A stretch of DNA of 64,000 nt, taken from assembly GCF_052425735.1 (NCBI RefSeq), contig NC_135770.1, positions 3,100,001-3,164,000 of the forward strand. Reading direction: 5' to 3'. Both the position numbers and the translations under genes were made by a program. The stretch's first letter is position 1, and each line of letters opens with the position of its first letter. The DNA is from Oculina patagonica. Its lineage: Eukaryota. This document shows positions 1 to 64,000 of the stretch, in pieces. The notes under the pieces are model-generated. The model worked only from the letters and a program-made list of their open reading frames with translations. It ran no database searches and was not told the origin of the DNA.

Positions 1-2370
1 TGATCCGCTTGCATCTCGTCAATCTATGTATGTTCAGGTCAATGTAGACAGGCAGAGGCGGTTCACGCTCCTATGAGTGCCTTGTTTCTGTATTGGATTC
101 CTTTGATTTTTTTCTTTGTGTTGTAGACAATAGGCTGATCAACGGTAAGGCATGCTTTGGACTCGTGCTTATCTTTCTTTTTCAAACCGTAACCCTTGAA
201 AATTAAGAACATTAAGGTTTTGAGGCTAGATGGTAACGACGCTTCTTCACTATTTTATGGAAACGATCCATAAATTTATATGCCTCGTTGCTGAAAATGT
301 ATTTTCTTATTATTGAAGCTGCCTTAGCTTGACCAAAACCTTGTGCGACCTCTGTGTAATCTAGTTTCTTCAAGGCTTCTTTAAGCATGTTCCGCTTCCC
401 TGGGCGACCACAAACTACAAGCGCATAATTACCATAATAAACATTTTAGATTACTGCATCTAAAAATTGAAATTTTAGCGAAAACTTCAACAATGTCTTC
501 AATAGAACTGCAAATTACTTACGGAGTAGAGGAATATTTGCTTCTGTCCCACTGTCATTGTATCAATTCAAAATGGCGTTGTAGCGGAGCTTGAGAGTTT
601 GTTCGTGGTCAAAACGTTTAGCAAATTTTGCAAATTGCAAGAAAAAATTCAGGCCGGGAGCCACGGATAAAATTATTTAATAGTCTTTAAAGAATCATTC
701 TGCAAAGTTTGGTGCTTTTATCAACCATGTAACTATATTTCCAAAAATTTGCGCTAAGCGACCTGACAATACGTTTTCGACAGCAAAAGGTAGCTTTTCA
801 CGTTGGTGATTTCCCTCAAGGTTTCTTCTCTTTTATTTTTATTTTTTTTAGTTATCTCACGTATTGACGCTATAGATATCCGAAGTAGTTATTTGTCTAG
901 ACGCAGAGAAAAAATTCAAGTTGAAAGAGTGCAGATTGAGCATTTTGTCTTCTTTTGAAAAACAAACACTTGTATATGTCGCAAATCCAATATGGCGGCG
1001 GAAAGCTCGCAAGCAAATTCTCGGAATCTCAGCGTATATTTCTCAGAAAACATCCAGTGGAACGGACGAATGTTTTGAAGGCGAACCAGTCAAATTTCAA
1101 GAACGATGTGAGCGTTAAGGTAAGCCTCTTCTTTCACAGATACCGAGCACAGATACCAGTTTGTGTGCTTTTCTTCGTGCCGCCTTCAACAACCGTTGAT
1201 AAAAAAGTCGTTATTTCTAGCCGTGGTTTGCATTTAAAGCATTTTATATGCTCAGTCCGCATTTTATACCGTAGTCCGTATTCTATACCCAGTCCGCAGT
1301 TTGAGTCCGCATTTGTGTTTATACCCAGTCCGTAGTCCCAGCCGTTCCGAGTCCGCAGTCCGCAGTCCGCAGTCCGCAGTCCGTGGTGTTTGATACTGAC
1401 CGACTAAACTGGTCAGCGGATGTTTAAAAAACCAAGATGGCGACCAGTAGAAGATCGATATGTTGCTGTAAAAGTTGCTTTAAAATGGACTATTTCGACG
1501 TAATAATTTCCGTTCAGATTAAAGCGGATTGCAAGGTGATCTCTTCCTTCGCTGCGAGATAAATGTACTAGTGATCTAACAAAATTCTCCTCTGTTTGGT
1601 ACTGAAGTTGGTTCGAATTGTTATGATGACAACATGGCGAAATCCGCCGAGTAGTACTTGTTTCGCCCATTGTCAACAACCGAAGGAGTAGAGAACGGCC
1701 AAATATTTTTACATATTCTCAGAGCGGAAGGATGGAGCTTGCCGCTGATATGCAGTTTAACTTGTGAGTACGAGCCACTTTTGATATTTTACTACATAAA
1801 GTTAAGGAAAATTTGAGCTGGCCTTAAACGTCCAAAATAGCCAAACTTTAGATCCTCGTCTCTTTCTTGATAATCAAAGTTGTTCAATGCGGTTCATTCA
1901 GTTTAAAAGGCCAAGGCTTGTTGTTCACAAGTATCGGTATTTAAGCGATGTAGCTGCAATATTTTTATTAGAGCGAATGGTTGGACTTTACAAAATTTCA
2001 CGATCCGGCCAATGGCCACCGAGGCCACCTGGAGGTGTAAAAAGTTTTCATTCAGATTTCATAAAGAAAACAATTTTTCTCCAGTCTAATTTCATATTTA
2101 TTACTTACTTATAATAAGAAATTACTGGAGGGATTTTGAGCGAATTCTATTTAATGAGCCAAATTAAGTTTGTGGATCTAAAGGAGACATTCTCTTAATA
2201 CACTGCTTATCAAACAGGTGATAAACAACCAAACTCTCAAAAGAAACATAAGAAAGAAGAAGCAATTTTATGCAGAGAACTAAAAGGGAACATTTAAAAA
2301 AATCGAGAATCAAAATCAAATAATAATCAAGAACTGCGTTAAAGCCGTACAACATCCTTTTTTCAAGTCA

Positions 2371-5300
2371 CTATTCCTGCCCGAGGAATTCTCGTAGTGT
2401 CTGATACGGAGAAGCTCTCTCGCCCGCATACAGACAGTTCTTGTTCTGTAATGTGGGAACGGGCTTGTTCCAGAAGTGGGTAAAGCCATTCTCTTCCAAC
2501 CAGGTTGTCACTTCCTCATCAAACTGGTTTCTAAACGTGTCTACATCCCTCGCCAGCACAAACAAAGTGGCCTGCAAGTTATCTGTGATGACAGAGTACT
2601 GGTACAAACCATTGTCGCCGAAAGAAGGGAGTCCCAGTTTGACAACCCAGTCTGTTGAGAGAAATAAGAAATGTTTGATTACGTGCACGCTTATTAAATA
2701 AAAATAATGTTGATGGAAACAGTATGTGTTCAACATAAGTCAGTCTGGAACTTTGTTTAGCGAACTTTAAAGGAGAAGTTCACTCTAGAATGACCATTTA
2801 TTTTCTTTACACCAATATAAAGTTTATACAAAGATATGTTATTCACCGAAATTTCAGCCTCCAACGTGCGCTATAACCCTACGAAATCTTTCCCAAAACT
2901 CGACAACTGAATGCCGCCATCTTGGAGCTGGTAATGTATGCGTGACGTCAAAGAGCTCAGCCTGAAGTTTGGCGGAAAAATTTAAATACTCAAAACTCCT
3001 TGTTTCTTCGTAGTGGCTTTTGTTTGTCAAAATGTCTGTTTGTGCAGCTCCATTTTGCTCAAATAGAGCTGCAAGAAATACAAAAAACAAGGAGTTTCGA
3101 CTATTATAATTTTCCCGCCAAACTTCAGGCTAAATCTTTGACGTCACGCATACATTACCAGCTCCAAGATGGCGGCGTTCAGTTGTCGAGTTTTGGGGAA
3201 GATTTCGTAGGGTTATAGCGAACGTTAGAGCCTGAAACTTTGGTCATTCTGGAGTGAACTTCTCCTTTAAGTATTTTACAATTATAGATCGGAACCACAC
3301 ATTGCTGATGGGGTGTGGCCTTGAAAAAAGTGACTGAAAGGCAGACTTAGAAGCACTCATCTCCAAGGTTAAATATCCTGGTGCAAATCCCACACTACCA
3401 CCTCATTCAGAAAAAAAGCCACTCAGCGAGCCTCCCATGCAGACGCTGTTTGGGCTCGTCAAGCGTCAACCTCGTTCCCAGGGTCTCTCTCTCTCACCCT
3501 GGGAACGAGGTTGGTCAAGCGTTCCCACAGTTCCCACCCCACGAGTGGGAGAGAAACTCTCTCCTCCGCAGAGGCTCAAAGAGGTTTTCGGTGCAGGGAG
3601 AATCCGCTAAGTGAGTGAGTGAGCGGACCAGTTTCTCGTCTTTTGCGCCTGCATTCACGTAACCAAGCGGATATCCTTAACTAACGCGCCATGGAGAACC
3701 TCTGTGTAGGAGAGAGCGGGCGGAAGGTGCGACGAGATTGATTCGTTTGTTACATGAAAATGATAAATCCAACCTATTTCTCCAAACTAAGGCGTAGATG
3801 TATATGTTAGTACTTGATTATGACTGAAGTCTCGATAATGGTCACTTACATGGGGCATCAAATGGTGTGCCTTCAAGATGAACTTTGAGTTTTCCTGGTT
3901 CTTTTGGATCGGGTACATAGGCATAGCCTGTAATGTTCTTAGCATCTCCCGTCTCTGTCTTGAGCCTTTCACTGTTTAGCACACCAATCTTTCCATCTTT
4001 CTGAAGGGAATCTGTATAATAGCAACATTATTTTTTAACGTGAGTCCCTCTAAGCATTGGCTTGCATTGTCGAAAAAAGTATTGCAGAATAACAAGAGAA
4101 TAACCATAGGTTTTTCAAAGCCTCTCTATTTTTAAAAGCAAAGCTGCGCCTCCCATTTTGCATTGGCGTCCAGTTCTCTCGAGATTGATTGACGATTGAA
4201 AAAAAATACGAAAATAGATGGCTGGGAATAGTCTAGAATAACCACGCCATTTTCGTCTGATCTAGTTTTTTTCTCCCGCGCACAAGTATCCCAGGATATC
4301 CCAAGAGATGTCAACAAGTTTTGCAAATTTGCGTTTGATGTTTGCATTTTGCAATTCAGTTGGGTCCAAAATAAACATTGGAAATTCTGGCATTTGACAG
4401 CTTGGCCAAAGATGCGAAAAATGACAACTTAGTCTTTGTCTTTTGTTCTTGGCAAACCTGTGCGCGGTCACTGCAATGTGTGACAATTGAATCAGTAGAG
4501 GGTGAAAATGGCATAGAGCATAAATATTTAAAGAATAAAAAGTATGACTAGTAGAAGTACATTTATTAGTAGCCTCCATTTGACTTCAAGCTTTGCGTGG
4601 ATATCAGAAAGGAAGATAAAAGTGGATCGTGACAGTTTGTCAACTTCTGAGTTAACTTAGATGTTCTCATCACTGCGTTGATACAAAAACAAGTAACGCG
4701 CAAACTTACAATCTGCTGTCACGCAAACCGCGTCGCGCTCAAAAGTTTCCATAACTGTGGCATCGGCGTACATCTATTTTAACAGAGTGAAAATAGAAAA
4801 CGTGCAATGTTAAAGGGCAATGTTAAAGGCAGAGGGTCAAAAACAATAACTTGGTCAGGGACTCGTCCCGTATAGGCAAAAAAGGGGAGTATCCCACGGG
4901 GTTTAGGGGGTGCACTGTGCGTTGGATCCCCTGCGAAAGAGAGTTGCGTGACTGCCCAAATGTGTCAATATTTTAAACGGCTGTATTTCGATAAGGAAGG
5001 AAATTATTTCAAATCCAATTCTTGCATTTTATTGTACACCCAAAATTCCTGTTATATTCGACGTGAGAACAGCGTATCTAAATGCTTTAAATCTGTATAA
5101 ATGTGAACCCGAGTCACGGGCTTAACAGGTCTTAACATGAAACGTTACATGGTGTCGATTTCCGTTCACTCCCGAGACAGCTATAACACATATTGTTTTC
5201 CGTCTTCAGCGTCAAAAAATCTCGGACGAAAGGAATCTACGTTTAATGATATCATTCGACAAAAACACGATTCTTTGTGAAATGTTTTTTTTGTCATTTC

Positions 5301-5834
5301 TTGTGTCGCAAACATCACAAACTTTTTGAAACGTCTAAAATTGTTACGTAATCAGTTACATAAGATGAATGCGTGCCGAAAAAATTATGGGCTAAATTAC
5401 AGAACGCAGGGTCACTTTTATTTACATGTCATTGAATAACTATATAACAATAGCATCTATTGTGTTATGCCTCGTTCTACAAAGCGTTCCGACACATGTA
5501 AATGTGGTAGACCAATGCGAATTTTGTAGTTGCTATGCGTTTCAAAAAATGGCTAAAAGCGAAAACGCTCCTGAGAATCTTCCTAACGAGCTAACATTTT
5601 TCTTTAGTCTTGAAATAAGTTTTGAAATTGTAAGTTTTGAAATATGTACATCGATAATAGGGACTGTTGAAGGGAGACGGAGATATCATAAGTATTACAT
5701 AATCAAGATGCTACACATCTGCTAACCTGGTACCAACGACCAAGATACTGTGTTACATTCAAAGATGGGACGGTGTTAATTCCGAAAGCGTCGCTGAAAA
5801 ATGCGACAACTAGTAGAAATATAACGTGCTTCAT
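2371..5834 (-). CDS. Apolipoprotein D-like lipocalin, copy 1; exons 5834-5727, 4773-4710, 4011-3850, 2651-2371 (204 aa)
   Basis: Manual splicing with GT-AG sites in consistent phases gives signal peptide MKHVIFLLVVAFFSDAFG, lipocalin motif YLGRWYQ, CVTADY, PGKLKV...DAPYWVV, and YSVITD...LFVLARD. Confidence 0.9.
2771..3266. mobile_element. Palindromic MITE with TTAA TSD (Kolobok/piggyBac-type) in ApoD copy 1 intron 3
   Basis: TTAA|AGGAGAAGTTCACT ... AGTGAACTTCTCCT|TTAA, with long internal inverted arms. Confidence 0.8.
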
Positions 5835-6717
5835 GGTGATTTCTTTTTAGTGATCTAGTAGCTTCTGAACCAAGGTTTTGCTTGCGTGAAAAGGATAACC
5901 GCTAGGTGAGGTCTGGGTTTTATACTGGTTTCTTAATATGGTAGCATGGAGCGGAATCATGCTTGTCATCACGCGATTGACCTTTGCACATCTTCACTGT
6001 GTATCACGTAACGCTTCACGTGAAGAGAGCGTTGCGTCAGTCACACTGTTGTATGTCCGGACATACGGTCATCGAAGGAAAAGCTAGGAAAAACAGCGCC
6101 TTTTTAAAACGTAGATAACTCCCTCACTAACTGCATTTGACCATCGGAGAAACGCTAATCAGCGGTCTGAAGCTAAAGGATTTTGTAATCCCGGTTCATT
6201 CACTTCCAATGCCGGGAGTTCACCGGGGAGTTCACGTACTCTCGGCACGGTACTTGTGTCATGACATCATTCCACCGATTCCCCCCCGGGCCGATTCCAC
6301 CTTACCTTTTTGTTCTGTTAGGGCCTGTTTATATGGAGGAGAGTTATCCCTGGTAGGAGGGTTACCCTCCAAACCGAGCCACCCCGGGCGAGAGAGCTTT
6401 TCATACGTTTCTTTATAAATAGCTGCGAACCGTTTACATGAGAAATTGCAAAGTTGGCTCGGGGGGCAGGGTGACCCTGGGTAGAGGGTCACTCGCTTTG
6501 AAGGTAGGGTGACCCTGGGGAGCGAGCCAACTTTTTTTCCATATAAACAGCTTGGTTATTTTTGCCTCGCCTACCAGGGACAAGTTGATACATACGGAAA
6601 ATGTGCAAATGCGGCAATCGGCCAAAACAACATCGAAGTCGGCGGTAAATTTGTCCAAAATGGTCTTCGCCGATGTTTTAGCGTTCCTGATTTTAGAAAA
6701 GGCCGCCATAATAGCTA

Positions 6718-7215
6718 CAGTAGAACCCCGGTAACTCGAACTCGGATAACTCGAACAACCTCGCTAACTCGAACGAACTTCCATTTCCCTTGGATTTGAC
6801 CCACACTTTTCAGTCATTTTTACTCGGTTAACTCGAACTCGGATAACTCGAAAACCCCGCTAACTCGAACTAAATTCCGTTTCCCTTGAACAAAATTTGG
6901 GTCAAATTTACCCCGATAACTCGAATTCCGGTTCTTGCAACTTGGCACGGTTGCCCATTGATTTGAGCAACGAACAGATCACGTATTTGACAACCATTTT
7001 CCACTCTTATCATAAGAATACATGGTCTTGTTAGAGTTTCTGACAAGATAAGTTTAATTTGCGCTGTACCATATATTGAAGTGCTGAAAAATCGGTTAAC
7101 TATCAATTATTAACTTGGCAAATTAAATATGCAATCGACCCCGATAACTCGAAACCCCGCTAACTCGAACTCTTTTTCGTTTCCCTTCAGAGTTCGAGTT
7201 ACCGGGGTTCTACTG
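6718..7215. mobile_element. Tc1/mariner (pogo/Tigger-like) MITE nested in another repeat
   Basis: TA|CAGTAGAACCCCGGTAACTCGAAC ... GTTCGAGTTACCGGGGTTCTACTG|TA; internal TAACTCGAA repeats. Confidence 0.85.
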
Positions 7216-7490
7216 TATTTCAAAATAACTTTCGCCAGTCTTTTGAACCGACAGGGCCAAGTTTTGGCTCGGTCAACAGGGACAACTTTCTCATATAAAC
7301 GCTCGGTAAAAGATAGCGCGGGGGAGAGGATAACTCTTCTACCAGGGACAACTCTTAAAAAATTATCCAGGTCTACAAAAGATCCGGCACACCTCGTTGG
7401 TTTGTCTTTGAGATTATTGCCTTTTATTTGAAGATGTCCTTAACGACCTTCACCATCCTAGCAATCCGCTGCCCATAGTCATAGCCACAG

Positions 7491-7974
7491 TACCTTATTG
7501 TGTACTTTTTTTCGCGGGCGCTTAATTTCGCGAAAATGGAACGGCCATATTTCGCGGGACTTTAATTTCGCGATTTGGCCAAAAAAATAAGATTACAGGA
7601 ACTAAATTTCGCGAAAAGTGTCAAAATACTGGTCTACGTCAACAAACAGTAAGTCTCAAAATTGGTCCAACTGATTTTAATTTTCCACTGCAACGGTTTC
7701 CAATGACATTGAACAAAACCATATAACAAAACAAAGCTTTAAAAACAGTTTAATATGTTCCTTTGCAACAAAGTAGGGATAGTTTGAAGACTGTACCAAG
7801 GTAATTAAGTAGTAAACTGACGGCGACGTTGAATATTCATAACGAATTATACAGAAGGGTATTAAATTTCGCGTCGTTATCTTTCGCAAGAACCTTTTTT
7901 CGCGGGTCTTAAATTTCGCGATTTTTTGAAAATCGCGAAAATTAAGTCCCGCGAAAATAAGTAACAATAAGGTA
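7491..7974. mobile_element. MITE with TACCTTATTG termini
   Basis: Inverted termini and TTTCGCG subrepeats; absent from the paralogous site near 51050; second copy near 61286-61762. Confidence 0.75.
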
Positions 7975-9159
7975 CGTAATTTTTCTTGGACAATTCTGTC
8001 CAAGGGGCAAAGGCGCAATGAGGTTAACGGCTATGAAAAGCACCAACCCGTGAAACAAGGCCAGACCACAACACCAGGAACTCCGTGTCCTATGCTTTAA
8101 GATTTTAATCTTGATTTTGTCTTGACAATTTGTCATCACTTGTTGTAGACTGTACCAGGCATTTGGTTTGTTGGGTAGCGGCGCAAAAAACGGGATTAGC
8201 GCGAAGAATGGCGAGGGGCTTGGGGCGAGATAGTTATCTCTCGTCGTTCTTTGCTAACCGAACGCCTGGATTATTATTTTCTTTCTTCACATAACAACAG
8301 AATTTACAATATTTTTGTAAAAAAGAATAAGTTGTTAACCTATGAGCTTAGGAAATAATTGTTAACTTTAATTTTTTTATGCACGAAACAACCATGGTTT
8401 CGGGAGGTTTTGGCTACATGGGACAAATTAGGGGCTTTACATCTGGTTGCCAAGGAAACGTGGCACATGGGTGGAGTTCATGCAAGCGTAAACTACAATC
8501 TGAAAATCACTGAATGGTTCGAGAAAAAAGAACTCTGTTTAATATATATCATATTATAAATCATAAAAAGATTAGTATTTCTGGATTTTACGCAGACTAT
8601 GTTGTAAGTTGTTCTTGTATGTCCTTTAAGCTGTCTCTCTCTTTTTCTCTAATCGCAACTAAATGTACCGTGTGTAATCATTCAAGAACTTAATTAAAAC
8701 CATTCCTGCGTTTCCGTTATCCGCTATCGGCTTATTTGTGATTTTTATATTATTGATTTTTATTGATCTAATCCCGTGAAATTATGTACTTCTACACTTC
8801 TTATTTTTAAACATTATTGTTTGAAGATCGTTAAGTCGATGATCGCTTGCAGTGCACTCAGATTGCATGTATATTAAAATGGGTACAGTCTGTCCGTTCG
8901 TGTTTTGTTGACAAATACACGCACTTGCTGGCCTCACAATGAACTCGAAATTTTCAATACTGTATTGAAAATTTCTCGTTCATTGTGCGGTGTATTTGTC
9001 AACAAAACACTCACAACAATCTCTAACCCATAAATAAAGCACGCAAGGAAGTCGGACGAGATAACGGAAGAAGTGTAGGGTGAAACACAACCCGCAGGCG
9101 AGTGTTTCTCCCTACTTTTTGATTCGTGATTCGTAAGCTCCATGCTTTGTGCTCTCATA

Positions 9160-12100
9160 AAACAAGTTGTTTAAAACAACGACAGCACTTTTTATATTTG
9201 CAATTTATTGTAACCTCTATTTAATTATCAGCTACACACTATTGTTTCGTTAAGATGACAGGTTACTCCAAGGCTTCATCCTTTGCAAGCGCTGAAAAAA
9301 AGAAAGAAAAGAAAACTTGTAAAAGGCCAATAAGTTTCGATATATTTAAATTCTAACTTGGCTCCGAGGGGTTGTGGAAATAAAACAAGAAAATCATATC
9401 GAAGTTAAGGGATGAATAAATAATATTTTTGTTATATTCCCCCCAAGCCATTAAATTTTTAGTTCCCGATTGTAGAATACAAAAATTCGCTTTAAATTAC
9501 ATAGAGCAAAAATTGCAGAAATTTCCAAGTGAAGGGTACAAGAGTTTCCTAAAAAAATTCCACAAAAACGTCGAAAAACTGACGAAAAACGACGAGATTC
9601 TGAAATGAGGGCAGTTTAAGGTGATTCCTCAGTATTGCATTCTGTTGCGCATCCAGAATTTTACGCGTGATTAGCGCGCGCACGTAAGCAAAATGGTGGC
9701 TTTTTCTATATACGGTATAGCCTAATTTCGGTGTACAAATTATTGTCTTTGAGATAGAAAACTATCAATTCATGGGAGGGAAAAAGATATAGCTGAATGC
9801 GTGCACAAAATCGTTACACGAGGGCGCAAATCCGAAAAAAAAGGAAAAGACTATATTATGGTTTTGTAGCGTACAGCATTGTAGTTGTAATGTAAGTTTT
9901 AACAACAGCAAGAATGTAATGTAGTGTGTATGTGTTGCAATAAAGCATTAAAAATAACTATCAATTATAACATGAAGACATTACAAGCACGGCATGTCAA
10001 CAAGTTAGGTTTTCGCTAAATACATACAAATAATCGAATTCGCAGCGCCCATTGCGCCATACAAAACAAGGTGGCGGTCCACAGTCCACAGTCAATTCGT
10101 GTTTCTCTGTGAACACAAAAAAAAGATCCTTTGCAAGTTAGTCATAAAAAAAGTCATGCCCTAAACAAAACGAGAACTTTTTCATTTTAACCTCCATGTT
10201 TAAAACCTAAGTTAAAAACAAAATTAACGTTCACCTTGCTTAGAACGAACACGCATGGGGTGATCATTTTGATTTCCGAGGCCAGGCTCACGGGGTGCAC
10301 CCTGCACAGTAATGGACCCCAACATAATCAATAACAGGCACAAATAAAACGTGGATCCCATTGTTTTCCTGCAAAAGAAAACATGATAATCAGTATGCTA
10401 AAGAAACGAAACGAAATCAGTGACCTTTGTTAACTCAGGTTTGAACGTAACTTTGATCAGTTGATCTACAAAAGGAAAAGAAACAGAGGATTTTTTTAAA
10501 ATTTCCATTTTCACGCCGTGATCCAAAGATCAATTCCAATGGGGCTTTGTTGAAAGGCTTCGCTCGACACATAGGTCAAATCGCATAAGAGGAAATATGT
10601 TCAAGAAAGCTTTTCTGTACTTATTGCGGGGAGAGAAAGGGGCGACAGGGCCCGAGACCGACATAATCCAAAAAATTGCAAAGCAGTCAATTTACGTTTT
10701 TGGTCAGGAGTGTTTCATGCCGTGCTACCTTTCACGCACGAAATTGCTGTCGTAGCTCACGTTCTCCAAAGCCCCAAAACAAGAGTCATTTCGCTTTCAG
10801 TTTTAAACTTAGATGTGTTAGCTCTCCTGCTTATTTAGTTTCAAATGAGTGCTCTGTGAAAAATCGCGAAATGCTTGTGCTTGTTTTTTCTGCTTGTCAA
10901 AATGGCCGACAAAAAGCGACCATTTTTCGCTGTTCATAAATCTCGAAACATTTCACCGTAAATTCTATAAACTAGGAAAGTGGCTGGTGAAATTTCGTTT
11001 GAATTTGTTTAATTTCACGCGAGAACCAGACTCCTATATTTTTATGTTTTAAAAATAAAATTATTGCTTAAACATGGACTTGAGGCTGGCGTGATAATGT
11101 GTGGTTACCGTGGTAACGGAACATCTGTCAATCAAAATGTGTTTTCTTTTGTTCAACCCATTAGGTAACCTGACTCCACAGAAACATAAAGGAGGGTTGA
11201 AAATTTAAATGTTTAAAATTTTTAATTTTGAAAATTTTATTTTCCAGCTTTACCTCCACAGAAAAATAAAAGGAGGGTTAAAATATTTTAATTTCCAGCT
11301 TTTCTTTACTTTATCAGAAAATCGCTCTTAATAAAGGCCTTTTCAGAGCCCAGCTCCTTGACTTCATACCTTACCCTGGCTGCCAGGGTGTTCTTTGCGC
11401 GGTTTCCGATCTCTGGGATCTTCGAACAAACAGCTCGAGATATAGCGAACGAAACGAAGAACATGGCAAACGGTTCGAGTTTATAGGAAGGACGTCGAAG
11501 CACTAAAATTGTAAAATTAAACTAAAACATTCAAACCGTTCTCCCTTGTTTGGACCTATCTATCCAAGGACATCGTCAAGCAGACGAAATTGAATTAAAA
11601 CGTATTCCTGTAGAGGATTTTTTTCGCAGTTTGTTTTCTTTTGTGTAAAACTGAAATACGTGTGTATTTTCTTTTATTACGAAGGCAACAGCAATGGGTT
11701 TGAAAACCAGAAACTTTTCTTTTGCACTCGCCTTGCTTAAGAATAAAAAAATTGGCAGTAATCACACCGCCTACTCCTCGACGAAATTTGTACGTATAAT
11801 ATACAGAAGTAACAAACACTACTTACTTCACTGGAGTCTTCTCGTTTAGTTTTCCTCAGTTTAAGTCACTCTTCCGCGAAACCAAACCTTCTTTTCAATT
11901 CAGGGTTCTGTTAAAAACTGAATGTGGTCTGTGCTGGCTGTTCTTTAGAAGTTCTAATTATCTAACGATAGAATATGAAATTGACCGCTGAATATTGGAA
12001 ACAAGTGTTGTTTAACTCATATCATATCTCTCCAGACTTGCTGGCGCCAATAGCACTCGCAAACAGCGCATGCCTAGCTGCATTTATCTAGGGTGGCCTG

Positions 12101-13140
12101 CTAAATATTTACTTAATCAAAAAAATTTGCTTTTCTTCGTATCTAGAAATTCTTACCCATGATATCATTTTCAACAATCGCTGGGCCATGAAGAAGGAGA
12201 GTGAAGAAGAATAACCATTGTTGCATTTTTAAATTCAGGTTTAAGGCTGATTTTGTGCAGAGAAATTACCCAAAATGTTTTCAGTTTTAGACAAAAGAAG
12301 ACAAAAACTACGAAGGGAGGGATAGCTAAGCCGGTTTGTCAGTTGTTACCTGGGAAATTAGCCTAAAGGTTGAAAATTGTTTGATGAAACTGAACTTCTA
12401 AAAATATAAACGTGATGGTTAAAAACCACGCGGTAAATAATGAAAATGATAAATGTCAAAATTAATGACGCTTTTAAGCAATACTCAAGTGTTGTTATCA
12501 TATCTCTCCAGACTTAATTGCTGTCGCCAATAGAACTCGCAAACAGCGCATGCCTAGCTGCATTTATCCAGGGTGGGCTTCTTGATATTTACCCAATGAG
12601 AAATTTTGTTGGTCTTCGTATCCAGAAATTCTTAACCATGATATTAATTTCAACAAACGTAAGACGAGACAGCAAGAGTTTGAAGAAGAGCAACCATTGT
12701 TGCATTTTCTAAATTCAAGTTTAAGGCTCTTTTGGAGTATAAAAATTGCCCTAAATGTTTTCAATTTTAGACAAGAGAAGACAAAAACTACGAAGGGGGG
12801 GATAGCTAAGCAGATTTGGCAGTTGTTACCTGGGAAATTAGCCTGAAGGATGAAAATTGTTTGACGAAACTTAACTTCTAAAAATATAAAACGTGATGGT
12901 TTAAAACCACGTGGTTGATAAGAAAAAACGATAAATGTCAAATTTAAAAATTTACTTTTAAGCAATACTTTCTCTAATCAAAGTGGTGCTCATTGGCATC
13001 GATTGTTTACCATTCTGTATTCTCTGCAAAAAGTAAATTACTAACTCGGACACAGGTAATAGCTTGTTCAATTATTTTTTAGGGAATTTCTATACAATAC
13101 AATACAATACTTTATTAGTTCCTGCTAAAAAGGTTTTTCA
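9160..13140 (+). repeat. Large host repeat with ~470-bp internal tandem units (forward copy)
   Basis: Near-identical to about 52545-56120; an inverted, diverged copy lies at 14636-15162 plus 36482-43080. Confidence 0.75.
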
Positions 13141-13199
13141 GAAATTTATTTCGGAAAGATATAAAATTTTACAATGCTATATATATATAATGAAATTGG

Positions 13200-13765
13200 C
13201 TCGAATTTCACCAAGAAAAAGAGTTTTCACTCACATTCTGACTTCACATCTTAATGAAAGGAAGATGGGCGAATGATTTTCTGAAAGCTGCTTGCTCATA
13301 CCTCGCCATTCTCAGCAACTTGCCGCTTTTGAAACTCCAAAATCAGTTCAAAATAGCCCGGCAAAATAGCCGCCATATTGTCCGTGTCTCCCCGACACCA
13401 GTCAAAATGAACCCCAACGGAGAGGGGCAAGTTTTGATCACGTTTCAATTTGTTTCCACTACCACACGGTGAGGACAAAATTTATTCCTCGTCGCAGCTT
13501 CCACGCCCGGACAACATGCGGTGCCTGCGACCGTAACATGGAACCTTGGTCCGGGCGTGGAAGCTGTGACGAGGCGCAACTTTTGTCCTCACCGTGTGGT
13601 AGTAAAAACAAATTGAAACGAGATAAAAAATAACGTGCCCCTCTCCGTCGGGGTTCAATTTTACTGGTGTCCAGCCTATTTTGGGCCATTTCATTTTTTC
13701 CTTTCATTAAGATGTCAAATTTAATAGAATGTGAGTGAAAACTCATTTTGTGGGTGAAATTCGAG
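13200..13765. mobile_element. MITE with CTCGAATTTCACC inverted termini
   Basis: Terminal and internal inverted repeats. Confidence 0.6.
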
Positions 13766-13788
13766 CACGATGTCTGAACTAGGCCTAA

Positions 13789-14632
13789 GGCCTAGTTCAG
13801 ACATCGTGCTCCTGCCGTGCCGAACTAAATTCAGGAATTAAGTTCGACAAAAGCACGGCAGAAGCACGGCGTCTGAATCAAACTTTTGAATTGAGTTCGG
13901 CAAATCAATTTAGTTCGACACGGCATGTCGTGCCGCACGACTCTGGCACGGCAGCGGTTCAAACGTCGTGCTTTTGCCGCACCAAACAAAATTCATAAAT
14001 TATATTAATGTATTTTTGCGGGATTACGTTCCCGCGAGGAGTTACGAGGAGACCCGAGAATAATTCTCCATTACGGAGTATGCGCACAACCTCGTTCCCA
14101 GGGTCTTCTCCATTTTTAGCCGCCATTTTGAAAACTGAGAAGACCCTGGTGACGTTTTAACATCGTCACCAGTTGCATACTTAAAAGTATGCAAATTGAA
14201 TTTGATTCTTGCCAGACGGAAAAACCATGGCGGCCAGCCAAAGCAATACAATGAATATTTTTCTGCTAAAAAGCTCGTCGAGGATGTTTCATTCAACGAA
14301 GTGGATGACACTAATGACAGGGAGCAGGGCGAAGAAGAAGCTAGCGGGTCTGAATCCAAAATAAGCAAGTTTTCGGAAACTAGTAGGGCAAACAAACAAA
14401 CATTCGCCGTACTCGCAAAAGGAAAAGTTTTTTTTTTCTGTTGCTTTTCTTTGGAAAACGGCGCCATTTTTGTTGGATCGCCGCTGACTAATTGTTACGT
14501 AGATTCAGTACTCCCGAATTTGGTACTACTCTGGCACGACGTCTGAATCAGAGTCGTGCTTCTGCCGTGCTACAGTCCAACCTAATTACAATTTAGTTCG
14601 GCACGGCAGGAGCACGATGTCTGAACTAGGCC
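13789..14632. mobile_element. PIF/Harbinger-like non-autonomous element
   Basis: TIR GGCCTAGTTCAGACATCGTGCTCCTGCCGTGCCGAACTAAATT at both ends; TWA flanks (TAA/TTA). Confidence 0.75.
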
Positions 14633-15168
14633 TTAGCTTCTAAAAAACCTTTTTAGCAGGAACTAATAGTTTGTTATATTGTACTGTATTGTATAGAAAT
14701 TCCCTAAAAAAGTTGAACAAGCTATCACCTGTGTCCGAAATGTGGTTATTTTAAATTGATAATCACTTTCTCTCCGGTGTTTGGAAAAACGCCATTTCAA
14801 GAGAACAATGTTACTGTGTATTGAGTTCGTAATTTACATGATATTTTAACACAGGTCAAAGTGGTTAAAATAAAAAAATAAATAAATGGTTTTTATAGTA
14901 GTCATGCACTTAGCTTCATATCTCTACGAGATAGCTAGTTTACAGGCATGCCACTGAAACAGAGGAAACAAATATTTAAATGAAAATAACAAGGTTAAAA
15001 ATCCCAACTGGCAGGAGGCAGACCAGTGGTTGTTGCAGAAAATACAGAATGGGTAAACAACAGATGCCAATGAGCACCACTTTATTCTATTAGAGAAAGT
15101 ATTGCTTAAAAGCAAATTTTTAACTTTGATATTTATTGTTTTCCTTATTTACCACGTGGTTTTGTCTC

Positions 15169-16266
15169 AGTAGTAAGGACCGCTTATATGTTCAAGTAGC
15201 CAATCACAGCGCAGCATTTCTGCGCACGCGTAGAAAGGAAAATCACGTGACTTGGGTGTTGATGACGTCATAGGAGTGGGTCCCAGGGTGGTCCGAGTGT
15301 CGGTCCCAGGCCCCGGCCGGTCAAAAAGCGCTCGCCCCAGTCCCCCTCGAAAAAAAAAACCGAAACTAGGTGTAAATAGGCGTAAAAGGAAAAACCACGT
15401 GACTTAGGGGTGTGATGACGTCATAGGAGTCGGCCCCAGGGTGTTTGGAGTGTCGGTCCCAGGCCCCGGACGGTGGAAATGAACTCGGTCCCAGTCCCCG
15501 CGCGAAAAAAATAAACGACAAGACAAGAAAATAGGCGTAGAAGGGAAAACCACGTGACTTAGGGGTGTGATGACGTCATAGGAGTCGGTCCCAGGGTCCT
15601 TGGAGTGTCGGTCCTAGTCCCCAAACGGTTAGAATGAACTTGGTCCCAGTCCTCGCGCGGAAAAAAACGACAAGACAAGAAAATAGGTGTAAAAACAGGT
15701 TTTTTTTTTAATAACAGGTTTTTTCTGTTAAGGTACAAGACACTAAAAAACGGTAACAAGTGGTCCTAAAGCCCCGGTAGTGTAACGGGTATCACTCCTG
15801 CCGCTGAGGTAGGCAATCGAGGTTCGAGTCCTCGCTGGGGATATTTTTTTTTCCTTGTGTCAATGTTCACTAAGCCCTAGTGGCCGCGCACCCTGGGAGT
15901 GAACGTGTACAAAGTTAGCAAGACCACCATCCTATAGATATGGTTCACAAAGTGCCATACTGTCCTTGTGGTATCTGGAACTCCTTTGCACTAAACGCAT
16001 GCGCAGATGAGTCTACGCGATACACTCACGATTGATAATTAGTTACCTCTCTTGTGAAGACCACAAAGGTTGTCTCAGAAAGCGCCATGCCTTCCTTATG
16101 GTATGGTTCTTCCTGGCACTGAACGCATGCGCAGATGAGTCTACATTGCTTTTTCTAGGTCGGCGATTCTGAAAAAACACCGGCTTGTGAAGCTATTTTT
16201 TAAAAAATCACGTGAGAGAGGGGGGATGGGGGTATCCCTCTTTCTCGGGTGTACTGGGAACGAGTA
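15169..16266 (+). repeat. Left terminal inverted repeat of the Polinton
   Basis: Near-identical reverse complement of the right TIR to about 16152, then more diverged to about 16266; contains three ~153-bp subrepeats. Confidence 0.93.
15771..15842 (+). tRNA. tRNA-like Pol III gene (CTG/Gln-type anticodon, non-canonical) in the left TIR
   Basis: Cloverleaf GCCCCGG-TA-GTG/CAC-T-CCTGC(CGCTGAG)GTAGG-CAAT-CGAGG(TTCGAGT)CCTCG-CTGGGGA-T; A box TAGTGTAACGG; B box GGTTCGAGTCC; T9 terminator at 15844-15852. G replaces U33 and there is a G1.A72 mismatch. Confidence 0.8.
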
Positions 16267-16358
16267 AGAGAGTTTTGTTTGTTTGCTCAAGTCGGTGATC
16301 GAATGCACATACGACAACATGTAAACGTTTAACCACGTCTTTATTGTGTTCAACAACA

Positions 16359-16724
16359 TTAAAGTTTCAACTTTTTCTTGGCTTGCATGATTCGTTTGAC
16401 AATGCGTTCCGTCATGGTTTTACTTCCAGGTAATTTGTTGATGGCTTTAATCATTTTCTCGTCGGCTTTCCACTTGTCCCTTAGATTCTTGGCGTGACTG
16501 TAATCGATGTCGTGCTGTTTGGCGATCTTGTCTAATCGATTGATGCCCGGGTCCCCGCGTTTCAATCGCTTTGCCAATTTGGTTCCGGGACCCATGTACT
16601 GATAACCGGGCCAGTGAAATTCGATTCCAGTCTTCCCGAGCCACTTCTGAATGTCGATCCCACGTCCGCGTTGTCGTCGCCGTGTCGTCTTTTTTTCAGT
16701 CCTCTTCTTCTTGGTCTTCGTCAT
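16359..16724 (-). CDS. Parvovirus VP1u-type phospholipase A2 with basic N-terminal leader
   Basis: Ca-binding loop PGYQYMGPG and catalytic motif LDKIAKQHDIDY; leader ends in the protease-like site QRGRG. Confidence 0.9.
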   Translation of the reverse strand: MTKTKKKRTEKKTTRRRQRGRGIDIQKWLGKTGIEFHWPGYQYMGPGTKLAKRLKRGDPGINRLDKIAKQHDIDYSHAKNLRDKWKADEKMIKAINKLPGSKTMTERIVKRIMQAKKKLKL

Positions 16725-17298
16725 ACTCCAATTTTCGTCTCAACTTTTTGCCTTTGGCCCAATCTTCCCAACCGGGTAATGGTTTCAGTTTCTCGGCTTC
16801 CGTTTTTCGCACAGCTGGCTTTTTCCTCGTCTTTAGTTTCTCTTCTAAACTCTTGAATCTCTCTGCCAATGTCGGTTTGCCCGCAGGTGCCGTTTTTGCT
16901 TTCTTTGTCGCCTTCGGAGTGACTGTGGGAGGTGATTTCTTGGCACTCCCTTTTATGAGTTGTTTCAACGTGGTCTCCACGGGTCCCGTCACCAAACCTA
17001 CATTCTCCAACTCCTCCTCCTCCTCCTCCTCCGCTTCTTCGCCCGGCCGTCTGGCTGTGACTCCTCCCATGGGAAATTGACGTATCCGTTTGGTCAAACG
17101 AGCCCGTTCGCGAGCGAGAGGTTTCACTCGTGCCACGGCGATACCGTCGGGAACGGATTTATCTTTTAACAGCAAGTGACTTTCGGCTGCTATGCGAGCC
17201 GCTTTGTTCAACAATGCATTGTCCGTGATTTCGCCTTTGTAATATTGCACCAAACGATTCAAGTCTTTAGCGGGAACCATCACGACTTCCTCGGTCAT
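16696..17298 (-). CDS. Polinton hypothetical protein (200 aa, acidic tract and Lys-rich C-terminus)
   Basis: ATG-initiated ORF in the packed gene array, overlapping both neighbours. Confidence 0.7.
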   Translation of the reverse strand: MTEEVVMVPAKDLNRLVQYYKGEITDNALLNKAARIAAESHLLLKDKSVPDGIAVARVKPLARERARLTKRIRQFPMGGVTARRPGEEAEEEEEEELENVGLVTGPVETTLKQLIKGSAKKSPPTVTPKATKKAKTAPAGKPTLAERFKSLEEKLKTRKKPAVRKTEAEKLKPLPGWEDWAKGKKLRRKLEYDEDQEEED

Positions 17299-17659
17299 CT
17301 TTGAAGTATTCTTCCAACAAGCTTTCGTAACACCCTTGCCAGTAACGAACTTCCTCTTCTAACTTGTCTATGCGCCTTTTCAAGTCGCTTCTCGATGTAC
17401 ACTTGTCTCTACACTCCTTGCACAGTACTAGGGTCTTTCCTTCCGGAGTCTCTTGCCTCTCTCGAATGCAATCTTCGCACTCTGCGTCGTATTTTAAAGC
17501 CAAATAGTCATGATTGACGCGGGCGTAGGCTTTGCGCCAATGGTCTGCTCTTTTTTCCCACTCTGCTTCTCTGTCCGCCGATTCGCGTAACATTTTCATC
17601 ATTGTCTGGAGGGTGTTTTGCAGAGACATGCTTGGTAGATCTGTTGCAGTCCTTTCCAA
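17267..17659 (-). CDS. Polinton hypothetical coiled-coil protein with CxxC-CxxC motif
   Basis: Helical segments flank CEDC...CKEC; lies in the packed array. Confidence 0.65.
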   Translation of the reverse strand: MERTATDLPSMSLQNTLQTMMKMLRESADREAEWEKRADHWRKAYARVNHDYLALKYDAECEDCIRERQETPEGKTLVLCKECRDKCTSRSDLKRRIDKLEEEVRYWQGCYESLLEEYFKDDRGSRDGSR

Positions 17660-17943
17660 AACCCGCTACCCTTCTGTGACAGGAGACCTTCTCGCCTTCT
17701 CTTCAACGAGTTTCGGCGCTTACCCAGTTCGCGCAAGACCTTCTTATATCGTCGCAGCTTGGCGGTGATCGGTGGACTGAGCGGAATGCGGTTCTTGAGC
17801 AAATTCAATACCATCTCACTCACGGCGTTGATCTGATCGGCGTTGGCGTGCTGTAACATCTCTTCTCGCTTGAACCGATTGGCTTCTCTCAGAATGCTCT
17901 CCAAGAACGGACGCTGTCGACGTAATCGATTCATACTTCCCAC
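17599..17943 (-). CDS. Small basic Polinton virion core-like protein
   Basis: Pattern ANADQINAVSEMVLNLLKNRIPL...KLRRYKKVLREL...QKGSGF resembles a recurrent Polinton small ORF; C-terminal protease-like site. Confidence 0.75.
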   Translation of the reverse strand: MGSMNRLRRQRPFLESILREANRFKREEMLQHANADQINAVSEMVLNLLKNRIPLSPPITAKLRRYKKVLRELGKRRNSLKRRREGLLSQKGSGFWKGLQQIYQACLCKTPSRQ

Positions 17944-18134
17944 GGGGCTGGACGTCTGTTGTAACTACCGGTGACGCCCTTTGCCCCCATCCTCTTATAG
18001 CGTTTGTCCTTTCCCAATTTATAACCCAACTTGCCGGCAAACTTGAGTATGTCCAATAAACCCTCTCCTCTCCACACGGGTCCTCTTTTAGGTTGTTTTC
18101 GTCTTCTCCTTACTATCTTTCTTCTTCGCACCAT
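17931..18134 (-). CDS. Arg-rich core/precursor peptide
   Basis: Arg-rich N-terminus, WRGEG site, then an amphipathic helix LLDILKFAGKLG. Confidence 0.65.
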   Translation of the reverse strand: MVRRRKIVRRRRKQPKRGPVWRGEGLLDILKFAGKLGYKLGKDKRYKRMGAKGVTGSYNRRPAPWEV

Positions 18135-18202
18135 CTTGTCACAGAATGCAGTCTGTTGTAACTACCGGTGACGCCCAATGCCCCCATCCTCTTATAGTGT
18201 TT

Positions 18203-18409
18203 TTATCTCTTTTTCTTTCGAGTGGCTGCATCCAAGGCTTTCTTTGCACCCCAACCTGCAGCACCCGATGCAGCACCCAAAGCGATTGCTTTTCCACCCG
18301 CGATCAAAGCTGGTATCAAGGCTGCTAAGGGTAAAATACCACCCTTCTGTCCTATTCTTCTCCTGCCAGCACGTCTCCGCCTTTGCGTCACACGTTTCTT
18401 TCTCCTCAT
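18203..18409 (-). CDS. Adenovirus pX(mu)-like core protein precursor
   Basis: Arg-rich stretch + QKGG^ILPLAALIPALIAG mirrors adenoviral pX (RRMRGG^ILPLLIPLIAAAIGA). Confidence 0.75.
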   Translation of the reverse strand: MRRKKRVTQRRRRAGRRRIGQKGGILPLAALIPALIAGGKAIALGAASGAAGWGAKKALDAATRKKKR

Positions 18410-18413
18410 GGTC

Positions 18414-18635
18414 CTATTGTCGTCGCGGTCTACGTCTATAATGATTTACATTATCCATTATCCCTTTAAATCCTTGACTGGCCAATTTACCACCCAACGT
18501 GAAGAATGTGGGTGAAGGACCCGAGAGAAACATGCTGGCCCCCTCGGCTATCTTGTCCACCAAACGATGTTTACGTCTCGCGAGAGCCCCACCTCGCTGC
18601 CTCTTTCTTCTGGCCTTACGTTTCGTTCTTCCCAT
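18414..18635 (-). CDS. Arg-rich core/precursor peptide
   Basis: MGRTKRKARRKRQRGG^A, followed by an amphipathic segment. Confidence 0.65.
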   Translation of the reverse strand: MGRTKRKARRKRQRGGALARRKHRLVDKIAEGASMFLSGPSPTFFTLGGKLASQGFKGIMDNVNHYRRRPRRQ

Positions 18636-18653
18636 CCTACCATAACTGTCACT

Positions 18654-19151
18654 TCAGACGGGGGTACCTTCGGATTTATCGTGTTGTCGTTCGTACGCTT
18701 GCACGTACTTGTCGGCCACGGGCGGCGTGAAATCGGTGATCGTGTCATCTAGAGTTTGCATCTTGATCAAGAATCCTTCTAGTTCGTCCATCGGAAGACC
18801 GCGCGCGTACGTTCTCAATTCGATCAACGTCTTGTCGTAGCTGGTGTAGGCAAAACGACATACGTCCACTTTGAACGAATATTTCTTGAAATCGTTCCAG
18901 CCCTTGACGACAGTCCCAGCTGAAGTTAGGCATGCCACAATAACACTATTTTCTGTAAGGGAACCCGCAATGATACCCGCTGCCACGATGAACAAAGCCA
19001 AAGCATTCAATGAAGCATGACACCACTTAAAGTGGTAAAACATTTGACGATGACACCACCACTTTTTGTGGTAAAAGGTATACAATCCGTCCAATCTGTG
19101 TAACAGGTCTGGATTTAAGTTCGTCTTCGACCCGTTTAGTAGGGACGTCAT
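18654..19151 (-). CDS. Two-TM membrane protein (SLATT-like topology)
   Basis: Hydrophobic pair LNALALFIVAAGIIAGSL / VIVACLTSAGTVV followed by a helical soluble tail. Confidence 0.7.
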   Translation of the reverse strand: MTSLLNGSKTNLNPDLLHRLDGLYTFYHKKWWCHRQMFYHFKWCHASLNALALFIVAAGIIAGSLTENSVIVACLTSAGTVVKGWNDFKKYSFKVDVCRFAYTSYDKTLIELRTYARGLPMDELEGFLIKMQTLDDTITDFTPPVADKYVQAYERQHDKSEGTPV

Positions 19152-19153
19152 CT

Positions 19154-19555
19154 TTAATGGCTCACTCTCGTCGAGGTACGACGAACGGTTGGTCGTCCCC
19201 CGTCTTTATAGGTCGTAGTGATGGTGTTTGTCGTGGTGATGCCTGCGATGCGACGTCCAGCCGCCACTTGACGTTGATCGTTGAACAGCATTTGCAATTG
19301 ACGTTGCATGTCGTCTTGATTCAATTGGTGTGGACCACCCGTTAGCGTTCCTTGACCTACAGGTACGTTGGACCTCGAGGAAGAAGGTCTCAAAGTCCCC
19401 GTACCTACTGCAGGAGACGGTAATTGATCCAAGTACCGTCTTAGGACTATTGGGTCGATTCGATCCAATGTCTGTTCCAATCCCCCTCGGGTGACGTTGA
19501 TGATCGGAATGGCACTAGGACTGGTTCCTACTCCTGCTGGCGAATGTCTTGACAT
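19154..19555 (-). CDS. Polinton hypothetical protein (133 aa)
   Basis: Packed ORF; its stop is 2 nt from the next ATG. Confidence 0.6.
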   Translation of the reverse strand: MSRHSPAGVGTSPSAIPIINVTRGGLEQTLDRIDPIVLRRYLDQLPSPAVGTGTLRPSSSRSNVPVGQGTLTGGPHQLNQDDMQRQLQMLFNDQRQVAAGRRIAGITTTNTITTTYKDGGRPTVRRTSTRVSH

Positions 19556-19767
19556 GTCTTTCTAGCTCTCTCTTCTAATGTCTGGATCAATTCGCTGAAG
19601 TAAGTCTCGTTATATTCTCTCACGAATTTCCACATCTGGCGCTTTTCGGCCAAATGTAGCACGGTTTGCATGGCGTCGTAGTCCATGTCCTCTTCTCTCA
19701 TACGCTCGAAATGACGACTGCACAGGTCCAAGAACGCGAGCCACACGTGATCGTTACGTACGAACAT
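19528..19767 (-). CDS. Polinton hypothetical protein (79 aa)
   Basis: Packed ORF overlapping the ATPase stop and the next ORF. Confidence 0.55.
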   Translation of the reverse strand: MFVRNDHVWLAFLDLCSRHFERMREEDMDYDAMQTVLHLAEKRQMWKFVREYNETYFSELIQTLEERARKTCQDIRQQE

Positions 19768-20419
19768 CTCGAACGAATCTGTAACATCTCATGCATCCCT
19801 CGTCTTTTAAGAGGTGGCTAAAAATCCGTCTGTCGTCGCCACTGGCAGGGTGTAGATCCAATACCATGTAACCAAAGGGTCTTTCCGTCGTCTTGGTGTA
19901 GACGTCCATCACATCTTGCCATCGGGAGGGAAACGCTTGTAACAGTAAATTCCTCATGCCCAATTGATCGCGAGGGTTCTTGAAAGCCACGATGTAATGC
20001 GCATTTCGAGAAATGCTCTTGGCGTATTTTCCCGGCGGAAACATGTCTTGACACAAGTACAGGACGGTGATGTTCCTGTGGTGGGAAAGTTTGGTGAACA
20101 GATCCAATACTCTCTTGTCGTTTCCTCCTTCTTCCATCAGATCGTCCAATACCATCACCCCTCCACGGGGAAACCATTTGGTCAAATCTACTTCTTCGGG
20201 AATCCCTTCGTGAAATTTCACGCCTCGCTTTTTCATGTTCGCGAAACCGTCTTGCCAAGCCCCAAAACAATAATGAATGGTCTCAGGGGGTGTACTAAAC
20301 AACTCTTTTGAGTGATTCAAAAGTACCGACTCGGTAAAACAAGTCTTTCCGCAGCTAGAGGGGCCCACAATCAAAATGCTAGAGGGCATCCGAAAGCTAA
20401 AGGCTTCACCGCGCTCCAT
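19754..20419 (-). CDS. A32/FtsK-HerA-family genome packaging ATPase
   Basis: Walker A GPSSCGKT, Walker B VMVLDDLM, and SHHRNITVLYLCQ motif; likely start MERGEAF at 20419. Confidence 0.95.
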   Translation of the reverse strand: MERGEAFSFRMPSSILIVGPSSCGKTCFTESVLLNHSKELFSTPPETIHYCFGAWQDGFANMKKRGVKFHEGIPEEVDLTKWFPRGGVMVLDDLMEEGGNDKRVLDLFTKLSHHRNITVLYLCQDMFPPGKYAKSISRNAHYIVAFKNPRDQLGMRNLLLQAFPSRWQDVMDVYTKTTERPFGYMVLDLHPASGDDRRIFSHLLKDEGCMRCYRFVRDVRT

Positions 20420-20551
20420 GGCGAAATGACATTCGTCAAAAAACGAGCAGTGATATAAGCATGTTGCAGAAAAAAAGTCTGCAACGAATCCCGATCTCCC
20501 GAGCGACAGACGACACACACCTTATTTATTTCAACGTTTTTATTTGTCATC

Positions 20552-21121
20552 TCACAACAACAAGTGTCTTACACCGCAGAGAGACGGTTCACAATCCTGA
20601 TGGTATTCCATCTGACATATTTTGTGCCACGACCTTTCCTTCGAGATCAATTGCTTCAACATTTGCCCAACTTTATGATCATTGTACACGTAATCGTGTT
20701 TCTTGAATCTCGCTTCGAATTGACTCATGCTACGTCCTTCGGCCCTATCGATGAGATACATCAACGCGTAATCGCCGCAGCTCTGACTGTACAACGATTG
20801 TAGACTCTGTCCGTTGCGCTCCACGTACTTCCAATGAGCGTCCAACCAATCTTGCAACGGTTGCGCCGTCTGGTACACTTCTAGGGGTAAGGCGTAACTG
20901 TCCAATACTTCGCACACGTTTCCATTCGTCCACAGCGCGATCCAATGCCGACCGCGCATGTAGTGAGGATCGGTGTTGACGATGTACCCGCGGGCTTCCG
21001 TCTTGAGTGGTTTGCGAGGTAATCGATCGCAGGCCACTGTCCCGTAAAAGTAAGGCTTCAACGACGGGTGATGTCTGGCCAACTGATCCAATTGCACGTT
21101 ATTCAAAGTCACTTTCTCCAT
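20552..21121 (-). CDS. Adenain-like cysteine maturation protease
   Basis: IVNTD...GRHWIAL (His), LDSY (Asp), LQSLYSQSCG (Gln/Cys). Confidence 0.93.
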   Translation of the reverse strand: MEKVTLNNVQLDQLARHHPSLKPYFYGTVACDRLPRKPLKTEARGYIVNTDPHYMRGRHWIALWTNGNVCEVLDSYALPLEVYQTAQPLQDWLDAHWKYVERNGQSLQSLYSQSCGDYALMYLIDRAEGRSMSQFEARFKKHDYVYNDHKVGQMLKQLISKERSWHKICQMEYHQDCEPSLCGVRHLLL

Positions 21122-21123
21122 CA

Positions 21124-22527
21124 CTAACGCTGGTACACGTCGTACAACACGGCTTTGTTCTTGTCTATCTCCAAGAGATTCTCAAACTCTCCGTACACGA
21201 TGATGGTCAAGTTCACAGCTGGGTTGGCTCCAAAGTTCAGCTCTATTAGTAGATTTCCGGCTTGCTTGGGGTTCATCCTGTAACTGTCCACGCATCCATT
21301 GGCCACGTTGTCGAACACGAACAACGTGCAATTCTTTCCTTGTCCCCAATCGTCCCCTCTCACCATGTTTCCTTGCTGCTTGCACAGGCAACCGGTGGCT
21401 TGCAAGAAACGGTGGTACCCTCTGAGATCTTTGGTGCCATCGTTGTGGACCAACTCTAGCGTCTCGTAAGGATACTCTTCTCCTCCCACGAGTTGTTTTA
21501 TGCTGCTCATTCCAAACTTCTGAAAACAGAAGGGATCGTTGACCACGTTCCCGGTGAAGGCTGTGGACAGTACCATACCCACGATCACGCGGTTGGGAAT
21601 TCTTCCTTGGAACAAGTTGGTGCATTCGTACCGTCGTTGATCTCCCTGCATGTTGAAGGTCCGAATCTCGCTTCTCACGGTCGGGTAACTCACCACTTGA
21701 CTCTTGGTGGTCATCTCATCCATCAGTCTCCTGTACGTCGTGGGATTGAGACGCACTTGACACAGGTACATTCGAACTTTGACTTCCTCGGCCGTCAACT
21801 TTCCTGCCAGACCCACTCCGTTCAAGAACACGTCGGGAGAATTGAAGTACATCTGTATTCCTATCTGCACTCTGGGTACCAACAACTTGCTCAGATGAAA
21901 CACTTCGATGAGGGGTTTGAAACGCAACACGTGTCGCTTGCCGTCCGTGTAATTGGCTTGTTCTGCTTTAGAGTTCTTGAGAGCCTCCTTGTGATTGGCG
22001 GTCAGGGCTACATAGTCTGCGTGTCCAGCTCCAGCGTTGGCTGCTGTGTTCGTGTTATTGTCCGTCCACGTGGCTGGGAAATCGATATGATTGTACCATC
22101 CTTGAGGTTTCAAGATGGTTTCTCCATCACGTCTGTCGTAATTCAGCAACGTTTCCAAGAAGGCTCTGTAATGGTACGTGTCCGTCTGGGGACTGATGAG
22201 AGTACCGTTGAGACGCACGCTGATTTGCTTGAACAGAGAATGGGCTAGATTGTTGACGGGCCACAACAAGTCGGCAGCTGCCACGTTCCCATCGTTGTCT
22301 TTCTTCAGTTGCAATTCTACCTCGAAGAAGCTACGGCTGAGATCGATGTAATCTTCTTGGGGGTCGATCTGAAACTCCACCGGATTGATGCCTGTGGTGT
22401 AGGTCTGAACGGGGACCATCCGATACGACGAGACGCTGACGTCTGTCGGTGGTACGGCGAATAGATCCAATCGAGGATTGGCCTCGCGTCTCGACTGCGG
22501 GTAGGCGCTCGAGATGGTTTCGGTCAT
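21124..22527 (-). CDS. Major capsid protein (double jelly-roll)
   Basis: LDLFAVPPTD, PVEFQI, YIDLSRS, PVNNLAHSLFKQI, YHYRAFLETLLNY, IPNRVIVGMV, and VYGEFENLLEID motifs; likely start at 22527 (ATGA overlap). Confidence 0.93.
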   Translation of the reverse strand: MTETISSAYPQSRREANPRLDLFAVPPTDVSVSSYRMVPVQTYTTGINPVEFQIDPQEDYIDLSRSFFEVELQLKKDNDGNVAAADLLWPVNNLAHSLFKQISVRLNGTLISPQTDTYHYRAFLETLLNYDRRDGETILKPQGWYNHIDFPATWTDNNTNTAANAGAGHADYVALTANHKEALKNSKAEQANYTDGKRHVLRFKPLIEVFHLSKLLVPRVQIGIQMYFNSPDVFLNGVGLAGKLTAEEVKVRMYLCQVRLNPTTYRRLMDEMTTKSQVVSYPTVRSEIRTFNMQGDQRRYECTNLFQGRIPNRVIVGMVLSTAFTGNVVNDPFCFQKFGMSSIKQLVGGEEYPYETLELVHNDGTKDLRGYHRFLQATGCLCKQQGNMVRGDDWGQGKNCTLFVFDNVANGCVDSYRMNPKQAGNLLIELNFGANPAVNLTIIVYGEFENLLEIDKNKAVLYDVYQR

Positions 22528-22760
22528 CGTCTTCTCTTCCTTCTTGCACGGCGCTTCCGTAAGGTCTGTATCCAGTCGTAGCCAGGAGGCTTTCTGACCT
22601 CGGGACCTATCCACCCGCCCTTTTGTACTTTTCGTCGTCGCCTCTTTTGTCCCAACAAGGCCTGGTTCAAAAGTGCCAGTGAGAATCCTTCTCCCCGCTG
22701 TCTGACGGGGGCGCGTTTGGATCGGACCAATTTAGACGATCGCGAGTAAACGGGATTCAT
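22524..22760 (-). CDS. Arg-rich core precursor with two protease-like sites
   Basis: QRGEG and QKGG motifs; poly-Arg C-terminus; ATGA overlaps at both ends. Confidence 0.7.
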   Translation of the reverse strand: MNPVYSRSSKLVRSKRAPVRQRGEGFSLALLNQALLGQKRRRRKVQKGGWIGPEVRKPPGYDWIQTLRKRRARRKRRR

Positions 22761-23014
22761 TTTTCGCCAAAGATGTCGTTCAGTTTTCTCTTGACGTTTC
22801 GTTCTATGACGTTTTTCAGTTTGCGTTTCACGACTCGTTTAGGACCACTCTTGGCTCCTTGACCCGCTTTAAGAATGCGGTCCGCGACGCCGCGCCCACT
22901 CTTAAATCCTCTCACGGCTCCACCGAGAGACTCTCTCACGATGTCGGCCAAAAATCCGTTCCCCTCTTGAGGTGGAGGATCCGGTGTGAAACGCGTCAGG
23001 GCACCGCCTCTCAT
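22757..23014 (-). CDS. Small virion precursor with amphipathic helix (pVI-like position between penton and MCP)
   Basis: QEGNG followed by FLADIVRESLGGAVRGF; basic C-terminus ending DIFGEK. Confidence 0.7.
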   Translation of the reverse strand: MRGGALTRFTPDPPPQEGNGFLADIVRESLGGAVRGFKSGRGVADRILKAGQGAKSGPKRVVKRKLKNVIERNVKRKLNDIFGEK

Positions 23015-24045
23015 GTTCGCTTGATATGTAGGGTCACGATCGTGTTGCCTTCGCCAAAATCCACCAGTTTACCTGTAGTCTCGCTCACTTGCGTTTCAAT
23101 AATGTCCACAATCTGGTTGCGGAGTGGAATATATTGTATGTGGAGAGGTTCAAAGTACTTGATACCTTTTCCTTCACGTTGAAAGTGAATTTCCCGCAAC
23201 AGATCCGTGACTTGATTTCCCACAACGGAACTACCACCCACATCTGAGTAAACGAAAAGCGTACGCGATGCATCTCCAATCACTTTTTGGAAGGCTCTGT
23301 TGAGTTTCACAAAGCGCCAGTTACAATAGCAACTCAAGAAAAGCTGTCCATTCTCAACAACCCAGAAATTTTTCTTGCCCTCTCCAAAATCATCCACGTC
23401 TATGGGATCGGGTATCGTAGCGTGGTGGCATTCCGGCTTCAGGTTCGGCCCGAGAAACACGTTTTCTTTCTCGTCCTTTTTTACCCATCCCATGTCAAAG
23501 GCCAAATCCTCGTTGAAAGACATGTAATATGGGACGCCTTCAGTTTTCACTTCCGAGACGTCCAAGTTCGAGTTGTCGAGGACTAGTTCTTCACCTTCCC
23601 ACTTGAACGTATATTCCCACTGCTTTCCATTATCGGGCGACTTGGTCAAGTCTCCCACGATACGCTTGTATTCTTTGACTTGATCGAACTTGAAGACCAG
23701 GGCTTTCATGAAACTGAGGCCATCCACGATGTTGTCGTCATATAGAATGTCCTGGAACGTCAGATCGGTGGTCACCGACTTGCTTTGCACGCGACCCTCC
23801 TTGTCTTTGCGCTTGAGCATCCACTGGGCACTCAAGAGAGGAAACTTGAACGACTTAAAGCGAGTTAAGTCGATGCTGGCATCTGGCACGGAAATGCTAC
23901 TCAATCCCACTTTCCAACCGGTTCCTTCCAATCGTAGCGGGTGAGGTAATCGCACCTTGAAAGAGTTTGCTCTATTCTCTGGAAACTCGGTTCCGCTGCT
24001 GTGACTGGGTAACGTGACCGTAAACTCCTGTCGGTCGTGGCTCAT
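23011..24045 (-). CDS. Minor capsid protein (penton, single jelly-roll)
   Basis: FTVTLPSHSS..FPENRANSFKVRLPHPLRLEG.WKVGL at the N-terminus; LFVYSDV..VVG...LLREI...YIPL...TIVTLHIKR at the C-terminus. Confidence 0.9.
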   Translation of the reverse strand: MSHDRQEFTVTLPSHSSGTEFPENRANSFKVRLPHPLRLEGTGWKVGLSSISVPDASIDLTRFKSFKFPLLSAQWMLKRKDKEGRVQSKSVTTDLTFQDILYDDNIVDGLSFMKALVFKFDQVKEYKRIVGDLTKSPDNGKQWEYTFKWEGEELVLDNSNLDVSEVKTEGVPYYMSFNEDLAFDMGWVKKDEKENVFLGPNLKPECHHATIPDPIDVDDFGEGKKNFWVVENGQLFLSCYCNWRFVKLNRAFQKVIGDASRTLFVYSDVGGSSVVGNQVTDLLREIHFQREGKGIKYFEPLHIQYIPLRNQIVDIIETQVSETTGKLVDFGEGNTIVTLHIKRT

Positions 24046-25121
24046 GATTTTTTTAGAGCCGTCTTCTCGATCCAGCTGTCGTACTTGTCTGGCCAGCCTT
24101 TCCAGTGCACCAAGACTTTATTTCCTTTTCGTTTGACGATCTTGTCCACCCTGAAGACATCGTCGTCGGACACTGCGACTTTTTGTAGATCTTCCTTGTA
24201 AAACGTACCGCGAAGGGGGGTGTCGTCCAACTCTTGGATCTTGTAAGTCGTGACGGGTGGTCCCCGACGCACCTCTCGTATCACAAACACTTCTTCGGTC
24301 CAGCCGGGTAAATACCCTTTCTCGAACGTGCGAAATTTCTTGTTCAATCTCACGCGTTCTCCCACTTTTAGCGGGGGTTTTCGTTCTCTTTTACCCGACG
24401 ACAATCTCTTCGCGTACAGACGTTCCCACACTTTTCCTTCGTTGCTCGCATTCACTGTCTCGGGGCTGGTGCCGATGCTACGATGGTGGGATCCGTTGTA
24501 ACCTTTCACCAAGGCCTGGAGTACAGGTAGGTAACTGAGCGTGTTCTTGGCGGTAAAGTATCGGTACATGCGTTCCTTGAGAGTGCGGTTGAAGCGTTCC
24601 ACGGTGCTGGCTTTGGTATCTCCGGCCGTGGAAAAGTGGTGGATGCCTTCCCGTTTCATCAACGCGGCAAACGTCTTGTTGTAAAATTCTTTCCCGTCGT
24701 CGGTCTGTAGGTTCTGAGGTTTGCGTCCATCGGCTCGTTTCAAAATCTTGGCAAAGGCGTCCGACACCGTTTTTCCCGTCTTGTCTTTTAGGGGTTCCAC
24801 CCAGGCATATTTAGACAAGACGTCGATCACGTTGAGTAGATATCTGTGACCCTTGTTGTATTTGGACAACGGTTGCGTTTCCACTAAATCGGCTACCCAC
24901 TGCTGGTCGACGTTAAACACCAGGACCGGTAACGTGGCGAAACGACGTCTGCGCGGTTTGTGAAGGGTATAACCCAAATCGCGCTCCAATACTTTTTTGG
25001 CTGTGTCGACGGATATCTTGTGCGATTTGGCGAATCTTGTTATCCCACCCAAGCTACCCGGTTGACTGGGATCGTGGTAGTCCGAAAGTATTTTTTCATC
25101 CTTTTTCAGCTTCTTTGGCAT
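24042..25121 (-). CDS. Retroviral-like (rve) integrase with C-terminal chromodomain
   Basis: DDE motifs WVADLV, QTDDGKEF and VERFNRTLK; GYLPGWTEEVF; chromodomain VDKIVKRKGNKVLVHWKGWPDKYDSW. Confidence 0.97.
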   Translation of the reverse strand: MPKKLKKDEKILSDYHDPSQPGSLGGITRFAKSHKISVDTAKKVLERDLGYTLHKPRRRRFATLPVLVFNVDQQWVADLVETQPLSKYNKGHRYLLNVIDVLSKYAWVEPLKDKTGKTVSDAFAKILKRADGRKPQNLQTDDGKEFYNKTFAALMKREGIHHFSTAGDTKASTVERFNRTLKERMYRYFTAKNTLSYLPVLQALVKGYNGSHHRSIGTSPETVNASNEGKVWERLYAKRLSSGKRERKPPLKVGERVRLNKKFRTFEKGYLPGWTEEVFVIREVRRGPPVTTYKIQELDDTPLRGTFYKEDLQKVAVSDDDVFRVDKIVKRKGNKVLVHWKGWPDKYDSWIEKTALKKS

Positions 25122-25417
25122 GTCGACGACGCTCTGACCACCCTCATATAAGTGCCGTGTAATTTATGAGCTGCCTCTTCGATCGTGGTCGGATGAAGTT
25201 TGTAAATAGAAGCAAACAGCTCGTCTGGATCCTTGAAATGTCTCAACCATAATATAAACGGTATCAATCTGAAATAGTTTTTTTCTATGTGAGTGGCTTC
25301 GAACACTCTCAAGGGGGAGTCACTTGTATCTTCCGGTATATCTATACCCCTCCCAAATTCAGCATACGCTTTCTCGCACAACCTTTTCAACCACTCCCAC
25401 TTTCCATACAGATCCAT
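25106..25417 (-). CDS. Polinton hypothetical protein (103 aa)
   Basis: ATG ORF overlapping the integrase start. Confidence 0.55.
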   Translation of the reverse strand: MDLYGKWEWLKRLCEKAYAEFGRGIDIPEDTSDSPLRVFEATHIEKNYFRLIPFILWLRHFKDPDELFASIYKLHPTTIEEAAHKLHGTYMRVVRASSTCQRS

Positions 25418-25443
25418 GACAAATGAACTTTTATTTCAAAACG

Positions 25444-26220
25444 TCAATTTAAATAGCCTGCATCAATAAATATGTTATCAAAAGATTTTGTACATGTTTC
25501 GCAACTTCTAGGTCTCCACAGTTTGGCTTTTTGGTAGTCGTCGCCCAGGTAAGCTTCGTCTTTATCCATGGCGCAACGGTTGCAGAGATCTCTGTCTAAC
25601 AGTCTATCCGCTATTTCTTGCCAGCGATTGCTTTCTAGGCGTTGCAATTTTACTTGAGTTGCCAGTTGGTTGCACAGTTCTTCGTACGTGTTTGCGTCGA
25701 CCGTGATGGGTTGTTTCAAGTAAGCAGACAATGTCTGGCTTAGGGCTACACTCGCTCTCAACGGGGCGATGAGATCTTCTAAACCACTCCGGTCGTCAAA
25801 GTCGCAGACGTTCGCGTTCAACCAGAACGAGACGCCGTTGCCAATGGGCGGCGGTTTGCGAGACCTCGCGAAGAAAAAGGTTCGCTGCAATGGCACGTAG
25901 ACAAATTCATTCCAATGTCTATCCCAGAGATAACCGTGCCCAATGTCTTTGAGGGTCGTTAGGACGGCTCCCTTCCAGTGAGGGTTCTCTTTGAGCCATT
26001 CACTTTCGGTGACGCGGTTTTTGGCACACCCGCGCTCTTTCACCATGTCCTCGAAGACATAGACTCTCCTTGGAATGTTTTCGGGTATGGTGGTGGTGGT
26101 GGGAAAGTCTAACGACAACACAGTGATTCCCGTGTCGGTCTGGATCTTTTTTTCTAGCTTTGTACAATTGGTGTAGAAGAGTTGTTGTTCCAGGTCCATC
26201 CAGTTTTCTCTCGTACCCAT
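25444..26220 (-). CDS. Accessory protein with coiled coil and CxxC-CxxC (possibly a divergent Bro-N-like segment)
   Basis: Likely start MGTREN, 1 nt after the upstream stop; CNRC...CETC; AATAAA at 25430-25435. Confidence 0.65.
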   Translation of the reverse strand: MGTRENWMDLEQQLFYTNCTKLEKKIQTDTGITVLSLDFPTTTTIPENIPRRVYVFEDMVKERGCAKNRVTESEWLKENPHWKGAVLTTLKDIGHGYLWDRHWNEFVYVPLQRTFFFARSRKPPPIGNGVSFWLNANVCDFDDRSGLEDLIAPLRASVALSQTLSAYLKQPITVDANTYEELCNQLATQVKLQRLESNRWQEIADRLLDRDLCNRCAMDKDEAYLGDDYQKAKLWRPRSCETCTKSFDNIFIDAGYLN

Positions 26221-26221
26221 G

Positions 26222-26497
26222 TCACTGCTCTTGGCTTGCTTCGGCCGAACCTTTGTGTAATGCACTCTCCAGATCACACATCCAATGCTCTTGACACTGC
26301 ATAAACGTGTAGCCGGCTTCCATGCCACGTTTCGCGCGCTCCAATAGGTAATCTTCGTCCGATTGATAATCGCCCCTTTTTAGATCCCTATAGTAAGGCA
26401 ATGGTTCCCAGTCCTTGGGATCTCCTTGTACAAAGACACCGTTGACTTGTGGGGTTTGAGTTTGAGTTTGGCTGGAATCGCTCTCTGTGCTTTCCAT
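26222..26497 (-). CDS. Small accessory protein, first ORF after the leftward TATA/Inr
   Basis: ATG just downstream of the Inr at 26504-26509. Confidence 0.6.
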   Translation of the reverse strand: MESTESDSSQTQTQTPQVNGVFVQGDPKDWEPLPYYRDLKRGDYQSDEDYLLERAKRGMEAGYTFMQCQEHWMCDLESALHKGSAEASQEQ

Positions 26498-26503
26498 CGC
26501 TAT

Positions 26504-26678
26504 AACTGAGTCGACAAATGGACGCGCAGCTCTTTTTATACGTTGGATGACGTCACCTGGGTCATTGCCGGTTGGTCGGAAGAGGTCACGTGTTACCTCT
26601 CTGGTTGGTTCGTGCGTATTGACGTCATCCGAGAGTAGAGTATAAAAGCGCCGTGTTGTCTCCTGTTAGTCCTCAGTT
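26504..26678. promoter_or_regulatory. Symmetric bidirectional Pol II promoter
   Basis: Inr(-) 26504-26509, TATA(-) 26533-26540, CRE 26548-26555, E-box 26585-26592, CRE 26620-26627, TATA(+) 26641-26647, Inr(+) 26673-26678. Confidence 0.8.
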
Positions 26679-26695
26679 GGAGCATCGAGAGCACC

Positions 26696-27604
26696 ATGGA
26701 CGTAGCAGAACCCAAAAAAAAGCGACAGAGGAGAGGGACTGGAAACCCCAAGAAACCCAAAGTCCCCCGTAAAAAGAGACATCCTACAAAGAAGAAGATG
26801 GAGTTGAAAGAGGAAGTGTTGGAGGAGGGTGAAATTTTCGACCCCGACCAGTTCCTACAACAGACCTTTGACGACACGGAGCGCGACCCGGTTTGCCCCG
26901 TCCACAAAGAACCGCTGACCAAGAGAATGACGGACGGGGGATGGGAGTTCTACTTTTGCCCCCACACGAGCGAAGGCACCATCTGTTTCATTTGCACCGG
27001 TAGCGCCCACATTGACCAGTACGTGGTGGCGGTCAATCAACAATTACCGGCTTACTATTATTGGAACATGGATAAGATGAAATGTTACTGCAACGAGAGT
27101 CTCATTCTGAGCATGTCGAAATCAGAGAGCAACCCGAACAGGATCTACCTCAAGTGCAGAAAAGGGAAATGTCGGTTCTTCCAATGGGCAGACAGTCTTC
27201 CGTTTGGCAAGATCAAAGCCTGGCTGGAAGGAAAGGAATATGTGGGAAACGAGGATCCCCTCTACTCGAGAAGGTCTGGACTGGACTCTAGGGACGAATT
27301 TGGATACCCCAGAAGAGGACAAGACGTGGTGGATAGACCGCAACGAATTCTGGATGGGAGACCCGCCTTCAAAGTACAACACTACCCACCCCCGGTCAAG
27401 GATTGGATTGGTGATCTTCCCTTGGACGAGTCATTGGTCAAACAGTGTCAAGAGCAAAAGTTTTGGGTGGATGGAGAAGGGAAAATTATTCTTCCCCCGG
27501 AATTGGCTGGCGTGAAGTACGACTCGGATGAAGAGAAAATGCTGAGAAATCAACTGTATCTGAGATGCATTTCCCAGAAACAATATCCTAATTTGGATCA
27601 TTGA
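26696..27604 (+). CDS. zf-GRF zinc-finger protein with basic NLS-like N-terminus
   Basis: CYCNESLILSMSKSESNPNRIYLKCRKGKCRFFQWAD fits zf-GRF; a second related finger reads CPVH...WEFYFCP...CFIC. Confidence 0.8.
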   Translation: MDVAEPKKKRQRRGTGNPKKPKVPRKKRHPTKKKMELKEEVLEEGEIFDPDQFLQQTFDDTERDPVCPVHKEPLTKRMTDGGWEFYFCPHTSEGTICFICTGSAHIDQYVVAVNQQLPAYYYWNMDKMKCYCNESLILSMSKSESNPNRIYLKCRKGKCRFFQWADSLPFGKIKAWLEGKEYVGNEDPLYSRRSGLDSRDEFGYPRRGQDVVDRPQRILDGRPAFKVQHYPPPVKDWIGDLPLDESLVKQCQEQKFWVDGEGKIILPPELAGVKYDSDEEKMLRNQLYLRCISQKQYPNLDH

Positions 27605-27684
27605 CCCCATGGCTTAAGAGATTTAGAGTTTAAACATTTTCATATATTTTCTACGTCAAGCATCAGAGTGCAGTTGGCTCTGGC

Positions 27685-28206
27685 ATGACTCCGGAAAACG
27701 TGTGCATGATCTTGGACTTGGAAGGTTACTTTGTGGAGAAGACGTTTCGAGTACGCGAGTTGGGTTATTACACTTGGCAAGAAAAGTTCGGACGCCATGC
27801 TTTCTACATGAGAATGTCGTGGTGCAACTTATCTTCCAGAGACAGGAAAACCGTGTCTTACGTCAAATACAACGTGCACGGACTGACGTATCAACCCAGA
27901 AAGGAAGAAAAGGCCTACGAGTATGACAGGGTGGAGGAGGTGATGTGGGATTTGTACGAGGAAACCAAAACCCCCGAGAGAACCGTGGTGGCTTACAAGG
28001 GAGGACACGTAGAAAGAGACTTGTTGAACAAACTGAACATTCCTAGCGTGAATTTAGAACTGTACGGATGTCCGAAATACGACGTGTTGAAAGAGACAAT
28101 TGTAGAACCTTTACCTAGTTGCGGTTTTCATCTAAACGAAGGACATTGTCCAATGACCGAATGTCATGCTTTCTGGTTATGGTACCAGACTTTTGTTGTT
28201 AAATAA
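27685..28206 (+). CDS. DEDDh-like nuclease of the arenavirus-NP/Maelstrom type
   Basis: ILDLEG...VRELG, AYKGGHVERDLL, SCGFH...GHCPMTEC; AATAAA overlaps the stop. Confidence 0.7.
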   Translation: MTPENVCMILDLEGYFVEKTFRVRELGYYTWQEKFGRHAFYMRMSWCNLSSRDRKTVSYVKYNVHGLTYQPRKEEKAYEYDRVEEVMWDLYEETKTPERTVVAYKGGHVERDLLNKLNIPSVNLELYGCPKYDVLKETIVEPLPSCGFHLNEGHCPMTECHAFWLWYQTFVVK

Positions 28207-28294
28207 ATTTAAGAATTGCTCCATGCCAAAACTGAATTACGAGAGTAATGGGATTCAATCGCTTAAAAAAACTTAACAACAACAACAAATACCG

Positions 28295-28995
28295 CACGCT
28301 AAATTATATTTTTTCGCGAACGGTGAAAATCACAACAAAGTCGATGACACTTGTGCTTAGAGTCCAAAAATATGAAATTTTCGGCTCAATAACATTCATC
28401 GAAATAATATCTTTTATGGTTGGACATCCTTTTTGATTTAAGGGCCGCAAAAAAAAAAAAAAAAACATTTGAACAACGGCCGAATGAACCACCTACAACA
28501 ATTATATTTTTAGCGGCCGGTGAAAAATCACAACAAACTCGTTGACACACTTGTTTAGGGTGTAAAAAATGTGAAAGAGTCGGCTCAATGACTTGCTTTG
28601 AGATTCACTATAATAATATCATTCATGGTTAGACGTCCCTTTGATATAAGGGTCGCAAAAAAAAAAATTATTCGAGAAAAATGCATTTGAACAACGGCCA
28701 AACGAACCTCACGCTAAAATTATATTTTTTCGCGAACGGTAAAAATCACAACAAAGTCGTTGACACACTTGTTTAGAGTCTAAAAATGTAAAAGAGTCGG
28801 CTCAATGACTTGCTTTGCGTTTTACTAAATTAATACCATTCATGGTTGGACATCTCTTTGATTTAAGGGCCGAAACAAAAGTTTTCCTCGAGAATAATGC
28901 ATTTGAACAAAGGCCAAATGAACTGCACGCTACAATTATATTTTTTCGCGACCGGTGAAAAATCACAACAAAGTCGTTGACACACTTGTTTAGGA
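28295..28995. repeat. Internal tandem array of ~195-220-bp units (3 full + 1 partial)
   Basis: Recurring AATTATATTTTTTCGCGAACGGTGAAAATCACAACAAAGTCG...CGGCTCAAT...CATTTGAACAACGGCC near 28295, 28491, 28711 and 28928. Confidence 0.85.
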
Positions 28996-29508
28996 TTTAC
29001 AACGTTTAAGCTTCACTTCTAGGTGGCTAGGTTTTATTTTTCTTTCTGAATCATAGTGGGATGTTCCCTCGATTTTGAGACCGCGAAAAGAAAAGATGAA
29101 GGCGTTTGAAGTTGTTGTTGTTTACGAAAGACAACGACAACTGCGCGAGCAATTTCGCTTAAAAGAATAATTCAGTCCACCAAAAACGACTTGTTTATTC
29201 GTAAAGTTCGGTTTCTTCTTTTTTTGACCATAAACACAATTGACCAAAAAACCTTGAACGAAATGAACGGGTCTAAAACCTTCTTCTTCTTTACTTTGCA
29301 CGGTTCATGATGGCCGCACGAACAAAAACAAACCACTCGTCAAAATTTACAACGTAACCAAATTTATTTTTCGCAGTGAATACAATTTATCAAACGCTCT
29401 TCGTCTTGTACAGTAGAGTATGGAGACATTAGCTCACCTTAAAGCTTATATCCTTCTTGAAAAGAGCTGTAATCCGACAAGAAAACTTCGTCCGTTTTTA
29501 CTGTACTT

Positions 29509-29865
29509 TTCCGAGAATGAACACACGCGGGTTCCTAGAATTCCGAGAATTCCGAGAAAGATTCTCCACGCGCGTGCGTCGGGATTTTTCCCTTGGGGGA
29601 AAATCCCGGGATTTTACCCTTGTGGGAAAATCCCGTCAGCTTGGGAGTTTACCCGTGTGGGGAAAATCCCGTCAGCTTGGGATTTTACCCTTGTGGGGAA
29701 AATCCCGTCACCTTGGGTGACATTGATCGTGAAATCTCATTGGTTCATTCTGTACACGTCACCTCGAAAAAGAATGGACCGAGTATTTAATTGGTTATAA
29801 TAAAAAGTAAATCTGATTGGTTAACTCTCTCTATATAACGCGAGCTCCGCTTGACTTTTGTCACT
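29509..29865 (+). promoter_or_regulatory. Putative pPolB promoter/enhancer: 4 GAS + 8 kB-like sites + 3 inverted CCAAT + TATA + Inr
   Basis: TTCnnnGAA at 29509, 29532, 29541, 29550; GGGAAAATCCC at 29597, 29624, 29660, 29696; GGGA(T/G)TTT(T/A)CCC at 29581, 29608, 29643, 29679; ATTGG at 29739, 29790, 29816; TATATAA at 29832; TCACT at 29861. Confidence 0.75.
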
Positions 29866-29900
29866 CGCAAACTTTGTTTGGTCTGAGCGCTCATCAAGAC

Positions 29901-30185
29901 ATGGAAAAAGAGAAGACTTTGGAGGAGCCTGGAATTGAGATGGAAGAACAGTTGGAGGAGCCTGGAATTGAGATACGAGACGAAGATGAAGAGGTGGACG
30001 TATTTGGAGACGATGAAAAGGAAGACGAACCTGTCAAGAGAGCAAGATTACAGGTTAGCACGTGGTTGAATTCATCGCTCGTTTGCAACGTAAGTTCTTA
30101 CATTGTGTTTTTGTTTTTGTTGAAGATTGAGAATGAAAAATCGCCGGCCACAACAAGCGGTGCTTCAAGCACTTCGGACGAAGAG
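29901..30185 (+). CDS. Putative exons 1-2 of pPolB (29901-30053, 30126-30185): acidic leader with NLS-like PVKRARL
   Basis: CAG|gttagc...ttgaag|ATT and GAG|gtaaat, both phase 0; splices in frame to the acceptor tttcaag|ATG at 30999. Confidence 0.65.
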
Positions 30186-30998
30186 GTAAATGGTTATTGT
30201 CCAATGAAATAAAAGAAAAATTTATTGGGAGGCAGACTTCATGCATGTGGATTTGAAAATCGATCACCAGTGAAGGAAAAGATGTGACGATTATAAACTT
30301 AACTGACCTGCGCATCATACTGTATTACAACGGCTATGTTTTCCGAGTAAAATGCAATGCTAAAATAAGAGAATGAACGATGTAATTATCATGGCAATTA
30401 TCAACAATGTTTGAAACTGCAAACGTCGTTAACAATATTAGACTAAATGCCTTTTATAGACATGCACAAAATCCTTACTCTACATCAATTTCATTTTTAT
30501 TCGCCACCTTTGATTTTGACGTCTTTCACATGTATGACGGGTGAATGAGATTTGGAAGGATCAGTTGAAGACAAAAAAAAAATGTGAAGTAAATTTTAAG
30601 TACTTGTTTGTGCAAGTAGTCGATTACTGATCGACAAGGTCGTAGTCATTTCATGGTTTAGGAGCCGACTACGTTCCTCCCTCCCTGCTTGCACATGCGT
30701 TAATGAAGATGCTTGATTGCAACAAACAACCCATCAATCATATCTGGCAATACCCAAGCCAATCAGAAGACCTGCTGTCAATCAAAATCTGTCAAACCTG
30801 TGAAATAGCTAGCATCTCGAGCCGGTATGTAATAGTCCGAATATAAACGTTGTGATCGGTTAGGTCGATAACATGTAATTCTCGTTTTTAGAATAAATTA
30901 AAAAAGAAGCGTGTTGGAAGAGTGCTGGTGACTGGTATAGATAAAAAACGTGCATTGTTTTTACCATCCATTTATTGCTTTGTTTTCTTTGTTTCAAG

Positions 30999-33900
30999 AT
31001 GGATGTTCCCTTTGAATTTCAATTGAGAGGTCACGTGGACCGCAGAGTACGCAGATTTGGTCTCCACATCAGAAACTTTACCGGACGACTGGTGCAGACA
31101 GGTGGTGGTGCCGCAGTGGAATCCGTTCCCCTAGGACCGCGACCCGTATTAGTACAGCAGATTGCCAGAGCCCTGCAGAGAGCCGTGCAGCAACATATTT
31201 TGGATGATGGAGCCGTTGGAGATGACGATCACTTGTTGATCAACATCAACAGTAACAGGATTCAAAATGCTTTTCATTCCAGACGGCTGAGAGTGGGAGA
31301 GTGGAGAGAAAACACCGTTGCTGCCCAACAGCTGTTAAAACAAATCAGTGACATGTTGAACAGTAATCAGACTTTTCAAGTCGACGACACGTTCAATCTA
31401 AACGTGTCTCACATACAAGATCCAGGCAAAGGTGGAGATAACCAGAAATACAAACCCGGTTTGGACCCCATCGAGACCATATTGGAGAAAAAGCGATGCG
31501 TGTTGAAAATCAAAAACACGGATCAATTATGCTGTGCCCGCGCCTTGGTGATGATGAAGGCCCGTGCCGATTTCGGGACCGACCATTGGTATTACAAGAA
31601 TGTCCGTGGAGCATACCCCATCCAAGAAAAGGCAGCCAGAGAGTTGCATCGTTTGTCCGACGTGCCAGAAGGTCCTTGCGGCTTGGACGAATTGGCCAAA
31701 TTTCAAGCGCACTTGAACGACTACCAGATTGTGGTGGTGTCTGTCCAACATGGGTACCAGATCATCTTCAAAGGAGCACAACGCCCCGACGACAAACGTT
31801 TGATCTTGATCAAGCACCATGACCATTACCACGGCTGCACTTCCCTAGGCGGATTTTTTGGCAAGAGTTATTATTGCACCCAATGCGAAAAAGGGTTTTC
31901 GCACGACAATCAGAAAGAACACCGCTGCCCGGGTGCCAGGTGCGCCGCCTGCCATCAGACAGATTGCCACGAATGGAAGAGAGCCCACGCTGTACCCAGG
32001 GTGAACTGTACAGACTGTCAACGGGACTTTTTTGGAACCCGCTGTCTTCAATTGCACAAGAGTCGCACCGACACGGGCAAAGACATGGCCCGAGACAAGA
32101 GGAACAGTGTGTGTGACAAGCACAAACGGTGTACGGGCTGTTTCAAGACCTACGGTGACTATGAACTGAGAAACAGTCACAAGTGCGGCCACGCTCTCTG
32201 CCCGTCCTGTAAGGAATACCAAGATCTTCGTTACCACCAGTGCTACATACAAAATCCTCTCAAGGTGGAACAAAAACAGAACCGCAAGAGAACCAGCGCC
32301 GGTCAACGCAAAGAAGACCAACCACCCGTGTTCGTCAGTTGGGACGCCGAAGCCAGGCAGGAAGAAGGCCAGCACGTCGCCAACTTGATTTGCGCCCTGA
32401 GAGGAGACACCGACGAGAGGAGAACCTTCGAGGGAGAGACTTGTGTCAAAGACTTCCTCGCTTGGTTGAGGGAGATCGCCGAACAACACCGCGTCATAGC
32501 CGTCGCCCACAATTTTCAGGGCTATGACTCTTACTTCATACTAAACGAGTTGTACGACCAAGCCATCTGCCCTGACCAAGTCGTCAATGGTGCCAAAATA
32601 ATCAGCATGAACATCCCAAACATCACCTTTAAAGACTCCATGTGTTTTCTGCAGATGAGCCTTGCTACCTTTCCCAAAGCCTTTGGCCTCACCGAGCAAA
32701 AGAAGGGGTTTTTCCCCCACTTTTTCAACACGAAGGAAAACCAAAACTATGTGGGCAGCATGCCTGCCAGAGACTATTACGATCCAGAGGGAATGTCCGC
32801 TGCCAGGAAAGCCGAATTCGACAAGTGGTACGAAGAACGCGTCGCGGAGAATTACGAGTTCTACTTTCGGAACGAACTTGTCGACTACTGTCGCTCGGAC
32901 GTGGAGCTGTTGCACGAAGGTTGCAAGGTCTTCCGGGCAGAGTTTCAAGCCATTGCCGGGTTCGATCCCATGGACCAGTGCCTCACCATTGCCTCGGCCT
33001 GTAATCGCTTCTACCGCACCAAGTGCATGCAAGAACAGACGTTGGCTTCTGAACCGGTACGAGGCTGGGAAGGCAAGGGCAAACCTCACTCCCTGGTGTC
33101 GCTGGAATGGTTGCTCTATCAAGACACCCAGACGCAGGGCACCATCCGCCACGCCAGAAACGGTGGAGAACGAGCCTTATGGATTGGAGGCCGTCTGATG
33201 AACGTCGACGGGTACGAGGATCACACGGTTTACGAGTTCCACGGCTGTTACTTTCACGGCTGTCCTGACTGTTTTCCCAATCGCGATCAGAAGCACCGGA
33301 AGATGGGCGACAGAAGCTTGAGGGACGTGTACGCGGAAACGCAACAAAAGAGCCAACGGATCCGGGATGCGGGTTACCGCGTGGTAGAAATGTGGGAATG
33401 CCAGTGGAAAGCGCTCAAGGACAATGATCCCGAGGTGAAATCGTTCGTGGACTCGTTGTCGATCAACTCCCGCTTGGAGCCGAGAGACGCCTTCTTTGGC
33501 GGTAGAACCAACGCCGTCCGCCTCTATGACCTTGCCCAACCAGAAGAAGAGATCCGGTACGTGGACTTTACCTCGTTGTATCCATTTGTCAACAAAAACT
33601 GTGACTACCCTCAAGGGCATCCCGAAGTGATCCTAGAACCGGGACACACGAACATTTCACAATTCTTTGGTCTGGCAAAGTGTACCGTGACGCCGCCCTA
33701 CGGGTTGTACAGCCCCGTGTTGCCCTATCGCCAAGGGGGTAAACTGACATTCCCCCTCTGCCGTACCTGCGTGGAAGTGGAGCAGCCGAAGCCATTGACC
33801 CAACGATCCTCCAAATGCGCTCACAGCCCTCAAGAACGCCAACTGACCGGAACGTGGTGCACGCCCGAGTTGGAAGAGGCCGTCAAGCAAGGGTACGTGG

Positions 33901-34865
33901 TGGAGCACATTCACGAGGTGTGGCACTTTGACCGCAAATCCAACACCATGTTTAAAGAGTATGTCAACACCTTCCTGAAGATGAAGCAGGAAGCGAGCGG
34001 CTGGCCCTCGTGGGTGGGCGACGATCCAGACAAACGCCAGGAATACCTGACACAGTTCTTTCTCAAAGAAGGCATCCAGTTGGATCCGGACAAGATTGAA
34101 AAGAATCCCGGACGCAGATCCCTGGCCAAGATCATGCTCAATAGTTTTTGGGGCAAGTATGGTCAGAAAGGCAACAAGAGCCAAGTTGAAGCCTTCACCT
34201 CTGCAGCTGAGTTTCACGATTTGTTGAGAGACGATTCTCGAGACATCCACGACATCCGGGTCGTCAATCCAGACATGTTGGAGGTGGTCCATAAGTGCAA
34301 GGAGGACTGTGCCAACATTCAACCGGACATAAACATCTTTGTTGCCTGCTTTACCACCACCTGGGCCCGTTTGAAGTTGTACCAGGAAGGTCTTTCCATC
34401 CTACAACCCGAACAGATCTTGTATTTTGACACGGATTCTCTCATCTACAAGCATCGAGAAGGCCAACCCTCCTTACCATTGGGAGATTACCTAGGAGACT
34501 TTACCAACGAACTAGACGATGATGACTTCATTGTGGAATTTGCCGCCGCCGGACCAAAAAACTATGCCTACAAGACGAAGCTGGGAAAAACCTGTTGTAA
34601 AGTAAGGGGTTTTTCCTTGAACGTGAGAGGATCCGCCCATCTCAACTTTGAGACATTGAAAGACAACGTCAAATCCGAAGTGAAAGAACCCTTGGCCGAA
34701 ACGAGGAGCATTGCCGTGTTCAACCCTCACAAGATCACCCGAGACAAAACGACCAAAACCCTGAACACTGTGACGGAGATCAAGCGCTATCAAGTGGTTT
34801 TCGACAAGAGAGTGGTAGATGCCAACACCTTTATGTCATACCCCTATGGTTACTTTAACGCCTAG
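30999..34865 (+). CDS. Protein-primed DNA polymerase B (with N-terminal TP/vOTU-like and Cys-rich regions and a nested VSR-like nuclease insert)
   Basis: Exo motifs WDAE, AHNFQGYD, YCRSDV; Pol motifs YVDFTSLYP, KIMLNSFWGK, YFDTDS, KNYAY; IKNTDQLCCARAL; insert VDGY..TVYEFHGCYFHGC...EMWECQW. Confidence 0.97.
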   Translation: MDVPFEFQLRGHVDRRVRRFGLHIRNFTGRLVQTGGGAAVESVPLGPRPVLVQQIARALQRAVQQHILDDGAVGDDDHLLININSNRIQNAFHSRRLRVGEWRENTVAAQQLLKQISDMLNSNQTFQVDDTFNLNVSHIQDPGKGGDNQKYKPGLDPIETILEKKRCVLKIKNTDQLCCARALVMMKARADFGTDHWYYKNVRGAYPIQEKAARELHRLSDVPEGPCGLDELAKFQAHLNDYQIVVVSVQHGYQIIFKGAQRPDDKRLILIKHHDHYHGCTSLGGFFGKSYYCTQCEKGFSHDNQKEHRCPGARCAACHQTDCHEWKRAHAVPRVNCTDCQRDFFGTRCLQLHKSRTDTGKDMARDKRNSVCDKHKRCTGCFKTYGDYELRNSHKCGHALCPSCKEYQDLRYHQCYIQNPLKVEQKQNRKRTSAGQRKEDQPPVFVSWDAEARQEEGQHVANLICALRGDTDERRTFEGETCVKDFLAWLREIAEQHRVIAVAHNFQGYDSYFILNELYDQAICPDQVVNGAKIISMNIPNITFKDSMCFLQMSLATFPKAFGLTEQKKGFFPHFFNTKENQNYVGSMPARDYYDPEGMSAARKAEFDKWYEERVAENYEFYFRNELVDYCRSDVELLHEGCKVFRAEFQAIAGFDPMDQCLTIASACNRFYRTKCMQEQTLASEPVRGWEGKGKPHSLVSLEWLLYQDTQTQGTIRHARNGGERALWIGGRLMNVDGYEDHTVYEFHGCYFHGCPDCFPNRDQKHRKMGDRSLRDVYAETQQKSQRIRDAGYRVVEMWECQWKALKDNDPEVKSFVDSLSINSRLEPRDAFFGGRTNAVRLYDLAQPEEEIRYVDFTSLYPFVNKNCDYPQGHPEVILEPGHTNISQFFGLAKCTVTPPYGLYSPVLPYRQGGKLTFPLCRTCVEVEQPKPLTQRSSKCAHSPQERQLTGTWCTPELEEAVKQGYVVEHIHEVWHFDRKSNTMFKEYVNTFLKMKQEASGWPSWVGDDPDKRQEYLTQFFLKEGIQLDPDKIEKNPGRRSLAKIMLNSFWGKYGQKGNKSQVEAFTSAAEFHDLLRDDSRDIHDIRVVNPDMLEVVHKCKEDCANIQPDINIFVACFTTTWARLKLYQEGLSILQPEQILYFDTDSLIYKHREGQPSLPLGDYLGDFTNELDDDDFIVEFAAAGPKNYAYKTKLGKTCCKVRGFSLNVRGSAHLNFETLKDNVKSEVKEPLAETRSIAVFNPHKITRDKTTKTLNTVTEIKRYQVVFDKRVVDANTFMSYPYGYFNA

Positions 34866-35049
34866 TACTACCCACTAGCTCGTATGGGGCATGCTGTTGT
34901 GTCCAACAGCATGCCCCAGATGGGAAACCTACCGCAACACGTTGATATAGTTTCAATCGTACCCACGTTGATCGTTCTCCATAACTGAATATTTAATAAC
35001 TTACTTGTCGACATCTTTTGAGATATAAACACTCTCACCGCTCGATTCG

Positions 35050-36144
35050 TACTCGTTCCCAGTAAAACCGAGAAAGGGGGATACCCCCTCATCCCCCCTC
35101 TCTGACGTGTTTTTTTTTTTAATACTTCACAAGCGTGCGTTTTTTCAGAATCGCCGTAAAAGCAATGTAGACTCATCTGCGCATGCGTTTAGTGCCAGGA
35201 AGAACCATACCATAAGGAAGGCATGGCGCTTTCTGAGACAACCTTTGTGGTCTTCACAAGAGAGGTAACTAATTATCAATCGTGAGTGTATCGCGTAGAC
35301 TCATCTGCGCATGCGTTTAGTGCAAAGTATTGAGTTCCAGATACCACAAGGACAGTATGGCACTTTGTGAACCATATCTATAGGATGGTGGTCTTGCTAA
35401 CTTTGTACACGTTCACTCCCAGGGTGCGCGGCCACTAGGGCTTAGTGAACATTGACACAAGGAAAAAAAAATATCCCCAGCGAGGACTCGAACCTCGATT
35501 GCCTACCTCAGCGGCAGGAGTGATACCCGTTACACTACCGGGGCTTTAGGACCACTTGTTACCGTTTTTTAGTGTCTTGTACCTTAACAGAAAAAACCTG
35601 TTATTAAAAAAAACCTGTTTTTACACCTATTTTCTTGTCTTGTCGTTTTTTTTCCGCGCGAGGACTGGGACCAAGTTCATTCTAACCGTTCGGGGACTGG
35701 GACCGACACTCCAAGGACCCTGGGACCGACTCCTATGACGTCATCACACCCCTAAGTCACGTGGTTTTCCCTTCTACGCCTATTTTCTTGTCTTGTCGTT
35801 TATTTTTTTCGCGCGGGGACTGGGACCGAGTTCATTTCCACCGTCCGGGGCCTGGGACCGACACTCCAAACACCCTGGGGCCGACTCCTATGACGTCATC
35901 ACACCCCTAAGTCACGTGGTTTTTCCTTTTACGCCTTTTTACACCTATTTTCGGATTTTTTTTCCGAGGGGGACTGGGGCGAGCGCTTTTTGACCGGCCG
36001 GGGCCTGGGACCGACACTCGGACCACCCTGGGACCCACTCCTATGACGTCATCAACACCCAAGTCACGTGATTTTCCTTTCTACGCGTGCGCAGAAATGC
36101 TGCGCTGTGATTGGCTACTTGAACATATAAGCGGTCCTTACTAC
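35050..36144 (-). repeat. Right terminal inverted repeat of the Polinton
   Basis: Reverse complement of the left TIR; ends GGTCCTTACTAC and is followed by a rearranged extra terminal segment (36145-36475). Confidence 0.93.
35473..35544 (-). tRNA. Identical tRNA-like gene in the right TIR
   Basis: Exact reverse complement of 15771-15842, including the oligo-T terminator. Confidence 0.8.
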
Positions 36145-36481
36145 ATTACTCTATTATTCGCGCGGGGACTGGGGCGAGCGCTTTTGGCCGCTTATATGTT
36201 CAAGTAGCCAATCACAGCGCAGCATTTCTGCGCACGCGTAGAAAGGAAAATCACGTGACTTGGGTGTTGATGACGTCATAGGAGTGGGTCCCAGGGTGGT
36301 CCGAGTGTCGGTCCCAGGCCCCGGCCGGTCAAAAAGCGCTCGCCCCAGTCCCCCTCGGAAAAAAAACCGAAACTAGGTGTAAATAGGCGTAAAAGGAAAA
36401 ACCACGTGACTTAGGGGTGTGATGAAATGCTGCGCTGTGATTGGCTACTTGAACATATAAGCGGTCCTTACTACTTGTATC

Positions 36482-39400
36482 CATCACGTTTTTTCGCCAA
36501 ACAGTTTTCAACCTTCAGGCTAATTTCCCAGGTAACAACTGACAAATCTGCTTAGCTATTCCCCCCTTCGTAGTTTTTGTCTTCTTTTGTCTAAAATTGA
36601 AAATATTTAGGACAATTTTTATACTCCAAATCAGCCTTAAACCTGAATTTATAAAATGCAACAATGGTTGCTCTTCTTCACACTCTTGCTGTCTCGTCTT
36701 ACGTTTGTTGAAATTAATATCATGGTTAAGAATTTCTGGATACGAAGACCAACAAAGTTTTCTCATTAGGTAAATATTTAGCAGGCCACCCCAGATAAAT
36801 ACAGCTAGGCATGCGCTATTTGGGAGTTCTATTGGCGCCAGCAAGTCTGAAGAGATATGATAACAACACTTAAGTATTGCTTAAAAGCATCATTAATTTG
36901 ATAATCATCATTTTTCCTACTTACCACTTGGTTTTTAACCATCACGTTTTATCTTTTTAGAAGTTCAGTTTCATCAGATAATTTTTAACCTTTAGGCTAA
37001 TTTCCCAGGTAACAAATGACAAATCTGCTTAGCTATCCCCTCTTCGTACTGTTTGTCCTCTTTTGTCCAAAACTGAAAACATTTTGGGTGATTTTTCTGC
37101 ACAAAATCATCCTTAAACCTCAATTTAAAAATGCAACAATGGTTGCTCTTCTTCACTCTCCATCTTTCTGGTCTGACGATTGTTGAAAATGATATCATGG
37201 GTAAGAAATTCTTGATACGGAGATAAACAAACTTTTTTGACTAGGTAAATATTTAGAAGCCCACCCTAGATAAATGCAGCTAGGCATGCGCTGTTTGCGA
37301 GTTCTGCTGGCGCCAGCAAGTCTGGAGAGATATGATATGAGTTAAACAACACTTCTTTCCAATATCCAGCTGTCAATTTCATATTCTATCGTTAGATAAT
37401 AAGATCTTCTAAAGAACAGCAAGCACAGATCACATTCAGTTCTACACAGAACCCTGACTTGAAAGGAAGGTTTGGCTTCGCGGAAGAGTGAGTTAAACTG
37501 AGAAAACTAAACGAGAAGACTCCAGTGAAGTAAGTAGTGTTTGTTACTTCCATATGTTACACGTACAAATTACGTCAAGGTGTACACGATGTAATGGTGC
37601 CATTTTTTATACTAATGCAAGGCGAGTACAAAAGACGAATTTCTGGTTTTACACAAAATAAAACAAACCGCAAAAAAAAAAAAATCATCTACAGGAATAC
37701 GTTTTAATTCAATTTTCGTCTGCTTGACGATGTCCTTGGATAGAAAGGTCCAAACAAGGGAGAACGGTTTGAATGTTTTAATTTAATTTTCCAACCGTTT
37801 GCCATGCTCTTTTTTTCGTGCACTATATCTCGAGCTGTTTGTTCGAAGATCCTGCCAGAGATCGGAAACTGCGCAGAGAACACCCTGGAACCCAGGGTAA
37901 GGTTTGAAGTAAAGGAGCTAGACTCTGAAAAAGGCCTTTGCGGCTTTATTAAGAGCGATTTTCTAGAAAAAAGCGAAGAAAAGCTGGAAAATAGATTTTT
38001 TTTAAAATAAAAAGTTTAACATTTCAATTTTCAACCCTCCTGCATGTTTTCTGTGGAGTTAGGTGACCTCGTGGGATGAACAAAAGAAAACACATTTTGA
38101 TTGACAGATGTTCCGTTACCATGGTAACATGCACATTATCACGCTAGCGATAGGTCCACATTTGCGCAAAAATTTCACTGTTTAATATAAAAATATACGA
38201 GTCTGGTTCTCGCGTGAATTTGAACCAACTGAAACGAAATTTCACCAGTGAGTAGAGCCACTCTTCTTGCTTATAAAATTTACGTTAAAATGTTTCGAAA
38301 TTTATGAACAGCTAAAAAATGGTCGCCTCACCATGTTGACTGTCGGCCATTTTGACAAGCAGAAAAAAACAAGCACAACCATTTTTAGCGATTTTTTCTA
38401 AAGCACTCATTTCCCTGAAACCAAATAAGCAGGGGAGCTAACACATATATTGAAGATTCTAAATATCATAATATCAATTTACTGAAAGTTCCTGATATTT
38501 CTGCCATGAGTGCTGGCTCATTTTATTTTTTGCCGAAAAGGCTTTATGAGAGAACAATCAGCATCGAAATTATTTTCTGTCAACACTCCAGGAGAATGTC
38601 CACTTTTGGAAATGTGGAAAACAATAGCGTGACGTAACAACATGGCGGTTGTCAATTCTTCCCGAGTGGACTCCACTAGAATTTTATATTTGCCTTTTTT
38701 CAAGTTTTCCCGTGGTGCGTTTCCTGCCAGATGGTAACACAACACAAAGAAAGCATTAAAGAAGCGTTATGCGTGACAATTGTGAAAAATCACAGCGGAT
38801 TGTGCGCGGAGGTTAGAATTTACTTTCGATGCGTATGTTTGTTTTGGTTGTCTTTTGGGTCGTTTCTTCAGCTTTAATCCAGTGTATCTCTTGTGAAAAA
38901 TTTTTCTGAGCCTTGAAAAAATTCAGGGATGTTCTACAGTTATTCTAGTTGCTCTGTGCGAAATCTGAGCGATGGGCCGCAATTTGGGTGGATGGGCCGC
39001 GATTTTTGCTGGAAGCCATCGTCTACGCAAAGTGAGACTGCTTACAACTAATCTGTTTGGGCTTCTTTTCGTTCGCTTCAGTCGATGACTTGATGGATAA
39101 TTGACGTCAAAGAACATCTTAAATATATCCAGGATCGCCACAGATTATCTACTGGACGTGTTTAAAGACCCCGGGTTAAAGACACAACAAGGTCAACAAG
39201 GACAACAGGATGCGAGCTTTGTTTTCTTTCTGGTTCTTTGGACCGAAGGTCGACGCGCGGCTGAAAAGCGCAAAAGCACATTGAAATGTATTATAAGGAA
39301 GGGTATCTGGCAAAAGAAACCAAGCATGGACTCGCCTGAAGCGAAGGAAATTATTTCCTCGATTAGATTCAATTTCTTGATAACCTGGAGTTAGAAAAAC

Positions 39401-42400
39401 ATGGAAGGAATGAGAACCCTGGCGAGCTGCGTGATTGCGCCATGCCAGGGAAGGCGAAGGAGACTTCAGTCAATGTATGTTCGTTCATTTCAGTGTAGTC
39501 AACTTAATTCTAACCAGCTAGGAGTTCTGACGGTCTTGTTGTTATGTTTATAAGGAGCTCCAAATGCCATGATGTTTTCAATTGATTGAGCTAGCCTTCG
39601 AGTTGAGGTCATCGGTCTAATTAATTTCCTGGCCAGCTATTTTGCGAAGCAGAGTTTGACACCTTTTGACGCCTATTTGTTGATGAAATATATGTTAGAA
39701 AGGTTTGTTGTGACTCATTCTTATTGCAAGATAAAACTCAGTACAGCTCACTTTATGTTTTCACTACAAGACCAGTAGATTATGAGCTGCCGCGAAGGAT
39801 TTTTCTTTTCTAATATTTTTATTAGTTGTGTTGCCAAGCCAGGCTGTTTGATTTGCAGCAATGTAATGCCACTGTAATGTGTCGCTTCCTTCGACGCGTG
39901 TTCTATTTTCTTGACTCAGTTGCGCCAAATATTCTTGTGGCTTCTAGGAAGCTATTTACTTTTTCGTTTAATTCGTAGAAAACAAGTAATAAGTTTAACG
40001 GCTTATGCAAACCTTCGACTATCAATTTGTTAGACCGGTCAGTTCTGGCATAACCTGCGATCAGGCTTTCTTTTTTTAGTTCTGGCACGATACCAACTGT
40101 AAATGTTTTCATGTCAGTTTGCGACATCGCATTTAATTTTTGATTTCGAGACGCCGCCAAGCTAATGCCCGGGATAATTGTGAGAGTATCTTATCTGAAA
40201 ATCGGAGTTCATAGCTCCTGTTAATTTACCAAACCAAGTGCTTAGTGTGTCACTGATATGTACATAGCGCGCGACGGAAAACGTTCGTTTCCGCTTTACT
40301 CACTCTCGGCCAAGAGAGATCAACGACATTTTTTTTTTCTTTCTGCAAGCCGTGAATAAAGTTAGGCCCAGGATGCTTAAATCCTTGCATGATGAGGCGT
40401 AAACTACGAGAGTATCTTATTTTAAAAGCGGAGTTCATAGCTCATAGTTAGTAATTTACCAAAGCCAAGTGCTTAGTGTTATGGGCATAGCGCGCGACAG
40501 AAAAGCATTTAAAATGCAAGAGCTCGTCTCCGCTTTACTTATTCCTGTCCAAGAGAGGTCAATGGCATATTTTCTTCTTTCTGTAAGCTGTGAATTTCCG
40601 CTTAGTTAATAGAACGAAGCTTGTTTCATTCGAATTCGAGTTCTGTACACTTCGCTGTTCTAGATTTCGATCGACAGAGCCAGCAGGAATATTTTATGTC
40701 AACAGGCCTCGCATCATGTGACTCCAAATTCGAGCAATGATTGGATAACTGTTTGTTTTGATCTGCGGATCAAAACATTTCCAAAAGTGGACATTCGTCT
40801 GAACTGGTCAACTTATCTGTTAACCAAATTTGATTCATTATATATGTTTTGGCCGGCGAATATGGTGAAAAATAAATTGATACAGCACGCATCTCGCCTT
40901 CGCTCGCTCTATTTTCGTTACTAAATCTGTCAAAGACTCTGGCAAAAAGGAAAAATCTAACAGTTTGCCACATTAAACATCTCCTTTGCTGTGTTTCTGA
41001 TGATCGCATGTGATGATTTTGCGCTCGCACATTCTTGAGAAACGACAGTAAGCTTAGGTAACACCTTTGCATCTTGGTATATTTCTATGCCGTCCATCTT
41101 AGTTCAAAACTGAAAGCGAAATGACTCTTGTTTTGGGGCTTTGGAGAACGAGCTACGACAGTAATTTAGTGCGCGAAACGAAGCCCGGCATGAAACACTC
41201 CTGACCAAAAACATAAATTGACTGCTTTTAGGATTATGTCGGTCATGTCGGTCTCGGGCCCTGCCACCCCCAACCCTCTCTTGCAATAAGCACAGAAAAA
41301 CTTTTAAAACATATTTCCTCTTATATTATGCGATTAGACCTATGTGACGAGCGAAGCCTTTCAACAAAGCCCCTCTGGAATTTAGCTTTGGATCACGGCG
41401 TGAAAATGGAATCATAAAAAAATTCCTCTATATCTTTTACTTTCCTAGATCAAACTGATCAAAGTTACGTTCAAACCGTCACTGATTTCGTTTCGTTTCT
41501 TTAGCATACTGATTATCATGTTTTCTTTTGCAGGAAAACAATGGGATCCACGTTTTATTTGTGCTTGTTATTGATTATGTTGGGGTCCATTACTGTGCAA
41601 GGTGCACCCCCTCAAAAAGAGAACCCCATGAACATTCGTTCTAAGCAAGGTGAACGTTAATTTTGTTTCTTAACTTAGGTTTTAAACAAGGAGATTAAAG
41701 TGAAATAATTATTGTTTTGTTTAGGGCATGACTTTTTTTAATTTATGACTAACTAGCAAAGGATCTTTTTTTTTTGTTTACAGACAAACAGGAATTGACT
41801 TTAAAAGCCAGAGCACATTGTCTTGGACCATGTTCTAAATTTATCAATGGGCGCTGCCATCATGTTTAGTATGTATTTAGCGAAAACCTAACGTGTTGTC
41901 ACGTATGCTTGTAATATTTTTGTGTTATAACTGATAGTCTTTTTTCACGCTTTATTGTAAACACATACACACTACATATTATATACACACACTTATTATT
42001 CGTGTCTATATTGATTCATTCTTCGGCTTTAAAACTGCCTTTAAACTAGCTCATTTATTTTCCCATCCCTGCCTGCATTAGGATTTGACACCCTTGGCGC
42101 TTTTCCTTCTACCAAACATTTCTGATAATTGTCAGTATGGAATGGAGAAGCATTTCTTGGTTGACTAAGGAACCGGACTGACGGAATTTTCCAAAACGTT
42201 TACAGAAAAAAGTGACGGGCTTCCTAGCAAGATATACCCAAAATCTCGAAATTTTCCTTCTCGAAAATTTCCGTTCTTTTCAATAGCCCTTATGTATATT
42301 TACTTCAGACGTGAAAACAGCACGAAGGTGACAGAGGGTAATTGAGAATAATCCACATTGAGAGGCTTCTTGGTGGTGGATTTTGAGCATATGACGTTAT

Positions 42401-43080
42401 CATGCATAAGGCCTATTCCGCTTCCAGAATTTTCAAGGCAATTCCTCACTCCTCAGAAATAAAAGCTTTTCCTGCATGTTCCTTACTCGCAAAAGAGACA
42501 TGATGAGCTAATCTTACCCTATTTATGCCTGTTCTGGTACTAATCACGCTCGTTATTTCAAAAAGTTCCTCGAGTCGTTCATTTCGAATTTGAAGTATAA
42601 TAATTTGCGTCCTTGGTTTGTGTTCGCATTCAGCTATATCTTTTTTACCTCCGATCAATTGTTTTTAGTTTTCTATCTCAAAGACGATTATTTGTACACC
42701 AAAATTATGCAATAAAAAGTATAGGCGATCATACTCTTTAACGAGAAAACGACGATATTTCTCCCTTGCGAGCCAAGCCGTATAGAAAAAAAGTCGCCAT
42801 TTTGTCTATGTGCTCGCGCTAATGATTATTTATTAATCCCCAAACTTCAAACTTCGATATGATTTTAGAATTTTAATATATCGAAATTGGCCTAGCTAAT
42901 GCACGTTTTCTTTTCTTTTTTCAGTGATTGCATCGGCCTTCGAGCAAATAAAGCCTCGTAGTGACCTGTCATCTTAACGAAACACTAGTGTGTCTGGTCT
43001 GTAGCTGATAATTAAGAAGAGGTTACAATAAAGTGCAAATATACAAAGTGCTATCACTGTTTTAAACAGCTTTATTTTTA
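36482..43080 (-). repeat. Inverted copy of the large host repeat, interrupted by the Polinton and a ~2.6-kb insert (about 38450-41100)
   Basis: Reverse-complement matches to 9160-12960. Confidence 0.7.
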
Positions 43081-43411
43081 CTAACTGCTGTTGTGAATAT
43101 TAATGTAAGCTTCGACAAATTGGCTTTTATGGCTGTGTATTTAAAAGAAAATAAAGCAGACATATTTCCGCATAGGTCAAGTTAGTTTTTATGCAGTTTA
43201 ATTTGGTGACGAATTGAAGCGTGCAAGAGCAGTTCTGTGAGTTTAAGTTTTCGACTCGTATATATATATATATAGAGGACATTACACGGTTGCGAGAAGA
43301 TATGAATTTTATGTTCGAGATTCCAATCAAACAAAATGCTTGTCAACCAAAATCATTACTGACTTTGACTTGAATCCGATGCGGCCCTGTCTTGACGGCT
43401 GATAGTTTTCA

Positions 43412-44988
43412 ATAGACTTGCCCCAAGTCGCCTTTTTTTTCCTTTGAAATCAAGCGCGAAAGACCACGAGTAAAATCGCCTTTAAAATCGCGCTAGACTT
43501 GCCCCAAGTCGCTCGTGTTTTCTTTGCATCTATAGTTACTTAAATAAATTTGCTTTGAAATCAAGCGAGAAAGACCACTTGAGTAAAATCACCTTTGTAA
43601 TCGCGCGCGAGAGATCGCGCGGGATTCATTTCTGTGAACGCGCGCGCGAAGGAAAACAAATGACACTTCCTAAGGAATGGCTCGGAACGAGCGACTTGTG
43701 TCACTTGCAGGAAATCAATTCTAGCTGACGTTTATTGCCGCGAAAAATTGCATCATGCTTGTGTGCACTGAATTTGTTTCTTTTATCGTATTGACGTCAG
43801 TTTCGTGCGCCGTGTGCAGCTGACGCGCGCTGTGGCGTGTGTTAAAATTGCGATTTTCTTCCCTTTTTGTGGGAAATCATACTCAAGGCCCTTGATCATG
43901 GCTCTCTCATTTCTGTAAGATTTAATAGGGACATGCACCCAAAAAAGACATTTGTGTTGTTTGTTCTAAAACTGGTTTAACTGCCGATGTGAGAAGGAAA
44001 CAAGTCTACTCAACTCAAGAGGTGAAAAGTTAAACGCAAGCTTGTCTCGCGAGCAGCGCGCGCTAAGTTGGCGGGCACAGCGCGCTCAGTAAGTTCGCGC
44101 GAAATACAATATGATTGACATAATCTCGATGGCGTCACCGGTGGAAAAATCCACCGGTGACGCCATATTTCAGAATTGGCGCGCTGCAGGTGAGACAAGT
44201 CGCTCGTTCCGCAACGATCCTCCGCCATTTTGTTTCTCATGCCCCCGCGCGCCCTCCGTTTCCGTATCCAGCGGTCTCCTGCGAATCTAACGAGCGACTT
44301 GGAGCAAGTCTAAAATCGCGCTAGAGAGATCGCGCGCGCGAAGGAAAACAAATGACACTTGCCGAGGAATGGCTCGGAACGAGCGACTTGTGTCACTTGC
44401 AGGAAATCGATTCTAGCTGACGTTTTTTTGCCGCGAAAATATTGCATCATTTCGTGTGCATTGATGTTGGTTTCTTTTATCGTGTTGACGTCAGTTTCGT
44501 GCGCCGTGTGCAGCTGACGCGCGCTGTGGCGTGTGTTAAAATTGCGATTTTCTTCCCTTTTTTGTGAGAAATCATACTCAAGGCCCTTGATGCCTCTCTC
44601 ATTTCTGTAAGATTTGAAGGGACAGTCACAAAAGAAGACATTTGTAATGTTTGTTCCAAAACTGGTTTAAATTGCTGATGTGAGAAGGAAACAAGTCTGC
44701 TCAAGAGAAAAAATGTTAAACGCAGCTTGTCTGGCGAGCAGGGCGCGCTAAGTTGGCGGGCACAGCGCGCTCAGTAAGTTCGCGCGCAATACAATATGAT
44801 TGACATAATCTCGATGGCGTCACCGGTGGATTTTTCCACCGGTGACGCCACATTTCAGAATTGGCGCGCTGCAGGTGAGACAAGTCGCTTGTTCCGCCAC
44901 GATCCTCCGCCATTTTGTTTCTCATGCCCGCGCGCGCCCTCCGTTTCCGTATCCAGCTGTCTCAACAAGCGACTTGGAGCAAGTCTAA
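43412..44988. mobile_element. Dimerised non-autonomous DNA transposon
   Basis: TIR TAGACTTGCCCCAAGTCGC occurs twice at the left and GCGACTTGGAGCAAGTCTA twice at the right; ~690-bp direct duplication. Confidence 0.65.
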
Positions 44989-46605
44989 GTTTTCAACTGC
45001 TTTTGTTTTCTTCCGACAACATCTTGTACTTTGTGACTGAGAGAGTCTGAAAAGGTTTTCATGATCGTGTTCTCGTTCTTTTAAACTGACGTCTTTCGAA
45101 AAACTCATTCTTTTTCGTTGTTTAGTTAAACAAATTAAACCTACTTGTCGATGTTTGCTAACAACAAAACGACACAAGAAACCAAGTTCATTCAGCAAGA
45201 TAGAAATGGCGCGAATCGTGACGTCACTGAGCGATATGCCACTCGCTTGAGTGCCATACGGAAAATACGCCACTCGGGTCCCGGATGGAGTGGCGTATGG
45301 AATCTGACGAGTGGTTTAGTTTTCAGTAAAACACTCTCCTCCATAAAATATTACACAATTATTTACACGCACGCGTGCAACTTTGACTTCGGAGAATCGG
45401 GTTCCGTATCTGGAATGTCGCTGAAAAAATATATTTCCTCTACTCACTACTTCTCCTAATATTGAAACGTCACTATATGGCGGGGTAATAAAGGAAGGTT
45501 GTAGGAGTGGGATAGCCTTTTCCAACGACTCTACTCCGGGTAAACCCATGTTTACTACAAATCAGTTCCAGCTGTGTGACTTTGACTGGTTTCCTTTGGA
45601 GACCCCCAGGTTGACCACCTTTTCTACCTCCATATAAGGAGATGGCCACCCTTAGATCTTATACGAGGTTCGAAAGATTGAAGGGTTTATCGTCCTACCC
45701 AGAGTATTATACACATAACACCAAATGGAAATTAGCTTAGCTGCAAGTCCACGTGTAGCCTTACCTATCGATTACCTACCCCCAACAAACTGAATTAATG
45801 TTGTTTATTTCGGGGAGTGGGCACGGGAACTCCTAGTCTATTGTTTAGCATCCAGGACTTCTCCATTTAATAAAAGCTCGGTTACCCATGTGTTGTGGAA
45901 CTAATAGGCCTAATCACGGTTTTCGACGCCATTTTGACGAGTAGGAAATTCCGAAAAGCGGGCAGAAATTACAGTGTTTGTATGGGAATCCGACGGCAAA
46001 TATCTTATACAAAAATTAAATTCTGAACAACTTATGAATTGTAAAGACAAAATACTAGGCAAAAGTTTTTATTCACCAAGTTTGAAGGATGTAGCGGGAC
46101 TAGAAAGCATTCAGTTACGTTTTTAATTTCCCATACATTTGTCTATAATTTTTTCCCGCGAACCGCGTCAACTCACCGAACCGGAACTTAAATCTGCAGA
46201 GAAAATACAGACAAATGTATGTGAAATTAAAAACGTAACTGAACGCTTTCTAGCCCAGCTACATCCTTCAAACTCGGTGAATAAAAACTTTTGCCTAGTA
46301 TTTTAACTTTCGACTAAAGCGTACAACCCTCGAAATCACAACCTCGTTTCACCCCATTTTTAATTTACATTTATTTAATATTAATATACACGTGTTTATT
46401 TCGTTATTAATACACTGCTTATCAAACAGGTGATAAACAACCAAACTCTCAAAACAAACATAGAAATAAACGCCTACAATTTAGGAAAGAAAAAAAATAT
46501 GCAAAGAACTAAAAGGGAACATTTCAAAAAATCGGGAATCAAAATCAAAAAATCAAATAATAATCAAGAACGGCGTTAAAGCCGTACAACATCACTTTTT
46601 TCAAG

Positions 46606-49600
46606 TCAATATTTCTGCTCGAGGAATTCTCTTAGTGTCTGATACGGGGACACTCTTTTGCTGGCGTACAGACAATTCTTGTTCTGCACTGTAGGAACGG
46701 GCTTGTTCCAGAAGTGGGTAAAGCCATTCTCTCTCAACCAGCTTGTTACTTCCTCGTCAAACTGGCTTCTAAATGTGTCTACATCCCTCGCCAGCACAAA
46801 CAAAGTGACCTGTAAGTTATCGGTGATGACAGAGTACTGGTACAAACCATCGTCGCCGAAAGAAGCGGGTCCCAGTTTGACAACCCAGTCTGTTGAGAGA
46901 AAATAGAACTGTTTGATTATGTTCACAATTAATTAAAATAATGTTGATGGGAAAGTAAACAAGCAGTTGCGTTTAATATTGTCCGGGTGAGAGTAGTTCT
47001 GAGAAGAACTTTTGTTGGTGACTGACGCTTCGACAACCTGAGCGGAAGTTATCTTCAGAGTCAAGTGAAAAGTTGTTAGTCGATGATGTTAACAGTCTGG
47101 TCTGTTGAAGCTGATTGGTCGATCAGTTTTGCCGTGATGTTATTGGCTGTAAGACTTGTGTAAAGTTTTTCAACAGTGATTGGTCAGTTTTGGTTCGTCT
47201 ATTGTTAGTCAAATTAAGTCGTTCCTCTTGGGGTCCGTTCGTTGGTTTTGTTCACGCCGTGAAAATGTCGCCGTTTGTAAGGTGCCGGTAGTTAATGGCA
47301 TCTGTTGTTTTTGCGTACTAACTTTCTAGAGTAATAGATCGATAGATCAGAATCGAGGCGGCTGTAAACCAAGCTTTGCTTCAAGAGGTGTGTCCTTGGG
47401 AAAGGTAAATGAGGAAAAGATGCACTTATTTCTACCCCTGGGTCAACCCCACATCGCTTTATACAAAAGAAACACCCAGAACAACATCAACAACAACAAC
47501 AAAACAGCCGTTAAGCTGATTCGTTTGCTACACGAAGTTAAAGGGACTATGTCACGGATTTAAACAGATTTTTGTTTAGCAAAAATTTATATTTGTGTCG
47601 CAGGAAACCTTAACATAATAGTCTATTTTTATTAAAAAATGCTATATTAGAGCACTGAAACTGTTAACCAGCATCTTTGGTTGCGGATGGCTCGGATGGA
47701 AACGGATTGCAACTTGAAAAAGTTAGGCTAACATATTAAAGTTGTTTCCGCGCTTCATCAAAAAGTCGACATTTATAGCCGTAGGTTGATTTCCATCTGC
47801 AAAGTAAGGTTATATCTTCCTTTAAATGTTCAAAGATAATGGTTTTTATGGAATAATTAAGTTGCGTACTACTAATTTCAGAACAGTTTAGACCAAAAAG
47901 CAGTGAGCTCCCCGTGAAATAACTCCTTTAATCAATCCAACCTATTTTTCCAAATTGAAGCATTGATTTACACGAGAGACGCTTGCTTATGACTGAGGAC
48001 TCAGTTAAAGTCACTTACATGGGGCATCAAGTGGTGTGCCTTCAAGATGAACTTTGAGTTTTCCTGGTTCTTTTGGATCGGGTACGTAGGCATAGCCTGT
48101 AATGTTCTTAGCATTTCCTGTCTCTGTCTTGAGCCTTTCACTGTTCAGCACACCGATCTTTCCATCTTTCTGAAGTGTATCTGTATAACAGAAACACTAT
48201 TAATACTTTAAGCGTGAATCTCTCTAAGCATGGGCTTGTCGAAAACAGTATTACAGAATAAAAAGAGAATAACAATAGGTTGTTCACAGCCTCTTTATTT
48301 TTGAACGCAAAGACGCGCCTACCATTTTGCATTGGTATCCAGTTCTCTCACAATTTCTTTTCCCGCGTTCAACAATAGAGGAAAAAATTTATACGAGAAG
48401 GGCTTTGATCAGTCTAGAACAATCACATCATGTTCCTTCAGTTTTGTTTTCCACGCGCGCAACTAGTAATCTAAACACATCACACGACGTATACCCCAGG
48501 ATATCCCAAGAGTTGTCAACAAGTTTTACAACTTAGCGTTTAATGTTTGCATTTCGCAATTCCGTTTGCATCCAAAATTAATAAGAGAATAATTTTGTCA
48601 TTTGACCGGCTGCTTGGTCATTTAAAGATTCAAAGAAACCTCAGCCTTTGTTTGTTGTTCCCAGCAAACCATGCGAAGTCACTGCAATGTGTGACCACCG
48701 AATCGGTAGGGGTGAAAATGACCGTGACAGAGCATAAATATTTGATAAATAAATAGTGTGCCTAGTAGAAGTACGTTAAGTAGTAGCCTCCATTTGACTT
48801 CAAGCTTTGCGCGGATATCAGTAAAGTTCAGTAAGAAAGACAAGAGCGGATCGTGACAGTTTGTCAACTACTAAGTTTTAACTTAGATGTCATGATCGCC
48901 GTGCTGTTACAACAACAAGTTATGTACAAACTCACAATCTGCTGTCACGCATACCGCGTCACGCTCAAAAGTCTCCATAACTGTGGCATCTGCGTACATC
49001 TATTTTGAACAGTGTAAAAAATAAAAACAACATAAATATGAAAGGGATTCTAAAATGTCTTTAACAACCAACTAAATAAAAATAAAATGTGAAAAGAACA
49101 CATTTTTCCCGTCCTAATTCATGCACAGACCCCAGGAAGGAGGTACTTTACCCATGGGGTATTGGGGTGCCTCTGGGGTTTAGAACCCTGACGGCCTGAC
49201 CCTAGGACAAAATGGCTTTAAATACTTACCCTGTGTAGAAAAAAAAAATTAAAAAAAATAAATATATAAAAAATAAATAAATAAATAAATAAGTACAGAT
49301 AAACGATTTTGATTTCGGATTGCTCGACCACCCTCTCCTTCACGCAGCTATGTTCAGGATAGAGTCACCAAAATCCATAACCTATATAGCGGCTCGTTCC
49401 GTATAGGTAAAATAGGGGTGTATCCCCCACGGGGGCACGCCACGCCTCCCAAGTAAGTCTGTGGGTTGGATTACCTGCGAAGGAGAGTTGCGTGACTACC
49501 AAAATGTTGGAGGCTATTTCAAATCAAATTCTTGCATTAATGATCATTAAATTTCACACCCAGAATTCTGCTTTTATTCGAAAAAAGCAACGTGTCTAAT

Positions 49601-50435
49601 GTTTTTTAAAATGTAAACCATTGCCACGGGCATTTTAAAATATATACATTACATGGTGTGTGGCGTTGATCGTTAATCTTCTTGTCAGATTATCGATTCA
49701 CTCCCGAGGTAGCAATAACACATACTGTATTGTGCCTCGTCTTCAGCGTCAAATAACTCGGATGAAAGGAGTCTACGTTTGATAATAAATATCATTCGAC
49801 ATAAAGACGATTCCATGTGTAATGCTTTTTGTCATTTCTTGTGTTGCAAGCACCACAAACTTTTTGTCAGATTTTTGAAACGTCTAAAATTGTTACGTAA
49901 TCAGTTACACAAGATGAATGTGTCCTAACCTGCGATCAGGCAGGGAGGGAGGGCATGATCTCAGGTAAAATGCGTCCCAAAACAAACAGGGCTAAGTCAC
50001 AGAATACGGGGCCACGTTATTTGCATGCCATTGAATAACTATATAACAATAGCATCTATTGTGTTATGCCTCGTTCTACAAAGCGTTCCGACACATGTAA
50101 ATGAGGTGGACCAAAGTGAATTTTGTAGTTGCTATGCGTTAAAAAAATGGCTAAAAGCGAAACCGCTCCTGAGAATCTTCCTTACGAGCTAACATCCTTC
50201 TTTAGTCTTGAAATAAGTTTTGAAATTGTAAGTTTTGAAATATGTACATCGATAATAGGGACTGTTCAAGAAAGACGGAGATAAGTATTACATAATCAAG
50301 ATGCTACAAAACTTTGTATCTACAAACCTGGTACCAGCGGCCAAGATACTGTGTCACATTCAAAGATGGGACGGTGTTAATTCCGAAAGCGTCGCTGAAA
50401 CATGCGACAACTAGCAGAAATATAACGTGTTTCAT
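46606..50435 (-). CDS. Apolipoprotein D-like lipocalin, copy 2; exons 50435-50328, 48999-48936, 48180-48019, 46889-46606 (205 aa)
   Basis: Same exon sizes (108/64/162 nt) and splice phases as copy 1; open frame; highly similar protein. Confidence 0.9.
46975..47300 (-). mobile_element. Penelope-like element pLTR relic with a mutated minimal hammerhead ribozyme (47019-47063)
   Basis: Minus strand TGACT-CTGAAGA-TAAC..GTTGTC-GAAG-CGTC-AGTCA; the core GAAA is mutated to GAAG. Confidence 0.65.
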
Positions 50436-51589
50436 GCTGATTTCTCTAGAGTAACTTTAGTAGCTGTTGAGCGAAGGCTTTGCTTGCGTGAAAAGGATTG
50501 CAGCTAAGCGAGGTCTGGGTTTTACACTGTGTTTCTATATATGGTAGCATGCATGCAGCGAAATCTTTTCATCACGCGATTGACCTTTGCACGAATTAAC
50601 TGTGTATCACGTAACGCTTCTCGTGAACAGAGCGTTGCGTGAGTCGAGTCACGATGTTGTATGGTCACCGAAGCAAAGGCTAGGGAGAACAGAGCCTTTT
50701 TAAAACGTAGATAACTCACTAACTGCATTTGACCATCGGAGAAACGCTAATCAGCGGTCTGAAGCTAAAGGATTTTGGAATCCGTTCATTCACTTCGAAT
50801 GCCGGGAGCTCACGTACGGCACGATACTCGTGTCATGGCACGATTCCACCCTCTCTTTTTTTGTTAGGTATCCTTTTGCCTTGTATGTGTAACTGTATGT
50901 GTGGATTCGCACATTGTCCACATCGATTCAGCAAATTATCCAGGTCAACAAAAGAACCGGTGCACCTCGTTGGTTTTTCAGTTGTGATTTTGCCTTTATT
51001 AGAAGATGTCCTTACCATCCTAGTAATTGCTACTCAAAGTCATAGTCATAGTAATTTTTCTTGGACAATTCTGTCTAAGGGGAAAGGCGCAATGAGGTTA
51101 ACCCTATGAAAAGCACCAACCCGTGAAACAAGGCCCTGCTTGTCGCCCTTATTTGCTTTCTTTACGTCACCCCTGACAACAGAATCTACAATATTTTTTT
51201 TAAAAATATATATACGTTGTTTACATATCAGCTTAGGAAATAATTGTTAACTTTATTTTTTATGAACGGGACACCCATGGTTTCGGGAGGTTTTGGCTGC
51301 ATGGGACAAATTCAGGAGCTTTACATCTGGTTGCCAAGGAAACGTGGCATACAGGGAGGTTTCATGTAAGCGTAAGCTACAATCTTGAAATTACTGATTG
51401 GTTCGAGAAAAAGAACTCTGTTTAATATATGTCATATCATAAATGATAAAAAGATTAGTATTTCTGAATTTTACGCAGACTATGTTGTAAGTTGTTCTTG
51501 TATGTTCTTTAAGCTGTCTCTCTCTTTTTCTCTATATCTCAACTAAATTAACCGTGTGCAATCATTCAAGAACTTAATTAAAAACTTTG

Positions 51590-52085
51590 AACTGTACATG
51601 TATTAATAATGGCGTCAGCTACTTTAGCAGGGTCCCCGTATTTCTCGTCTAGTCGTTTCCACATCTCCTGGATATCATCCTCTACCCCTTTGATCGCATA
51701 CATCCTTGGGTTCCTTTCCTAAGAAGGAGCATAGACACCTGGTAGAATGTAGCACGCGCTGTCTTTATCCAATGTTGGCATTACTTGTTTTTTAAAATCC
51801 TTTTTAAATTGGAGATACTCTCTGATCGTCCCATCAAAGGATGGCATTTTAACTTTCTTCATGCGTAGTGCACAATTTTGTCTGTCGTTGTTTTTGTTTT
51901 CTGTCATGGTGGTGAAAGTTCGAATTTTTTCAATTGTCTCGTTCTAACGTGTCTGGATTGTTCGAATCCATTCGAATTCATTTTCTGTGGAAGCTTCATT
52001 TAGAATCTCAAGCATTTTGTCGTGCGCGCTCTTGCAATCTGCTAGCGCGAACTCTATATCCCTTTCAGTTTTGCGCAAAGCCCGC
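51590..52085 (-). pseudogene. BEL/Pao LTR retrotransposon gag fragment (DUF1759-like)
   Basis: LRMKKVKMPSFDGTIREYLQFKKDF and, after a frameshift, DDIQEMWKRLDEKYGDPAKVADAII; absent from the copy-1 duplicate. Confidence 0.7.
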
Positions 52086-52089
52086 CATT

Positions 52090-55000
52090 CCTGCGTTTTC
52101 GTTATCCGCTATCGGCTTATTTGTGATTTTTATGTTATTGATTTTTATTGATCTAATCCCGTGTAATTATGTACTTCTACACTTCTTATTTTTAAACATT
52201 ATTGTTTGAAGATCGTTAAGTCGATGATCGCTTGCAGTGCACTCAGATTGCATGTATAATAAAATGGGTACAGTCTGTCCGTTCGTGTTTTGTTGACAAA
52301 TACACGCACTTGCTGGCCTCACAATGAACTCGAAATTTTCAATACTGTATTGAAAATTTCTCGTTCATTGTGCGGTGTATTTGTCAACAAAACACTCACA
52401 ACAATCTCTAACCCATAAATAAAGCACGCAAGGAAGTCGGACGAGATAACGGAAGAAGTGTAGGGTGAAACACAACCAACAGGCGAGTGTTTCTCCCTTC
52501 TTTTTGATTCGTGATTCGTAAGCTCCATGCTTTGTGCTCTCATAAAACAAGTTGTTTAAAACAACGACACCACTTTTTATATTTGCAATTTATTGTAACC
52601 TCCATTTAATTATCAGCTACACACTATTGTTTCGTTAAGATGACGGATTACTCCAAGGCTTCATCCTCTGCAAGCGCTGAAAAAAAGAAAGAAAAGAAAA
52701 CTTGTCTAAGGCCAATCAGTTTCGATATATTTAAATTCTTACTTGGCTCCGAGGGGTTGTGGAAATAAAACAAGAAAATCATATCGAAGTTAAGGGATGA
52801 ATAAATGATATTTTTGTTATGTTCCCCCCAAGCCATTAAATGTTTAGTTCCCGATCGTAGAATACAAAAATGCGCATTAAATTACATAGAGCAAAAATTG
52901 CAGAAATTTCCAAGTGAAGGGTACAAGAGTTTCCTAAAAAAATTCCACAAAAACTTCGAAAAACTGACGAAAAACGTCGAGATTCTGAAATGAGGGTAGT
53001 TTAAGGTGATTCCTCAGTATTGCATTCTGTTGCGCATCCAGAATTTTACGCGTGATTAGCGCGCGCACGTAAGCAAAATGGTGGCTTTTTCTATATACGG
53101 TATAGCCTAATTTCGGTGTACAAATTATCGTCTTTGAGATAGAAAACTATCAATTCATGGGAGGGAAAAAGATATAGCTGAATGCGTGCACAAAATCTTT
53201 ACACGAGGGCGCAAATCCGAAAAAAGGAAAAGACTATATTATGGTTTTGTAGCGTACAGCATTGTAGTTGTAATGTAAGTTTTAACAACAGCAAGAATGT
53301 AATGTAGTGTGTATGTGTTGCAATAAAGCATTAAAAATAACTATCAATTATAACATGAAGACATTACAAGCACGGCATGTCAACAAGTTAGGTTTTCGCT
53401 AAATACATACAAATAATCGAATTCGCAGCGCCCATTGCGCCATACAAAACAAGGTGGCGGTCCACAGTCCACAGTCAATTCGTGTTTGTCTGTGAACACA
53501 CAAAAAAGATCCTTTGCAAGTTAGTCATAAAAAAAGTCATGCCCTAAACAAAACGAGAACTTTTTCATTTTAACCTCCATGTTTAAAACCTAAGTTAAAA
53601 ACAAAATTAACGTTCACCTTGCTTAGAACGAACACGCATGGGGTGATCATTTTGATTTCCGAAGCCAGGCTCACGGGGTGCACCCTGCACAGTAATGGAC
53701 CCCAACATAATCAATAACAGGCACAAGTAAAACGTGGATCCCATTGTTTTCCTGCAAAAGAAAACATGATAATCAGTATGCTAAAGAAACGAAACGAAAT
53801 CAGTGACCTTTGTTAACTCAGGTTTGAACGTAACTTTGATCAGTTTGATATAGAAAAGGAAAAGAAACAGAGGATTTTTTTATGATTTCCATTTTCACGC
53901 CATGATCCAAAGATCAATTCCAATGGGGCTTTGTTGAAAGGCTTCGCTCGACACATAGGTCAAATCGCATAAGAGGAAATATGTTCAAGAAAGCTTTTCT
54001 GTACTTATTGCGGGGAGAGAAAGGGGCGACAGGGCCCGAGACCGACATAATCCAAAAAATTGCAAAGCAGTCAATTTACGTTTTTGGTCAGGAGTGTTTC
54101 ATGCCTTGCTACCTTTCACGCACGAAATTGCTGTCGTAGCTCACGTTCTCCAAAGCCCCAAAACAAGACCAAACAAGAGTCATTTCGCTTTCAGTTTTAA
54201 ACTTAGATGTGTTAGCTCTCCTGCTTATTTGGTTTCAAATGAGTGCTTTGTGAAAAATCGCGAAAATGCTTGTGCTTGTTTTTTCTGCTTGTCAAAATGG
54301 CCGACAAAAAGCGACCATTTTTCGCTGTTCATAAATCTCGAAACATTTCACTGTAAATTCTATAAACTAGGAAAGTGGCTGGTGAAATTTCGTTTGAATT
54401 TGTTTAATTTCACGCGAGAACCAGACTCGTATATTTTTATGTTTTAAAAATAAAATTATTGCTTAAACATGGACTTGAGGCTGGCGTGATAATGTGTGGT
54501 TACCGTGGTAACGGAACATCTGTCAATCAAAATGTGTTTTCTTTTGTTTAAGCCATTAGGTAACCTGACTCCACAGAAACATAAAGGAGGGTTGAAAATT
54601 TAAATGTTTAAAATTTTTAATTTTGAAAATTTTATTTTCCAGCTTTACCTCCACAGAAAAATAAAAGGAGGGTTAAAATATTTTAATTTCCAGCTTTTCT
54701 TTACTTTATCAGAAAATCGCTCTTAATAAAGGCCTTTTCAGAGCCCAGCTCCTTGACTTCATACCTTACCCTGGCTGCCAGGGTGTTCTTTGCGCGGTTT
54801 CCGATCTCTGGGAACTTCGAACAAACAGCTCGAGATATAGCGCACGAAACGAAGAACATGGCAAACGGTTCGAGTTTATAGGAAGGACGTCGAAGCACTA
54901 AAATTGGAAAATTAAACTAAAGCATTCAAACCGTTCTCCCTTGTTTGGACCTATCTATCCAAGGACATCGTCAAGCAGACGAAATTGAATTAAAACGTAT

Positions 55001-56990
55001 TCCTGTAGAGGATTTTTTTTCGCAGTTTGTTTTCTTTTGTGTAAAACTGAAATACATGTGTATTTTCTTTTATTACGAAGGCAACAGCGGTGGGTTTGAA
55101 AACCAGAAACTCTTCTTTTGCACTCGCCTTGCTTAAGAATAAAAAAATTGGCAGTAATCACACCGCCTACTCCTCGACGTAATTTGTACGTATAATATAC
55201 AGAAGTAACAAACACTACTTACTTCACTGGAGTCTTCTCGTTTAGTTTTCCTCAGTTTAAGTCACTCTTCCGCGAAGCCAAACCTTCTTTTCAATTCAGG
55301 GTTCTGTTAAGAACTGAATGTGGTCTGTGCTGGCTGTTCTTAAGAAGTTCTAATTATCTAACGATAGAATATGAAATTGACCGCTGAATATTGGAAACAA
55401 GTGTTGTTTAACTCATATCATATCTCTCCAGACTTGCTGGCGCCAATAGCACTCGCAAACAGCGCATGCCTAGCTGCATTTATCTAGGGTGGCCTGCTAA
55501 ATATTTACTTAATCAAAAAAATTTGCTTTTCTTCGTATCTAGAAATTCTTACCCATGATATCATTTTCAACAATCGCTGGGCCATGCAGAAGGAGAGTGA
55601 AGAAGAATAACCATTGTTGCATTTTTAAATTCAGGTTTAAGGCTGATTTTGTGCAGAGAAATTACCCAAAATGTTTTCAGTTTTAGACAAAAGAAGACAA
55701 AAACTACGAAGGGAGGGATAGCTAAGCAGGTTTGTCAGTTGTTACCTGGGAAATTAGCCTGAAGGTTGAAAATTGTTTGATGAAACTGAACTTCTAAAAA
55801 GATAAAACGTGATGGTTAAAAACCACGTGGTAAATAAGGAAAGCGATAAATGTCAAATTTAAAAATTTGCTTTTAAGCAATACTTTCACTAATAGATCAA
55901 AGTGGTGCTCATTGGCATCGATTGTTTACCCATTCTGTACAACCACTTTGACCAGTAGTAAAATGACATGTAAATTACTAACTCGAACACAGTAATTTCT
56001 CTTGAAATAATATTTTTCCAAACACTGGCGAGAAGGTGGTTATCAATTATAAAAACCACATTTCGGACACAGGTAATAGCTTGTTCAACTATTTTTAGGG
56101 AATTTCTTTACAATACAATTATTATCTAACGATACAGTATGAAACAACGATACAATATGAAATTGACAGCTTGATATTAGAAAGAAGTGTTGTTTAACTC
56201 ATATCATATCTCTCCAGACTTGCTGGCACCAATTGCACTCGCAAACAGCGCATGCCTAGCTGTATTTATCTAGGGTGGGATTCTTGTTATTTACCTAATG
56301 AAAAAAAAATGTTGATCTTCGTATCTAGAAATTCTTAACGATGATGTCGTTTTCAAGAAATGTAAGACCAGACAGAAATAGTATGAAGAAGAGAAACCGT
56401 GTTGCAATTGTAAATTTAGGTTCAGAAGCTGACTTAGAGCGTAAAAAATACCCTAAATGTTTTCAATTTTAGACAAAAGAAGACAAGAACTACGAGGAGG
56501 CGATGGCTTAGCAGATTTGTCATTTGTTACCTAGGAAATTAGCCTGAAGGTTGAAAATTATTTGATGAAACTGAACTTTTAAAAAGATAAAACTTAATGG
56601 TTACAAAACCACGTGGTGAATAAGGAAAACGATAAATTTCAAATTAATGACGCTCTTAAGCAATACTTAAGTGTTGTTATCATATCTCTTCAGACTTGCT
56701 AGTGTCAATAGCACTCGCAAACAGCGCATGCCTAGCTGCATTTTTCTAGGGTAGGCTTCTTGATATTTACCTAATGAAAAATTTTGTTGGTCTTCGAACG
56801 GCCAGAAATTCTTAACCATGATATTAATTTCAACGAACTTAGACGAGACAGCAAGAGTGTGAAGAAGAGCAACCATTGTTGCATTTTCTAAATTCAAGTT
56901 TAAGGCTCTTTTGGAGTATAAAAATTGCCCTAAATGTTTTCAATTTTAGACAAGGCAAGACGAAAACTACGAGGGGGGATAGCTAAGCAC
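52090..56990 (+). repeat. Duplicated large host repeat upstream of ApoD copy 2
   Basis: Near-identical to 8700-12970, with additional ~470-bp units. Confidence 0.8.
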
Positions 56991-57320
56991 CCCGGTCGTC
57001 CCCAGGGCGCTTTTCTCTTGCCTTCATTAGACGATATCCTTACCATTCTAGTAATCGCTGCTCATAGTCATAGTTTTCATAGCCATTTTTCTTGGACAAT
57101 TCTGTCCAAGGGAGAAAGGCACAATGAGGTTACCATTACTTGTCGCATCAACCCGTGAAACAAGGCCAGGTCACAACACCGGGAACTCCGCGCCCTACGC
57201 TTCATGATTTTAATCTTAATTTTGCCTTGACAGTTGGTTATCTCTTGTTGTAGATTGTTGCAGGCATTTGGTTTGTTGGGTAGCGGCACAAAAAACGGGA
57301 ATAGTGCGAGGATCGGCGAG

Positions 57321-57494
57321 TCAGGTCATACTCCCGACTCGCCAGAACTATTATTTGATAACTTCACCGACCGTTTGACTGTGACAGAAGGGCAGCAGTT
57401 TGCAGTTTGGTTTGGAGAGGACTTATATAAATGCGACGAGACAGATAACGGCGGGACACAAGCATGCGTTGAAGTGTATGGCTTGTTCGTGTAA
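57321..57494 (+). pseudogene. Truncated 3' fragment of a paralog of the PAN-EGF gene's last exon
   Basis: GHTPDSPELLFDNF...GQQFAVWFGEDL...DNGGTQACVEVYGLFV* matches about 62504-62675; it is fused directly to an unrelated repeat with no upstream exon. Confidence 0.8.
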
Positions 57495-57654
57495 ACCGAT
57501 GAATTTGTAGACTTGCCAGCCCTTACGGTTTTTCATCACTTTTGTTTGGGGACTCAGAATTTTTTTACGTCCCATGCTCGTGTCATTGTTGAACAATTCA
57601 TCTTCATTAGTTATTACCGAGCTTAATAAAATACCATCAATATTAATTACTAGA

Positions 57655-58830
57655 GTCCACATTGTTCCGGAAAATTCCAGGAAAATTCTAATGTTAAAAA
57701 TTCCACTGTTAAAAGTCATTATCCAAGGTAAAATATTGAATATCTTTTCTTTTTTATTATTTGTTTATTTATTTTCAATAGTGTTTTGTTATTTTTAACG
57801 TTACTGCTAATTCTGTTGAGCGCTTTTGAACTTTGAGGATCTTGGCGCTATATAAATATTTTATTATTACTATTATTATTATTTTAACAAGAATATGACA
57901 TGTCGTGTAGCTTTGTACATTAATTTCACCACATACTATGGAAGAGAAAAGTTATCTTATACATTTAATAATAACTGTTCAACTTTATTAAATTCGATGA
58001 ATTTTAAAACTTATCATTTGTTTCTGCTCAGTATACATGTTTAATATTTGATAAAATGTTAAAAGCCTTGAGGTGCACCCTGGGTCTGCATGGAGCAATA
58101 ATTAATGTATCTTGAAAGGATGTTAAGAAGTTCACACTGTTACGGAAAATTTTATGGTTTAGAAATTCTACTGTTAAAAGTCATTATTTAAGGTAAAATA
58201 TTAAATATCTTTTCTTTTTACTAATATATGACAAGTCATGTAGCTTTGTCTACATAAATATTAACCACATACTATAGGATAGAAAGGAAACTTCTTTCTT
58301 TAATTGTTCAACTTTATTAAATTCGATGAATTTAAAACTCATTAGTTGTTAGTGCTCAGTATAAATATTAAATATTTGATCAAATGTTGAAAGCCTCGAG
58401 GTACACCCTGGGTGCATGCAGCAATAATTAATGTATTTTCAAAGGATGTCTATGCCTTTCGGCATATTATTAATCAATTTGTTAAGAAGTCCGCACTGTT
58501 CCGGAAAATTCTATGGTTAAGAAATTTCACTGTTAAAAGTCATTATTTAAGGTAAAATATTAAATATCTTTCCTTTTAACAAAGAAAATGACAAGTCATG
58601 TTGCTTTGTACATTTACCACATGCTATGGAATAGAAAAGGGATACTCTTTCTTTAATAGTTCAACTTTATTAAATTTGATGAATTTTGAATCTTGTTAGT
58701 TCTTTGTGCTTCTTATACATTTTCACATTATACAAAGCCTCGAGGTGCACCCTGGGTCTGCATGCAGCAATAATAAATGTATTTTGAAAGGATGTCTGAA
58801 CCTTCCAGCAATAAATTTGTTAAGAATATA
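57655..58830. repeat. Tandem array of ~350-bp units (about 3 copies) upstream of the PAN-EGF gene
   Basis: Recurring CTGTTAAAAGTCATTATTTAAGGTAAAATATT ... GAGGTGCACCCTGGGT. Confidence 0.75.
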
Positions 58831-58954
58831 AGGCTAATTAAATTGCCATTGAAGCCACATAGAGTGAAATAGTTTTGAAGATAAATTGAATGAATAATTG
58901 ATAGTTACTTATATAATCATGAACTGCATTGCTGTACAGCATCTTTAAAGGAAG

Positions 58955-61900
58955 ATGGCGATTCAGTTTAAGCTTTGCTTGTACGTATTTTTAACATTTC
59001 ATGTATTTTTTTGTTCCATTATCTGCGCTCAAAACTTCCAACGGGGAAAAAAAGGAGTGAGTTTTGCAAAGTTTATCAAACAGCCCTCAGTCAAACTGAA
59101 TGTGTTTGCAGTCGAGCGTCTGTCGGTTTCCAGTCTCGGAGAATGTACGTTTGAATGCATCAATCATGAAAAGTGTTACTCAGTGAACTTTGGCCACACT
59201 TCCACTGATGGAAAACATTCTTGTCAGTTGCTGAGAATTGACAAATTTACAAAGGTGAATCAACTTGTTGCTAGCGACGAATATGACCACTACTATATTA
59301 AGGTAAGTTAAAACCTTGCTAGTCTATAACCTGTTTAAAGTTGTCGTATTTCATGATGTTACATTAATCTTATTAATTTTATGGTTACTTTTTCACTAAG
59401 CTAAGAAACCTGGACAAGCCAAAATAATCGGCAAATTTTTGTGCGTATTATGTAACGGTTCGAAGTGAAACTCACTGAATTGATTACGTAACATCTTTTA
59501 AAACAGATTCTCGCCCTTAAAATCTCTGTACCTTGAAACTGCCTTCTTCGCACTTTAACATGAAAGAGAAAAGAAGACATTTATAAACGTTAAATGTCTG
59601 GATTACACTTCTTTAGCGTAAAATTCATATTGTGGTGAAGATACAAAACATGAATCAATTTTTGAAAAGGTAATTTAACATAGGAAGTACTTACTCTACG
59701 AAGTCTCTATGTTTGAACATCTGTTGATCTGAAATCTCTCCCACGTATCTTTCACCGACAGACAATAATTCTGTATATATAAGAAAAAATAAATAAAAAA
59801 TAGCGACTGAATTCCAACCTGCTTGGGCATATAATTGAGGATAAATTTCTTTGTAAAAATCGACAACCCACCGTTGTTTTTTGGCCAAATAAAGTTTCCG
59901 TTATTATATTTAATTTTAAAATTTTCTTTCACTTATTGTATTTGTCATAGCTTCTTTAAACCGTTTTAAAAACCTGCGTTTTTAAAAAACTCCTTAAACT
60001 TAAATGAAGCCTTTTCAAATCTAATTTTGGCCCGCACTCTAGCATCGAAATATTTCACTTTGCATTGTGGGTATTTTCTACATTACTAACGCCTGGACGA
60101 AGTCGCGAGAACGAGTCCCAGCGGGCCTTAAATAAGACGAAGGAGTTTATTGAAAGCCTAAGTTGTTCAGAACGGTTTGAGAGATACAAATATAATTCAC
60201 AAGGCCTGGAATATTATGTTGAATGTGAATAAAATGAAGAACAAACGGGCTGAAAAATATCGCAACTGTGATACCATTGTGGTAACTGTGATAACTGTGA
60301 TATCAGTAGTGAGTGTGATCGTCCAGGTGAAATTAGGTTGGTGACGGATCGGACTGACGGACGTTTCAACAACTTAAGCGGAAGTCAGTCATGTTTCAAG
60401 TGAAAATTTTTTGTCAGTCAATTTGCAACTGATCATGAGAACCCTGAAATGGTTTAGCATTTCATTCAGGAGGAAAGAAAAATACTTCTAGTGGCTTAAT
60501 GCTACAGCTACAGTAAAAACCCGCGAGTAATAACCTGTATTTTTCCCAGAAGCCTAAACAGGGATGGTAATTAGACGAATTCAGGCTAAGTAGGTTCTTG
60601 TCTTAAAGGTTCTTATTTTCTGAAGAAAATTTATATTGTTGATTATAGAATTTCTAGTGGTATTCAGTCTTTTCCTTATATGAAATTTGCATACCATTTT
60701 ATCTGTGTTTATATGGTTGTATCTACATGATAATATTTTATGATTTTTAATATTGCATGGCATTAACATTGGAACTGGAGTGATAAGGCTCCAAGGTGTC
60801 TCCAAAGAGGATCCAGAATTTCAACTTATCATATTTCCCTAAACTTTGATTACAAATGTAAGTAAACATTTTTAATCAATTTTAGAAAATTAGAACCTAT
60901 TTCCAAATTTTAGGCTAAAGAGATGGAAGAATAACTGGAAAATTTTAGCCTAACAAATTCTTTAAAATTTAGGTTCTTACTCGCAGGTTTTTACTGTACC
61001 CGGAGATACGCGCTGGCAGTATTGGCCACTAGTAGCCTGACACTATAGCTTTATACAGACTTAAGCTATACCTAACACCGTTTTGTACCTCTTTTACAGA
61101 CACCCTGTATGAGCTATCCGTGTCAAAATGGGGCTACCTGTTGGCCGTCTTATTCGAAGGACGATTACAAATGTCAGTGCGAAAAAGGATTCACTGGAAA
61201 ACACTGCGACAAAGGTACGTCACTCATCTTGACCATATATACAGGTGAAATGAGTTAATGAGTTGTTATTGGCAAATCCGCCGAATACCTTATTGTTACT
61301 TATTTCGCGGGAACTTAATTTCGCGAAAATGGAACGGGCATATTTCGCGGGACTTAAATTTCGCGATTTGGCCAAAAAAATACGTTTAAAGGAAATAAAT
61401 TTCGCGAAAATTGTCAAATTACTGGTCTGCATTAACAGACAGGAAGTCTCAAAATTGGCACAACTAATGTTAACTTTCCCCAGCAATAGTTTCCAATGAC
61501 ACTGAACTAAACAAAAACTATTATAACAAAACGAAACTTAAAACAGTTTGACATGCTCCTTTGTAACTAAGTATGGTTAGTTTGACGACTGTACCAAGAT
61601 AATTTTGTAGTAAAGTGACCGCAACGTTGACTAATCACATCGAATTATATGGAAGGGTACTAAAGTTCGCGTCGTTATTTTTCGCGAGGACTTTTTTCGC
61701 GGGTCTTTAATTTCGCGATTTTTTGAAAATCGCGAAAATTAAGTCCCGCGAAAATAAGTAACCTGCAATAAACTCGAAGCTACATCAATCAATAATTATA
61801 TATAACTGCAGGGCGTTTTTCGCGTTAGTGTAGGCAGTAAATCACATTTGCTTTGGCTTTGCATTTCTACGCTCAGTGATTGGTTTAAAAAACTTGCGCC

Positions 61901-62675
61901 ACTTTCTCATCTTATCAAAACCAGTCGTGACTCGCTTGCACACTTATTCCTGCGCTGCGTGCCTCCATTTTGCTTCGCGTTTTGATTGGTTAACAAGATT
62001 GTCTGTGTCCGTTTTGATTTACGACACTCAATTGAAAACCTGTCTTTAATATTCGAGAAGTTTTCAAATGAGTGAAGTAAAAAAAAAACCAAAATAATTC
62101 TCTGCTTCACAAAACACAATCAAAAATAAGGAGGGGGGGGAGGGTTTTTGGGGTAAAAAAAAAAAAAAAAAAAAAAAAAGCTATGTCAATTTGTGCTTTC
62201 AGTCAATTGGAAAAAGATGAAGTCGCCGTCAGGCGGTTCATCAGTTTGCTTTGGAGACCGTGGAGACGCACCTGGAATCTTCACAACCCCTTCACGTGGC
62301 GAAGTCATCACAATTAAACTGGTCCATCTGAGTGGTAAGGTGAGCTGTACTACAGGAAATTACTCCAACTGGGGATGCAACTTTCTTGACCTGCCCAAGA
62401 ATATGGAAACCCTGATAACAGATTCCGACCGAAACCGCCTTCTTCCCAATGACCAGCAACTATTTGACGCAGACCTTTGTGGCGGAGTTTTCTATGGCCT
62501 TCCAGGTCATACGCCCGACTCACCAGAGCTGCTCTTTGATAACCTTACCATTCCTTTGCCTGTGACTAAAGGGCAGCAGTTTCAAATTTGGTGGGGAGAG
62601 GACATACAAGACTGCGGCGAGCAAGATAATGGCGGGAAACAAGCATGCGTTGAAGTGTATGGCCTGTACGTGTAA
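58955..62675 (+). CDS. Secreted protein: signal peptide + PAN/apple + EGF + C-terminal uncharacterised domain; exons 58955-59302, 61100-61214, 62203-62675 (311 aa)
   Basis: Exon 1 has the PAN-type Cys pattern (ECTFEC...CYSVNF...CQLL) and ends AAG|gtaagt. Exon 2 is EGF (CMSYPCQNGATC...CQCEKGFTGKHC). Exon 3 joins in phase 1 to VNWKK...VCFG...KLVH.SG...SPELLF...CVEVYG. Confidence 0.85.
61286..61762. mobile_element. Second copy of the TACCTTATTG MITE (intron 2 of the PAN-EGF gene)
   Basis: Colinear similarity to 7491-7974. Confidence 0.7.
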
Positions 62676-64000
62676 ACTGATTAGCTGGCAGACTAGCAGT
62701 CCTTACAGTTTTTTTTTATCTCCTTCAAGGTCCCTTATATGTATTTTGGTCTGTATCGCACGAAAAAGTTTTGATTGATTCACTGCACGATTTCAGACCA
62801 ATTGCGGATTAAATTAAACTGCGAACAATATTGGACAGAACAACGACAAACAATATCAGTTAGCCTTTGTTCTGGTGCCGTTATTGTATACTATGAATTT
62901 CTGATACTACATGGCAATTAACGGTATATTATGTCACTTTCTGTGCTCTACAAAATAACCTTTTAACCAAATACCTTAGTAAATTTGAAAAATACGTTAG
63001 AAACAAGGCTAATTGCCGATGCACGTTCCGGATATGTAGTTACTTTAACCAAGCCTTGTATTTCGGGGCACAAAAATTGAAGTTTCCAAGCTGAGCTCAA
63101 ACTGATATCTTACTTAAACAGTATTCACGCAATAGTTGCCAAACTTTGTAACTGTGTATTTTCACTTCAGTAACGCTAGTGATTTAACCGATTTAACCGG
63201 GGCCCATCCTCCCCATATAACGTTTGCAATACAGTATGTTGTTTCTGTAAAGACCCTGTAAATCGGCCATATACTGTAACCCTGTTAGTAATTGTAAATA
63301 AAGTTGAATCCCTGTAACTTGGTCGTTCGAGGACATCCGAGAAAGGTTTTAGGAGTAATCAGGGGTCGAGTTTTCGAGGGTTTATATTAGTGAAAACCGT
63401 CCTGAAGGGGAATTAAAAAAGGTTCGTGTGAAAAGGGCTACGTCAAGGACAACACATTTTGAAAAATTGGCAACGTTTTTCAAAATTGTCGTTCGAAATT
63501 TGTCTCAGTCTTCATCAGTCGGAACCATTCTTGGTTATTTTCATTTTTTATCACTCCTTTGTTATTTTCTTTGTTAGAAAATTATTATTTTGAGGTTTTC
63601 TTCAATTTGAAAGAAATCAGAAAAATGACTTAATATGGCGTGGCATTGCTCCTTTACGTGAGGATCGAGTTATTTAGAGGGTTCGAGTTATCGAGATTCA
63701 ACTGCACTGACTGATATCCAGTTAAGGTCTTTTAAGGACAGAAAGTGCGAATGAAGCCGTGAGATAATCAGTAGAACGCAAAAACAAAAACACTAAAAGC
63801 TAAAAACATTGGTCCTCAACAATCCAAGTTGCACCAAAATCCGTAATTTACATCCCTGAGTGAACTAGGTCGCTTCAGTTCTTAGAGACAGTAAGGACAA
63901 ACTGAGAATCTAAATCTAGCTTGGTTTGTTTACTTTGAAAAATTTTCTATGTCAAGAAATAGCTATGCAAGGAATGTTTTGAAGAGAATAATAGTAACCG

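Follow-up and report, generated by a model that had tools for sequence, protein, structure and literature searches.

Genes for tRNAs are known from viruses of the Polinton lineage. PLV and virophage genomes gave 558 tRNA matches, with 37 occurrences of 'tRNA-Gln' in Table S12 of the same study (available text of PMC12220804), and tRNAs are marked in MELD viruses in the legend to a Figure 6 (available text of PMC8502044). The PLV tRNAs were read as codon compensation or as a measure against tRNA depletion; a TIR location goes unmentioned in the available text, and the 28 of 886 supplementary rows available for one term all come from protists (PMC12220804). The gene described here resembles those of PLVs, virophages and giant viruses in being a tRNA gene of a Polinton-lineage virus whose core matches viral tRNA-Gln. 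It differs from the PLV tRNAs in lying in both TIRs of an animal Polinton, in carrying a purine at position 33 and in its unstable acceptor end.

Like the adenovirus VA RNA gene, it is a type-2 Pol III gene from a related virus lineage with a plausible counter-defence role. VA RNAs are ~160 nt long, do not form a cloverleaf, contain long dsRNA stems and are located internally. The first-pass annotation of this DNA had offered a VA-RNA analogue as one reading, and anatomy leaves at most a functional analogy: the gene encodes a 72-nt cloverleaf that a T run closes within 1–2 nt, it has neither a long dsRNA stem nor a miRNA hairpin downstream, and no Rfam VA match appears at E <= 10. Uncharged tRNA-like RNAs of gammaherpesviruses affect infection (available text of PMC4337559). 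The vtRNAs (TMERs) of murine gammaherpesvirus 68 (MHV68) share with our gene that they are viral Pol III tRNA-like RNAs encoded near a genome end; they are not aminoacylated, and their tRNA part alone has a phenotype (available text of PMC4337559). TMERs, in the text available, have miRNA hairpins behind the tRNA, whereas here a T run follows within 0–2 nt. By anatomy the TIR gene is neither a VA RNA nor a TMER.

Among cellular RNAs, mascRNA is likewise a cloverleaf mimic; it is inactive in aminoacylation and binds GlnRS (available text of PMC9976931). It differs, as far as the available text goes, in being cut from a Pol II lncRNA and in having no conserved anticodon loop, and the mascRNA-menRNA match scores only 15.6 of 42.5 bits here, far under threshold. 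Natural tRNAs with a purine at position 33 are a further comparison, the G33 tRNA-Ser among them being presumably that of the Candida CUG clade. They comprise a G33 mistranslating tRNA-Ser and an A33 tRNA-ProX (available text of PMC11415595); for these cellular tRNAs mistranslation has been shown or proposed, whereas here the acceptor end drifts. Finally, an altered anticodon loop is shared with those phage tRNAs for which such changes are proposed as a means of escaping host tRNases; the phage tRNAs are presumed to decode (available text of PMC10264068).

The titles and abstract openings returned by our searches of open-access literature describe no non-coding RNA gene in animal Polinton TIRs and no tRNA-like gene in Polinton TIRs, and the word 'tRNA' is absent from the available main text of a coral polintovirus survey (PMC11131425). 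We conclude that the TIR tRNA-like gene is real, conserved and element-specific and, in this form, apparently undescribed.

The window, a 64-kb stretch of Oculina patagonica contig NC_135770.1, contains a virus-like Polinton of ~21 kb with an identical 72-nt cloverleaf, complete with A box, B box and T9 run, in each TIR. Its features are:

15169..16269, plus strand: left TIR, starting AGTAGT, with ~155-bp tandem units and then the tRNA-like gene
15771..15842, plus strand: cloverleaf of type A, probably tRNA-Gln-derived, with G33 at 15803, CTG at 15804-15806, G1.A72 and U73
15778..15788, plus strand: A box, putative Pol III internal promoter, a consensus match
15821..15831, plus strand: B box, a consensus match of putative function
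15844..15852, plus strand: T9 run, Pol III terminator predicted from sequence
16359..16724, minus strand: phospholipase A2-like (PLA2) domain gene (PF08398, E 6e-12), a terminal gene whose 3′ end faces the left tRNA head-on
19754..20419, minus strand: putative packaging ATPase, a weak AAA match under cut-off
20552..21121, minus strand: putative adenain-type protease, a weak match under cut-off
21124..22527, minus strand: putative major capsid protein, a 467-aa ORF so named from size and position
24042..25121, minus strand: rve integrase with chromodomain, a profile match
30999..34865, plus strand: protein-primed type B DNA polymerase (pPolB), a terminal gene whose 3′ end is head-on to the right tRNA
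35047..36475, minus strand: right TIR (35047-36144) with a rearranged outer end, the true terminus being at 36475
35473..35544, minus strand: second, identical tRNA-like gene, with T9 at 35471-35463

Membership of the Polinton class is indicated by pPolB (PF03175, E 1.5e-47) and the rve integrase (PF00665, E 3.7e-13), by long TIRs with AGTAGT termini at 15169 and 36475, and by flanking 6-mers identical at 5/6 positions (TGTCTC/TGTATC), likely a target-site duplication. The closest named homologue of pPolB, at 97%, bears the label Oculina patagonica. Neither Pfam nor PHROGs gives a family match for the 467-aa putative capsid ORF. The TIRs are 1.1 kb long and 96.7% identical to each other, and the tRNA copies lie ~600 bp inside them, both pointing inward. 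Genes of the left block run on the minus strand and those of the right block on the plus strand, so that each block ends facing a tRNA gene.

Two other features of the TIRs deserve mention. The right end (35956-36475) is rearranged: ~240 bp of outer TIR recur as an inverted duplicate, which gives a perfect hairpin of 179 bp (35956-36134 / 36188-36366) inward of the true terminus. A template switch in terminal replication may be the cause. The ~155-bp tandem units at 15228-15694 and 15985-16145 carry CACGTG and TGACGTCA motifs, and the same regions hold a CCAAT box and two CGCATGCGCA motifs, all of which we take to resemble sites for Pol II promoter factors.

The sequence itself, ARAGORN and Rfam bear out the earlier description: a cloverleaf of 72 nt that has both internal boxes (A and B) and a T9 run, is identical in the two TIRs and is directed inward. 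ARAGORN calls both copies tRNA-Gln(CTG), with no other tRNA in the 64-kb window, and a local scan of the left copy with RF00005 scores 36 bits, above the gathering threshold of 29 (E 1.4e-5). A gathering scan of the whole window with fast filters missed both copies, and a 10-locus Rfam scan missed types A and B (see below). The G at position 33, the C32/G38 opposition and the G1.A72 mismatch are as first described, and the MFE fold closes C32-G38. The statement that the stems are intact holds for 19 of 21 pairs; the D stem has three pairs and a U13.U22 mismatch, which is also present in giant-virus-type tRNA-Gln and is not decay. Similarly, the claim that the sequence differs strongly from tRNA-Gln(CTG) is correct for overall identity to the host gene (41 of 72), but the core formed by D arm and variable loop is Gln-type.

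Genome counts are lower bounds. A DNA search of the genome returned at least 33 matches, comprising 25 identical type-A tRNAs, one decayed copy and seven copies of a second type, B. Thirty-two of the 33 lie in Polinton ends; the other is in a decayed TIR remnant, which bears a decayed tRNA (L026/L161). A pattern for tRNA-like genes with a purine at position 33 gave at least 37 matches: 25 of type A, seven of B, three of a third type, C, and two of an unrelated type, E, which is not near Polinton genes. No free copies of A, B or C outside Polinton ends or remnants were found in the genome searches. With the 467-aa putative capsid ORF as query, 28 elements were recovered with a full-length match of at least 97%, and two more with a split or partial ORF. 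Among these 30 sister elements, 11 have type A at both ends, three have B at both, one has A and B, two have A at one end and one has C at both; 12 have no tRNA, a group that includes one element whose ends were not located. Type C occurs once more next to a pPolB fragment, at a distance of 450 bp from an AGTAGT end. Because copies are confined to Polinton ends and are absent from 12 of 30 sisters, the gene is element-specific and accessory.

This distribution also disposes of the objection, raised in the first-pass annotation, that the gene might be a host SINE head or a tRNA captured in this copy alone. A SINE would be expected as dispersed, element-independent copies with a body and a LINE-like or poly(A) tail; instead, the copies stay with the elements, the T run stands directly behind base 73 and the downstream flanks differ between types. 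A common host tRNA-SINE was considered as the source: it is abundant, but unrelated to the TIR tRNA. These genes nevertheless invite misannotation: ARAGORN labels them tRNA-Gln or tRNA-Pyl, filtered Rfam scans miss them, and 25 type-A copies would be annotated beside the host's own tRNA-Gln genes.

The ~30 elements have putative capsid ORFs 97–99% identical, yet bear many different mosaic, sometimes nested TIR types; in type C there are inner AGTAGT ends, and ends of differing type occur on C8 and C10. The association of the same capsid ORF with differing TIR types indicates that terminal modules are exchanged between elements. One element (L039:2245-5355, G000:C3) has a TIR 88% identical to type B over 320 bp, the match ending exactly at tRNA base 1; the sequence continues into a T run where the tRNA would begin and looks like a precise empty site or a breakpoint. 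Type B (for example L156:1210-1281, G000:C14; seven copies on C1, C2, C10 and C14) combines an amber (CUA) anticodon with A33, pairs along its whole acceptor stem and is labelled tRNA-Pyl by ARAGORN. In the one B/B element examined, the composite TIR is 2.1 kb long and takes in another PLA2-like ORF, and pPolB is truncated. Two ORFs lie in the type-C TIR (2.6 kb; L119:2849-3852), one of 100 aa that converges on the tRNA and one of 163 aa rich in Cys/His; neither has a significant match in Pfam or PHROGs.

Parts of the stretch are present in 20 sequencing runs under five organism codes, and the Logan contigs of eight runs, five of them presumed to be RNA, were compared. In the type-A contigs of these eight the tRNA is unchanged among the listed differences, except in one X15 contig (at 15819), and the flanks differ; one X6 contig (organism B) continues into the type-B downstream flank. 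Single contigs of X15, X17 and X20 (organisms D, C and E; three studies) represent a fourth type, F; they match the tRNA alone, with 10, 10 and 7 differences, and have unrelated flanks. The four differences listed for type F show A33, A at the position of G53 and no anticodon change.

Searches further afield were largely negative. DNA patterns for relatives gave 0, 1 and 0 matches in IMG/VR, the single match being a phage tRNA-Asp; a capsid-protein scan of IMG/VR found no relative; and the three matches in one metagenome scan lie in tRNA arrays or belong to a lone tRNA, none of them near Polinton genes. Two metagenome contigs (L162:3546-3596 and L164:2647-2697) hold large tRNA arrays with a tRNA-like gene of the purine-33 pattern that ARAGORN does not call and that is unrelated to Polintons. 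Three further tRNA-like types were examined and left out of the family. Type D (L044:9133-9204, L045) is a divergent tRNA-Asp(GTC)-like gene with U33 and a weak acceptor stem; it lies internally, between ATPase and protease, in a Polinton related to ours (91% capsid ORF). Types E and G are two small degenerate tRNA-like families with similar D arms, located in repeats (L146:9816-9887, L151, L250, L252, L120; L244, L247) and not near Polinton genes.

Within this clade, further TIR types contain units derived from tRNA that have a B box and a T run, some with an A box, but broken stems (L034:4516-4591, minus strand, and L054; L057:6581-6648, plus strand; L043/L063; L049). They point outward wherever the terminus was located, and the L034 unit occurs at two places only, the two ends of one element. 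Rfam applied to 20 stretches from the ends of other elements gave chance-level matches only.

Of particular relevance to function is the pattern of change between TIR types. Pairwise identities among A, B and C are 61, 55 and 51 of 72 nt, whereas the 72-nt flanks on either side align no better than shuffled sequence; the TIRs of A and B align over the outer 178 bp, then over the tRNA alone, then over inner repeats. Compensatory change among relatives, which the first-pass annotation had named as a point to check, is seen between TIR types as pair-preserving substitutions: the anticodon and T stems are fully paired in 5/5 distinct copies, and two pairs have changed on both sides (2-71 is C-G or G-C; 30-40 is G-U, A-U or G-C). 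Across five copies 88.6% of cells are paired, a value reached by 1/500 shuffles, with slid controls at 40–57%. Counts of pair types are unexceptional (148/500 and 116/500 shuffles as high) and the covariation score is matched by 19/500. When the same substitutions are placed at random in the acceptor, anticodon and T stems, as many pairs are kept with P of 0.007, 0.055, 0.021 and 0.030. The tertiary pair 15-48 is A-U in types A and B and G-C in C; a run of at least six T lies within 0–2 nt of base 73 in all three; type C has a G5.G68 mismatch. Among the 25 type-A copies, 0/72 columns vary in the tRNA against 52/300 in the flanks (nominal p 7e-6, the copies being related and not independent). 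Stems mostly kept between types and covariation at 15-48 together argue that the folded RNA is under selection; the sequence evidence for this, from a full alignment covering three independent types, is good but not overwhelming.

The anticodon loop and the acceptor end tell a different story from the stems. Loop positions 32-38 read CG-CUG-AG in A, CA-CUA-AA in B and UG-CUG-AA in C. Where a canonical tRNA-Gln(CUG) has U33, a purine stands in all four types (G in A and C, A in B and F); position 33 is U in 73/73 host tRNAs checked and a pyrimidine in 25/25 distinct viral tRNAs sharing the core. In place of the host's G1-C72 with U73 we find G1.A72 in A and C and C1-G72 in B, with U, C or G as discriminator; an end so variable at 1:72 and 73 retains no fixed acceptor identity. 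C34, U35, A37 and G10-C25 are retained in A, B and C, and G36 in three of four types. The turn on which efficient decoding depends is stabilised by U33, and in a natural tRNA decoding is curtailed by G33 (available text of PMC11415595). The uniform purine 33 could go back to a single ancestral replacement, with neutral G/A transitions since; as the outcome would look the same, selection for purine 33 is not proven.

A need for the gene in translation was sought and not seen. No sign of codon compensation was found, the element ORFs containing 74 CAG and 124 CAA codons and the host at least 30 canonical tRNA-Gln genes by pattern search. No target for amber read-through emerged among the genes examined: the putative capsid gene stops with TAG-TGA, the C-termini of 10 homologues show nothing corresponding to a 40-aa frame past the TAG of pPolB, and in a type-B element reading through TAG restores no recognised gene.

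As to origin, overall identity and core disagree. Among the host tRNAs compared, the best overall identities are to Asp (46 of 72), Gly(CCC) (43) and Gln (41), with His, Val and others outside the comparison. At the 23 core positions, types A and B match viral tRNA-Gln at 22–23, host Gln at 18–19 and host Asp at 11–12, the two viral tRNA-Gln having been found with a pattern drawn from that same core; type C is ambiguous (host Gln 18, viral Gln 16, Asp 14). A tRNA-Asp origin was therefore rejected despite its lead in overall identity, the core scoring 11–14 against 18–19 for host Gln and, in A and B, 22–23 for viral Gln. A search of IMG/VR with the core pattern (D arm plus variable loop, no anticodon constraint) found 42 loci, 35 of them tRNA-Gln (22/25 distinct sequences), many from giant-virus MAGs. 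Phage tRNA-Gln was not accepted as donor, its 73–77% matches being the best of many. Since the core is nearer to giant-virus-type tRNA-Gln than to the host's, recent capture from the host is unlikely, and we infer from the sequences that the gene descends from a non-animal-type tRNA-Gln carried in the virus lineage and was not acquired recently from the coral.

A conserved shape, probably impaired decoding and a loose acceptor identity make up the pattern expected of a mimic. The first-pass annotation had left three options, a VA-RNA analogue, a tRNA decoy and paired insulators, and the decoy is the best supported of them; the giant-virus-type core, the amber type and the accessory nature of the gene go beyond that annotation. 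The explanation that we prefer, and to which we give slightly less than an even chance, is an accessory Pol III tRNA mimic that would act as a counter-defence decoy. Host Pol III would transcribe the tRNA-Gln-derived TIR gene into a short RNA of predicted L shape, and RNase P and RNase Z would process this RNA. The RNA would decode weakly or not at all, poor decoding being likely from the purine in place of U33, and would present a tRNA-shaped decoy to host antiviral or stress factors directed at tRNAs. A Schlafen-type nuclease and GlnRS are candidate partners; in the host, Schlafen AlbA_2 matches over the Pfam cut-off number at least five (G000:C2:14340755, C2:14387544, C1:30122918, C1:30165815 and C13:37160138), which shows only that a candidate exists. 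That both ends carry the gene calls for no special function, as each TIR is copied onto the other. Some observations sit less well with a decoy: the retained C34, U35, A37 and G10-C25 fit GlnRS recognition and possibly decoding; 12 of 30 sisters lack the gene; type C has its G5.G68 mismatch and type F its A at the position of G53; and the broken-stem units with boxes and T runs fit a role at the DNA level. The roles of decoy, tRNA, boundary and cleavage signal need not be mutually exclusive.

The retained glutamine features would be explained if the gene encoded an attenuated working tRNA, charged by GlnRS and inserting glutamine at CAG (A, C and F) or weakly at amber (B), its loop resisting a host anticodon nuclease. 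We regard this as unlikely, though worth keeping in view. Glutamine determinants in E. coli include 1-72, 3-70 and the discriminator in addition to U35, 10-25 and G36, and amber suppressors become charged with glutamine (available text of PMC9976931). The natural G33 and A33 of mistranslating tRNAs, the phage anticodon-loop hypothesis and the Schlafen-domain genes of the host would all be in keeping with such a tRNA. However, neither 1:72 nor base 73 is conserved, the codon counts and host tRNA-Gln genes leave no evident demand, no amber target was found, and Rfam scores of 36–42 bits for the cloverleaf types compare with 68 for host tRNA-Gln.

Equally unlikely, in our estimate, is a function of the DNA itself, in which TFIIIC and TFIIIB bound at both ends would form chromatin boundaries and head-on roadblocks, with the RNA as a by-product. 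They would keep the promoter-rich TIR open and block Pol II read-through into and out of the provirus. tDNAs do have barrier and roadblock activity, the A and B boxes are intact here, both gene blocks are transcribed outward to end against tRNA genes, and other TIR types (L034/L054, L057) have kept boxes and T runs with broken stems. The symmetric position of the two tRNA genes would fit as well, although symmetry follows from location in a TIR. A boundary needs the boxes only, yet the acceptor and anticodon stems and 15-48 have been kept by pair-keeping changes; moreover, the broken-stem units point outward, not inward.

Improbable, but consistent with an acceptor/T-arm fold kept while decoding features were lost, is a cleavage signal in the manner of mascRNA or tRNA punctuation. 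RNase P and RNase Z would cut inward Pol II transcripts, started in host flanks or TIR promoters, and so prevent antisense or foldback dsRNA over the terminal genes. At each end the cloverleaf does read inward and is antisense to the terminal gene there, and there is the weak mascRNA-menRNA match; against this, intact A and B boxes with a T run within 0–2 nt in three types indicate an independent Pol III unit, and cutting would not require conservation of the anticodon stem.

A neutral passenger, that is, a captured host tRNA or SINE head made uniform by recent amplification and TIR homogenisation, could account for the 12 sisters without the gene, the youth and relatedness of the type-A copies and the L039 match that stops exactly at the tRNA start, but is very improbable and largely refuted by the stem pairing, the conserved island between unalignable flanks, the invariant columns and 15-48, there being in addition no free A, B or C copies outside Polinton ends or remnants, an unrelated host tRNA-SINE and a core nearer to giant-virus tRNA-Gln than to the host's. 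Two other proposals were dropped: pairing as antidote with an element-encoded tRNase toxin found no support (12 ORFs have no PHROGs match), and a tRNA primer role was rejected, pPolB being protein-primed.

Extending the decoy, we can sketch a fuller history, which as a whole is doubtful and clearly less probable than the decoy itself. An old virus-borne lineage of non-animal-type tRNA-Gln in coral Polinton TIRs would have turned into an RNA dedicated to counter-defence, in which purine 33 is deliberate and of which one variant is amber; it would be swapped as a terminal module and be one of several Pol III units so recruited. If true, this would give animal Polintons a parallel to the anti-tRNase tRNAs of phages, and a model for how Pol III RNAs of the adenovirus type arise from tRNA.

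A conserved tRNA mimic that is not of host type offers a handle on how integrating viruses meet cnidarian antiviral defence. It also bears on whether corals have tRNA-targeting immunity and on the evolution of viral Pol III RNAs from tRNAs. Within a single genome, elements that bear the gene stand beside sisters that lack it, which makes a natural experiment.

Follow-up and report, generated by a model that had tools for sequence, protein, structure and literature searches.

Retroviral LTRs and herpesvirus immediate-early enhancers are built from repeated kB sites. In adenoviruses, the E2 early promoter carries paired inverted host-factor sites ahead of the polymerase transcription unit. NF-kB sites are listed in retroviral LTR and herpesvirus promoters, and the ie1 promoter of the white spot syndrome virus (WSSV) is driven by the shrimp NF-kB protein Dorsal (PMC3171479). 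One study places adenoviruses and Polintons in the same virus lineage, the Bamfordviruses (PMC10328495), and endogenous mavirus has been proposed as a model for the Mavericks of animals (PMC8097293). The transcription of animal Polintons/Mavericks is essentially undescribed, and a literature search returned no paper that ties these elements to NF-kB or STAT sites. Here, we describe the region upstream of the DNA polymerase gene (pPolB) of a Polinton/Maverick from Oculina patagonica. It lies in a stretch of 64,000 nucleotides that was analysed as a whole and is called the window below. The original prediction had read two kinds of repeated motif in this region, GGG...CCC palindromes and TTCN3GAA sites, as an enhancer through which host innate-immune or stress signalling turns on the replicase of the element. 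The motifs are found where they were said to be, and they form a repeat-built module that immediately precedes a CCAAT/TATA/start-site core promoter and a leader exon. Who reads this module is discussed with graded confidence. We tentatively favor, with a little less than even confidence, an upstream activating module that was amplified by duplication and is read by a host factor, with NF-kB as the leading candidate.

The element that contains the module has the features by which a Polinton/Maverick is recognized, i.e., long terminal inverted repeats (TIRs) of ~1.1 kb, an integrase of the retroviral type with an rve core, and a protein-primed type-B polymerase (Table 1). Its ends were placed by the TIRs and by the point at which the alignment with the sister copy L001 stops. 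The sequences flanking the two ends agree at only ~4 of 6 positions and a clear 6-bp target-site duplication is not seen. For the polymerase, 188 relatives were found, the nearest of which belong to O. patagonica. The genome of this coral carries many copies of the Polinton, and the nearest public copies are located there. The packaging ATPase, the protease, and the capsid protein are putative assignments that follow the usual Polinton gene set, and the 496-aa ORF assigned to the capsid has no Pfam match. Sister copies with a pPolB of only 63-70% identity retain the 173-aa ORF at 98-99%. The element is compact except for a 1.7-kb non-coding stretch upstream of the motif module. This stretch holds the 217-bp tandem repeat, which is found in sister copies at 80-91% identity and partly in L005. 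On the minus strand, a 165-aa ORF (18654-19151) matches SLATT_1, an effector domain of conflict systems with two transmembrane segments, with E = 3e-4 and 21.2 bits, below the cut-off of 26.3. Outside the element, a pair of older inverted repeats with ~82% identity (9716-12970 and 36492-42714) brackets the Polinton. These outer repeats are not part of it, and what is left of another inverted-repeat element may enclose or adjoin the Polinton.

Table 1. Features of the Polinton and of its pPolB upstream region; positions are those of the window, and a dot marks features without strand.
Feature	Position	Strand	Remarks
Polinton/Maverick element holding the motif module	15169..36145	.	~21 kb
Left TIR	15170..16269	.	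~97-100% complementary to 35047-36144
Three ORFs, putative ATPase/protease/capsid	19754..22614	-	Pfam matches sub-threshold only
Putative packaging ATPase	19754-20518	-	Pox_A32, E = 0.07, sub-threshold
Putative adenovirus-type protease	20552-21124	-	Peptidase_C5, E = 0.011, sub-threshold
Putative capsid protein, 496-aa ORF	21124-22614	-	
Integrase	24042..25121	-	rve core (PF00665) and chromodomain
GRF zinc-finger protein	26696..27604	+	domain search
173-aa ORF	27685..28206	+	final gene ahead of the non-coding stretch
217-bp tandem repeat, ~3 copies	28286..28993	.	Tandem Repeats Finder
Distal TTCN3GAA site, TTCCGAGAA	29509..29517	+	degenerate in L005 and L011
9-bp tandem repeat x3, three abutting TTCN3GAA sites	29532..29558	+	sites at 29532, 29541, 29550
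Array of four palindromic units	29581..29706	.	units, and their left arms, start at 29581, 29608, 29643, 29679
Perfect palindrome GTCACC-TTG-GGTGAC	29707..29721	.	ends the array
Three inverted CCAAT boxes	29739..29820	+	ATTGG at 29739, 29790, 29816
TATA box	29832..29838	+	TATATAA
Conserved start-site/5'UTR box	29861..29891	+	29 bp past TATA; transcription start predicted from sequence
pPolB exon 1, 51 codons	29901..30053	+	ATG at 29901; GT donor after
pPolB exon 2, 20 codons	30126..30185	+	AG/GT borders; equivalent exon in P0136 and P0001
pPolB exon 3, main ORF	30999..34865	+	type-B DNA polymerase domain (PF03175), E = 1.5e-47
Right TIR	35047..36144	.	partner of the left TIR

The pPolB gene is divided into three exons. 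That the leader ATG splices into pPolB had been part of the original prediction, and the three-exon layout indeed matches the submitters' gene models of sister copies. Since the layout is the same in these models, the pPolB introns are common to relatives. The first exon encodes an acidic leader that ends in KRARLQ, and the same peptide is found in the sister models P0136 and P0131. Exon 3 opens at its ATG right after an AG, and both junctions are in phase 0. This exon has an unbroken reading frame and is 96% identical to P0001 of Oculina patagonica, its best public match.

Comparison of copies supports the anatomy of the core promoter. In 7 copies, the start-site box follows the TATA box by 28-29 bp, and the window contains it a single time. 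Even two relatives from other samples, L004 (1171-1200) and L006 (3388-3416), have it in nearly invariant form. The box is the best conserved non-coding sequence that was seen, and it holds a short internal inverted repeat. Two variants of the core promoter are found. One contains three ATTGG boxes and TATATAA, while the other contains ATTGG, CCAAT, and TATAAAA (L001, L002, L009). Both variants put TATA 28-29 bp ahead of the same start-site box. The first ATTGG box is conserved out to L004. Across copies, the leader exons and the variants of the core promoter have been reshuffled. In L004, the promoter precedes the polymerase ORF by ~3.8 kb, and this distance points to a long leader with several exons. 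In the same contig, short repeated coding-like segments with splice-like borders are seen upstream of the pPolB ORF (3000-4700). In the distant relative L007, a tRNA-His (GTG) gene (4856-4929) sits between a promoter-like region and the pPolB ORF. The Logan contig L008 gave no start-site information; it carries splice-acceptor-like sequence upstream of its coding region and hence looks genomic rather than like a transcript.

The motif module is found 120-320 bp upstream of the core promoter, which is strongly conserved. A sequence scan of the window recovered every motif listed in the original prediction at the position given for it. Each unit of the array is comprised of a 12-nt left arm GGGA(T/G)TTT(T/A)CCC, a loop of 4-5 nt, and an 11-nt right arm GGGAAAATCCC. 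Within each unit, the right arm is nearly the reverse complement of the left arm. The four right arms begin at 29597, 29624, 29660, and 29696 and so lie 27, 36, and 36 bp apart; together with the left arms they bring the GGG...CCC sites to eight. The palindrome that closes the array has a CACGTG variant in L010, L011, and L005. The CACGTG hexamer, as read from L010 and L011, is presumably an E-box. When a 151-nt stretch is considered as single-stranded DNA, it folds into four hairpins and a fifth palindrome (-45.2 kcal/mol, z = -8.4). Tandem Repeats Finder resolves the cluster into the 9-bp x3 repeat and a 27/36-bp array. The 12 sites are therefore copies of two small units and not 12 independent events. 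A search of the IMG/VR viral contigs with the palindromic unit gave 0 matches, and a search of JGI metagenomes gave 4 matches, all of which are unrelated bacterial intergenic hairpins. A pPolB segment had no match among viral contigs, and Rfam returned no known RNA family for positions 28000-31200.

With at most one mismatch, GGGAAAATCCC occurs 9 times in the window where 1.3 are expected, and 0 of 100 shuffles reach 9. For TTCN3GAA, the window as a whole shows no enrichment (29 sites, 32 expected). Once duplicates are collapsed, one consensus-fitting kB site in 300 bp has a nominal P of ~0.03 and at least two TTCN3GAA sites have a nominal P of ~0.006, both before any multi-motif correction. 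Some transcription-factor motif will match any 400-bp promoter, and this is counted against the account of an activating module.

Eight copies of the element were compared. Seven are from O. patagonica (L001, L002, L003, L009, L010, L011, and the window family), and L005 is a copy from another assembly. Both motif types are found upstream of pPolB in all eight, across pPolB genes that are 63-96% identical at the nucleotide level. A copy has 1-4 palindromic units and 2-4 TTCN3GAA sites, and the number differs in almost every copy. The 9-bp repeat is present two to three times in sister copies, and one TTCCGAGAA is invariant in 8/8. Of the 20 units, 16 share one right-arm sequence and 13 share one left-arm sequence; the loops come in 7 variants and the spacers in 4. 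This lower variation of the arms hints at a possible constraint on them, with the arm/loop split having been set by a pattern match that is biased toward conserved arms. For L002 and L009, identity to the window is 88-99% over the 2 kb that precede the module, a stretch that takes in the 173-aa ORF and the upstream non-coding region (27685-29720), but only 63-70% over the nucleotides of pPolB. These copies are thus mosaics that exchange the module region, which implies frequent recombination between co-resident Polintons. With 80-84% identity in L003, L005, and L011, the module fares no better than the non-coding DNA next to it (76-82%). Because the flanks are about as conserved as the module, the conservation is not specific to the motifs, and together with the mosaic exchange this means that it may result from recombination rather than selection. 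Loss of the motifs with kept flanks, which would have spoken against the original prediction, is not seen among the eight copies, and neither is conservation of the motifs in particular. More distant relatives are informative about the age of the module. The pPolB genes of L004 and L006 are 60-64% identical to that of the window, and the start-site box and the CCAAT/TATA core are present in both. Their promoters have neither a kB-like array nor TTCN3GAA, and the pPolB promoter of L007 likewise has no TTCN3GAA. The core without the array in L004 and L006 marks the module as a lineage-specific addition to an older core promoter.

For the NF-kB reading, the consensus GGRRNNYYCC and an expanded 11-mer were taken from the Nematostella NF-kB paper. 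The STAT and heat-shock patterns used in the scans were likewise taken from papers. GGRRNNYYCC is matched by all four right arms, whichever strand is read, and these arms supply 4 of the 11 matching positions found in the 64 kb of the window. The left arms, all four of the form GGG-N6-CCC, are off the consensus. Hence the right arms are candidate kB sites, but the proposed total of eight was inflated by the left arms. In L003, all six arms are of the N6 form and 0/6 fit. The 11-mer present in three units of the window (reverse strand; 29596, 29659, 29695) is among the published Nematostella microarray sequences. There, it scores z = 1.96 with Nematostella NF-kB in vitro (rank 45 of 803) and z = 3.79 with human RelA, which is among the best on the array. 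The remaining arm forms are absent from the published Nematostella array. A kB reading is credible, by sequence fit, for half of the sites. The feature that is conserved is looser than a kB site: it is a GGG-(A/T)-CCC inverted pair with variable spacing.

The kB consensus is also matched by a separate block of ~22 nt, in which a G-run, an AT stretch, and a C-run follow each other. Within the window, this block is found at 35076-35098 (plus strand) and mirrored at 16228-16240 (minus strand), in either TIR and ~30 bp inward of its inner edge. It lies just downstream of pPolB in L001 (12765), L002 (12460), and L010 (7448). In the distant relatives L004 (1019) and L007 (4748) it is upstream of pPolB, with 21 of 22 positions identical and flanks that cannot be aligned. 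The block was considered as the ancestral counterpart of the Oculina array and rejected, since in Oculina it is in the TIRs downstream of pPolB. For the same reason, it is a separate element and is not counted as a conserved kB site at the pPolB promoter. Its occurrence at different positions makes GGG...CCC palindromes a recurring conserved cis-feature of this clade. This recurrence could reflect a broad link to Rel-type factors and could equally reflect a different, perhaps element-specific, reader.

The original prediction combined NF-kB and STAT sites into one enhancer, by which immune or stress signalling would switch on the replicase, with the element acting as an escape sensor or a defensive virus. 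By analogy with known viruses this is conceivable, and we regard it as unlikely. The right arms fit the kB consensus and include the microarray-bound 11-mer, and all four TTCN3GAA sites have the published form of a STAT site, TTCN3-4GAA (PMC3670263). Animal Mavericks have already been proposed as inducible defensive viruses (PMC8097293), and circumstantial evidence comes from Anemonia viridis, in which a Polinton-like transcript and NF-kB p100 are both up at low pH. The STAT part is the weaker one: the sequence form was read correctly, but the 9-bp repeat looks like the slippage product of a single ancestral site, and TTCN3GAA is absent from distant relatives. The distal site is lost in L005 and L011, where two TTCN3GAA sites are embedded in a longer direct repeat. 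The abutting sites are spaced 9 bp center to center, at which neighboring STAT dimers would clash. A review restricts the canonical JAK architecture, and the assembled pathway with it, to Bilateria and describes an anemone STAT that has no transactivation domain. When the single STAT of the anemone was knocked down, its response to cGAMP stayed the same, and this study found that anemone NF-kB is required for antibacterial and not antiviral genes. The congener Oculina arbuscula has a regulated NF-kB whose level is lower in symbiosis, which speaks for a Rel-type reader. Cnidarian NF-kB also has developmental and symbiosis roles, and these count against the combined model. Induction by immune signals and pPolB as the rate-limiting step can only be inferred here. 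The same GAA/TTC repeat would make a heat-responsive promoter if it were a heat-shock element, and its alternating TTC and GAA triplets do recall one. This is extremely improbable, as neither GAANNTTCNNGAA nor its complement has a match with at most one mismatch in 29400-29910, and the triplets are spaced 6 and 3 nt, off the 5-nt register.

Other readings concern the palindromes themselves. They may be read by a factor outside the Rel family, either a host dimer or a protein of the element such as the GRF zinc-finger protein, so that the likeness to kB sites is coincidental. The conserved inverted pair with its variable GGG-to-CCC spacing (N5, N6) has no fixed kB geometry, the array has strong hairpin/cruciform potential, and GGG...CCC palindromes are general in the clade at several positions (in the TIRs here and upstream of pPolB in L004 and L007). 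Against this, the right arm agrees well with published NF-kB sites, and the loop length of 3-5 nt across copies argues against a rigid dimer that spans both arms. No candidate for such a reader was identified; to our knowledge, and by simple inspection, none of the CSL/Su(H) paired sites, EBF/COE, E2F, ETS, IRF, or NFAT fits both arms. We consider a non-Rel reader rather unlikely, yet it has a better chance than the combined NF-kB and STAT enhancer. The repeats may also have no reader at all, if slippage and unequal exchange have produced a neutral minisatellite and the promoter functions without the palindromes. Copy number that varies in almost every copy, the nearby 217-bp tandem repeat, and distant relatives that have the core promoter without the module are in line with such neutrality. 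Like the non-Rel reader, it is still a live rival, though quite unlikely: at least one palindromic unit and one TTCCGAGAA are kept in all eight copies, even in the most diverged L005 and L011 with their neighboring insertions, and variation is lower in the arms than in the loops and spacers.

The module is most likely a promoter enhancer, to judge from its sequence and position. According to the explanation that we favor, tandem duplication would have built an upstream activating module of pPolB that is specific to one lineage of coral Polintons. The arms would be sites for a sequence-specific host factor, and a Rel-homology dimer of the NF-kB type is the most probable reader. Each duplication of a unit would add sites and may thereby raise the output of the promoter. 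The TTCN3GAA repeat would be a younger addition whose reader is uncertain. The cue that the module reports could be infection, stress, symbiotic state, or cell type. The inverted-pair design and the hairpin potential exceed what NF-kB needs, and another reader could be involved.

The locus offers a promoter anatomy that is supported by copies: a shared core with its start-site box, a spliced acidic leader, and a family-specific module built from repeats. The core and the start-site box are common to coral Polintons whose polymerases are only ~60% identical. If NF-kB reads the module, the activity of coral Polintons could be linked to bleaching, infection, or symbiotic state. If it does not, the locus illustrates how motif clusters made by repeats can mimic designed enhancers. 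A wider idea is that a family of young, intact-looking Polintons in a reef coral has both acquired and amplified Rel/NF-kB-type and possibly STAT-type elements ahead of its polymerase gene, so that its expression would follow the immune, stress, or symbiosis state of the host. This appears unlikely; if it were true, a host-signal-responsive promoter would be described for the first time in an animal Polinton.

The coral Polinton can be placed beside the systems described at the outset. WSSV is a DNA virus of a marine invertebrate whose key early promoter, ie1, has host NF-kB-type sites, through which immune signalling of the host feeds into viral expression; the kB-like arms upstream of pPolB may be comparable. 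However, activation by the host factor has been measured for WSSV, which is exogenous, whereas the Polinton is integrated and known from sequence alone. Compared with ie1, the sites of the Polinton form a tandem palindromic array in which half of the arms are off-consensus. Retroviral LTRs and the immediate-early enhancers of herpesviruses resemble the module, with its candidate sites, in that short, repeated host-factor sites lie immediately upstream of a TATA promoter; this is a likeness of design only and not homology. The endogenous mavirus of Cafeteria is, like the coral element, integrated and Polinton-like, and its genes are silent until a specific cue arrives. The trigger of mavirus is a giant virus in the same cell and not a host immune transcription factor, and we know of no helper virus for coral Polintons. 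Although the host factor differs, the adenovirus E2 early promoter is like the promoter of this Polinton, whose polymerase gene would also be under an inverted pair of host-factor sites.
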